Positions 1 through 64,000 of a stretch of DNA of 64,000 nucleotides are shown piece after piece. The position numbers and the translations under genes were made by a program. The notes under the pieces are model-generated. The model made no database searches, was not told the origin of the DNA, and saw nothing but the letters and a program-made list of their open reading frames with translations. Where the stretch lies: the NCBI GenBank assembly GCA_964016885.1, contig OZ024741.1, positions 43,152,001 through 43,216,000 of the forward strand, in the 5' to 3' direction. This DNA is from Eledone cirrhosa. Taxonomy: Eukaryota. The first letter of the stretch is position 1. Every line of letters starts with the position of its first letter.

Positions 1-1332
1 TAATAATAATAAAGGTCATGAAATCGCTCCCGTAAGTTTTTAATTTTTAACATATTTAAATCAATTGTGAAATAACAATTCTTAGTACAAATGATGCATA
101 AAGCACCAGACTCAAGCCTCAGAAAGATTCGGATCCATAATATATTGTTATATTGCTCAAATATTCAGTTTTGTCATATACATTTTACATTCAAAAAAGA
201 AAATGTTTATAAATGAAGAAAACCTCCTCTGTCTCCACTATATAGAACAGCCAAATAACAGCAATTTCACCAACACCACAACCTAGATACACCACCTACC
301 ACATCACACCTCTGTGTACACTAAATACAACAGCCAGATAACGGCAATTTCACCACCACCACCACCATTCCCAGCATAATATTTATAATTACTATTATTA
401 TTGTCTCAAGTCTTCACAAAATGTTTAATTCCAATATTAAGAAAATATGTCAACACATATACGCGACTAACCCCATAGATTCACCGATCAAACAAAAATA
501 CAGTCTATTCAACAAAACTCAGTAACGACAACACCATCACTACAGTCACCGCCGCCACCACCCATCCATTATTACTACCACTATCCCATCACCGCCGCCA
601 CCACTCCTTCATTGCTACCACCACTATTCCCCCATTACCTTCTGTTAACTTAGGAAAGGGGAAGGTGGCGGTATCACTAGACAATATTAATAAACAAGAT
701 TAATATTTAATTTTGGATCAGGAATGTTAGAGTCGAAAAGGAGAACAATGGCAAAATGACTAAGTAGCTAAATAGCTAAAGAAAATTTCACCACCAACAC
801 CACCACCACTACCACGATGAAAACTCTGATCAAGTCGCCTCAACCGCTATTTCTACTCCAACTTCAACACCATCACTACAGTACTACGATCACATCACCA
901 CCACCACCACTGCCTCATTATCGCTACCGCCGCCATTCTCTCCCGCTACCCCCTGCTACATCGTAGTGTCCCCACTAAAAGAGGAAGGGATCAAAATATA
1001 TAAATAGACTGAATTCAAAAATCAAAATCAAAACTAGCACAGCAACAACGAAAAACGTAAAGAAAAGAAAGATGAAGAGAAAAACAAACAGACGGAGAGA
1101 GAAGGGCAGGGAAAAACTAAGTCAGACATTCAAACATTACATTACAATGAAACTTATGCTTATTCATTTTTGTTTTTTTGGGGGGGCTGTTTGTTTGTTT
1201 GTTTATTTATGTTCGTCTACAGCGTGATAATGCCACACAAAAATCACCGGGAGTGACGAAATCACCGAAGGTGATGAAATGACCGGTGGTTATGTAACCA
1301 TACATTCGCCAATCCTCGATAAGAGTGTTTAA

Positions 1333-4300
1333 ATGTCGACCCTAAACAGTTCGAATAACGGTGAAATGAAGACTAGAATGTCATGTGGCAGACTCTCACC
1401 CAACATGTGCTCCCTGGCTCAGCAGCAGGGACCTGGCTATTAACCAAATACTGCTGGTGTCGGAGGAAGAAGAAGGAAACAGACCAGAACCAACTGGACG
1501 AAAGAATTGAATAGAACTGTTATGCAATATTACCTGAAGAGTAACCCCAAGGAGAAAGGCTATAGGAAACGGATGCATGACATCTGGAACGAGATTGGTC
1601 TATTTAAATTAGATGAACAAAAATTGACCGGCCAGGCTCGGGTAATAAGAACTAATGGGTGGATAAGCGAGCTGGAACTGGAGGAACTGAGCAGAGAGAT
1701 TAGCTTGGAGATGGAGAGTGGAGTATGCCAGGCAAACGAGCCAGTGGGAAATGAAGGTGAAGAGGTCGAGAGAACGGAGGAACCACCCGAAGCAGACAAT
1801 GATCTGAATGCTGAGATAAATAATACCTGGAACAGAGATACGGCCACTGAGGAGATGAATGCTGACGGGCTAGGACAAGATTTGGTTGATATCCTAAACT
1901 TAGTGGTAGATGAATTGAACAATGATAGTGGGAAACCTATGTACCTAAGATTTGTAGACAGGAAAAAGTTAAAAGAAACAATAGCTAAGTTAAACAAAGT
2001 CATCCCATACCTTGAGGCGAGGAGCCTTCACCAGTGTAACAATATCCTCAAAGCAACAGCAAATACGATGAGGAAACTACTTGGTATAAAAGCGAGAGGA
2101 AACAACAGACAAGAAAGATCAGAGCCTTGGTGGAAGAAACGACTGAATGGTCAAATCAGGGAAATTAAAAATGACATTGGAAAGCTTGAGTCCCTACCGA
2201 ATGGGACACTAAAAGACATAGACACTAAAAATAGACTATAAATAAAGTACAAAACTAGAAGGAAAAAGCTAAATATTATCATAGAGGAACTGAAGCAACG
2301 CATTGTAGGAAAGAGTGCACAAATCAGGCGATACGAGAACAGAGTCAGTCAGTATAGACAGAACCGCATGTTCGACAACAACCAGAAGATGCTGTTTGGA
2401 CAGCTTGAAGGGAAAGAAAGAGGCAACGACTTTATCCCTGAGGCGGAACAAACTAAAACATTCTGGAGAGGAATATGGGAGCAGGACGTTAAACATAATG
2501 ACCAGGCAGTGTGGATTGAGACAGTACAGCAGGAGATTAGTGAACAGGCACACCAACAAACTGATTTGAGTATCACAGTTGAAACTCTTAAGGGGCAGGC
2601 CAAAAACTAACCAACTGGAAATCACCAAGCCCAGATGGTGTGCAGGTGTATTGGATTAAAAATATAACATCCCTCCACCCGAAACTGACAACCATGTTCA
2701 ATGACTGCTTGATGTCAGGTGAGGTACCAGAGTGGTTGACTAAAGGTACCACAGTTCGGATAATGAAAGACCGAATCAAGGGTAATGATGTTACCAACTA
2801 TAGACCTATCACATGTCTGTCCGTAATGTGGAAACTGTTGACAAGCATTATGTCTGAGGAAATCTACCATTACCTCCACACAAACAACTTGTTACCGGAC
2901 GAACAGAAAGGATTCCGAAAGAAGTCACGTGGTACAAAGGACCAGTTACTTATTGATAAGATGGTAGTGAGGAATTGCAACAGGAGACACACTGGTCTTA
3001 TCATGGGGTGGATAGACTACAAAAAGGCATTTGACATGGTGCCTCATTCTTGGATCACCAAAAGCCTGGAGATTTTCAAGGTGGCAGATAACATCAGACA
3101 GTTGATGGGCAAAAGTATGAAGTCCTGGGAAACAGAGTTAACATCAACTGGAGAATCCTTGGGAAGCGTGAAGATCAAGAGAGGTATCTTCCAGGGAGAT
3201 AGTCTGTCCCCTCTGTTGTTTGTCCTTGCCCTGATGCCCTGACCAGTGTACTGCGAAAAGTGAGAGCAGGATACAGGTTGGGAAAGAGAGGGCTTACCAT
3301 CAATCACCTCCTCTTCATGGACGATCTTAAGCTCTTCGGGAAGAGTGAGATGGAGTTCGATATGCTTGTTGACACTGTCCGTATTTTCGGCAATGATATA
3401 TTTATGCAATTTGGTATTAATAAGTGTGGAGTCATTGTGATGAGGAGGGGTAAATTGAGCAGAAGTAACGGAATCCAGGTACCAACAGGTGAAATTATAA
3501 AGGAAATTGACTCTGAAGAAGGATACAAATATTTGGGCGTTCTGGAGGCTGATGACATCAAGAACAAAAAAATGAAGGAATTGATAAGAACTGAATACCT
3601 TCGGAGAGTAAGGAGCGTATTAAAGTCACATCTGAACAGTAGGAATGCCATAAGTGCAGTAAATTCCCGAGCTGTGTCTATTATTAGGTACAGTGCGGGA
3701 ATTCTGAGATGGAATGTTGCTGAACAAAAGGAAATAGATAGGAAGACTAGGAAGCTATTGACTATCTACAACATGTTCCACAAGAGGAGTGATGTCAATA
3801 GACTCTACTTAAGGAGTTCTGAAGGTGGAAGAGGTCTTATCAGCATAGAGGACTGTGTTCAGATGGAGAAAAACAACCTACACAAATACGTGACTGATAG
3901 TAAGGAGCCAATGCTCAGAACTGTACTGAAGGAGAGGACAATAGACCAGGGGATGTCCAAGGAGGAAATAACATCAAGGAGGAAGAGCAGCCTTCAGCTA
4001 AAATCCCTTCATAGTACCTTCTTTGAGAAAACTGAATTTAGAGATCCACAGACATGGAACTGGTTGAAAAGAGGAGACCTTAAAAAGGCTTCAGAAGGAA
4101 TGTTAATGGCTGCGCAGGAGCAGGCCCTCAAAACGAAGTGGTTGAAACACCATATTTACAAGGAGGAGGCTAGCCCACTGTGCAGGATATGTGGAGAGAG
4201 AGAGGAGACTGTGGCTCACATTGTATCCGAGTGTAAACACCTAGCCCAGACTCACTATAAGGGCTGGAGACATGATGTGATGGGCAGGGTGATCCACTGG

Positions 4301-4866
4301 CACCTATGCAAAGTAAACAATTGACCACATTCTGAGAAATGGTATGAGCATAAGCCAGAGTCGGTGATAGAAAACGATCAGGTGAAGGTGCTGTAGGATT
4401 TTAGGATACAGACTGACAAGAAACTGGAACACAATAGAGCTGATCTGGTGGTTGTGGACAAAGAAAAAAGATCGTGTCTGATTGTGGTTGTGGCCTGCCC
4501 ATTCGACACGAGAGTGCAAGAGAAGGAGAGGGAGAAAATTAACCGATACCAGGACTTAAAGTGGGAGGTAAAAAGGATTTGGAACTGCCATGAAGTCAAA
4601 GTGATCCCGATTGTCACATGCGCACTAGGGACTATCTCAAAAAGTTTCCAGGGATGGTTAAAGAAAATTGGCCCCTTTACGCTTTTTGGAACGCTTCAAA
4701 AGGCATGCTTGCTGGGAACAGCAAGAACCATCCGATACGTCCTGAATATCTGAGGCTGCAGGTAGTGGCTTGATATTCATTACAACAAACTTTCCAGTTA
4801 ACTGACTGAGGTAGTGGCTTGATATTCATTTCAACAAACTTTCCAGTTAAATGACTGAGACTCAAA

Positions 4867-4868
<2 letters not shown>
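1333..4868 (+). mobile_element. R4/Dong-like non-LTR retrotransposon (RT plus restriction-like endonuclease), near full length, inactivated
   Basis: ATG at 1333 is in frame with ORF 1507. N-terminal WTKELNR..GYRKRMHDIW; RT motifs NYRPITCL, WIDYKKAFDMVPH, GIFQGDSLSPLLF, HLLFMDDLKL; CCHC finger CRICGEREETVAHIVSEC; RHD and RLE motif (RADLVVVDK..ACPFD..KINRYQDL). Several stops and frameshifts; ends in a (TAA)n tract. Confidence 0.92.
4760..4860 (+). repeat. ~49-bp tandem duplication in the 3' UTR of the Dong-like element
   Basis: aggtagtggcttgatattcatt(a/t)caacaaactttccagttaa(c/a)tgactgag occurs twice head to tail. Confidence 0.9.

Positions 4869-4930
<62 letters not shown>
4868..4930. repeat. 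(AAT)n microsatellite shared by the 3' ends of the Dong-like (+) and Tx1-like (-) elements
   Basis: Pure AAT run between two convergent element ends. Confidence 0.97.
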
Positions 4931-4932
<2 letters not shown>

Positions 4933-7900
4933 TTTCTTTATTGGCCACAAGGGCTGACATCAAGAAAAACATCACAGACGGAACAGGACGGTACGATGTG
5001 GGTTTTGTGCGTGTAAATATTTTTATTATTTATATAAGAAAAGAAAAAAAAGACAAACATATATATATATAAACAATAAAATGAAAATTGAAACAATGAA
5101 CAATTCCCCAATAGGGGGGAAATCTCCGAGGGTTACTCGTGGCGAAAACCACACAAAAGACCACGGCCACCCTGACCACCAGGGCAAGCGCCCTCTCTTA
5201 ATTTTTTCATCTCTCAAACTACAGACGTATATTCAGAGTGGTCCCGTTCACTCGGACCATTCTCACTACATTCACCCACCTTTCAACAAACTTGCTAGAA
5301 AGCAGCACTTGCCTCTCCACCCTGATTTTCCTCTTCAAGTGAAACTTGAAAAAGTTAATTAGGGATTCGCCGAAGAGGAAAGTGTTTGTCTTTAATCCTT
5401 TTAACCTTGTCCACCACACAATCTATTTCGCATGGCCACCAGGCAGATGAAAACCGCCTGCCCTTCTTTCTCGAAGGAAGACGGCGAGACCATCTGCACA
5501 ATGGACTCAGTCGATAACCGGATCAGTCCCACACGCAACAGCAACTGTTCGACATAGCTCCACAAGTCAGTAATGCTCGGGCACTGAACGAGTGCGTGCA
5601 CAACGGTTTCGTCGCTATGCGTGCATCTCGGACAGGATCGGCTGACGGAACTTCCGTGACTGTAGAGCTTATCTCGAACCGGCAGCGCTCCCCGGTAGCA
5701 CTGCCAGGCCAGGGATTTTTGGTAGTTATCCATAGGCCCCGGGCTGAAAGTTCTCCGGAAGAGAGCAAACAGATGATCTTCTTCGACGCCCAGGATCTCT
5801 CCGAGAATGTCGTCGCTCTTCCCCTCCACTAGTCCACTATAGAACGCCGAGGTGGATGTTCCACCGATACTGGTGCCCAACTGGGAGAGGGCAGTGAGCG
5901 CCTGAAGACATTCCAGTTTCCAAGCGCTATCCCTCGGTCTTTTTCTGACTCAGGACTGCAGCTCCGTCAAGGAGACGAGCTGTGGGAAAACGTGCCTGGC
6001 GAACGGCGACCACATGCATTCACCATCAAGAAGCACCAGAGATGTCGCACCTCAGCGCATGTTTGCGCATCATCAGCCATGGCATGCCCACTCCTCCACG
6101 CAACGGGTGTTGACAAGAGATGGATCGTCTGACCATGGGAGCGCGTCCCTTCCACAAAAAGCAGAAGGGGAGGCGCTCCATTTTAGTGAGAGTTGGGCCG
6201 GAGCAAGGGCCGACGGTGAGGCGGTAGCAGATGACGGATGCAATGTACGCATTCGCCACTTCCGCCCTGCCTTTTAGGGACAGCTTCCTCTCAGCCCATT
6301 TCTGGGTGAGGGAGGCCACCCTGCTCATCACCTCGTTCCAGTTTTTCTCCATCTGGAGGTCCGGTCCGAATCAGACCCCTAGCAATTTAACCGGTCCGTC
6401 AGTCCAACGCTCCACGACGCTGTCGGACGGCATGGACTTGCTTCTCCAGGTGCCTAGCTGCAAGCCCACCGACTTTTCCTGATTTATCTTTGCTCCTGTC
6501 ACCGCTTCGTATTCCTTGAAAGCGGTGCCGAGCATTTGGACGTGTCTGGTGCTCGACACCACCACGGTGACGTCGTCAGCGTAAGCCGACACTGATTTCC
6601 CGCATCCTAGTTCGCGTGGGACGCCCCTCATCGCTCCCAGTTTGTGCAGTAACGGCTCGAGAGCCAATACGTACAAGAGTGACGAGAGGGGACAACCATG
6701 GCTGACTGAGCGCATGATGCTGAACGGCTGCGACACGTTACCGTCACCCTCACAACTGAGCAGATGTCGCTGTACATTGCTGCGATCCAACGCCTGAAAA
6801 CGGGCCCGAAACCGGCTGCCTCGAGGACCGCCGCCAGGTACCGATGGTCGGCCCTATCGAATGCTTTGGATTGATCCAAGTTGATCAGGGCCCCACCCTT
6901 GCCAGGTTCCTTAACCACCCTCTCTGATGTATCGCATGAGGTGGAGGTTGTCGTGTATGGATCTGTCCGGGATGGCGCATGTCTGCGCCTCTCGCAGCAG
7001 ACCCTTGACGACAAGTGCCAACGTCGTTGCTAACACCTTTGCCAAAATCTTGAACTCTGCGTTTAGCAGGGTTATGGTCCTGAAATTATCAATAACATCC
7101 CCCTTGTTCGGGTCTTTCTCAGCAGCGCCACTGCTCCCCGGCTCACAAAACTGGGAATTCTCCCTTTGTGCTGCCAGTTGCAGTAGACGTCTGCCAAGAG
7201 GTCACCGAACAAGTCTGGCATAAATGCGTAAAGCTTGTAGAGCAGACCATCTAAACCTGGCGATTTACCTCTTAGCCATCGCTTCCCGTATTTCACCGAC
7301 TGTTATTGGCTTTTCGCAACACTGTGCTGCGGTCGTCGAGAGCCGAGGCAGAAGGTCGAGGTATACACTGAAGTCCATGCCCTGATCCGGGCCGCCGCCG
7401 CTCCCGAACAGTTCAGCAAAGTGCTGCTGAAAAGCTTCACACATCCGCTCGGGTTCCGAGCATCACGCACCCGTTTCGGTCAGGCAAAGACCGAATTGTG
7501 ACTTTGTTGCCACGTCGCGCCTCTGCCACCCGGGCCCATTGGACGGCTTTTGTCCCCTCGTGTTTCAGAGCACGGGCTCTAGCTCTGACAACGCAGCCTT
7601 CGTGTTTTGCGTTGAGGAATTGGTCGACTGCCAATCTCGCCGCAAGCAAGTCGGTTGCGATGCCTGTCTTAAACGCCTCTTCTAGCTTTCTGACTAGCCC
7701 TCCTTCTACTCTATTTTCCTCTATCACAACTCCTTTGCTAAACCTAATCGACTCTAATTTAATTGCCCTTTTCAGGGCGACACACCACCGGTTGTTGACG
7801 ACCGCTCCCGTCTACGCCTGCTTAACTAATACGCTAATCCGGTCTCTGTAGGCCTTGCGCGCCGGGAAAGACGCGTTCAGCTTCCAGTAACCAGGCCCTT

Positions 7901-10900
7901 GTCTATGAAGTCTGTCTGTGTCGACCTCACAGATCACAAATTTGTGGTCTGTGTAGTCGACTATTTTAAATTGTGGACAACTTATACTGGCCTTATCTAG
8001 TTCCCTGCAGAATACCCTATCTAGATACGATCTGGATGACCCGATGCGGTTTGTCCATGTCCACATTGGCACATTCGGATGATCCAGTCCATACCTGTCA
8101 GACAGCTCAAAACGTCTGAGCAGGTTGGTGAGGCTCTTGCACCCTCCTCCACTATCCACTATCCCCACACGATCCCAGCGTGCATCCAAGATACCGTTCC
8201 AGTCGCTCACTAACACTAAAGAGCGGAACGTTCCAAGAAAGGTCTCTAGCCGTCTGAAGAAAACTGGCCGTCCTGCCCCTCTTGGGGCGTAGACGGCTAC
8301 TAGCCTGAAAGCATTGCCTTCGCTGCCGGTCACGTCCAGCACCACCGTCTCACCTCTGGGTCCAGGAAGTTGGCCCGTATCGCGAGATCCAAGCCTCTCG
8401 GAAAAGGACGGCAACCCCTCCCCCTGATCCTGGACGGCTGGGAGATGCGTATATATCGTAGCCGCCGAAGATCGGTGCGAAGGCCCGTGCCTCGGAGATT
8501 CTGGTTTCACTGATGGCCACCACATCTATGTTTAGTGACCTGAGGTCATTGAGCAGGTGACCCTGCTTCCAAGATGACCCCAGGCCACGTGCATTTATAC
8601 TGCCTATTCTGAGTACAGCCATGTTGGATGAGAAGCGGGGCTAATGAGAAAGGGTCACTTACCTTGTTCGTATGGTGAAGGGACAGTAGAACCGTCCCCT
8701 TCGCTGGTCATTGGTGTTTCCAAGAGGATGTCAGTGTATATCCTCTTGGTAGCCGCCCCTCTGAAGTCTCCAACCGCACTGGGGAATTTTTGTTTTAAAG
8801 GTTTGTACTGTTCTATTGAGATTTCGATGATGCTTATGTTTGTCGGGAGAGTTCTTGGTGTTGGTGGGGTGTAGTAGTTTTTTTCAGTGATGTCTGTGTG
8901 CAGCTTTATATATTTTATGAGTTCTTCTTTTGCTATGTTTATCGCTGTGTACTTTTTGGGGGGAGGGGTGATTTTTTGCCGTTTTCTTCTTGTTGCTGTT
9001 TGGTGTGTGTGTCTTGTTGTGTTTGCGTTGTTGGTGTTTCTGGTGGTGTTTCTGCAAGTTTCCTTGCTGCCTTTACCCCTCTTTGTATGCCTTCGCTTTT
9101 GGAGGGAGAATCTAAGGGTTTTTTTGTTTTTTTGTTTTTTGTGGCAGACTGTTTGCCACGTCACTCCCGCCTCAAACTCCATGTCGGATTCTTTGGCGTC
9201 TGGGAGGGGTATGTGCTCCAGGGCTGTTGGTGGTGGTAGTGGAGCCCTCTTCCGCAATTTTGTTGCTGGTGTAGCTATTTCAAATGTAGCTATTGGTGTT
9301 GCCGCTACTGATGATGCTGCTTTAGTTATCCGTGGCCTTGGTACGGGTGCTACGGACGTTGCCCTCCTACTCACCGTGGAAGGGCTTCTTCGTTTGTTGC
9401 CTGTCCTGCACTTGGTAGCAACGGACCAGGTATTGGAAGGAGAGGGGCCCTCTTCGATGTCTTCTGCGGGCAAAAGGCCCTGAGGTGACCTTTCGACCCA
9501 CAGAGATAACATTTTGGCCGTCTTCCTTCTACACTTATAGGGAGTTGGAGTCCTTCCTGGAAGTCTATGATATCGGGGATAGCCTCGATACATTCCTGGT
9601 CAGTTTGTATAAGCATTTGCATGCCTATACCTGACCAGTTCTCTCTCCCTATTTTTTCTACTACAGCATGGTCGCCCTGTTCTCAATTCCAGCAAGGACA
9701 GACGCGGACAGCCAAGGTATGGGCACGTTGGGTGGGACCTGGGTCACTTTGACCCTCACAATTTTCTGCCCGCAGTAGGAGAGCACCAAGACTAACTCCT
9801 CACTCTTTAGGGTTTCCAAAGAGTGAGACTTTGCTTCCTGGGGGGTGACGAAAAGTACGTCTACTGTGGCGTACTTTCTGCCTCGGGTGATGTGGGTTTT
9901 GCGTGCCCAGACGCACCCCAAGGCCTATTGGATTTGAGCTTCCGTGGCTCTCTCCACTCGATGTGAGATTTTGCTTACGGTGCGGTAAATCACCGTCCGT
10001 AGCTGCTGGTCCTTGAAAAATTCGGGTGGAGATTTCAGGGAAACTCTATTTGCACTTCTTGTCACCATGGCCCTTGCGACTGCCATCTCCTCCTCTGTGA
10101 CTAACACTGTCTCGATATTTTGGGCGACACCTGCAAAAGAAGTGGTCCCTTTTTCAGCAGCACCACTATTGCTCTCGCTACTGGTCTTACTGGTGGTGCT
10201 GAGAGGTCGCTATTACAGGTATCGGTGCCATTGTTGTTGTTTTCGCTGGTACAGTTGTTGGTGTTGTTGTTGTTGATACTGTTGCTGCTGTTACTGTTAT
10301 TGTGGCTGTTGTTATTATTGTTGTTTTTGTTGATACTATTCCTACTATTATTGTTGTTGTGGCTGGTGTTATTGTCGTTGTTATTGTCGTTCTCGACCTT
10401 ACCGCTGTTATTTTTGTTATTGTCGTTCTCGACCTTACCGTTGTTATTTTTGTTATTGTCGTTCTCGACTTTACCGCTGTTATTTTTGGTGTTGTTGTAG
10501 GTGATGTTGTTGGTGTTATTGTTGGTCTTGTTTGTGTTAGAAATATTTGGTAATTTTAATTCTGTAATAATCTTTTTTCCTTTGTAATATTTTCGTTTAC
10601 ATTTACCTCCGCTGGAACGCTGTCTTGTTGACATGCTATGCAGTCTCCCTCTCTCTGTGTTGTCTGACAGCGCTCTCTCTCTGTCTTGTGTTATCCATGT
10701 TGAAATTTTTCAAAAAAATATTTTTACACAAATACGAATATGACACCCCGTAAAGGAGTGCCGTATTATTTACTAGTGAACCCCTGTATTAGGTGGGTCA
10801 CTTCTTCTAAACTTTTATCAAATTTAAAACTTGAATAAAAGGTTTAGAACGGTTGAAAAAGAGGTAAAACGTTGAAAAAGACTGGAGGCGATAAGAAGCG

Positions 10901-10910
10901 TGGCTTCACC
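4931..10910 (-). mobile_element. Tx1/L1-clade LINE copy 1, apparently full length and degenerate (ORF1 ~10634-8655, ORF2 ~8622-5219)
   Basis: ORF1 zinc knuckle CYLCGSKGHLRAFCP. ORF2 APE motifs (IGSINARGL, AISETR, AVYAP, SYLDR, TDHK, GPGYWKLN), RT motifs (KSPGLDGL, LDQSKAFDR, GCPLSSLLY, AYADD) and C-terminal CPRC..ETVVHALVQC. Many frameshifts; (AAT)n on both sides. Confidence 0.92.
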
Positions 10911-10911
10911 A

Positions 10912-10913
10912 AC

Positions 10914-10951
<38 letters not shown>

Positions 10952-11098
10952 TTTCTTTATTAACCACAAGGGTTTAAATAAAGTAGACATTAAGGACAGT
11001 GCAGGACAATACAGGACGGTACAAATGGGCATTTCTGCATGTAAAAAACAAAAACAGTGGATGTAACAAAAAAATAACAATGCAAAATAATAATAATG
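10912..11098 (-). mobile_element. (AAT)n tract plus a ~135-bp 3'-end stub of a second Tx1 subfamily and a short (AAT)n
   Basis: 10950-11065 (tttctttattaaccacaagggttta..aagtagacattaaggacag..) nearly matches the 3' end of the copy at 55472. Confidence 0.85.
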
Positions 11099-14000
11099 AT
11101 TTCTTTATTGGCCACAAGGGCTGACATCAAGAAAAAACATTACAGACGCCACAGGACAGTACAGGACGATGTGGGTTTTGTGCGTGTAAAGATTTTTATT
11201 ATTTATATAAGAAAAGAAAAAGAAAAAGTCATAGAAACATATATATATATAAACAATAAAAATGAAAATTGAAACAATGAAAAGTTTCGTTTCGAAAACC
11301 ACACAAAAGACCACGGCCACCCTGACCACCAGGGCAAGCGCCCTCTCTCAATTTTTCCATTTCTCAAACTACAGGCGTATGTTCAGAGCGGTGCCGTTCA
11401 CTCGGACCATTAACGCTACATTCACCCACCTTTCAACAAACTTGCCAGAAGGCATCACTTGCCTCTCTACCCTGATTTTCCTCTTCAAGTGAAACTTGAA
11501 AAATTAATTAGGGATTCGCCGAAGAGGAAAGTGTCTGTCTTTAACCCTTTCAACCTTGTCCACCACACAATCTCTTACGCCATGGCCACCAGACAGATGA
11601 AAACCGCCTGCCCTTCCTCCTCGAAGGAAGACGGCGAGATCATCTGCACAATGGACTTAGCCAATAACCGGATCAGTCCTACACGCGACAGCAACTGTTC
11701 GACATAGGTCCACAAGTTAGCAATGCTCCGGCACTGAACGAGTGCGTGCACGATGGTTTCGTCGCTCTGCACGCATCTCGGACAGGCTCGGTTGACGGCA
11801 CTCCCGTGCATGTAGAGCTTATCTCGAACCGGCAACGCTCCCCGGTAGCACCGGCACGCCAGGGATTTTTTGCAGTATTTCATAGGCCCTGTGCTGAAAG
11901 TTCTCCGGAAAAGAGCAAACATGATCTTCTTCGACGCCCAGGATCTCTCCGAGAGGGTCGTCGCTCTTCCCCTACACTAGTCCTCTATAGCACGCCGAAG
12001 TGGATGTTCCACCGATACTGGTGCGTACCTGACAGAGGGCGGTGAGCGCCTGGAAACATTCCAGTTTCCAACCGCTATCTCTCGGTCTTTTCCTGACCCA
12101 GGACTGTAGCTCCGTCAAGGAGACGAGCTGTGGGAAAACGTGCCTGGCGAACGGCGACCACACCTGTTCACCACTACGGAAGCAACAGTGATGTACAGCC
12201 TCAGCGCATGTTTGCGCATCATCAGCCATGGCATGCCCAGTCCTCCACGCAACGGGTGTTGCCAGCAGATGGATCGTCTGACCATGGGAGCGCGTCCCTT
12301 CAACAAAAAGTGGAAGAGGGGGCGCTCCATGTTGGTGATAGTTGGGCCGGGGCAAGGGACGACGGTGCGGCGGTAGCAGATGACGGATTCGATGTAAGCA
12401 TTCGCCACCTCCACGCGGCCTTTCAGGGACAGCTTCCTCTCCGCACATTTCTGGGTGAGACAGGCCACCCTGCTCGTCACCTCGTTCCAGTGTTTCTCCA
12501 TCTGGAGGTCCGCTCCGAACCAGACCCCTAGCAATTTAACCGATCCGTCCGTCCAACGCCCCCACAACGTTTTCGGACGACATGGACTTGCCTCTACAGG
12601 TGCCGAGCTGCAAGCCCACTGACCTTTACTGGTTTATCTTTGCTCCTGTCACCGATTAATATTCCTTAAGAGCGGGGCCGAGCATCTGGACGTGTCTGGT
12701 GCTCGACACCGCCACCGTTACGTCGTCGGCGTAAACCGACTCGGATCTCCCGCATCCTAGTTTGAGTGGGATGCCCCTCATCGCCCCCAGTTTGTGCAGT
12801 AACGGCTCGAGAGCCAATACGTACAAGAGGGACGAGAGGGGACAACCCTGGCGGACTGTTCGCATGATATTGAACTGCTGCGACAGGTGACCGTTCACCC
12901 TCACAACTGAGCAGATGTCGCTGTATCTCGCAGCGATCCAACCCCTGAAAACCGTTACGAAACCGGCTGCCTCAAGGACCGCCGCCAGGTACCGGTGGTC
13001 GACCCTATCGAATGCTTTGGATTGATCCAAGTTGATCAGGGCCCCACCCGTGCCAGGTTTCCCTAACCAACTTCTCTACGACATATCGCATGAGGTGGAG
13101 GTTGTCGTGTGGATCTTTCCGGAATGGTGCATGTCTGCGCCTCTCCCACCGGACCCTCGACGACAAGCGCCACCTCGTTTCTAACACCTTGTCCAAAATC
13201 TTCGAACTCTGCGTTTAGCAGGTTTTGGGCCTGAAGTTATCGATAACATCCCGCTTGTTCAGGTCTTTTCTCAGCAGCGACACCGCTCCCCGGCTCACAC
13301 AACTGGGAATACTCCCGTTCTGCTGCCAGTTGCAGTAGACGTCTGCCAAGAGGTCACCGAAGAAGTTTGGCATAAATGCATAAAGCTCGTAGGGCAGACC
13401 ATCCAAACCTGGTGATTTACCCCTCGTGTACTCAGCCATCGCTTCCGGTATTTCACCGACTATTATTGGCTTTTTGCAACACCGTGCTGCGATCGTCGAG
13501 AGCCGAGGTAATCCGTAGAGGTATGCACTGAAGTCCATACCCCGATTCAGCTCGCCGCTGCTCCCGGACAGTTCAGCAAAGTGCTGCGGAAAGGCCTCAC
13601 ACATCTGCTCGGGTTCGAGCAACACGCGCCCGTTTTGGTCAGACAATACCGAATTGTGGTTTGTTGCCACGTCACGCCTCTGCCACCCGGGACCATTGGA
13701 TGGTTTTTGTCCCCTCGTGTTTCAGAGCACGCGCTCTAGCTCTGACAACGCTGTCTTCGTGTTTTGCGTTGAAGAATTGGTCGAGTGTCAATCTCGCCGC
13801 AAGCACGTCGGTTGCGATTCCTGTCCTAAACGCCTCTTCTAGCTTTCTGACTAGCTCTCCCTCTACTCCATTTTCTTCTATCAATAGTCCTTTGCTAAAC
13901 ATAATCGACTCTACTTTAATTGCCCTTTTCAGGGCGAACCACCACCTCTTGTTGATGATCGCTCCCGTCAACGCCCGCTTAACTAATACGCTAATCCGGT

Positions 14001-16950
14001 CTCTGTAGGCTTTTCGCGCCGGGAAAGACGCGTTCAGCTTCCAGTAACCAGGCCCTTGTCTATGAAGTCTGTCTATGTCGATCTCACAGATCACAAATTT
14101 GTGGTCCGTGTATTCGACAATTTTAAATTGTGGACAACTTATACTAGCGTTATCTAGTTCTCTGCAGAATGTCCTATCGAGATACGATCTGGATGACCCG
14201 ATGCGGTTTGTCCATGTCCACATTGGCACATTCAGGTGATCCAGTCGATACCTGTCAGACAGTTCAAAACGTCTGAGCAGGTTGGTGAGGTTCTTGCACC
14301 CTCCGCCCCTATCCACTCGGCTCACACAATCCCAGCGTGCATCCAAGATACCGTTCCAGTCGCCCACTAACACTAAATAGCTGGACGTTCCAAGAAAGAT
14401 ATGTAGACGTCTGAAGAAATCTGGCCGTCCTGCCCCTCTTGTGGCGTAGACGGCTACTAGCCTGAAAGCATTGCCTTCGCTACCGGTCACGTCCAGCACC
14501 ACCTACTTACCTTCTGGGTCTAGGAAGATGGCCCGTATGGCGAGAGCCAAGGCTCTCCGAAAAAGGACGCCCCCTCCCGATCCTGGACTGCTGGGTGATG
14601 CGGTTACATCGTAGCCACCGAAAGATCGGTGCGAAAGCTCGTGCTTCGGAGATTCTGGTCTCGCTGATGGCCACCACATCTATGTTTAGTTACCTGAGGT
14701 CGTTGAGCAGCTGACTCTGTTTCCAAGATGACTCCTAGTGTGGGGGTGCTGTGAATGTTTAGAGTATTGTATAGTCTTTTGCTGTGATGCTGGTGTTGTG
14801 TGGGATGTAGTGTAATAATTGGTTGTTCGAATTTAATGCTGTGTAGTGTGTATCGCTGTGTAGTTTGTTTCGCTCGTTGGTGATTTTTCTGGTGTTGGTG
14901 ATGGTGGTGTTGGGGTTAATGATGGTGATGCTGTTGGTGTTTGAGGTGATGGTGCTGGTGTGGCTGGTGACATAGCTGTCTTAACTTTTTTGTTAGTTTG
15001 TTTGTTTGATTCGCCCTGCATTTTGTTTTTGGAGGGCGAAGGAAGAGGAGTTTTTCTTTTTTGGTTTCTATCTTTTTTTTTCCAGATACAGTTTCCCACA
15101 ACTCCTCGTCGTCACAATATGTCTCCAGTTGTGAGAGGTCGGGAGTGGAAAATCCTCCAAAGGCGTTGCTTTTGGTTGTTGCGTGGTGGATGGTGGAGGC
15201 GCTAGTGCTAATTCTGGAGCGGTTGGCGGTGGTAGCGTTGGATATGCTACTGTTGCTGCTACAGTTGCTGGGGTTGTTGCTGCTACAGTTGTTGCTGTCA
15301 TTTCTGCTGCTAGTTTTGATTGTTGAGTGACTGGGGTGGCCAGCAGAGGTGGCCTCAACTCTTTAACCTGAGGGCTTCCTCCGCCACAAACAACACACCT
15401 TGGCATTCTACCCTCAACGATTACGGTGAGGTGGCTGCCGTCATTGAGGTCTATCACCTCTGGAATTTCCTGTATGTTTTTTGGGGTCCGTTTGGATCAG
15501 GACCTCCATCCCAGATCCGGACCAGCTCTCCTGCTTTACTTTTATCACCTCAATTACTTTAGTGTCGACCTCGATGTCGGCGAGGACGGCAGCCATTTGC
15601 TAGGGAATTTCAATGGCCGGCGGAACCTGGGTCACCCTGATCCTTACCAGCCTCTGACCACAATAGCTTCGGACAAGTGTGAACTCGTTACATTTTAATG
15701 AGGCCATGGAGTGCTCTATGGTTTCCTGCGGGGTACCAAAGAACACGTCGATGGTTCCATATTTTTGCCCACGTCTGATGTGGGTTTTTTAAGCCTCCAC
15801 ATGTCCCAAAGCTTTTTGTATCTGGGGCTCGGATACCCGTTCCACTCAGTGTATTTTAATGTTTATTGTGCGATACGACGCGGTGCATAGGCGCCGATGC
15901 TCCATGGTATTAGATGGGGGGGGGGGGCTGACCATGTAACCATACTTTCTTACCATTCGCTTGGCTCCATTAAATTCTTTCTGGCTAACTCAACCGTTTC
16001 ATTTTTTTTTGCCGCTTTAGCAAACGACACATTTGATTTTGCGCTGGTGTTGATGTTGTTATTCTTATTGTTGGTGTTGTTGTTGCTAAAAAAAATAAAT
16101 AATACTAATAATAAAGAAATAATAAAGAAAGCATTATTCTTAGTTTCGGGCGGTGAATTGGCAGTATTGGTAGAGGGTCGGATGCCATGCTTTGACGTAT
16201 AGAGTTACGCCCCTTCCCATTCTGAGTTCAAATCCCGCCGAGGTTAACTTTGCCTTTCATCCTTACGGGGTCGATAAAATAAAGTACCAGTAATACACTT
16301 GCTGGCCTTGTGCCAAAAGTAGAAACAATTATTATTTTTAGTTTCAGTTGTGGCGGTGTTGGTGGTGGTGTCTGTGGCGTTTGACGTGGAAGAGTCAATT
16401 TTTTGGAGAATCCATTTTGATATCACGAGATAATAATTTAATTTTTGTTTCAGTTGTTGCTGTAGTTGAGGTAGTGGTGGTTGTGGTGGTATCAGTGGTG
16501 TTGGTTGTTCATTTTGACATTGTGGTGGTGATTGTGGCGGTGATTGTGGCCGCTGTAGCCATTGGTAATGGCGGGAAATCAATGTCTGTATGTGACAAAT
16601 CTAAATAATTGCCACTGCTATTACTTATATTTTCAGTTTTGCCAACCATAGCAAGCTTTACAATGGTGGTGGTGGTGGGAGATGTTAGTCCGTTAGAAAA
16701 GCTATCAGAAGATTTTGGTAGCTGAATGCCGTCCATGTTTTTTTTTCAAAGAAATGTTTTGTTTGATAAATATAAAGTTTAAATTTTGGGCTCATGGCCC
16801 CAATATTATTGAGTGTCCTTTTCAGAAAGCAATATATGTGAACTTATAAACACTTAACAACAAACATTTTCCATAACTGTCAATTTGAAACAATTGAAAA
16901 CAACAAACCTTTGTGGAGCTCACGATAATACGATTTCCTACGTAGGTCGC
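11098..16950 (-). mobile_element. Tx1/L1-clade LINE copy 2, degenerate, with a deletion at the ORF1/ORF2 junction (~14737) and a SINE inserted in ORF1
   Basis: 3' end gatttctttattggccacaagggctgacatc is identical to copy 1. APE and RT ORFs at 13672-14502 and 12656-13030 (QSKAFDRVDH, QGCPLS, YADD). ORF1 remnants align with copy 1 (KTHIRRGQKYGTIDVFF vs KTHITRGRKYATVDVLF). (AAT)n at 16952; 5' boundary approximate. Confidence 0.88.
16149..16336 (+). mobile_element. tRNA-derived SINE, family A, full length with TSD
   Basis: A-box-like tggcagtattgg, B-box gagttcaaatccc, core gcctttcatccttacggggtcgataaaataaagtaccag, tail gaaacaattattatt. Imperfect TSD ttatt.ttagtttc on both sides; at least 8 copies in the window. 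Confidence 0.85.
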
Positions 16951-16951
16951 C

Positions 16952-17268
<317 letters not shown>

Positions 17269-18011
17269 TTTTGATTTTATGTAATATATACATAATAGAC
17301 TGATTTTTTCAACAGAATTTTTTTAGCTTAATATACTTTCTCCAAAATATATTGTTAAAACATATGGCTGCATTATATATAATATTCTATACACTACTCA
17401 TGACACAACGACGTATTACAGTGACGTTGTCTTTAAGTATATAACATACAGTTTTATTGATTCAATATCGACTAGGTTCAATATAAATTAGATACACATT
17501 ATATTTGTCTGTCTGCAATAAGTTGGTACAAATCAAACATATACAAGAATTAGGTAACAGTAATTGAGAGAGAATATACGTAAAAATATGAAAGACCATA
17601 AGGATACACATACAATGCTGTAGCATTTAAATTCTGCTAACGGAATGCTAAGATATTTTACTTAAGGTAATACAAACGCAATGTCCTGTGCTTAACTTTT
17701 CTTTCAGAATAATCTTGTTGAACGAACACAATAATACGTTATCAAAAACATTATGACTATATTTGATGTAGTAAAAAGAATCAAACTTAAGCATATAATG
17801 TAATATTCCTTTATTATATTTTTCTGCTTGTTTCCATCAATGCACTACGGTCATTGTGTAGTACCGCCTTGAATTCATGAATTAATGTAATGTAGTCGAC
17901 CATATTGAAAAGCTGTTTTTATATTTTTTAGTCTGATAGTTATTTTATCGAACGATTTTTATAGATCAGCTAACTTAGCGGAAAACAAAATGTAAACGTA
18001 AACACCGCCTC

Positions 18012-18190
<179 letters not shown>

Positions 18191-18494
18191 ATAGAACAAT
18201 ATAAAACAGAAACCAGGAGTAGGTAGATAGTTAGTTCTACCTATCTACACACGCCTGACTTCTATTTCTTATTGTTCTATCCACAAACACGTATATGTAA
18301 AAGACTCTGTAGCCTGAACGGACTTTCTTCGAGTACATCTAAAACGGTGATCACCTACCACAACAACTAATGCTCACACTGCCGAATTTCGCTGCATCCA
18401 TCCTTCCAAGAACACATTGAGTTCTAACGACGTTATCAGCCCTACCATAACCAGGTGGATTACGATATATATACACGACGGGAATCCACATAGT

Positions 18495-18632
18495 TTATGA
18501 AATTTCCCTCACAAAGTATTGCTCAACCCAACGATATAGTAGAAGACACTTGTTCAATATTCCACGTAGTGTGACTGAACACAATTCCATATGGTTGCCA
18601 AGCAGATTCCTTAACCACGCAGCCATATCTGA
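18495..18632 (-). mobile_element. Degenerate tRNA-derived SINE head
   Basis: Reverse complement tggctgcgtggttaagg..gttcagtcacactacgtgg..ttgaacaagtgtcttctactata: A/B-box-like head and CORE-like segment. Confidence 0.55.
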
Positions 18633-18709
18633 ACCCCTAGTAACGATACAAGTCAAATTAGAATAAGTCGTACTGCAAATCATATGAAATATCGCGTAGT
18701 TCGTATGCT

Positions 18710-18890
18710 ATCTATATCTTGCTAAATGTCTGTGATTGCTTGCTTGTTTGCCTGTCTGTAATGTAATACAGTCAAAAGGGCGCATAATGAGAAAATACTT
18801 TGAAAGGAAGTTGCCCCCTAAATGGGAATACTAATGGAATAAAACAAGTTTCGCGTAAATCGAAGGACGGGTTCCCAATATTTTATATCT
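18710..18890 (+). mobile_element. 5' fragment of a putative non-autonomous Helitron family (other copies at 34.3-36.2 kb)
   Basis: Begins A|TCTATATC; shares gtaatgtaatacagtcaaaa..aaaacaagtttcgcgtaaatc..cgggttccc with 35161-35280. Confidence 0.55.
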
Positions 18891-19917
18891 TACTTTGGAT
18901 GAGGGCTAAATAATTTATAAGGATGGTGTAAAGAAGATTCTTCTGCAAAGTAATACGATAAATCCATTAGAGGACGACTTAAAATGATATACTACTGCTA
19001 AACATGAAACCCGAATACAGAGATTCTAAAACTAAATATTGCCAAGTAATATACAACTTTATTGCATAAAGGTACCATCATGGTTCTAAGACATCACCGA
19101 GATGAAACAGAAGCAAAATATTAATTCATACTCAATAAATATATAGATAGAACAAAACCCTGTAATTTACGTATTTAATTTGATGCGCAACCATTCCTGT
19201 TACTCTAAATAGTTGAAGAGTAAATAAAAGGAAAACATTATTTTAGCAATAAATTTCACAATTTATTTACAAGAGAATTCTAAAATTTTAGTTTAATTAT
19301 TTATATAAAATATTAGAGATTTTTCACTCAAATTTTATGATAGTTTTGTGAGGTTTAGCTACCGCATTTAGAAAGCTATTTAGTGTGTTGTATAATTCTC
19401 ACTGGAATGAATTGACGTAAATTAAACCTTAAATATTTCAATGGTATCTTATATTTTACAAGCCTTTTCACATTTCTAAATATAGAAGCTGTGGAATTGG
19501 AAATGCGTGTTGTACTGGGTTAATTTGATCACCACATCTTAGTTGCTAAAATGGAACCAGCCGCTTGACAGCTCAGACGCACTATTCTAGGATATCCTTC
19601 TTTTTAAAATTTCTGAATCTATTTGCTGATTACAATTTCTAGCTAAATATTTTCCGGTAACAGCAGACGGAATCTGAACTCAAAGAGCTAGAATAGATTG
19701 AAGAAACAGACACAACATCCTACTCTTTAACATGTCTGGCAATCAACCGCTTCTGAGCTGGTAACTTATTTATCGACACCAAAATGTTGAAATACGCAGT
19801 TGACTTATGCAGGATTTAAAAAAATAGTATACAAAGAGGAAAATACCAAACTATATTTGTTTCCGATGCTCTAACAACTCTACTTATTCTCCACTTTTAG
19901 AGTTATATGTTTGTCAG

Positions 19918-20106
19918 GATTGGCGTTTCCAAGAGTTGGAATAAACTGGCATCCATTCAATCGACTATATTCTTTGCCAACACATTTGCGGCATTGTGAA
20001 GTTGATTACCACGAATCTACAGACAATTGTAATGATGATTCTAAGAATCACAAACGAAAACGAAACTCAATGAAGTTTTACACAAAAAAACTATTTAAGA
20101 AACTTG
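19918..20106 (+). CDS. Possible internal coding exon of an unidentified host gene
   Basis: tttgtcag|G acceptor (alternative at 19900 with a pyrimidine tract and upstream ctaac). Open 189-nt frame LAFPRVGINWHPFNRLYSLPTHLRHCEVDY..KKL, G|gtaag donor, phase 1-1. Not repetitive; no recognised homology. Confidence 0.3.
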
Positions 20107-20755
20107 GTAAGGTATTTGTTATGAAGGTTTGATAACAGCGATAAGTATAATAATCTTGATCATAGCAATGATGACTGTATTCAAAGTGGAGAATGTAAAT
20201 GGTTGTCGTTGGTAGTGTTGGCGTTACTGGTGGAAGCTGAACATGTCTGGTAATGTTTGTCATACTGATAATGACGATACAGATTACGTACGACCACAAC
20301 GTTAAACAAAGAAGAAGACATTGGCAGCAGAAATAATATCAAAAGAAATCAAAATACTTCCAGTCAAAAGCAGATAAGAATGCTGCATCTCCTCGATAAT
20401 TGATTCTCGGTTTTCTGAGAAATGTTAAACGCCTGCGTAATCTAGTATGACATCAATAAACAACAACGGTGAGCATTACCAAATTATTACGGTCTAACAG
20501 CTTTAGATCACATCAAATAATTACCATGCCTTTGAAGTGAAGAAGATCAAGATGTTTTAATACTATTGGTCAGAGAACAAATAATAATTCTTGGCGAGAT
20601 AGTCTCGACTGGACAAGGTACTAAAAATAAAACTGAACTATTATATAGGTTCAGATCAATTCTTAGCAATGTAGCAAAGCAGAAAAGTAGGTAGTGAATA
20701 AAGCTTTACAACAAACTCTTCAAAATATATATGCATATACATATTAATATATGTG

Positions 20756-20870
<115 letters not shown>

Positions 20871-20889
20871 ATATATAAGTGTATATGTA

Positions 20890-21509
20890 GATATTGTTAT
20901 ACATTGGGAGGGTCATATTGGCAATAAAATCACACGCACCTGTCGGATTCACTTCAATTGATTATAAATTTCCGGTTGGCTGGTTGTTTTGTTCGATAAC
21001 TTGATGGTTGTTTATATATTGTCAAAGCTCTTTCATCACACATTCTGTGACCTCCTCGGTGACTAGGCTTTTATTTTTTGTGTCTCTCCTCTATTCTGTC
21101 TTACACAATCTTGCTTTTATGTGTTGTGTGATGTGTGCTTATTTTACGCATGCGTTACATCCGTGTGTGTGTGTGTGTATTTATTTGTTTGTTTATTTAT
21201 ATATTTATGTGTACATTTACTTGTCACTTGTTGCTTGTTTGCTGTATCCGTGTGTGTCTGATTTGTTTTGTTAGTTTGGGCTTTGTGTGTCTGTATGTCT
21301 TCATTTTCTATTTAATTACTAGTCGTGATGTTGCTATTTCACTCAAGTATTTTGTTTAATTTTGGTTGGAGTTCGTTTATGTTTGTCGCTTCTGTAATTC
21401 GTCTGAGCATTGCAGCTTTCTCCTCTTTCAGTGTGTGTGTTTGTCTGAGGTTACGTGTGTGTCCTATTATATATATGTGTGCATGTGCATGTATGCATAT
21501 ATATATAAA

Positions 21510-21587
<78 letters not shown>

Positions 21588-23390
21588 ATGCTTTGGGAGG
21601 GTCATGTTGCCAATAATAAATACACGCACCAGCTGCATTCAATCCAATTTATTATAAATTAAATTTATAAATTTAAGAATTTATAAATTTCCGGTTGGTT
21701 GGTTCCATAACCGGACGGTTGTTCATATATTGTCAAAGTTCTTTCGTCACACATTCAGTGACTGGGATTCTTTTCTTTGTTTTTGTGCTTCTCCTTTGTT
21801 CTGTCCTACGCCATCTTGTTTTTGTGTGTGTTGTGTGTTTAGTTTTCGCATGTGTTACATCCGGGTGTCTGTGTGTGTTTATATTTGTTTATTTATTTGT
21901 TTTTTTACATGTTACTGGTTGATTGTTTGTTCTATGTGTGTGTGTGTTTTCATTTTGTCCTTAATTGTAAGTTGTGATGTTGCTATTCCATTCATGTTTT
22001 CTATTTAATTTTGGTTGGAGTTCATTTATGTTTATCGCCTCTGTGATTTATCTAAACATTGCGTGTGTAGATTCTATTTTTATTTCTATGTTCTCTAATT
22101 TGCCCTTATGTTATATTTTAGCATGTTGGTGGAGGACAGATGATTCTTTTCTATCTTGAAGCTCTCGCCAGTGTTCATTTAACCGTCCTCCTATACTACC
22201 AGCTGTCTCACGTATTTACACTATATTCTTATCTCTACATTGTCCTTCAGTACATATTATGCTATATACTACATTTCTAGTTTTACAGTTAATATGGGGG
22301 CTTAGTTTACAGATTATACATTTCTCATCTATACAGGGAGTTCTTTGAAAAGGGTATGTATTGCTAATAAGTGTTTTTATAGAGACACCTGGTCTTTCTA
22401 CTATCTTAATATTAAGTTTATGTTTATCTAGGGCCCGTCTAAATTTGTAAGCTAATTCACCTCTAGGTGTTGCATTGATGAACATTACAATCTGGTATTT
22501 ATTGCTATCATACCATGAGTTCATTCTATTAACCTTATTCTTAGTTCTTTCTATTCTATTCCAAAATGTGCTCCTATACAAGGGGCAGGTCTCATTTGTA
22601 TCATTATTTACCATTTTTTCCCATTTGGTTCTGGCTCCTCTATATACTCTGATTTTATCTCTCTGATTGTAGCCAGAGAACTGCATACGGCGGATAAAGT
22701 GTTGTATGTGTCTCTCTAGTTCTTTGGGGTTGAACATGCGGTACACGTTTCTCATCACCCGTACCAAATCCGCAATCACTACGTTGATTTTGGTGTGATC
22801 CGAAACAGCTGAGTTTCGGTGGATCAGATATTTGGAAGTCATGGGTTTGGCATAATGGGAATGGAGGATTTGTTTTTTTTTATTAATGGTTTCTAACCAG
22901 AGCTCTATGTCTAGGACATGTAATCGATGGTTGGGGTGTTTGCTTGGGTAGTCTATAGTAAATCTAATTCTCTGGTGGATGGAGTTAGCTATTTGCTGGA
23001 TGCTTTCCATGGTGCTTTTCTCTAATTCCTGACTGTTCTCTAGTGGGGGTGTTTTTACTACGATGTTTATCTACGATGTTTACTACGATAATCATCAACG
23101 TAGCGGGAGTGCATTATCAGGGTTAAGAGGTTGCTGTCTTCTAATTGTTCTTTAAGTTTAAGTTTAAATCTATTGTCCCACCATACCATGAATAGGTTAG
23201 CTATGTCACCTGCAATGCTAACACCAATGGTTGCTCTTGGGCATATGTTTTTCCATTAAACTTGAACATGTTCCTTAACGGTTAATTTTATACTGGCCCC
23301 CACCGCATGTGCAATCATTTTCTTTAGTTCATCCTGGTTTTCGTCATCAGATAAAGAATCTTGCTAAACAAATTCAGAAACGAAATATAT
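20890..23390 (-). mobile_element. Penelope-like element, 5'-truncated: RT thumb and GIY-YIG remnant (~22100-23340) with two tandem pLTR/3' UTR copies (21585-22060, 20890-21415)
   Basis: Minus ORF 22216-23010 has IRFTIDYP..LHVLDI..HYAKPMTS..HRNSA, CIDEKCIICK and NVVYSIIC, continuing *IRETAGSIGGRLNEH (GIY-YIG). The YVDD-like motif near 23100 is decayed. The repeats are separated by (TA)n. Confidence 0.85.
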
Positions 23391-23486
23391 ATATACGTAG
23401 GTCCCGGGTTGAGTCGGGGATAACCACAGTAAGTAAGGTACTCAATACATGGCAGAGTAAAAAAATTTTTTTTATTTTATAGAAGG

Positions 23487-23537
23487 AGCTTCTACAGGAC
23501 GAGTACTGTTTCATTCAGATGAAATCTTCAGGAAGCT
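23487..23537 (-). ncRNA. Type I hammerhead ribozyme motif (family H1)
   Basis: Reverse complement AGCTTC CTGAAGA TTTCATCTGAAT GAAA CAG TACTCGTC CTG TA GAAGCT: 6-bp stem I, canonical core, GUA site. Confidence 0.85.
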
Positions 23538-24728
23538 GGGTGTCATATTAAGTTCTGGTATTTATACATTTAGGTAGTGGTAAGGGAGGGGTGGTGGATG
23601 GGGGGGGGGGGGAATGGTATTTAGATACACAGGACCACTTCATGGCACAGGCCGTTTTTTCTTTGGGGAGTGGTCAATTAGCCAGATCACCTACCTTACT
23701 ATAGCCCCACGCCCACCCAGGAAGAATAGGCGAAGGCACATTAGCTGGTACAACCCCCCCTTCAACCGAGAAGTTTCAACACCTGTAGCTAAAATTTTCT
23801 TCACTCTCTTACAAAAACACTTTCCCACCCAACATAGCTATTATACTATCCTTAATAAGAATACCATTAGACTCTCTTACTCTACTACACCTAATCTAGC
23901 TAGAAACTTAGCCAACAACAACTAAGAAGCTAAATAAGTCTACTTTTTCCGAAGCCCATCCAGCAACCGATAGCAACTGCAATTGCCATCATAAGACGAC
24001 CTGCCCTCTCAACAACAACTGTCTAAAAAAAGATCTCGTCTATATATGCGATGTACTCTCAGGCCCCGATGAAAAAAGAAACTCGTAGATCGGGATGACA
24101 TCTAATAGTTTTAAGACTCGCTGGTACACCCACACACATTCGTTCCGGCGCCCAGACAAATCTAACCAAACTACACTCGCCGCCCACATCTGGCACCTTA
24201 AAAGGAACTCCATCCCCTTCAAGACCCAATGGAGACTACTCCAGAGAGCGGCGATCATACACGGGAGGCCATAATTGCTGTGACCTCTGTATCTCCGAGA
24301 GCTATGAGATTCTATTCGCCAAAGGCCCTCTCCTCAACAAGATCTCGGAACACTCCTTTAATTGCATGCACAAGAACTATGCAAATTACAAAAACTACAG
24401 ACCCACCCGGCCCCTCAACTGACCCCCCCCCCATATCACCCCCTCACCCCCGCCCCCCATCCCATTCCCGTCCCTCGATCTCTCATTATTACCCTCTTTC
24501 CTCCCCTCTATCTCTCATTATTACCTTCTTTCCTCCCCTCCAGGTCTTATATATTGTGTTGTATGCCTCTGAGTAAAGTTCCGTGGCCGCACACACAAAT
24601 TCACGTATATACCTGCTCATGTTTGCATACGTGCAGTTTTGAACTGCAGCACGCACACGTTCGTGATTTATTTATCTATTTATCTGTATATTTATTTATT
24701 TATTTATTTATTTAGTTACTTTATTTAC

Positions 24729-24775
<47 letters not shown>

Positions 24776-25204
24776 CTTATTTACTGGTTTATTTGTTTAT
24801 CTGTTTGTTTGTTTGTTTGTTATTTAACTCATTCATTTATTTATTAATTTATGAGTGAATGATTAGGTAATGAATAGATAAAAGATAAAAGATAGGTAAC
24901 GAATAGTGAATGGTAAATAGTAAATAATAAATAGTAATGATGATAATATTAATAACTTAGTAGTGATATTAATTATTTTAATCCTCTATCAGGCCCAGTT
25001 TAAAATTTAAAATTTAAAATTTGTCCCACTACCATTATATTATAGACACATGTATGAGTTCGAACGAGTGCATGTTTGTGCATATGCGTTTATGTGTACA
25101 TATTTGTATGTATGTATGTGTATGTATGCGTGTGTGCTTGTACATGTGTATGTGTATGTATGCGTGTGTGCTTGTACATGTGTATGTGTGTGTATGTATA
25201 TAGG

Positions 25205-25380
25205 TATATATATATATATATATATAAAAATCGGACCGAGGGAACAGTGTTTCCGTTGGTCTTTCCAATTGCTAATACTATCTATCGGTCGCAACTCCAG
25301 GTAGAAGGAGCAACGTGAAATAAAATGTCTTGCTCAAGGACATAACGCATCGCCTGGTCCAGGAATCGAACTCACAACCT
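25205..25380 (-). mobile_element. CORE-type tRNA-derived SINE (family B), 5'-truncated
   Basis: Reverse complement gagttcgattcc B-box and gttatgtccttgagcaagacattttatttcacgttg; matches 32140-32355. Confidence 0.75.
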
Positions 25381-25409
25381 TATATATATATATATATATA
25401 TATATAGAG

Positions 25410-25455
<46 letters not shown>

Positions 25456-25456
<1 letters not shown>

Positions 25457-25560
25457 CCCGCCGAGGTTGACTTTGCCTTTCATCCTTACGGGGTCGATAA
25501 AATAAAGTACCAGTGAGGCACTGGATAGTTGCTGGCCTTGTGCCTAAAGTAGAAACAATT
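25456..25560 (+). mobile_element. SINE family A, 5'-truncated
   Basis: Matches 16233-16330. Confidence 0.85.
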
Positions 25561-25958
25561 ATATATGTATGTGTGTGTGTATGTGTATATATGTATATAT
25601 ATGTGTGAATGTATGTGTTTGGTTGTGTGTGTGAGTATGTATGTGTATGTATGTGTGTGCATATGTATGTATGTGTATGTATAGTATAGTTTATACCGAG
25701 AGACATACGTACATGTGGGTGTGTATATATATATATATATATGTGTGTATACATATATATATATATATATGTGTATGTGGATGCGCACGTGTGTATGTGT
25801 AGATATATATATGTGTGTGTATGTGTATGCGTGTGTGTGTGTGTATTTGTGTGTTTGTGTTTTTCTTGTGTATATATGTATATATGTGTATGTATGTATG
25901 TGTGTGTGTGGGTATATGTATGTGTGTGTATGTTTATGTGTATACGCACACACAAATA

Positions 25959-25995
<37 letters not shown>

Positions 25996-26048
25996 GTTTG
26001 AATGTGTAGGTGGGCACACACATATATGTTTATATATATATATATATG

Positions 26049-26148
<100 letters not shown>

Positions 26149-26641
26149 TATATATGTGTGTGTAAGTGTTTTCGTATGTGGTTGTGAGTATGTAAATATA
26201 TTTTATTCTTTCAATTCTACAAAAACACTCTGGCCACCTGTGGCTTGTATGTTAACTTGACCACTCACCTCAGTCTGTGCCATGATTCGGTCTTGTTAAA
26301 TGTTTAATTTCTATTACCAACCCACCTAAAAAGTTTCCCTACTATATATCTGTTGAATTACTATTCTTGGGGTTTTTATTTATTTATTTATTTTTATTTA
26401 TTTTCTTTCTTTATTTATTCTTTTATCTATTTATTCATTTATTTATTTATTTACTTATTTATTTATTTATTTCAAATAAGCACTCTGGCTAATTGACCAC
26501 TCCCCAAAGAAAAAACCGCCTGTGCCATGAAGTGGTCCTGTGTATCTAAATACCATCCCACCCCCAACTATCCCCCCCCCATCCACCCCCCTCCCTTACC
26601 ACTACCTAAATGTATAAATACCAGAACTTAATATGACACCC

Positions 26642-26692
26642 AGCTTCCTGAAGATTTCATCTGAATGAAACAGTACTAGTCCTGTAGAATCT
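26642..26692 (+). ncRNA. Type I hammerhead ribozyme motif (family H1, sense pLTR copy)
   Basis: AGCTTC CTGAAGA TTTCATCTGAAT GAAA CAG TACTAGTC CTG TA GAATCT; AATAAA about 10 nt downstream. Confidence 0.8.
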
Positions 26693-26728
26693 CCTTCTAT
26701 GAAATAAAAAAAAATATATATATATATT

Positions 26729-26811
<83 letters not shown>

Positions 26812-27229
26812 CTGATGGTAGCTATGATGCTTCCATAGCCGATATGCCGCTTGAACAATATATGTTCTTACAGAGCAGAGTGTGTAATAATGTAAACCGA
26901 AAAATCAGCGATGCATCTGAACTCAATTTATTGTGTGTTACAAATGTTTCGCCGGCAGACAGCTCGAGACACGATCATTGTATGGATTTGTCTGATTCTG
27001 GACCTGCAGGTTCCTTGGACACTTGCAATAATTTTGGATCAAATTTTCTCACAGGGGTGTTAGCATCAAAAAGCATCTTCCTCGCTTGTCCTGCTGTTGG
27101 CTGTTGTTTTTCTACGTCATCATGAATTCTGGCCAATAGTTGCTTTCACACTGGCCAGCAGCTATCACTCCGCCTGACACACTTCAATGAATCCATGCTG
27201 GGTTTGGTATTTCACAATTCCACTCGCGC

Positions 27230-30962
<3,733 letters not shown>

Positions 30963-31985
30963 ATATATATATATATATATATATACAGACACTCACATAC
31001 ACACGCACACAACCTTATAAATAACAACATACGCGTCCAGAGACGCGTCTGTGGACGCGTATGTTGTTATATATATGGTTGCGTGCTTGTGTGTGTGTGT
31101 ATGTGAGTGTGTGTATATATATGTATATGTGTGTGTGTGTGAGGGGGGCGAGGAGACTTGTGAAATACCAAACCCAGCACGGATTCATTATAGTGTGTCA
31201 GGCGGAGGGAGAGTTGATGGCCAGTGTGACAGCAACTATTGGCCAGAATTTATGATGACGTAGAAAAACAACAGCCAATAGTAGGTCAAGCGAGGAAGAT
31301 GCTTTTTGACGCTAACACCCCAGTGAGAAAATTAGATGCGAAATTATTGCAAGTGTCCGACGAACCTGAAGGTCCAGAATCAGACAGATAAATACAATGT
31401 CCCGAGCTGTCTGTCGGCGAAACAATTGTAAGACACAATAAATTGAGTTCAGATGCATCACTGATTTTTCGTTTTACATTATATATATATATATATATAT
31501 TTATATATGTGTGTGAGAAAACCCACAGATCCTCCATCTCAACTCTACTTTTGAAAACAGAATAACTGCGAGATCAGTAAAGGAACCAAATAAATATATA
31601 TATTTTTTTAAAAAATAAGACTCGTGTACGACACATCGGTTACTTTTAATTTTGTAAAAAAACCTCACTTTCTAATAATATATATATATCCATATCCAAA
31701 ATTAAGATAAATCAAAATGAATTTAATCTAAATCAAAATTATGGGTGTCATGCCAGAAAGGCCTGCGGCATATAACCCGCAAAATAAGCTCCAAGATTCT
31801 AATGAATAGGTCCGAGCATTTTATAACAACTAGAAATTGATTAATCATATTATAAGGTATATATTTTTGAAGTTCTAGCTAACTTTATTTAGTTACCTAC
31901 CTAGCTATGTGTGTAAGCACACTTGTAAAAATTATCTCCTGTGATTCTTCATGTGTTTATTTATATGTTAATCAATTTCTAGTTG

Positions 31986-32058
<73 letters not shown>

Positions 32059-32139
32059 TAGAATTGGAGCTCTGAAAGTGTATTGCAAAATACATTATAT
32101 ATACATCCATATATATATATATATTTATATATATAAAAA

Positions 32140-32355
32140 GGATCGATCGACTTTCGTCAAATCGGACCGAGGAAACAATGTTTCCGTCGGTCTTTCCAGT
32201 TGCTAATACTATCTATCGGTCGCAACTCCAGGTAGAAGGGACAACGTGAAATAAAGTGTCTTGCTCAAGGACACAACGCATCGTCCGGTCCACGAATCGA
32301 ACTCACAACCTCAAGAGTGTGAATCCAATTCTCTAACCACTCAGCCACACGCCTT
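32140..32355 (-). mobile_element. CORE-type tRNA-derived SINE (family B), full length
   Basis: Reverse complement ggcgtggctgagtggttaga (A box), gagttcgattcg (B box), gttgtgtccttgagcaagacacttta (CORE-like). Confidence 0.8.
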
Positions 32356-32377
32356 CACCTTATATATATATATATAT

Positions 32378-32600
<223 letters not shown>

Positions 32601-32890
32601 CAACTAGAAATTGATTAACATATAAATAAACATATGAATAATCACAGGAGATAATTTTTACAAGTGTGCTTACACACATAGCTAGGTAGGTAACTAAATA
32701 AAGTTAGCTAGAACTTCAAAAATATATACCTTATAATATGATTGATCAATTTCTAGTTGTTATAAAATGCTCGGACCTATTCATTAGAATCTTGGAGCTT
32801 ATTTTGCGGGTGATATGGTGCAGGCCTTTCTGGCCTGACACCTATAATTTTGATTTAGATTAAATTCATTTTGATTTATCTTACTTTTGG

Positions 32891-32922
<32 letters not shown>

Positions 32923-33057
32923 AGAAAGTGAGGTTTTTATACAAAATTAAAAGTAACCGATGTGTCGTACACGAGTGAAATTATAAAGGAAAAAAGATGA
33001 AATCGAAAATGCAACTGGAGTCTTATTTAACAAAATATATATATATTTATTTGGTTC

Positions 33058-33093
33058 CTTTACCGGTTTCGCAGTTATTCTGCTTTTCAAAAG
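33058..33093 (-). ncRNA. Putative minimal hammerhead with a U3-A8 core variant (family H3)
   Basis: Reverse complement CTT TTGAAAA GCAG AATAA CTGC GAAA CCGG TA AAG. Stem I is only 3 bp; decayed mirror at ~31548-31582. Confidence 0.55.
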
Positions 33094-33155
33094 TAGAGTT
33101 GAGATGGAGGGCCTGTGGTTTTTCTCACACACATATATAAATATATATATATGTG

Positions 33156-33226
<71 letters not shown>

Positions 33227-34269
33227 CTCTCGGGTCCCGAACAATCGCCGCACCTCGCTTATTAAATTTTACTAATCTTCTTCCGGTAAAACTTTATCTT
33301 AAGTGGTAGCATTCCTGCGACAATTAATTTTCTTTATACATTAAACAAATTATTACTCATAACGAAACAAAATTACATTACAAGAAACCCCACACGTTAT
33401 AAAATGTACACGATGGTTTGGGGTGTTAATATGCAAAATTGATTATATATATATGAGTGTTTGTCGGTATGTTTGTCCACGTCTCTATTTATGATTACTT
33501 TTTGTTTATGTCCTTTAACTCTTTAGTAAGATGAGATACGTATTAGTGTCTATATTATTTAATAAATTCATTCATGGCGGTGTCCCATCAAGACTGAAGT
33601 CTTTTGACTTAAACAATTAAACGAATAAAATGTCTTCCTATGTGTTAAGTAGATATATGTCGTTGATGATCACAGGATTTATGCCATTCACACATTTCTC
33701 TTGCAAACAACATCAATTATCCCGAATTGTGGTTAAAAGTCACATTTAACCTCAGTTGGTCCTTCTTCTATAAAATAACTTAGCGTTTGTTCCTATGTGA
33801 TAATGTCATTTCTATTTAAGTAGTAACTGATTTAGGAAATGTAACCTCTAGAGCACTTGGCGAATACGGTTACTGTCGGCTTTGATTTCATCACATAAAT
33901 ATCATAACTAAAATCTTTGATGATTTACAAATTTCTCTATTGATATTGATCGACAAGAGTATATAATGTTGTGGAATTTAATATATCGATGAATCATATG
34001 ATATTCTCCATTAATCTATCTTTTACTAGTTTGAGTCATTAGAATACGGCCATGCTGGGGCATTGATATAAAGATATCTAGTCGATCATAATATATTATT
34101 TTCAGGTTGGGTAATGATTTTAACGACATCTTTTTGTCGGACAAGTAAATAACGTGACGTTACCACACACATGGGTACACGGAAAGCACAAATTGGTACA
34201 GAGAAAGGGGGAGGGAGAACATATATATATATGTATTCACACACATACGTACGTACACACACATATATA

Positions 34270-34279
<10 letters not shown>

Positions 34280-34305
<26 letters not shown>

Positions 34306-34896
34306 TCTGTGATTGTGTGCTTGTTAGTAATTTAATACAGCCAATGCAGCCAAAACAAAGAAAGTTGGCCCTGAAATAGGAATACAAATAGAATAAAACG
34401 AGTTTCGCGTAAATCGGAGTAACGGTTCCCGATATATGGGGCTTTTCCAGGTAACTTCATAAATAGAGAGAGAGTGAGAAAGATAGAGATGAGATAGTGG
34501 TTGTCAGAGAGTAGACTGAAAGAGAGAGAGAAAAGACAGAGAAGGAAAATGGAAGAGAGAGAGAGAAAGAGAGAGAGAGGGAAAGAGGGGGATAGAGAGG
34601 GTGAGAGGGCGTCAGAGAGGGGGAGCTGCTGGTGTTGTTGAATGAAATAACAAGCTGTGACTTCAAAGGGTCGAATAGAGCATAACAATATCTAGCCAAA
34701 ATTTGTGGACTGAATATTAAGACCTATGTATGATATGACTTATGTTAGGACAGGCGAATATATAGCGAATATTTCTTGCTAAATAGGAAGGGTTTCTAAG
34801 TTTGTGTGTCTGTGTATATATGTCTGTATATATAGATATATATATGTGTGTATGTGTGTGACTGTTTGTGACCAGTGTATATAGATCACAGACACC

Positions 34897-34984
<88 letters not shown>

Positions 34985-36095
34985 TATGTGAGTCTTCTCA
35001 TTTCATTTTACATTATATACAGATCTGTGTATATGTCAATTATTTAAAAATTATTTTGAAGTGGATATGATTAAAAAATAAATTTCTTTAAGTGAACGAG
35101 ACTCAACGGGTCACAGGTTTTCTAGCATAATACTAGAACTCTATGACTCTGTACTTGTTTGTAATGTAATACAGTCAAAACGGCGCATAATGGGAAAATA
35201 CGTTGAGAGGAAGTTGCAGCCTGAAATGGGAATATAAATGGAATAAAACAAGTTTCGCGTAAATCCGAGCGCGGGTTCCCAAAATACGAGGTTTTTCCGG
35301 GTATCTTCATAAATAGAGAGAGAAAGATAGAGAGAAAGAGATAGTGGTTGTCAGAGAGTAGGTTGAAAGAGAGACATGGAGAGAGAATGAGACAGAGAAG
35401 TAAAATAGAAGAGAGAGAGGGATAGCTGGTGGTGGTGTTAAATGAAATTATAACAGGTGACTTCAAATAATTTAATACAGCATCACTATATCTAGCTAAA
35501 ATATATATAACTTGTGTTAGGAGAGGGTGTGGGTAGCGATATTTCCTGCTAAATAGGAAGGGTTTCTAAGTTTGTCTGTATATGTGTGTGTATATACATA
35601 TATGTGTGTGGGGTGGGGTGAGCAGTGTCTATAGGTGACAGACACCGAAATATATATAACACACACAAACACAATACATGTATATACACACACGCATATA
35701 TATATATAGCAGATTTACTGCTACAATTCACACCCGATCGCGGCAGAGTATGGAAGCCTGTTGATAAAGTGAATCCACTGTCGATCATCCAAAACCAAAA
35801 ACTTGCATACCGCGCAAGTGGAATTGTTTATTTTGGATTTTCATAGAAACCTATCGGAGATATTGCATAATATTGCTGATATGGTCCAGGTTTGTCAAAA
35901 TATCCTAAGTTGGTTTTCTCGTTGATTTGATCCATGTGGCTGGCTCAACGGTCGCAGTCTTCAATTTGTCAAGCTTTCTAACGTATGTTATTACTCTATG
36001 CTGACACTACCTTATCGAGTGCTTTGCTGCACATTCCGGATTGCATATTGTTAGCTTGGCTACAGCCAGAACTTCGATTTTATTAAACTTCTATT

Positions 36096-36137
<42 letters not shown>

Positions 36138-36238
36138 CCTTCCAAATTAATTTTACATTATATACATGTCTGCGTATATTTTAATTATTTAAACATTATT
36201 TTTAAGTGAACGTGACCAAACGGGTCACGGGTGGTGTA

Positions 36239-36239
<1 letters not shown>
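34280..36239 (+). mobile_element. Two tandem putative non-autonomous Helitrons (~34280-35125 and ~35126-36239)
   Basis: Direct repeats along their length. 3' ends have a GC-rich hairpin (cgtgacc aaacg ggtcacg, 36211-36229) followed by GTAG|T, or a decayed hairpin followed by CTAG (35122-35125). No TIR or TSD. Confidence 0.6.
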
Positions 36240-36324
<85 letters not shown>

Positions 36325-36359
36325 GTGTAGTATATATATATACTATATATATATACTAC

Positions 36360-36710
36360 AATGCGCAAGCTAAGCACACAACACACACACAAAAACAAGA
36401 TGGCGTAGGACAGAACAAAGGAGAGGCACAAAAAACAAAGAAAAGAATCCCCAGTCACTGAAGAGGTCACAGAATGTGTGACGAAAGAACTTTGACAATA
36501 GATAAACAACCATCTGATTGTGCAACCAACCAACCAACTGGAAATTTATAAATTCCTAAATTTATAAATTTATTATAATAAATTGAAGTGAAAGCAGATG
36601 GTGCATGTGTTTCTTATTGGCAACATGACCCTCCCAAAGTATAACACTATCGGTTTCAACACACGTTTTCAGATAAAGAATCTTGCTAAACAAATTCAGA
36701 AACGAAATAT
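36360..36710 (+). mobile_element. Solo pLTR of the Penelope family at 20890-23390
   Basis: Reverse complement of 21585-21850. Ends in cagataaagaatcttgctaaacaaattcagaaacgaaa(TA)n, identical to 23348-23390. Confidence 0.85.
36454..36496 (+). ncRNA. Minimal type I hammerhead ribozyme motif (family H4)
   Basis: GTCA CTGAAGA G GTCACA GAATG TGTGAC GAAA GAAC TT TGAC. Decayed homologues at 21021-21063 and 21732-21762 (-). Confidence 0.7.
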
Positions 36711-36729
36711 ATATATATATATATATATA

Positions 36730-36801
36730 TACAGGATGTTCCCAAAATATGTATACATACTTTGATTACTTGAACAGAAAACATTTATTAGACACCCTGT
36801 A
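36730..36801. mobile_element. Tiny Tc1/mariner-type MITE remnant
   Basis: TA CAGGATGT ... ACACCCTG TA short TIRs in TA context. Confidence 0.45.
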
Positions 36802-36807
36802 TATATA

Positions 36808-36998
36808 TAATTGTTTCTACTTTTGGCACAAGGCCAGCAATTATCCCAGTGCATTACTGGTACTTTATTTTATCGACACCGTAAGGATGAAACGCAAACT
36901 TAACCTCGGCAGGATTTGAACTCAGAATGCCAAGGGCCGCAACTCTATGCGTCAAAGCATGGCTCCCGACCTCTACCGATACTGCCAATCCACCACCA
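36808..36998 (-). mobile_element. SINE family A, full length, 16-bp TSD
   Basis: Matches 16149-16336; TSD cctgtatatatataat at 36796-36811 and 37000-37015. Confidence 0.88.
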
Positions 36999-37049
36999 TC
37001 CTGTATATATATAATAATAGAAATAATAAGATGACGAAGAAGAATGATA

Positions 37050-37157
37050 CTAAGGAAATGTTACTAGCTGCACTGGAGCAAGCCCTTAGAACGAAGTGGA
37101 TGAAACGTCATATAGAATAGGAGGAAGCGATCCCGCTTTGAAGGATATGTCGAGAGA

Positions 37158-37222
<65 letters not shown>

Positions 37223-37600
37223 GACCTTCGGTTCACGTCGTATCCAAGTGTAAAATCCTGCCCAGACTCGTTATAAAGGATTAAGGTATGATGTTATATT
37301 AAAAGTAATCCACTGACATTTGTGCAAATTGATCGATTTACCCCACCCTGCGAGGTGGCATGAACATAAGCCAGAATCGGTGATGGAAAACGACCGGGTG
37401 AAGGTGTTATGGGATTTCTGAATACAAACTGATAAAGAATTAGAACACAATAGGAAAACTTCAAATGGCATGCCTGCTTGGAACGGCAAGGATCCTCCGA
37501 TACGTCCTGAATAGCTGAGGCTCTGGGTAATAGCTTGATATTTATTAGAGCAATTATTCCGATTGAATAACATTAATTAAATAATAATAATAATTATATT
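37050..37600 (+). mobile_element. Old 3' fragment of the Dong-like family with an internal deletion
   Basis: Aligns with 4095-4440 and 4690-4780 (MLLAALEQALRTKW, WHEHKPESVMENDRVKVLWDF); ends in an AAT-rich tail. Confidence 0.8.
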
Positions 37601-39491
37601 AATGATAATATTAATATTTACATCAAAATAATTGGGCATTATCTAATAATATAACACTATTAGAGGGAAAAAAACAATAAAAAGGAAGAAAAAATGAAGC
37701 ACTTATGGTTGAACCTCTTGTTGAAACATTTGAACCTGGCTCGCCAAATATATATGTTCAGGAGGAAGTCACGACCACAAATAGACTCTTCTATTAAAAC
37801 TCATAAAAGGAAGTCGTTTCCCGCCTGTCAGTTTGTTTGTTGCGGTTTTTCTCTCGAAAGAAGACAAGCCAAAAAGAAAAACAATTTTTTGAAGAGGAAT
37901 CCTTAAAAATTATTCTTTGAAAAAAAGAATACAAATGAAAGATACAGAACTCCAGGGTCTTTAGCTGTTAGAATGGACTATATTGATAAATAATTAGGAC
38001 AAATCAAACGTCACTTGCGAGAGCAAATGAAATGACCAACAGAATTTATAAATTTGACGGTACATGTGAAAGTTTTAAATTTCATAATTCTAAATACTAC
38101 ATTGAACATACAAGTACATCAAATATTCATTAATTTTACGGGTGGTTTTCTGCTAGCATGTGCATATTGATATTATACGCAAGTATATATGCATCTAGAT
38201 ATGATCAAATAAAATCGTAATTGACAATATACACAAAAATTGAACGAAGACTGTGTTACACTGCCTTATGTAATCAGTAACGTAATCCATGATACATTAA
38301 AAAAGACGTTATTATATATATAAACTGCATTAGGAGAAAATTAGTGACAAACATATATGAATATTTATTTAAACAATCAGTAACCGGAAGTGTTGACATT
38401 TGAACATTTTAAAGAAGTGAATCTTTAAATAAGTAATAACATATATTTAATGAACAGCTACGAAATTTAGTGGATAAATTATGCAATATTGATTCATTAT
38501 TTATTCAAAGTAATCCAACTTATTTTACTAAGAGGATAACAAATTATAAACCGTACGCAGTTCCGCGCTTCTTACTTTATTATAGTTTAGATACCCATTT
38601 ACAACACGGAGCAATTGCAATGGTCTGTGATCTGTTATGTAGAGAATTCCCCACAAATAATAGTCGCATTGCTCGTAACACAACATAACGCAAACACACC
38701 AGAAACAAAAGAATCCCATGACTGGTGACATGTAAATCTAAAGATTAAATCTATAATTTCAAATTCTGGTACTACAGTTTACACAAATATTACATTCCCA
38801 TATTATACAAAGGCAGTTAAATAAGCGAAACTCAGTACACATTCTGCAAATTAGACTTTTAAAATATAGAGACCTTCGGGAATTCATGGCCTATATTATC
38901 TCAACATAACACTCCATTCTCTATCTTTTGAAATATAAGCCAGGTATCTGATTATAACGAGTAGTATTTAGTATTCAAATTAGGTAATAATAAATAGTAA
39001 TCAAATAAGACGAAGTGGAAAATCTTTACGGTATTCACCCCACTTCATTGCACGATCTGTGTTCAAATCAAGCCATGGTCAACTTTGTTTTTTATCCTTT
39101 CGAAGTCGATAAAAAAGTACCAGTCCAGTACTGGAGTGGATTCTTTCTCTAAAGAAAAAAATTGTCTGTGTTCAGACCTGGAGAGGGTTGGACTCTGCCA
39201 GATTTAGACATGCCATGTGACGGTGACTCAACGACTCCAAAAGGAGTTATGGGATCTTTATCCCTTTTTATCCTATATATATCCTGTATTTATTGTTGTT
39301 CTGCTATATGTGTGGCGATTGCCTTCGGTAGCTTTTCTTGGTGCCACATTTTTTAACTGTTCTGTTTACTCTGGACGGTAATGATTTAACATACCACTCT
39401 ATCGAGAGCATTGTGATTACCTAAAAAAACTCGATAGTATCTGCTATATGGCAGCTAAAATATTGTTTCATAACTAATATAATATAATATA

Positions 39492-39539
<48 letters not shown>

Positions 39540-40292
39540 TTGTATTTGTGTTTGTGTGTATATTAAGTCATGTCGCTCTCGAGTGCTTCTGGTAACATGT
39601 AACCGAGTACCACCTGTCTCCTAGTCGGCTCACCGGCGACTAAACCCGCAACCCTACCAAGCTTTCATGGTGAGGAGGGTGATATTTGGACACCCTGAGG
39701 GGATGAAATACAGGGCACGGCAAAAGGGCGGCGGCACTCAAAACAGTCAACGGCCATCCAAACAGTACTCTTTTTATTATTTTGTTTACACCTGGGAGGG
39801 AAGGTCCCCATTTGTGTCACAACACCTTTCGTAGAGAGGGAAACTGTTAAAAAAACCTGCGTTTTCGGAAGCATCCGATGATGTTGACAAGTTCTGCTTT
39901 TCGGGTAGTGTTTTGGAGTTTCAGAGAGTTAGATTGGTCGAGTGCAAGGCCTTTCCCCACTTATGTATGTCTGCGTGTCTTTGTCATTAGGATATGTGTG
40001 TGTGTGTGTATAAACATACATATACATATGGTTAAGGATGTGCACACGAATGGTTGTATGGCTAATTAGTTTGCTAGGCAATCGGAATGTTTTGAGTTCA
40101 ATCCAGCCAGGGGGCTGGTATCATGGCCAAGAGGACTTTACTATACTTACAGTTTAAACAAAGTAGACATCTCAGATCAATGCACGCACACACACACATA
40201 TACACACACACATACGCACACACATGCACATATGCACACACACACACACACGCGCACACACACATACACACACACACACACACACACATATT

Positions 40293-40355
<63 letters not shown>

Positions 40356-40358
<3 letters not shown>

Positions 40359-40553
40359 TTTATCCCGGCTTCAATCGGGGGAAACCACAGATAGTAAGGT
40401 ATTCAATACAAAGCAGAGTATAAATATTTAATATAGAAAAGCTTCTACAGGACTAGAAGTGTTTCATTCGTGAGAAATCATCACGAAGCGCTTCCTGATG
40501 ATTTCACACGAATGAAACAGTTCTAGTCCTGTAGAAGCTTTTCTATATTAAAT
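40356..40553. mobile_element. ~200-bp non-autonomous PLE derivative: tail plus a 128-bp palindrome of two back-to-back hammerheads
   Basis: Palindrome 40426-40553 centred on gaagc|gcttc; tail homologous to 23400-23460; flanked by (TA)n. Confidence 0.85.
40490..40538 (+). ncRNA. Type I hammerhead ribozyme motif (H1-related)
   Basis: GCTTC CTGATGA TTTCACACGAAT GAAA CAG TTCTAGTC CTG TA GAAGC. The mirror copy at 40441-40489 (-) has a C3>G change. Confidence 0.85.
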
Positions 40554-41164
40554 GTATATATATATATATACTCCTTATTCATTGTATATACCTCCTTATT
40601 CATTATATATATATATATAAGGTCATTATTACAGGCGAGAATTTGTCGGATCTAATATGATCACCACCTAGGGATGTCGTATAGCGTTAGCATATATTAT
40701 GGTTAACACAAATTCTTAAAGATGCATAACCACCATGAAAGCAATGGAAATCAGACAAGGCGGCGCGATCAATTACGTTTCTATTACAACAGCGTTGAAT
40801 ACAAAATACAACTCGCTATACATGTAAATTAAATATATAAAGTTAAGATGTCTTGTAGGGAAGAATATGTAATAAAGGAGAATACTAATATTACCAAGGC
40901 GAGATTCATATAGATTTATAATGCAATCCATTACTTTCGTAACAAAGCCGTATCTCATAATGTGGCGTAATGCATTTGCAGTAAGGATGGTTTTACTTTC
41001 ATATTTAGATATATTGCAATGGATTTTGTCGATTCAGAACGTATACATATATATGTAATATATATATATTTATATATATATTTTTTTTCTCAAGCGTTAA
41101 CCCAATATATTCCTTCCATATACTGTGCCGATTGTGTTGTTATTTCTGTTTACCTTTTACATAC

Positions 41165-41218
<54 letters not shown>

Positions 41219-41220
<2 letters not shown>

Positions 41221-41395
41221 CGAAGGAAATGTGGTAAGGAACCAGGTGGACCATAACGCACCAAAGTACTCAATACTTGAGGTAGTAGAGTGGGTAATAG
41301 GAACCAGTAAGACCCCGACAGCTGAGCTCAAGCCGTTTCGACGGCGAATTAGCCGTCGAAACGGCTTGAGCTCAGCTGTCGGGGTCTTACTGGTT

Positions 41396-41400
<5 letters not shown>
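41219..41400. mobile_element. Mini foldback element (family H5): tail plus a perfect ~52-bp-arm palindrome containing hammerhead 3' halves
   Basis: ataggaaccagtaagaccccgacagctgagctcaagccgtttcgacggc/gaatta/reverse complement; GAAA CGGC TTGAGCTCA GCTG TC. Relatives at 45168-45266 and 48298-48418. Confidence 0.8.
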
Positions 41401-41434
<34 letters not shown>

Positions 41435-41436
41435 AC

Positions 41437-41470
<34 letters not shown>

Positions 41471-41540
41471 GTATTTATGTATACATATATATATATATAT
41501 ACATATATGTGTATATACATACAAACACAGACACACACAG

Positions 41541-41584
<44 letters not shown>

Positions 41585-41939
41585 GTATATGTGTGTGTGT
41601 GTGTGTGTGTATGTAATTAGTAAGTTGTTTGAATAGCCGATACTATGCAGGTAGAAATATAAATTTGCTATTGGGGTAAAAGAATGACAAAACAAAAACA
41701 AATAATTTTTCTCCTAATATATTTCTTTATAATATTCCCAGTAAAGATATATGGTTAAAAACATTATTTTGTTTTGTTATCCATCTTTACCCCAGTATTA
41801 CTGTTATATTTCTATCAGCATTGTACTGGGTTTCCGAACTCCTTAATCATTATATATCTCAAAATGCTTTAGGTAAACTATATATATATCTATGTGGGGT
41901 AAAGGATAACGAACACCTTCGGTTACAAATGATCATGGG

Positions 41940-42153
41940 ATTTGCATCTAGAAAGTTCCCCTTTCGAGCCACAAGACGGGGCAAGTTTGTTTGCGGAAGA
42001 GCAGCAGTCGCCCATGCATAGCAGCCTCCCCTCTCCATGTCACCAATATTGTCCAAGGGAAAGGCAATGGCCGATACAGCTTGGTCCCAGTGACGTCGTA
42101 ACTTATTTCTACAACTGAGTAAACGGTAGCAACATAAAATAAAGTGTCTTGCT

Positions 42154-42157
<4 letters not shown>
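41940..42157 (-). mobile_element. CORE-type SINE fragment
   Basis: Reverse complement ttgagcaagacactttattttatgttgct matches the family B core, with a different 3' part. Confidence 0.6.
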
Positions 42158-42193
<36 letters not shown>

Positions 42194-42231
42194 TTGGAAT
42201 TAGGATTGGTGCTCTGAAATAGCGATGTATA

Positions 42232-42710
42232 CATGAATGTATGTATAGTATATGTTTCAATATACCGTATGTTTAATTAAAAGCATTTAGAAGACCATAT
42301 GCTATCAGTTTTAAAGTAGTGACTATGTCACTTACTTATTTTCGGCGAAAGAAGGGAGAGGGATTGACAGTCTGTTTCACGCTGGTTGGCGTTCATCAGA
42401 ATAACGCACCCCACTGCTTCCGCCGAAAATTATAGAAGCTGGATTCTTATAGAATTCCAAAAATGACCAGGAGCTGATTATACAGAGCGATTGCCGGTCC
42501 AGCTTCCATAATTTTCGGCAGAAGCAGGGGAGCGCGTGGTTCTAATGAATGCCAACCAACGTGAAACAGACTGTCAACCTCTCTCCCCTCTTTCACCGAA
42601 AATATGTAAGTGACATAGTCACTAATTTAAAACTGATGGCGTATGGTCTTCTAAATGTTTTTAATTAAACATACGTTATATTGCCGAATATACTATACAT
42701 ACATTCATAT
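42232..42710. repeat. Foldback element with ~200-bp inverted arms, each carrying a hammerhead (family H6)
   Basis: 42266-42443 is the reverse complement of 42498-42675; spacer about 55 bp. Confidence 0.9.
42363..42402 (-). ncRNA. Type I hammerhead ribozyme motif with a canonical core and GUC site (family H6)
   Basis: Reverse complement ATT CTGATGA ACGC CAACCA GCGT GAAA CAG A CTG TC AAT. The mirror copy at 42538-42579 has CTAATGA (G5>A). Confidence 0.85.
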
Positions 42711-43699
42711 ATTTATATGTTTGTGAGAGCATGTGTATATCTGTGTGTACATGAGTGGGTGCGTTGCACATGCACAAAACGTGCAACATATTATAATAAT
42801 CCCATTCATATCTAATACTACAGTTCGATGTAGTTGAAACTGTGCAGAAATGATTCAAATTTTGTTTGTGCATGCGCTGCATTCACGTGAACAAACATAG
42901 TAATATATCGATGAAGGATTAAATATATTACGCATGAATTAATAATATTCTTCAACATCTTCAAACGTGGTGGCATGAAGTCTGCAAAATTAGTTTTGCT
43001 ATGAAGACACACCGAGATATATATTATTTAATATGAATCAAAGAACGTTGACTGGTGAGATATAGATATTCACTGCAGGCCATACAATAAGCCAGATAAA
43101 ATAATATTATATATGTACCTATTATGTATGTATGTATGTACTTATGTATGCATCTATGTATGTATGTACGTGTGTACATGTATATATGTATGTACTATGT
43201 ATGTATCCATGTATGTGTCTGTCTGTATGTATGCATATATATTTACATACATAATATTATATGCTTATTACTGTGAATGTAGATATACATTGTGATAAGA
43301 AATTATAATACGGAGGTGTACTCACGTATTTACACAGATAAGTTCAAATAAGTATATACTCTTTTTCACAAACGATCAAGCAAACAAACAAACTAACACA
43401 CATACACACATATAACTACTTGTCCAACCTGCTCTATACCCCAAACCCTCAAGATTTCCGCATAAGCGAATTTCTACGGGAAGGACTAGGCTCTTTCACA
43501 TACATCGGAAGCATCCTCGCCACACTATGTAATTGAGAGAAGGGCGTTGAAAGGAGTTATATATATATATATATATATATAGCGCGTGCATATATCTTTG
43601 TAATATATTAAATCGTAATACCGTCAAGATATCCTATTGATGGATGCGATTAAAGAAAACTGCACTCTCCAACAGAAATATCAAATCCATGTGTGTGTA

Positions 43700-44104
43700 A
43701 CAGAGATTACACACAACAACACACACATTTCTGAAGTTAGCGAAAGATAGGTAGGTATAGTGCAATATCGTTTTAAGCGATGTTTTTACGTGCATCTGTA
43801 TTCCCTCAGGAATCCTGATATAAGAACAATTGCAGCCCGGGCGAACAAGGCCTGGCAATTAAAGGAGAAAGGTGTCTCACAAACGATCTCCTGGAAGGTA
43901 CTTGAAAGATCCAGTAATTACTTGTACAGTACCAAGAAATGTCATTTCTCTCTGAATGAGACACTTAGGATATTACAAGATTTGTCATCTCCGAACAATA
44001 TGTACTTGAACTCAAAAAGAGAAATCTTTACGGGATTCCTCCATCCCAAAACCCAACTGCTTGTTTATGCAAATATTCAACTAATTCGACTGATTTTCAG
44101 CTAG
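43700..44104 (+). mobile_element. Decayed Naiad-like GIY-YIG C-terminal fragment
   Basis: FKRCFYVHLYSLRNP..AWQLKEKG..ISWKVL..KKCHFSLNE..LNSKREIF resembles the C-termini at 24100-24380 and 28900-29200. Confidence 0.75.
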
Positions 44105-44250
44105 TTTAAATTGATTTATATACTTCACATATCTTTTCTTTCTCTTTATATTTTCACACTTACATAAAACAATACACATTCTATATTACTATACGCCATA
44201 GCTCAATATATATTACCGTCTCTATATTATATTCTACCACATAGTAAAAA

Positions 44251-44392
44251 TAATTGTTTATTATTTTGGCACAAGGCCAGCAGTTATCCCAGTCATTACT
44301 GGTACTTTATTTTATCGACCCCGTAAGGATGAAAAGCAAAGTTAAGCTCGGCGGGATTTGAACTCAGAACGTAAAGGGCTATAACTCCATGA
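44251..44392 (-). mobile_element. SINE family A, truncated
   Basis: Reverse complement matches 16200-16336. Confidence 0.85.
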
Positions 44393-44944
44393 CATTGCAA
44401 AATTGGGAACAGTTGCAAGTAAAACTAAAAGCAGCCACAGTTACGGACGGAAGCATTATTCCATTTCCGCAGCTGATGACCACCTAGTTTGTCTTATTTT
44501 GTAACGTTTATGCACCATCTCATCAGTTATTCGACCTTCCTTGTGCTAGCGTCTGGTTTTAATAGAATCACTTCCTCTTTTTGCCATATTAACTATACGG
44601 CTTCTTTCTCCTATCATTGTCACATGTCTCTATTGTCTCATTATTTCATCTGGGGCCAGCCCATTTACGAATCCGTCCCTTATTTGTTCTGCCATATAGT
44701 TGTGTCTTCTTTTAATTATATCTGTTGTCAATTTTGCTACACAAACACACGCCCAGCCCATATATATATAGAGTACGGCTATAGATTTATGGTACCAATT
44801 TACGTGTGATGTATTGAAGCAACTAACTTTGTGTCTACTCTGGGATTTTTACATAACCTTACCTATTCAGTACACGGTGATGCAACTGGCGCTATCAGGG
44901 AATCTTATGCTAGTCCCGCTAACTTATTATATATATATAATACG

Positions 44945-45072
44945 GTCCTTGCCATTCTGAGTTCAAATCCCGCCGAGGATAACTTTGCCTTTCATCCTTA
45001 CAGGGTCGATAAAATAAAGTACCAGTGATGCACTGGGTATTTGCTGGCCTTGTGCCAAACGTAGAAACAATT
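44945..45072 (+). mobile_element. SINE family A, truncated
   Basis: Matches 16215-16332. Confidence 0.85.
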
Positions 45073-45100
45073 ATATATATATATAACAAAGAAAGTATGG

Positions 45101-45174
<74 letters not shown>

Positions 45175-45951
45175 AAGAAAGTATAACGCACCAGAGTACT
45201 CGTCAGTTCGTATATAGCTGTCGAAACGGCTGGAGCACAGCCGTCGGGGTCCTGGCGATTTTCCAATATATATATGTATATGGCTTCATCATTTGCTGAT
45301 GTTAATCAACGCTAAACGTTGATGAATTTTTCTGCATTATATGTTACCATATAGGACTTGTAAAAACGTTGTGGTAATGTAAATATAATACTTATTTGTT
45401 AACTTGATAAGATTGATTTCTGGAAAATATTAGATATGTGGTTTCCTATGATACTGGCCGTGTGCAAATCTCTGAGTTATTGGATAATAGCTCTAATTCT
45501 CTCATAGAGCTGTCGTAGAGCAACACAATCCTTATATATTATATATCACCCTATTTTCATAGGTCTTAACTTGGTTGAACAGTTCTTGTAGCGTTACCAA
45601 TTACTGCATTCATCCTATCGAATGTTATAATTTTACTTTTAATCTACACGTTGAGTGAGCAATAACTGGCTCCTCATTCTTTGGAAACAATATTCTTCTA
45701 TAATTTCATGATTTCTACTGATGATTGCAGCTCTTGGCTTCAGTAAATGCCAATATTAACAAACGGAAATTGTTGAAGATTTCTGATATATAAAATTGTA
45801 ATATATAGGCCTTGTAAAACCTTAGAGAAAATGTGGGGTAATACTTATTCTGCCTCTACGTTTTATTAACATAATTCGATTATTCCCTGCAACATATTAG
45901 ATATGTGGATTCCTATGATATTTGTAATATGACAAATTCTGGAGGTCTTGG

Positions 45952-45997
<46 letters not shown>

Positions 45998-46442
45998 CTT
46001 ATATATATATATATACATATAAAAGGTAAATAGAAATAACACAAACGGTACAGTATATGGAAGGAATATATTAGGTTAACGCTTGAAATAGCAGGAAAAA
46101 TTCGTTTGATTTTCAAATTGGATTTTCACCCTGAAACTGGATATACACCCGGAGTTTACCTGAACTTCTACCAGGAAATCTTTTCGTATCACTTAAATTT
46201 TCTTTGCTTCTTATATATATATATACATATATAAATGAAAGGTGCCGACTCTTTATAATATAGACATACTCTACTACACCAAGTATCGATTACTGTGTTG
46301 AATAATGATCTAACCGGTTTCAAACTGGATCTATCTTGATTTATATATATATATATATACATATAGGTATTGAAGTTTCCGTTGAAAATTGAAAAAGTCA
46401 TAGGAGTGAAGAGTGCTCTATGTAAGTAACAGAGCAAAATTT

Positions 46443-47464
46443 AATGTATAATAAACAATACAATATAATTACCTCATTACCAGAGGTTTCCCGAATAAGA
46501 CGAATACGAAAGAAACGTCCTCATTCGTTCGTCGGACAAGGCAATATAAAACATAGTGAAATATTTGGAAAGTCTCCTCAAGAATCTTTCGACATCCAGA
46601 AAAAAGATTCACAACACCTCTGGCTAGCAGAATATGGGATTTGAAAGACCAAGGTATCCAATATAAATTGGATTGGTCAATTTTGAACCGATCTAAAGAA
46701 TATGTAAGAGGAACAAGAAAATGCACACTCTGCAGAAATGAAAAATATTGAATTTTACAAAACCTTAAATCACCAAAAACCTGCCTAAATACAAAGACAG
46801 AAATTTTCACCAGTTGCCCACACATGAAATAACACTTGCTTTCCAGCTCATATAAACTTAACTCACTTTCAGATACTTATCCTCCATAAGCTCTTATTCT
46901 TCACTTAAATTATTCTCTTTAAAGACTACTCTTTCTGATTTACTTTCATTTTTAACCTTATTATTAATTTTATCTTTATTTTTATTTTTACTTCACATTC
47001 ACCAGTAACCCCCCCCCCCTTTATTCTTCGATTCACTTACCTAATATCTTCACTTTCTACATTTTACTTCCCTATTTTCTTTACTACCTGATTACACTAG
47101 TCACTTGCGTTTTCCACTCCATATATTTTCTGTTATTTCGCAGCCAATTTTATATTTTTATATTTGTACTCATTTATTCATAAGGCTGCTTTACACCCTG
47201 TATCTATGTTTCTGAGCGTCTTTATGTGTGTATACGTTCTGTATACGTCTTTATGTGTGTATACGTTCTGTACACGAACGCCTCCGTATGCGCGCGTGCG
47301 CGCGTCTATATATATGTGTATGTATGTGTGTTTTTATATCTGTGTTTTTACATCTATGTGTTTTACTTTCTTATTTTTATGTGTGTGCGTGAAAGCGGGT
47401 CAATGTACGTGAATATGTTTGTGTGTATGTGTGTATATATGTATTGTATGTATGTGTGTGTGTA

Positions 47465-47507
<43 letters not shown>

Positions 47508-48281
47508 TCGCGTACGTACGTGGGATTAGATATACATGAGGCGATATGTATGTATATGTATACGTGCATCCTGTGTATGTATGTACGCATGCATACGCTT
47601 TTGTCTGTACGTATTGCGTGTATATATATATTTTTTTTTATAGATATATGTTCTTTATAGATATATGTGTATGTACGCGTGTATCTTCTTTTCTTTTCTT
47701 TTCTCTAGTGTTAATTGACTACTTTCTCTTTCATTTAAACATTTTTTCTTTCTCATATTTTGTTTAATTTTTATACATATATCTTTTAACTATTACACGC
47801 CCTTCCCCCTTTATCTTCCGCATATAAGTGATCGCGCGTGTGTGTGTGCTTATACGCGTGCTTTCATACTCATATGTGTATCTAATACCTGCTTCTGGAT
47901 TCGTGTCAACTAGATTATATCCGTATTTGTGGTTACATATACACAAATATACTTGCCTTCATATATGTACTTACGCACACATTTTCACCATACACATGCA
48001 TTTGTACATACATACATATGTACATTTGTGAGTGTATATAAATACATATACACAAACCTAACTATATTTCCTTATATTTTTTATATATTTTATGTCTATT
48101 ACATTACCTTTATTTATATATATATATTTTTTTTGCATTTCTTGAGGAGACTTTCCAAATATTTCACTATGTTTTATATTGCCTTGTCCGACGAACGAAT
48201 GAGTACGTTTCTTTCGTATTCGTCTTATTCGGGAAACCTCTGGTAATGAGGTAATTATATTGTATTGTTTATTATACATTA
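46443..48281 (+). mobile_element. Naiad-like Penelope 3' fragment with a ~140-bp inverted terminal repeat (46443-46584 vs 48140-48281)
   Basis: 46590-46860 encodes RHPEKRFTTPLASRIWDLKDQGIQYKLDWSIL..KCTLCRNEK..LNTKTEIFTSCPH; the inverted repeat is nearly perfect. Confidence 0.85.
48183..48250 (+). ncRNA. Type I hammerhead motif with CCGACGA core and extended stem II (family H7)
   Basis: CTTGT CCGACGA A CGAATGAG..CTTATTCG G GAAA CC TCT GG TA ATGAG. Mirror copy at 46473-46540 (-). Confidence 0.7.
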
Positions 48282-48504
48282 TATATACATATATATATAG
48301 GAAAATAATCAGGACCCCGACAGCTGAGCTCCGGCCGTTTTGACAGCTACTACCGTAAGTATCGAGTACTCTGGTGCGTTATGGTCCACCTGGTTTCTTA
48401 CCACACTTTCTTTGTTATATATATATATATATATTTGTAGGAGATTCCAACCAGAATGGTTGCATTTTTTCAGGGTATGTCAATATTTATTTATAAAACT
48501 AACC

Positions 48505-48685
48505 TAGCAGTATCGGTAGAGCGTCAGACACCATGCTTTACAGCATAGAGTTATGGCCCTTTACGTTCTGGGTTCAAATCCCGCCGAGGTTGACTTTGCC
48601 TTTCATCCTTACGGGGTCGATAAAATAAAGTACCAGTAATGCTCTGGGATAATTTCTTGCCTTGTGCCAAAAGTAGAAACAATTA
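48505..48685 (+). mobile_element. SINE family A
   Basis: Matches 16158-16333. Confidence 0.85.
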
Positions 48686-48751
48686 TATTTTATCTGATGA
48701 AAGCGCACCATAGTTTGCCTTGGTGGCCCTTGAAATATGTATAATGAAATA
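48686..48751 (+). ncRNA. Type I hammerhead ribozyme motif (family H8)
   Basis: TATTTTAT CTGATGA AAG..CACCA (loop) TGGTG..CTT GAAA TATGTA TA ATGAAATA: 8-bp stem I, overlapping AATAAA. Confidence 0.7.
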
Positions 48752-48789
48752 AATATGGTTTTATAAATATAGTTTCCATTTGTTAATAT

Positions 48790-48822
<33 letters not shown>

Positions 48823-48826
<4 letters not shown>

Positions 48827-50242
48827 GCCTCAGAAATGTTACCTTATAATCAATTGTTGGTGTCTGAAGAGATCACTATATTTATTGTCATTAAAATATA
48901 TATAACTGCTCAATTAATAAAGTACTCTAACATTTTCAACTTCGTATTTTCATCTTAGGAACTGATATTACGTTGAGTGCTAGAAATTAATTGCATCCTT
49001 GTATACCGAATATAATTAGCTCCTCATGTCGAGCGCTTTTTGATACAATCCAATCTGATGAAGTAAGTCAGACTACATCCCACGTTACGAGAACTGTTGG
49101 ACACCCGTAACGATTTACTATGGAACAACTTTCGAACGGATTTATGAGAGAACCAAAGGAGCAACTACCTCTTATTCTCCATATAACACCCTGGAAAGCA
49201 GATCTCCTGCCGCATTCCATCCCACCTCATATACCCACGGACAGTTTGTGAGGTCCAACCTGCTGCAACTGCATGGACCAAAACATCCGAGGTACTATGA
49301 ATATAACTGACTCACTATAACCCAGATATTTACCAAAGGATTTTTCCTTATATTTTTTTCCTTCCATGTTTCCTGCATTTCTTCTCCTTCCTTCTCTCTA
49401 AAAGTTTTTTTTTTACCTTATATTCATATTTTCCCCCTTTATTTTATTCTATTTATAATCCTCTTTTTGCTCCTTTCTTACTTTCTTACATTTTTCCTTA
49501 AATGATCAATGTATCTTTTGTCTCCACCGGATTGACCGGGATACCAACTTTAGGATTGTTTAATTTTCCCATTTGTTTATTTTTACATTCGTTTAATTTT
49601 TACATTCATTACATTAGATACTTTAAATATTACCTGTCATCCACGACAAGGGGCCAAATATTATTCTTATTCTTAGCATATTGACTGTTGTCTAGATGTC
49701 TGGGCTCCTAACCTTTAACGTCTGAAATTTCGAAATTATTTCGGGTTGTGAATATTTTCTATGATAAGTTATATTTACCATAGCAGAAGGGAACTTTCTC
49801 GATTTGGGGTGATTATCCCGCCATAAACGGATAGCGGGTACAAATGCACCGAAATCCTACTGGTTACCAAAGCTACAGAAACTTTTGGTTGGCTTGAACT
49901 CCCACTGGCCATATCGCGTTGTCGGCTGAGGAGATGGGGGACTGGTAGATAAAGAGAACAAACAAGGTTGGTAGTATTTTGGGTGTAGGTTAAGTGGTCA
50001 GCCACCCACACCTCTGCAAATGCGCAGTGCTGTCGGGATGACCTGAAACCAGAAGGGGGCGGACAACCAGAGCAAAAACACTTTTTCTAGTCCGCTCCCT
50101 TCCACATAAAATTACCTCAGAAATGTTAACTTATAATCAATTTTTGCTGTCTGAAGAGATCACGATGCTCATCGTCATTGGAATATATATAACAGCTCAA
50201 TTAATAAAGGACTCTAACTCTTCAACTTCGCCTTTTCATCTT
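48823..50242 (+). mobile_element. ~1.4-kb non-coding element bounded by ~133-bp direct repeats, each with a decayed hammerhead (family H9; retrozyme- or tandem-pLTR-like)
   Basis: Repeats at 48823-48956 and 50109-50242; GCTGT CTGAAGA..ACGATG CT CATCGT..GGAA TATATA TA ACAGC at 50146-50196; (TA)n on both sides. Confidence 0.7.
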
Positions 50243-50686
50243 TATATATATATATAATGTGTGTTATTGACGGATGTGACAAAAAGTACTCAATACCAAG
50301 TTAGTTTAAATATTCAATTATTATGGCTAATCAGTGAGCCTTGTTTTTCCGGTGTCTCACCTGTACAGTCACAGGGGCATCAAATGTATAATTATAGATT
50401 CATCATAGGGTGAAATATTGTTGTTGATTAGGTCAATATTTATTGAATGTTGAGTTTTCGAGGTCTAAGTCACTTTTCTGGGGGTCCTGGTTCCTATCCT
50501 CGGGTAACCGCATGAAGTATCTATCTGGTGATTATGAAGGATAGAAATTGTTGAACGAGAATCAGACATGTAATTGATGAGCAATCTATGGTTAAACGCG
50601 TCTTAATCTTACCATTTGACAGCTTACTCTATGAGCAGCTTGGTCTCACCTTTGTAGAAGTGGAAGAGGATATATAAATAGATATA

Positions 50687-50850
50687 TACGAGGGTAGACT
50701 GAAAGGTTCATGGGCTATCAAGGAATGGTTGTAGCGCTGTGAAATCCTGCATGCATTAATATCAACTCTTCTGATTAATAACTGCATTGTTTTTTCCCGG
50801 CAACTATGTTGAAAAATAAACCATCGTTTCAAGAGAAACATTGCCATCTA
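50687..50850 (+). mobile_element. Mariner-like terminal fragment
   Basis: TA CGAGGGtagactgaaaggttc resembles a mariner TIR start; partner TIR not seen. Confidence 0.4.
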
Positions 50851-50989
50851 TTTTCTTCGTAAAATAAACGGATATACAAATAAATAACGAGTATTTTGTT
50901 TTTTTCGTTCTTCTTTCATTGTGTGCAGTTTGTCATCGTCGACTCTGACACAACTATTGCTGTTACTCGATCCTCTGAGCAGTCACTGA

Positions 50990-51215
50990 ACATTCAAGAA
51001 ACACGTGCACCCTTATCTAGCTATGAGGGGGATTCAACATGACACAATGAGCGACAGAACTAGCGTTTTGGATTACAGATACAAATAATTTGTGCTAGTT
51101 AGGTGAAGTTGGGTAACGTGAAATAAAGAATCTTTTTCGAGAACACAGCGCAACGCTGGGAATCGAATCCGTGACCCTACTATAGTTAGCCGAGCAGCAC
51201 AAACACTATGCAACA
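50990..51215 (-). mobile_element. Degenerate CORE-type SINE
   Basis: Reverse complement ggattcgattccc B-box followed by ctgtgttctcgaaaaagattctttatttcacgtt. Confidence 0.55.
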
Positions 51216-51599
51216 TGATTTGTCTTTCATTAGATGTTGACAGAATGCCATTTACTGATGGTCTGTATTTTGAGGAAATACACTTGAATAAAACTTCTAA
51301 TTGTCTTCACACCACGTACGAAGAAAATAAGTTAAGTGATCACCACTGTAAAATAGACAAATAATTTAGTTTACACAGAAGCTAAATAATTGTTCAATAT
51401 AGTGAATACCCAGCGATTTGAAAGAAGATTAAAATATATGATCGGTAAATTGTATAGCTGCTTTACTAAACAGGATTAAGTTTTCAATGACATTTATAAT
51501 CTATGTATTACTTCGTAAAAAAAAGACGGACGGGGGTAGATAATATCTACGGGCATTTCTACACCTTTGAGATAAATACGGTTAATGTTAGGATAATGA

Positions 51600-52230
51600 A
51601 ACACATATGGCTTGGAAAGGTTTCCTAGAGTGCAGTTGTTCTATGTAGAAACGACTGGGGATATATTTAATTCAATTGGAAGATGGGGAGTGATACATTA
51701 TGGAAGAAGAGAGGAGAATGCATCATATAAGCCACAAAAGTAGAGGTATGTACTTTGCTACTTCAGAGATGCATAAGTTGAAACAATTGTAGTACATAAG
51801 ACAGAGAAGAAACCTTTGCATTTGTGACCTAATGCAATGTGAGTGAGTCGTTTTAAATAAGACGAATCTACAATTTCTCCATTGGTTGGCTTCTATGATG
51901 TAACATAGAAATTGTGTAAAAAGAGAACTACAGCCTGATGGCATCCGTCTTATTTATACCAGTAATGGGTGTAAATGTATTGTTGCGTTTGAGTAGGAGT
52001 ATAGCGAATGGGGTTGAATGTAAGGTTATTGGTGCAGTTAACTGAGTTTGTTGATGGCATTGCATTGGTATAGTTTTGTTTAGATTCAAATCAAGTCAAC
52101 TGATGGAATGAATACGATATTTGTCTGACATGCATTGATACTGTGTAGACTGAGGTCCCAATCGATATAAAGGTCCCTCAGCAGTAGCACTGTCCAACAT
52201 ATAAATTCATTCTCTTCCCCTACTGCGTAA
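51600..52230 (-). mobile_element. Highly decayed CR1/L2-like LINE 3' remnant
   Basis: Minus-strand traces resembling DLG(V)YID.DL and RFFSV motifs; heavily disrupted. Confidence 0.3.
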
Positions 52231-52752
52231 AGTTATTAGATTGCAGACATCATCATTCAATGACGTCCTTGATTATACTTTGTTATCAAATAATTTACAA
52301 TATGGCCTAATTTGGTGAGCTTAACACAACCACATATGAGAATATGTTTATCTCTCATTAGGTGTCAACTAATTATTTTCTCGCTGTTCTGAAGCCTTAA
52401 ACATTTTTTAATTCCTAACAATAAACGTAGTATAAGTGACGATTAACTGCCAAATTCCATTACAATGAAAACAACAGTGAAAAGGGTATTATCAGAAAAA
52501 TAGTTGTTTCTACATTGGGCACAGGCCAGCAATTTAAAAGGGAGTGGAAAGTGCCCCTTTGACTCAGATCATAAAGGGCCGTAACTCTCTGCCACTAAGC
52601 ATGTCCGGCGTTTTACCCGATACAGCCAATCCGCTGCAGTTACCAGAAAAATGACAACTTAGAATATAAAGATGCTCTTATTATTGTTATTGATAAATAA
52701 CAATAAAAATAACAAATACAAAGGCTATGATGGGGCTTGTTACGATTGTAAT

Positions 52753-52918
52753 AATAATTGTTTCTATTTTTGGCACAAGGCCAGCAATTATCTCAGTATA
52801 TTACTGGTACTTTATTTTATCGACCCCGAAAAGATGAAAGGGAAAGTTAACCTCGGCGGGATTTGAACTCAGACCGTAAAGGGACGTAACTATGCTGAAA
52901 AGTATGGCGTCGGACCCT
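52753..52918 (-). mobile_element. SINE family A, with further decayed relatives at 52497-52635 and 52935-53200
   Basis: Reverse complement matches the family A core and tail. Confidence 0.8.
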
Positions 52919-53384
52919 TTATAATGGATTCTGATTTTGGCAGAACGCCAACAACTTGGGGGCGGGAAACGTCGATTAAATCGATCCCAGTGCGTTACTG
53001 GTACATTATTTTATCGGCATTGAAAGGATGCAAAGGAAAGCAAACCGTTTTGTCAGATGCTCTACCGATGTTGCCAGTTTACTGTCCCGAATGATAATTA
53101 TTTGAATACGAATCCAGTAATTTTGGAGGCAGGGGCAAGCCCATTATATTGACCCTAGTATTTGACTGGTACTGTATTTGCTCGACTCCGTAAGAATAAA
53201 AGGCAACGTTGCAATCAGAGATGTTTCTACTTATAATATAAAGAGCCGGAATAAAGAGCACTAGTATTTCTATGATGCTCTCACTAGTAAGCCACTCCAC
53301 CACCTCCAATCATGGCAGTTCTAATGATAGGAAACGGATAGCAATAAGAATAATAACAACACAAAGAGGACGATGATAATATGA

Positions 53385-53672
53385 AAGGAAACAACGACAG
53401 TATCAACAAGATTGGCGACGACAATAACGACAACAACAACAACGTCGACGGCAACAACAACAACACCGATGACGACGGCGACAACAACAACGACGACAAT
53501 ACCGACAAAAGCGGTGACGGCAACAAGAAAAACAACAACGACGATGGCAAGAACAACAAGAACAACAACAACAACAACGACGACAACAACAGCAACAACA
53601 ACGACGACGACAGCAACAACAACAACACCAACAATAACAACAACAACAACAACAACAACGACATCGTCAACG
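53385..53672. repeat. Degenerate (AAC/GAC)n trinucleotide repeat
   Basis: Direct reading. Confidence 0.9.
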
Positions 53673-53956
53673 AGTAAAACAAAGACAATAGACTAATATA
53701 AATATATAAACAAACAAACAAGAAATGTAACAACAAAATAAATAAATGCCTATTAAAATCAATTGTGCTGACATTTTCAATTTCCATTTGATAATTTGAA
53801 AAAAAAATATATATATATATAAGGAAGTTAACGTAAAATACCAACAAAAAATTGAAAAATCTTAACATAAATTTCCTTTTGAAAAAAACGACAATAAAAA
53901 TAATTCGATTTTTCTCTGTCTTCTCAATCCATATTTTCCACTCATTTTTTTAAATA

Positions 53957-54053
<97 letters not shown>

Positions 54054-54083
54054 TCTACATAATATATGTGTGTGTGTGTATAC

Positions 54084-54154
<71 letters not shown>

Positions 54155-54197
54155 GGTGTGTGTGTGTGTGTATGTACGTATATATATTCTATATAAT

Positions 54198-54242
<45 letters not shown>

Positions 54243-55427
54243 ATAAATGAAATAAACAAGGCACAGGCTGCAAAATTACAGTTATATTAGGTTGACATAT
54301 ACATACATTTATACACATATATATATACACACACATATATATATACATATATATATATATACATATATATATACATACACAAACACACATGTATAGATAT
54401 ATATATATACATAAACTATATTATATTATATTGTATTATATATTCATTGTTTCTTTATTGTATGGCATTATATAGTTCTAGATGATTTAAATAAAATCTC
54501 ATGTCATTTAAAATTACTGTGAAGGTGTCTGGCTGGGCAAAATTGATAAATTTATATTTTTTAATTCTACGCTATGTACTGCTGTCTATTCGACGTATGT
54601 ACATTTGTATATCGATTTGTGTGGGTACGCGGAGGACGTGTGTGCGTGCGTATGTAATTTATGTAGCTCTGTGTGTACACGTATGACAATGTTTATATAT
54701 ATATGCATTCATACATTTATACATTCATACATGCATACTTACATACAAATATACATACATACACTCATACATAGACGTATATTATTCATATTCTAGCAAT
54801 ATTTTCAGAAAAACTAAATCTCTATTAGAAGTAGCGGCTGTACGTAGAGTGACTCGGTGATCTCCGAGATATGCACTCTATCGGGTAACGTTACATGAAA
54901 GATCATTCGGAGCAAATGATTTGGGCTGCTTGTATTCATATTTTCAGTCAATACTCAAGAATCATAGGTAAGGGTTGGCACGAAAACGGAATTGAAGATA
55001 GCGAGTTTTTCGATTGCACCTACCTAACTTCTTCTGATGGCCGAATGGTGAAGTTGGCGTATGATCGCAACAGCTCCCGCAATATTTTCACTTAATTCAG
55101 AGCCAGCCTTCCACCACTCAGATACTTGAATCTTTCAGTGGAACACCGTTCACATGTAGAGTGCACTCTGTAAGCTACTTTAGCGGATGAATTACACAGT
55201 TTTCGTAGCACTGGCGTAGGAAATCACAGTTGGGGCATGACGGACGTGCGGTTAGGTCTCAGAAAATAAACTATTCGACAGAAGACTCAGGTGCCGAACT
55301 CGAGCATGTCGATTAGATAACAGCCAGGAGTTCAACTGATTTTGCTTGGGGATCTAACCGCATCTGTAGGAGACGATCGCTTCTGACATGACCCGCTGGA
55401 ATGCGTGATTGAGCCTCTGGCTCAACA

Positions 55428-55434
55428 AATAGTA

Positions 55435-55473
<39 letters not shown>

Positions 55474-58250
55474 TTTTCTTTATTAACCACAAGGGTTTAG
55501 ATAAAGTAGACATTAAGGACAGTACAGGACAATACAGGACGGTACAAATGGGCATTTCTGCGTGTAAAAAACAGAGGATGTAATAAAATAACAAAGATAA
55601 ATTCCCCAATAGGGGGGAGCGTTCCGAGGGACATTCGTGGAGAAAGCCCATTTTAAAGCAACAGTGACCCTGACCACCAGGGCAAGTGCCCTCTCCCAGT
55701 TTTCCACCTTTAATTTACAGACACATACTCAGAGTAGGCCCATTCACTCGGGCCATTCTTCCCTCTCTCACCCATCTTTCAACAAAATGCTGGGAAGAGA
55801 GCACTTCCCTTTCTACCCTGATTTTCCTTTTCAAATGAAATTTGAAAAAGTTAATCAGGGCATCACCGAAGAGTAAAGTGCTCGTCTTCAGCCCTTTCAA
55901 ACGTGTCAACCATACTATCTCTTTCGCCATGGCCACCAGACAGATAAAAACTGCCCGCGCTTCCCGGTTAAAGAAAGAGGGTGGGGCAATCCTCACGATG
56001 GACTCAGTTGATAGCTGGATCCGTCCTACACGCGAATAGCAGGTGTTCGAGATAAACCACAAGTCAGCAAAGCTCGGTCACTGGACGATTGCGTGCAGGA
56101 CGGTTTCGTCGCCCAGCACATCTCGGACATGCCCGGCTGACGGCACCTCCATGCCTGTAGAGTTTATCCCGAACTGGCAAAGCTCCTCGGTAGCACTGCC
56201 AGGCCAGGGATTTCTGGAAGTTATCCATAGGCCCTGGCTCGAAAGTTCTTCCGAAGAGATTGGCTAGTTGATTTTCGTCGACGCCTAGAGTTTCCCCAAG
56301 TACGTCGTCGCTCTTCCCCTCCACTAATCCTCTATAGAACGCCAATGTGGAGTTTCCACCGATCACATTGCCCGATTGGTCGAGGGCTGTGAGCGCCTGA
56401 AGACATTCCAGTCTCCAAGCGCTCCCTCTCGGTCTTCGCTTGACCGTGGACTACAGCTCCGTCAAGGAGACGAGATGGGGAAAGACGCCTCTAGCAAACG
56501 GCGACCACACCTGATCACCGTCGAGGAAGAGGAGGAGATTTCTTAGCCTGAGCGCGTGTCTGCGCATCATCAGCCACGGCATTCCCAGCCCTCCACGTAG
56601 CGGGTGTTGACAGCAGATGGACCGCCTGACTATCGGAGTGCATCCCTTCCACAAAAAGCGAAAGAGCAAACGCTCCAGCGCAGTCAGACGAGGCTTAGAA
56701 CAAGGCACGACGGTCAGGCGGTAGTAGATGACGGACACGATGTACGCGATAGCCACCTCCGCTCGTTCTTTCAGGGATAGCTTCCTCTCCGCCCATTTCT
56801 GGGTGAGAGAAGCCAACCTGCTCGTCACCTCGTCCCAGTTTTGTCCGTCTGTAGATCTGGACCGAACCAGAACGCTAGCAATTTAATCTGTCCATCCGTC
56901 CAGTGCGTGACGACGCTGTTGGACGGCATGGACCTGCCTCTCCGGGTGCCGAGCTGCAGGCTCACCGACTTTTCCTGGTTGATCATTGCTCCTGTCACCG
57001 CTTCGTATTCTCTTAGTGTAGTGCCAATTGCCTCGATGTGTTTGGCGTTCGACACCACTACAGTGACATCGTCTGCATATGCTGACACGCATCTTCCGCA
57101 TCCTATTTCGCGCGGGACCCCCCTCATCGTCTCCAGTTTGTGCAGTAATGGCTCCAGAGTCAATACGTACAAGAGGGACGAGAGGGGAAATCCTTGGCGG
57201 ACCGAGCGCATGATGTTGAACGGTTCAAAAGGTGACCGTTCACTCTCTCCACAGAGCAGATGTCGCTGTTCATGGCAGCGATCCAGCCTCTGAAGACGGG
57301 CCCAAAACCAGCCGCCCTCAGGACTACCGCTAGATAACGATGGTCGACCCTATCGAAAGGTTTCGACTGATCTAAATGATCAAGGACCCACCCGTGCCAG
57401 CTTAGAACAAGGCACGACGGTCAGGCGGTAGTAGATGACGGACACGATGTACGCGATAGCCACCTACGCTCGATCTTTCAGGGATAGCTTCCTCTCCGCC
57501 CATTTCTGGGTGAGAGAAGCCAACCTGCTCGTCACCTCGTCCCAGTTTTGTCCGTATGTAGGTCTGGACCGAACCAGAACGCTAGCAATTTAATCTGTCC
57601 ATCCGTCCAGTGCGTGACGACGCTGTTGGACGGCATGGACCTGCCTCTCCGGGTGCCGAGCTGCAGGCCCACCGACTTTTCCTGGTTGATCATTGCTCCT
57701 GTCACCGCTTCGTATTCTCTTAGTGTAGTGCCAATTGCCTCGATGTGTTTGGCGTTCGACACCACTACGGTGACATCGTCCGCATATGCTGACACGGATC
57801 TTCCGCATCCTATTTCGCGCGGGACCCCCCTCAACGTCTCCAGTTTGTGCAGTAATGGCTCCAGAGTCAATACGTACAAGAGGGACGAGAGGGGAAATCC
57901 TTGGCGGACCGAGCGCATGATGTTGAACGGTTCAAAAGGTGACCCTTCACTCTCATGTGATGTCGCTGTTCATGGCAGCGATCCAGCCTCTGAAGACGAG
58001 CCCAAAACCAGCCGCCCTCAGGACTACCGCTAGATAACGATGGTCGACCCTATCGAAAGGTTTCGACTGATCTAAATGATCAAGGACCCACCCGTGCCAA
58101 CTTCCCTAGCTCCCCTCTCCACAATGTATCGCATAAGGTGGAGGTTGTCGTGGATGGATCTATCGGGAATGGCGCATGTCTGCGCCTCTCCCACCAAACC
58201 ACCAACGACAAGTGCCAACCTTTTTGCTAGCACCTTGGCCAAAATCCTTC
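55428..58250 (-). mobile_element. (AAT)n tract (55428-55472) plus Tx1/L1-clade LINE copy 3, 5'-truncated within RT, with a 707-bp internal tandem duplication
   Basis: QGFPLSSLLY, AYADD, KSLAWQCYRGALPVRDKL. Segment 56693-57399 is repeated at 57400-58099. Confidence 0.92.
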
Positions 58251-58560
58251 TATATTAATCACAAGTGTTGACGTAAAATATAACTTTAAGGAGAGCATAG
58301 GACAATACTGGTCGGTACAAATCAGTATTTCTCCGTGTAAAAAAACCCCCAATCCAAAGCTATATGTATAAAAAAGAAAGAAGGAAAAATTCCCCAATAG
58401 GGTCATGGAGAAAGCCCACAAAAAAGCCACGGTTAACCAGGTCGCTAAGGCAAACGCCCTCTTTCAGTCTTCACCTTACGATACTACAGGCACACGTTCA
58501 GAGCAGGCCCATTTACACGGGCCATACTAGCCTCTCACTCCCACCATTGAACAAGGTGGG
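58250..58560 (-). mobile_element. 3'-end stub of another Tx1 subfamily
   Basis: tattaatcacaag..ggacaatactggtcggtacaaat..aattccccaatagggg resembles the 3' UTRs at 55480 and 4935. Confidence 0.75.
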
Positions 58561-59812
58561 TGACAGAGGCAAATGTTATTAATAATATTAATTGTGGAAT
58601 TTTTCAGGGTGACTCTTTATCACCGCTTTTATTCTGCATCGCACTTATATCATTAAGTAAAATGCTCAATGAAACAAAACATGGATATAAAGTCTATGAC
58701 AAAACCATTAATCACTTGTTCTACATGGATGACCTGAATCTCTTTGCAAAAATTGATAAGTTCAGTGATGATATTAAAATGGTATTTGGACTAGATAAAT
58801 GCACCAAAGCCATGTTCCACCGAGGAAAGCTGCTGAGAAGTTCAGACATTAACCTTGATCGGGCGAATGTGATAAGAGAACTTGATCAAGAAAAAACTTA
58901 CAAATATCTAGGTGTTTGTGAAGGAGTCGGAATCAAGCACACGACAATGAGGGAAAGGATAAAGAAAGGAATGTTACCGCAGAGTAAGAGAAATCTTAAG
59001 AAGGGAATTGAATGCCAGGAATAGGATCGATACCATAAACACGCTTGCCATAGCAGTAGTAACCTACAGTTACAATGTCATCAACTGGTCAAGCACAGAG
59101 ATCCGTAGGCTCGATATAAAAATTAGAAATGTCTTAACCATGCACAGAATGCATCACCCTAAGGCAGATACAGATAGAATATATCTCCCTAGGAAAGAAG
59201 GTGGATGTGGATTAATCTAGTCAGATATATCTTTGAAAACTGCAACAATTGGATTATCTACATATCTAAGGGAAGCATGTGATTGGATGATCAAACTCGT
59301 TTTGAACATGAAAGCAACAAAAGATTATACTCCATTACAAAAGATGCACATAGATACAATATTTGAGAAGTTCCATTTACTGCTGAAATGGAAAACACAG
59401 AAAAAGCAAAGCAGGTAAAAGTAACTGCAAAGAAAGAACTGCTCCAGAAACTGGCTAAGAAATGGCAAGAAAAGCCTCTGTATTGAAAATACCCAGAAAG
59501 AGCTAGCAATCCTGATGTTGACAAAACTTTAACCCATCAGTGGTTGGCATCCTCTGGACTGAAATCGGGGCTGAAAGACTGATTATATCAGCACAAGATC
59601 AGTGTCTGCCAATAAAAGATTATCAAGCCAACCTAATAAAAAATGGATGCAACCCATTATGGCTTGTATGTAAAAAACAACCAGAGACCATTGACCATAT
59701 AATTTCAATGTGCAGTCCTATAGTTCCAACGGAATACATAAAAAGGCACGACAGAGCTTCACAATACATACATTAGTTAATGTGTAAGTATTTTGACCTG
59801 CCCCATATGGGA
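58560..59812 (+). mobile_element. R4/Dong-like retrotransposon fragment (second family), degenerate
   Basis: GIFQGDSLSPLLF, HLFYMDDL, YKYLG, HHPKADTDRIYLPRKEGG, SAQDQ, ETIDHIISMC, RHD; interrupted at 59812 by (TA)n and a PLE derivative. Confidence 0.88.
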
Positions 59813-59834
59813 GCATATATATATATATATATAT

Positions 59835-61257
<1,423 letters not shown>

Positions 61258-61769
61258 TGTGTGCTCAGTATTGGTGGTTTGGTTACAATTAACCAAAGAA
61301 AGAAACTTTATGCCAGAAATAATTGAAAAAACAAAAGAAATTAGAATGACAACAAAGAATAAAAGAAAAACAATAAAATAAAACGAAACCATTGTATGAG
61401 AAAAAAAATGTATGTAAACAGAAAAAAAATGTTAGTAGAGTATTTTGATATCTAAAATAACCACTATTTAGACATACTACACAGATTAGATGAATTATTT
61501 AGTTTATTTCCAAGAAGGAAAATAATTCCATCAGATTGTGAAGAAGGAAAACATTCGTGGACTATAGGAAAACATTAATAGAATTTTCATACTGTTCTGT
61601 GTATATGTCGTGTAATTTAAAGTTACATTTCTATCTACTTCCTCCACCTCTTCACGGTCATTCTCACCATTTACGCCTATCGTTTAACACACACAGAAAC
61701 TCTATTTCTCTTTCTGTCCCACAAACTCAAAAACACAAAGGCACACACGCAACACACAACGCACACACG

Positions 61770-61803
<34 letters not shown>

Positions 61804-61861
61804 CAAATATATATATATGTAAATGAATATATCGACAATATAAATATGTATATAAATACAC

Positions 61862-61909
<48 letters not shown>

Positions 61910-62193
61910 TGATATATATATATATATATATGACAGGATAAACAAAGAGATGCAAAAACAAAATCTTGTTCGTATCACATGTAAATATGAAGAATGTTCT
62001 CTTACAGGCAACGGAATAATAGATAACGAATGACACCAGCCTAAACCAACCAATGAACTACATTTACGCAGAAACAATATTTAATGACATAATAAAATAA
62101 CGTTCACTATTAAATATTTCTTGACTGTTCAACAAAATTTGGAAGGAGTGTTTGATGACTCTGACCCCATGACCCTCTCAGGAATAAGTGGGT

Positions 62194-62270
62194 GAAGAAG
62201 AAGAAGAAGAAGAAGAAGAAGAAGAAGAAGAAGAAGAAGAAGAAGAAGAAGAAGAAGAAGAAGAAGAAGA
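62194..62270. repeat. (GAA)n microsatellite
   Basis: Direct reading. Confidence 0.97.
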
Positions 62271-62728
62271 TATATATACGTGTTCGTGTATGTGTTTGTT
62301 TGTATATGCGTTTGTGTATTTAAAAAAAGTCCAATGGAGATAAACTACACTGGAGAACAGAACACTCAAATTATGCTATATTTTTTAAACACTTCATTTA
62401 GTTGGAATAGAATCTTAACGTACGGGATGTTTCAATGGAAAACAGAAAAATAGAAATAAGTGAGATGTTGGTCAGTAAGGAGACAAACGACGACAGACGT
62501 AAATGAAACGTCCAAAAGAGTAGAATGTAGAAAACATACGTTATGTGGCTGTTTAGCCAACATGTCAAATGATTGTTAGGAAATACATTCAAGAGGAATT
62601 AATCATCACTAGTGGTAAAAAGCAAATGTCTGGTTGTGTTTGTGTGCCTGTGCGTGATTTTCTGTGTACGTGTTTCGTCCCTGTTCTGACATATGCATAT
62701 ACATTTGCATACACACACACAGACACAT

Positions 62729-62772
<44 letters not shown>

Positions 62773-62868
62773 GTTTAATGAAAAACAGTTAGTTGATTTA
62801 GAATCAGCTGACGTTTATATAACAGATGCCAAGCACTCAACTGTATATGTTTATCCGGAGTTTTAACA

Positions 62869-62998
62869 ATAATAATTGTTTCTGCTTTTGGCACAAGGCC
62901 AGCAATTATCAAGTGTAATACTGGTACTTTATTTTATCGACTGCGTAAGGATGAAAGGCAAAGTTAACCTCGGCGGGATTTGAACTCAGACCATAAAG
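62869..62998 (-). mobile_element. SINE family A, 5'-truncated, 12-bp TSD
   Basis: TSD ggagttttaaca at 62857-62868 and 62999-63010. Confidence 0.88.
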
Positions 62999-64000
62999 GG
63001 AGTTTTAACATAATAATAATAAACGAAAGACAGTTACTTTAGTCATCCCAATTTATTTTATTATACGTATTTCGAAGATGCAAGGCTTATGTATAACAAT
63101 CCAAACTTGTTCTCTTCAGATAAAATCCACGGGATATGTAAAATTCATTTGATATGCAGACGGTCAGACGAGCTGTTCAGATCCGTATCCGCAAGCATAT
63201 GAGTTAAAAAACACAACCTCAACACAGAGATATTATATGAGTGGGAGAAATATCATAGTTGGTATTGACGTTTTTGAAATGACAAGAGTATGGTGATACC
63301 GGATTGGTAAAATCAAATCAAAATAAAAACAAATATTGAGCGTTAGTCTATTTATTTATAACTTATGTTAGATTAAATTAGGTATTATACTAAAAAATAT
63401 ATTCGAAGATGCTAATGTAATATTGTAACTATATAATAGAGACAAATTTCTAAATTACTAATTTCGTAGACAAATTATCTTAGTTTACGTATACAATTTA
63501 ATTTAGTAGGTATGAGTGTGGAAAAACATATTTAACAATTGGTATCGCTATTTTATAACTGGGTAGTTTATCATTATATGATATTATTCAAATGGTTCAA
63601 TGGAAAAGATCTATTTGTTGTAACCTAATTATTTAAAAGGAAAGATGCCTAATTTGACAATTTATATTAAAATTAATTCATTTATATACTAATTAAAGTT
63701 AAAATAGATGTAAAAGTTGTGATGAAATACTATAACACTCATTTGTTTTATTTAGCTTATTAACGATTAAAAAATAAAATAGCTTAAAATCTATATATAA
63801 CGAAAATTGATTATTACTTATTTAATAGTCTATTTTGTTTAGAATTTAACTAAATACCCTATGAAACGTTTTGCTAAACTTATGAAGTCAAGAACTAAAG
63901 GTTTTCAAGCGTTTGTTTATAATGAATTGCCTATTACGAATGATGTGGCGAATCCCTGTTGTACAGAGGTAATATCCCTTAGATATAGATGCATTTTCAT

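What the first reader, a model, noticed from the sequence alone, without database searches (positions are those of the whole stretch)
40356..40553. Minimal ~200-bp element that is essentially two back-to-back hammerheads forming a palindrome
Seen: a 128-bp palindrome whose centre lies exactly at the 5' edge of stem I, so each strand encodes one HHR (the + copy is intact, the - copy has C3>G). It is preceded by a 70-bp tail homologous to the tail of the coding PLE at 23400 and is bounded by (TA)n. Inference: either the smallest outcome of PLE 5' truncation plus inversion, or a self-propagating ribozyme MITE. A ribozyme in both polarities of a rod-like RNA is reminiscent of viroid-like architecture, although the long hairpin would compete with the active fold.
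Basis: partly seen in the sequence, partly recalled or inferred. Interest (0 to 1): 0.75.

Follow-up and report, generated by a model that had tools for sequence, protein, structure and literature searches.

The report
Mirror-image Penelope retrotransposon leader stub
This 198-base mirror-image repeat is one of thousands of stubs of a Penelope-type jumping gene in this genome, and each was likely built on landing by copying the front end of the element's RNA twice, once from each cut DNA strand, which would explain how these elements make their inverted ends.

Summary
The palindrome is real, but it is neither a one-off nor, on this evidence, a self-propagating ribozyme MITE. It is the first ~135 nt of the mRNA leader of a Hydra-type Penelope-like element (PLE), joined head-to-head to an inverted copy of the first ~65 nt, inserted in (TA)n. 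The genome holds 3,684 such head-to-head sites. Junctions vary: 30 kinds in the first 50, and the ancestral form of this window's junction occurs at only 18 sites. Both arms share the same subfamily variants. Arms stop at a point 30 nt behind a TATA box, often with an extra G, and one arm is long, one short. The likely mechanism is priming from both target strands at two internal sites on one capped, uncut RNA, run-off at the cap, and joining of the cDNA ends. The architecture (inverted pLTR plus tail) is published; I did not find this mechanism in print. The minus-strand hammerhead has two lesions and the hairpin outcompetes the ribozyme fold. No RNA data were available. The scan already noted the same kind of stub in other genomes.

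The parts
40297..40355 (.). (TA)n target, tail side
   Evidence: same flank in most copies
40356..40489 (-). Long arm: PLE mRNA leader from +2 to about +135 (hammerhead plus tail), likely the cDNA primed at the outer initiation site
   Evidence: 76% to window 23402-23536; 85% to L222, whose leader runs on into the ORF start; 89% to TATA-bearing L334
40356..40425 (-). 70-nt one-sided tail between the two inferred initiation sites; ends in a predicted stem-loop
   Evidence: tail 27-mer at 13,430 sites
40441..40489 (-). Hammerhead motif, minus copy, with C3>G (40484) and a stem III break (40459); predicted inactive
40490..40553 (+). Short arm: leader +2 to about +65, likely the cDNA primed at the inner site from the other target strand
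   Evidence: short arms end at model column <=86 in 101 of 103 pairs
40490..40538 (+). Hammerhead motif, plus copy, core intact; U.U at the base of a 3-bp stem II; predicted cut after 40533
40485..40494 (.). Head-to-head junction, both arms starting at +2
40554..40570 (.). (TA)n target, short-arm side
23402..23686 (-). Related PLE insertion, inverted end: 3' UTR end, TATA (23566), hammerhead, full tail
23700..26713 (+). Related PLE insertion, main arm: frameshifted RT end and GIY-YIG (to about 24420), long 3' UTR, TATA 26613, +1 at 26642, hammerhead, ends at the short site; same anatomy at larger scale

Best explanation
The element is a stub of a Hydra-type Penelope-like retrotransposon, made of the first ~135 nt of the element's mRNA leader joined head-to-head to an inverted copy of its first ~65 nt, and it was likely built at the moment of insertion by two reverse-transcription events on one capped, uncut RNA. 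Steps: (1) Pol II starts 30 nt behind the pLTR TATA box, at the first base of hammerhead stem I (inferred from spacing, hard stop and extra G). (2) The PLE protein cuts both strands of (TA)n (target shown; cutting inferred from PMC11167929). (3) One 3' end primes at about +135, the other at about +65 (two end classes shown; priming inferred). (4) Both cDNAs run towards the cap and often copy it as an extra base (inferred). (5) Their 3' ends are joined by microhomology or short filler, so junctions differ (variation shown; repair route inferred). The stub has no TATA box and is likely a dead-end product. Long PLE insertions arise when priming occurs on the downstream pLTR copy of a read-through transcript (inferred).
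For: Family: 39 of 39 other scored candidates match 175-198 nt at 88-93%; 3,684 head-to-head sites, control 0. Made anew: 30 distinct spacers in the first 50 sites, counted by hand; the ancestral form of this window's junction at 18 sites, in several subfamily backgrounds; arm-to-arm mismatch at subfamily-diagnostic columns 11.9% against 49.4% for shuffled partners, minimum 41% (78 of 98 pairs usable); loop-2 variant shared in 20 of 21 young pairs against 8.5 expected, maximum 17 in 10,000 shuffles. Two start sites: long arm ends at column >=120 in 95 of 103 pairs, short arm at <=86 in 101 of 103. Fixed 5' end: of 88 tail-anchored loci 17 run >80 nt upstream, 3 stop at about -4 to -15, 68 stop within about 3 nt of +1 or inside the leader (four loci re-read by eye). 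TATA to +1 is 29-32 nt in 41 of 51 long arms; base -1 is C in 49 of 51 long arms but G in 19 of 28 stub arms not abutting the other arm (16 of 25 after dropping three doubtful rows, p 4e-5 against 0.25). Parent: TATA, hammerhead, tail, then ATG and ORF in L327; the tail runs on into the ORF in L326, L222, L245 and L324; protein has RWR, DKT, CxCx5C, CxxC and CxH as described for Hydra. Against snap-back: the short arm reaches >=10 nt further 5' than the long arm in 9 of 49 and 8 of 46 pairs, the reverse in 3 and 4. A PLE protein cuts and extends both strands and starts at two internal sites that bound the tail (PMC11167929).
Against: The start site and cap are inferred from DNA only. The extra G could be untemplated addition by the RT. 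32 further stub-type arms were uninformative for it. No copy of this window's own tail type was seen to continue into an ORF (0 of 19 sites), so its exact source element is not identified. Mismatch at diagnostic columns (11.9%) is twice the background (5.9%), which leaves room for a minority of two-RNA events or for CpG and homopolymer mutation. L190 has two full-length arms, and 8 of 103 pairs have no full-length arm. D. virilis Penelope uses a TATA-less internal promoter (PMC2377424 passages), so stubs keeping promoter activity is not excluded. Samples come mostly from the first 55 Mb of contig C1, and L001-L030 were picked by likeness to the window copy.
Confidence: 0.75

Rival explanations
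1. Snap-back: one cDNA runs to the RNA 5' end, folds back and copies itself up to about +65, or self-priming happens on an antisense template as proposed in PMC3846280.
For: Arms share variants, which snap-back also predicts. A common junction type could form by fold-back over 2 bp.
Against: The short arm often holds 5' sequence that the long arm lacks (17 of 95 pairs by >=10 nt). Several long arms stop at about +45 to +80, near the inner site. The extra G points to a sense, capped template.
Confidence: 0.1
2. A self-propagating hammerhead MITE or retrozyme-like element: palindromic stubs are transcribed and re-inserted as units by the PLE protein.
For: Very high copy number; some junctions recur; L190 looks like a perfect MITE; non-autonomous PLE derivatives exist (PMC8557442 passages; bioRxiv 10.64898/2026.07.22.740005 abstract).
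Against: Junction diversity. The apparent arm asymmetry of this copy is a rare variant (42 sites) found on either arm and in many backgrounds. No tandem monomers, no TATA, and the hairpin blocks the ribozyme fold. Arm-to-arm background divergence (5.9%) nearly equals copy-to-copy divergence (6.5%).
Confidence: 0.07
3. Double priming as in the best explanation, but usually on two RNA molecules held by a protein or hammerhead dimer from one active source locus.
For: Loop 3 can pair with itself (-12.8 kcal/mol duplex); the PLE protein is predicted to be a dimer (PMC11167929); a few pairs differ at recurring variants (L007, L008, L013); L190 has two long arms.
Against: 20 of 21 young pairs are concordant although two variants are about equally common. 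Long arms that stall near the inner site suggest collision on one RNA.
Confidence: 0.08

Closest known systems
Insertion architecture of EN+ PLEs: inverted 5'-truncated pLTR copy plus a one-sided tail (PMC8557442 Fig. 2 legend and text; PMC3846280 Pen2a_Av)
   Same: Head-to-head inverted copy, tail on one side, (TA)n target, hammerhead in the pLTR
   Different: No ORF or 3' UTR between the ends; tail is about 70 nt, not 30-40; 5' end fixed at the inferred start site
PAc in vitro reaction (PMC11167929)
   Same: Two internal RT start sites bounding the tail, both strands cut and extended, uncut hammerhead RNA used as template
   Different: That paper does not derive the inverted structure from double priming in the parts I read (2 of 4). 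Here the long arm joins (TA)n at a TA of the leader, and the hammerhead lies in the 5' leader before the ATG
Hydra clade PLEs (PMC8557442 section 11)
   Same: Parent protein motifs, hammerhead, (TA)n insertion
   Different: Parent has a 3' UTR of over 2 kb, so it is about 5 kb, against 'generally <3 kb'; no tree was built
Dual minimal hammerheads on opposite strands 100-700 bp apart in Schistosoma mansoni (PMC4209133)
   Same: Two PLE hammerheads on opposite strands, close together
   Different: Noted there in one sentence without mechanism; here stem II is 3 bp closed by U.U, not G10.1-C11.1
Non-LTR retrozymes (bioRxiv 10.64898/2026.07.22.740005; PMC7229834 listing only)
   Same: Short, non-coding, type I hammerhead, derived from PLE pLTR
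   Different: Retrozymes are head-to-tail tandems; these are single head-to-head units
L1 twin priming (recalled, not read)
   Same: Second target strand primes internally and gives an inversion
   Different: In L1 the inverted part is not a duplicate; here both cDNAs usually copy the same 5' end

Membership tests
EN+ PLE insertion | Sequence belongs to the pLTR of an RT plus GIY-YIG element | tested here: met
   85% to ORF-linked leader L222, 76% to the window PLE end; exact source of this subfamily not found
EN+ PLE insertion | Inverted 5'-truncated copy with a tail at one end | tested here: met
EN+ PLE insertion | Target-site duplication | tested here: inconclusive
   Flanks are (TA)n; none discernible
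Hydra clade (parent) | RWK-like, DKT, CxCx5C linker, CxxC and CxH motifs, no CCHH, (TA)n target, hammerhead | tested here: met
   754-aa frame in L329 and others, read by eye against PMC8557442; RWR in place of RWK; Pfam gave no hit
Hydra clade (parent) | RT phylogenetic placement | not tested
   No reference sequences in hand
Type I hammerhead ribozyme | Conserved core and three stems with covariation | tested here: met
   Stem I pair 1 A-T 30, G-C 18; pair 3 C-G 26, A-T 20, in 56 TATA-preceded arms (some preceded by target TA only); loop 2 variable, stems constant
Type I hammerhead ribozyme | G10.1-C11.1 closing pair of stem II | tested here: not met
   U.U in the great majority of 290 parsed arms; no Rfam hit
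Type I hammerhead ribozyme | Self-cleavage | not testable with these tools
   Only 2-3 of 88 long arms begin at the predicted cut, and these are ambiguous
MITE | Uniform copies with the same terminal inverted repeats and the same interior, moved by a DNA transposase | tested here: not met
   Asymmetric ends and variable junctions
Non-LTR retrozyme | Head-to-tail tandem monomers, each with a hammerhead | tested here: not met
   No tandem monomer arrays among the loci read
Viroid-like RNA | Circular RNA with active ribozymes in both polarities | tested here: not met
   Minus copy has two lesions and the hairpin excludes the fold; circular RNA not testable

The most novel reading that the evidence does not exclude
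These stubs are a fossil record of the whole PLE integration reaction: one capped mRNA leader, with its hammerhead uncut, is read twice from the two ends of a double-strand cut, and this single mechanism makes the inverted pLTR and the one-sided tail of all EN+ Penelope-like elements; the hammerhead sits exactly at +1 and serves mainly as a leader scaffold or a protein-gated switch, not as a routine processing site.
Probability: 0.5. Interest if true: 0.7.

Novelty: new variant of a known kind. Interest (0 to 1): 0.5.

Why it matters
How PLEs make their inverted ends and tail is named as an open question in PMC8557442, and PMC3846280 proposed antisense self-priming. Thousands of minimal insertions in one genome give position-resolved tests, favour double priming on a sense, capped RNA, and define a 135-nt template for a direct in vitro test. 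They also warn that repeat pipelines can mistake such stubs for MITEs or viroid-like ribozyme pairs. If transcribed, several thousand near-perfect 64-bp hairpins would be double-stranded RNA substrates (untested).

Tried and rejected
Rfam scan: no hammerhead family, only microsatellite noise. Sequencing runs: no RNA holder listed; three contig sets of one sample were laid and only confirm many family variants. Palindromic master marked by this copy's arm asymmetry: rejected. Splice junction as the fixed 5' end (suggested by the D. virilis case in PMC4209133): unlikely, since some subfamilies lack AG there and solo stubs abut target TA with no shared upstream exon. Hammerhead cut as the fixed end: rejected, the stop is about 45 nt upstream of the cut. 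Search for the ORF-linked source of this subfamily: none in 19 sites. L032 flank translation: no ORF. Pfam on the parent ORF: no hit. Literature searches gave no paper on cap-marked double-primed PLE stubs; PMC5785218 was not held; PMC11371274 was irrelevant. No supplements were read; those of PMC8557442 may list this family, and Repbase and Dfam could not be searched.

Full report
Observation. The 198-nt element sits between (TA)n runs. Its last 128 nt are a loopless palindrome with 3 mismatches that folds far better than shuffles (z -16.6). The + arm has a type I hammerhead layout with an intact core. The minus arm has C3>G and a broken stem III pair. Rfam does not detect it, and the usual G10.1-C11.1 pair is replaced by U.U. 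Stem I covaries across subfamilies and loop 2 varies freely while the stems stay fixed, so the fold is real in the parent. In the palindrome the hairpin (-100.5) beats the best fold that keeps the hammerhead (-44.5).

It is a family. In the window's genome 39 of 39 other scored candidates match nearly the whole element at 88-93%. A hammerhead 29-mer occurs 8,412 times, a tail 27-mer 13,430 times, and head-to-head cores at most 12 nt apart at 3,684 sites with 0 in the control. In 88 tail-anchored loci (90 of the first 100 listed were fetched; 2 duplicates dropped; five of those skipped were inverted pairs already held), 51 have an inverted arm by script and 53 after re-reading two by eye.

What the sequence is. 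Longer copies continue upstream into a C-rich 3' UTR with a TATA box. In L327 a TATA box, the hammerhead and the tail precede an ATG and a PLE ORF, and in L326, L222, L245 and L324 the tail also runs on into that ORF. The protein has the motifs given for the Hydra clade. The element is therefore the start of the mRNA leader. The window holds a larger insertion of a related subfamily with the same anatomy: main arm 23700-26713 ending at the short site, inverted arm 23686-23402 carrying the tail. No ORF-linked copy of this window's own tail type was found; the nearest TATA-bearing arm is 89% identical and the ORF-linked L222 leader 85%.

The palindrome is made at each insertion. The first 50 sites show 30 different spacers, none like the window's; the ancestral form of that junction (C3 intact on both arms) occurs at 18 sites, in several subfamilies. 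Arms of one insertion share subfamily variants: 11.9% mismatch against 49.4% for shuffled partners (78 of 98 pairs), and 20 of 21 young pairs share the loop-2 variant against 8.5 expected (the exception is a parse across the junction). Elsewhere the arms differ from each other almost as much as copies do (5.9% against 6.5%), as expected for decay after insertion. The one variant that looked arm-specific is rare and falls on either arm.

Ends. One arm ends near +135 and the other near +65 (95 and 101 of 103 pairs). The long arm joins (TA)n at a TA of the leader. The 5' ends pile up at one place: 17 of 88 run far upstream, 3 stop just upstream, 68 stop at about +1 or inside the leader. In the first 100 of 1,909 arms intact to this point about 35 run on into the parent and about 65 stop within a few bases (by hand). 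The point lies 29-32 nt behind the TATA box in 41 of 51 long arms. The base before it is C in 49 of 51 long arms but G in 19 of 28 informative stubs, 16 of 25 after dropping L255, L202 and L226. An extra G from a copied cap is known from L1 (recalled, not read). Few arms start at the predicted ribozyme cut (2-3 of 88, ambiguous), so the templates were mostly uncut.

Mechanism. PMC11167929 (parts 1-2 of 4 read) shows a PLE protein cutting and extending both target strands, starting at two internal sites that bound the tail, on uncut RNA. Applied to the 5' copy of the leader this gives two run-off cDNAs of about 135 and 65 nt, and joining their 3' ends gives this element. Snap-back or antisense self-priming (PMC3846280 discussion) predicts that the short arm holds nothing the long arm lacks; it does so by >=10 nt in 9 of 49 and 8 of 46 pairs, against 3 and 4 the other way (the 49 values were copied by hand). 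Several long arms stall near the inner site, which fits two primers on one RNA. Against my reading: no RNA evidence, mismatch at diagnostic columns twice background, one two-long-arm palindrome (L190), and a TATA-less internal promoter in D. virilis Penelope (PMC2377424 passages).

Comparison. The inverted copy and one-sided tail are published PLE features (PMC8557442 passages and section 11; PMC3846280 abstract, passages and discussion). Close opposite-strand hammerheads were noted in S. mansoni (PMC4209133 parts 1-2 of 4). Retrozymes are tandem (bioRxiv 10.64898/2026.07.22.740005 part 1 of 5; PMC6765202 passages). A repeat annotation of an octopus genome does not mention hammerheads or palindromes (PMC13282606 passages); the host of this window is not established. 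Searches found no paper describing cap-marked double-primed stubs; supplements and repeat databases were not seen. The scan's own notes hold 228 findings with these words in at least 31 genomes, several with the same model. My reading was stated before that look-up, and those notes are not evidence.

Verdict. Real, very abundant, a dead-end minimal PLE insertion. Known architecture, informative about an unresolved mechanism. Interest 0.5.

Noticed in passing
window 20900-23390 (-): A second PLE of another type (RT end, CxxC linker, GIY-YIG) with a partial tandem copy and its own hammerhead type; a fuller copy of that hammerhead lies at 36450 (+).
   Followed up: partly
window 27824-29200 (+): Fragment of another PLE with the same CxC linker and GIY-YIG type as the parent, frameshifted.
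   Followed up: no
L190 (G000:C2:39950174): Palindrome with two full-length arms, about 270 bp, that looks like a perfect MITE.
   Followed up: partly
L076-L079, L081, L085, L088, L123, L125, L132, L135, L136, L141, L146, L151 (contig C1): At least 15 near-identical copies of one locus carrying a short solo stub; a larger repeated unit has spread it.
   Followed up: no
window 41220-41400: A short repeat that recurs beside many stubs in other loci, probably another (TA)n-targeting element.
   Followed up: no
window 1444-4324, 5400-14500, 56800-59000: Decayed non-LTR retrotransposon ORFs (RTE-like and L1/Tx1-like by eye; labels recalled).
   Followed up: no
L216-L325: A younger subfamily with a compensatory change in stem I makes the same stubs and dominates the start of contig C1; it would be the best source for an intact protein.
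   Followed up: partly
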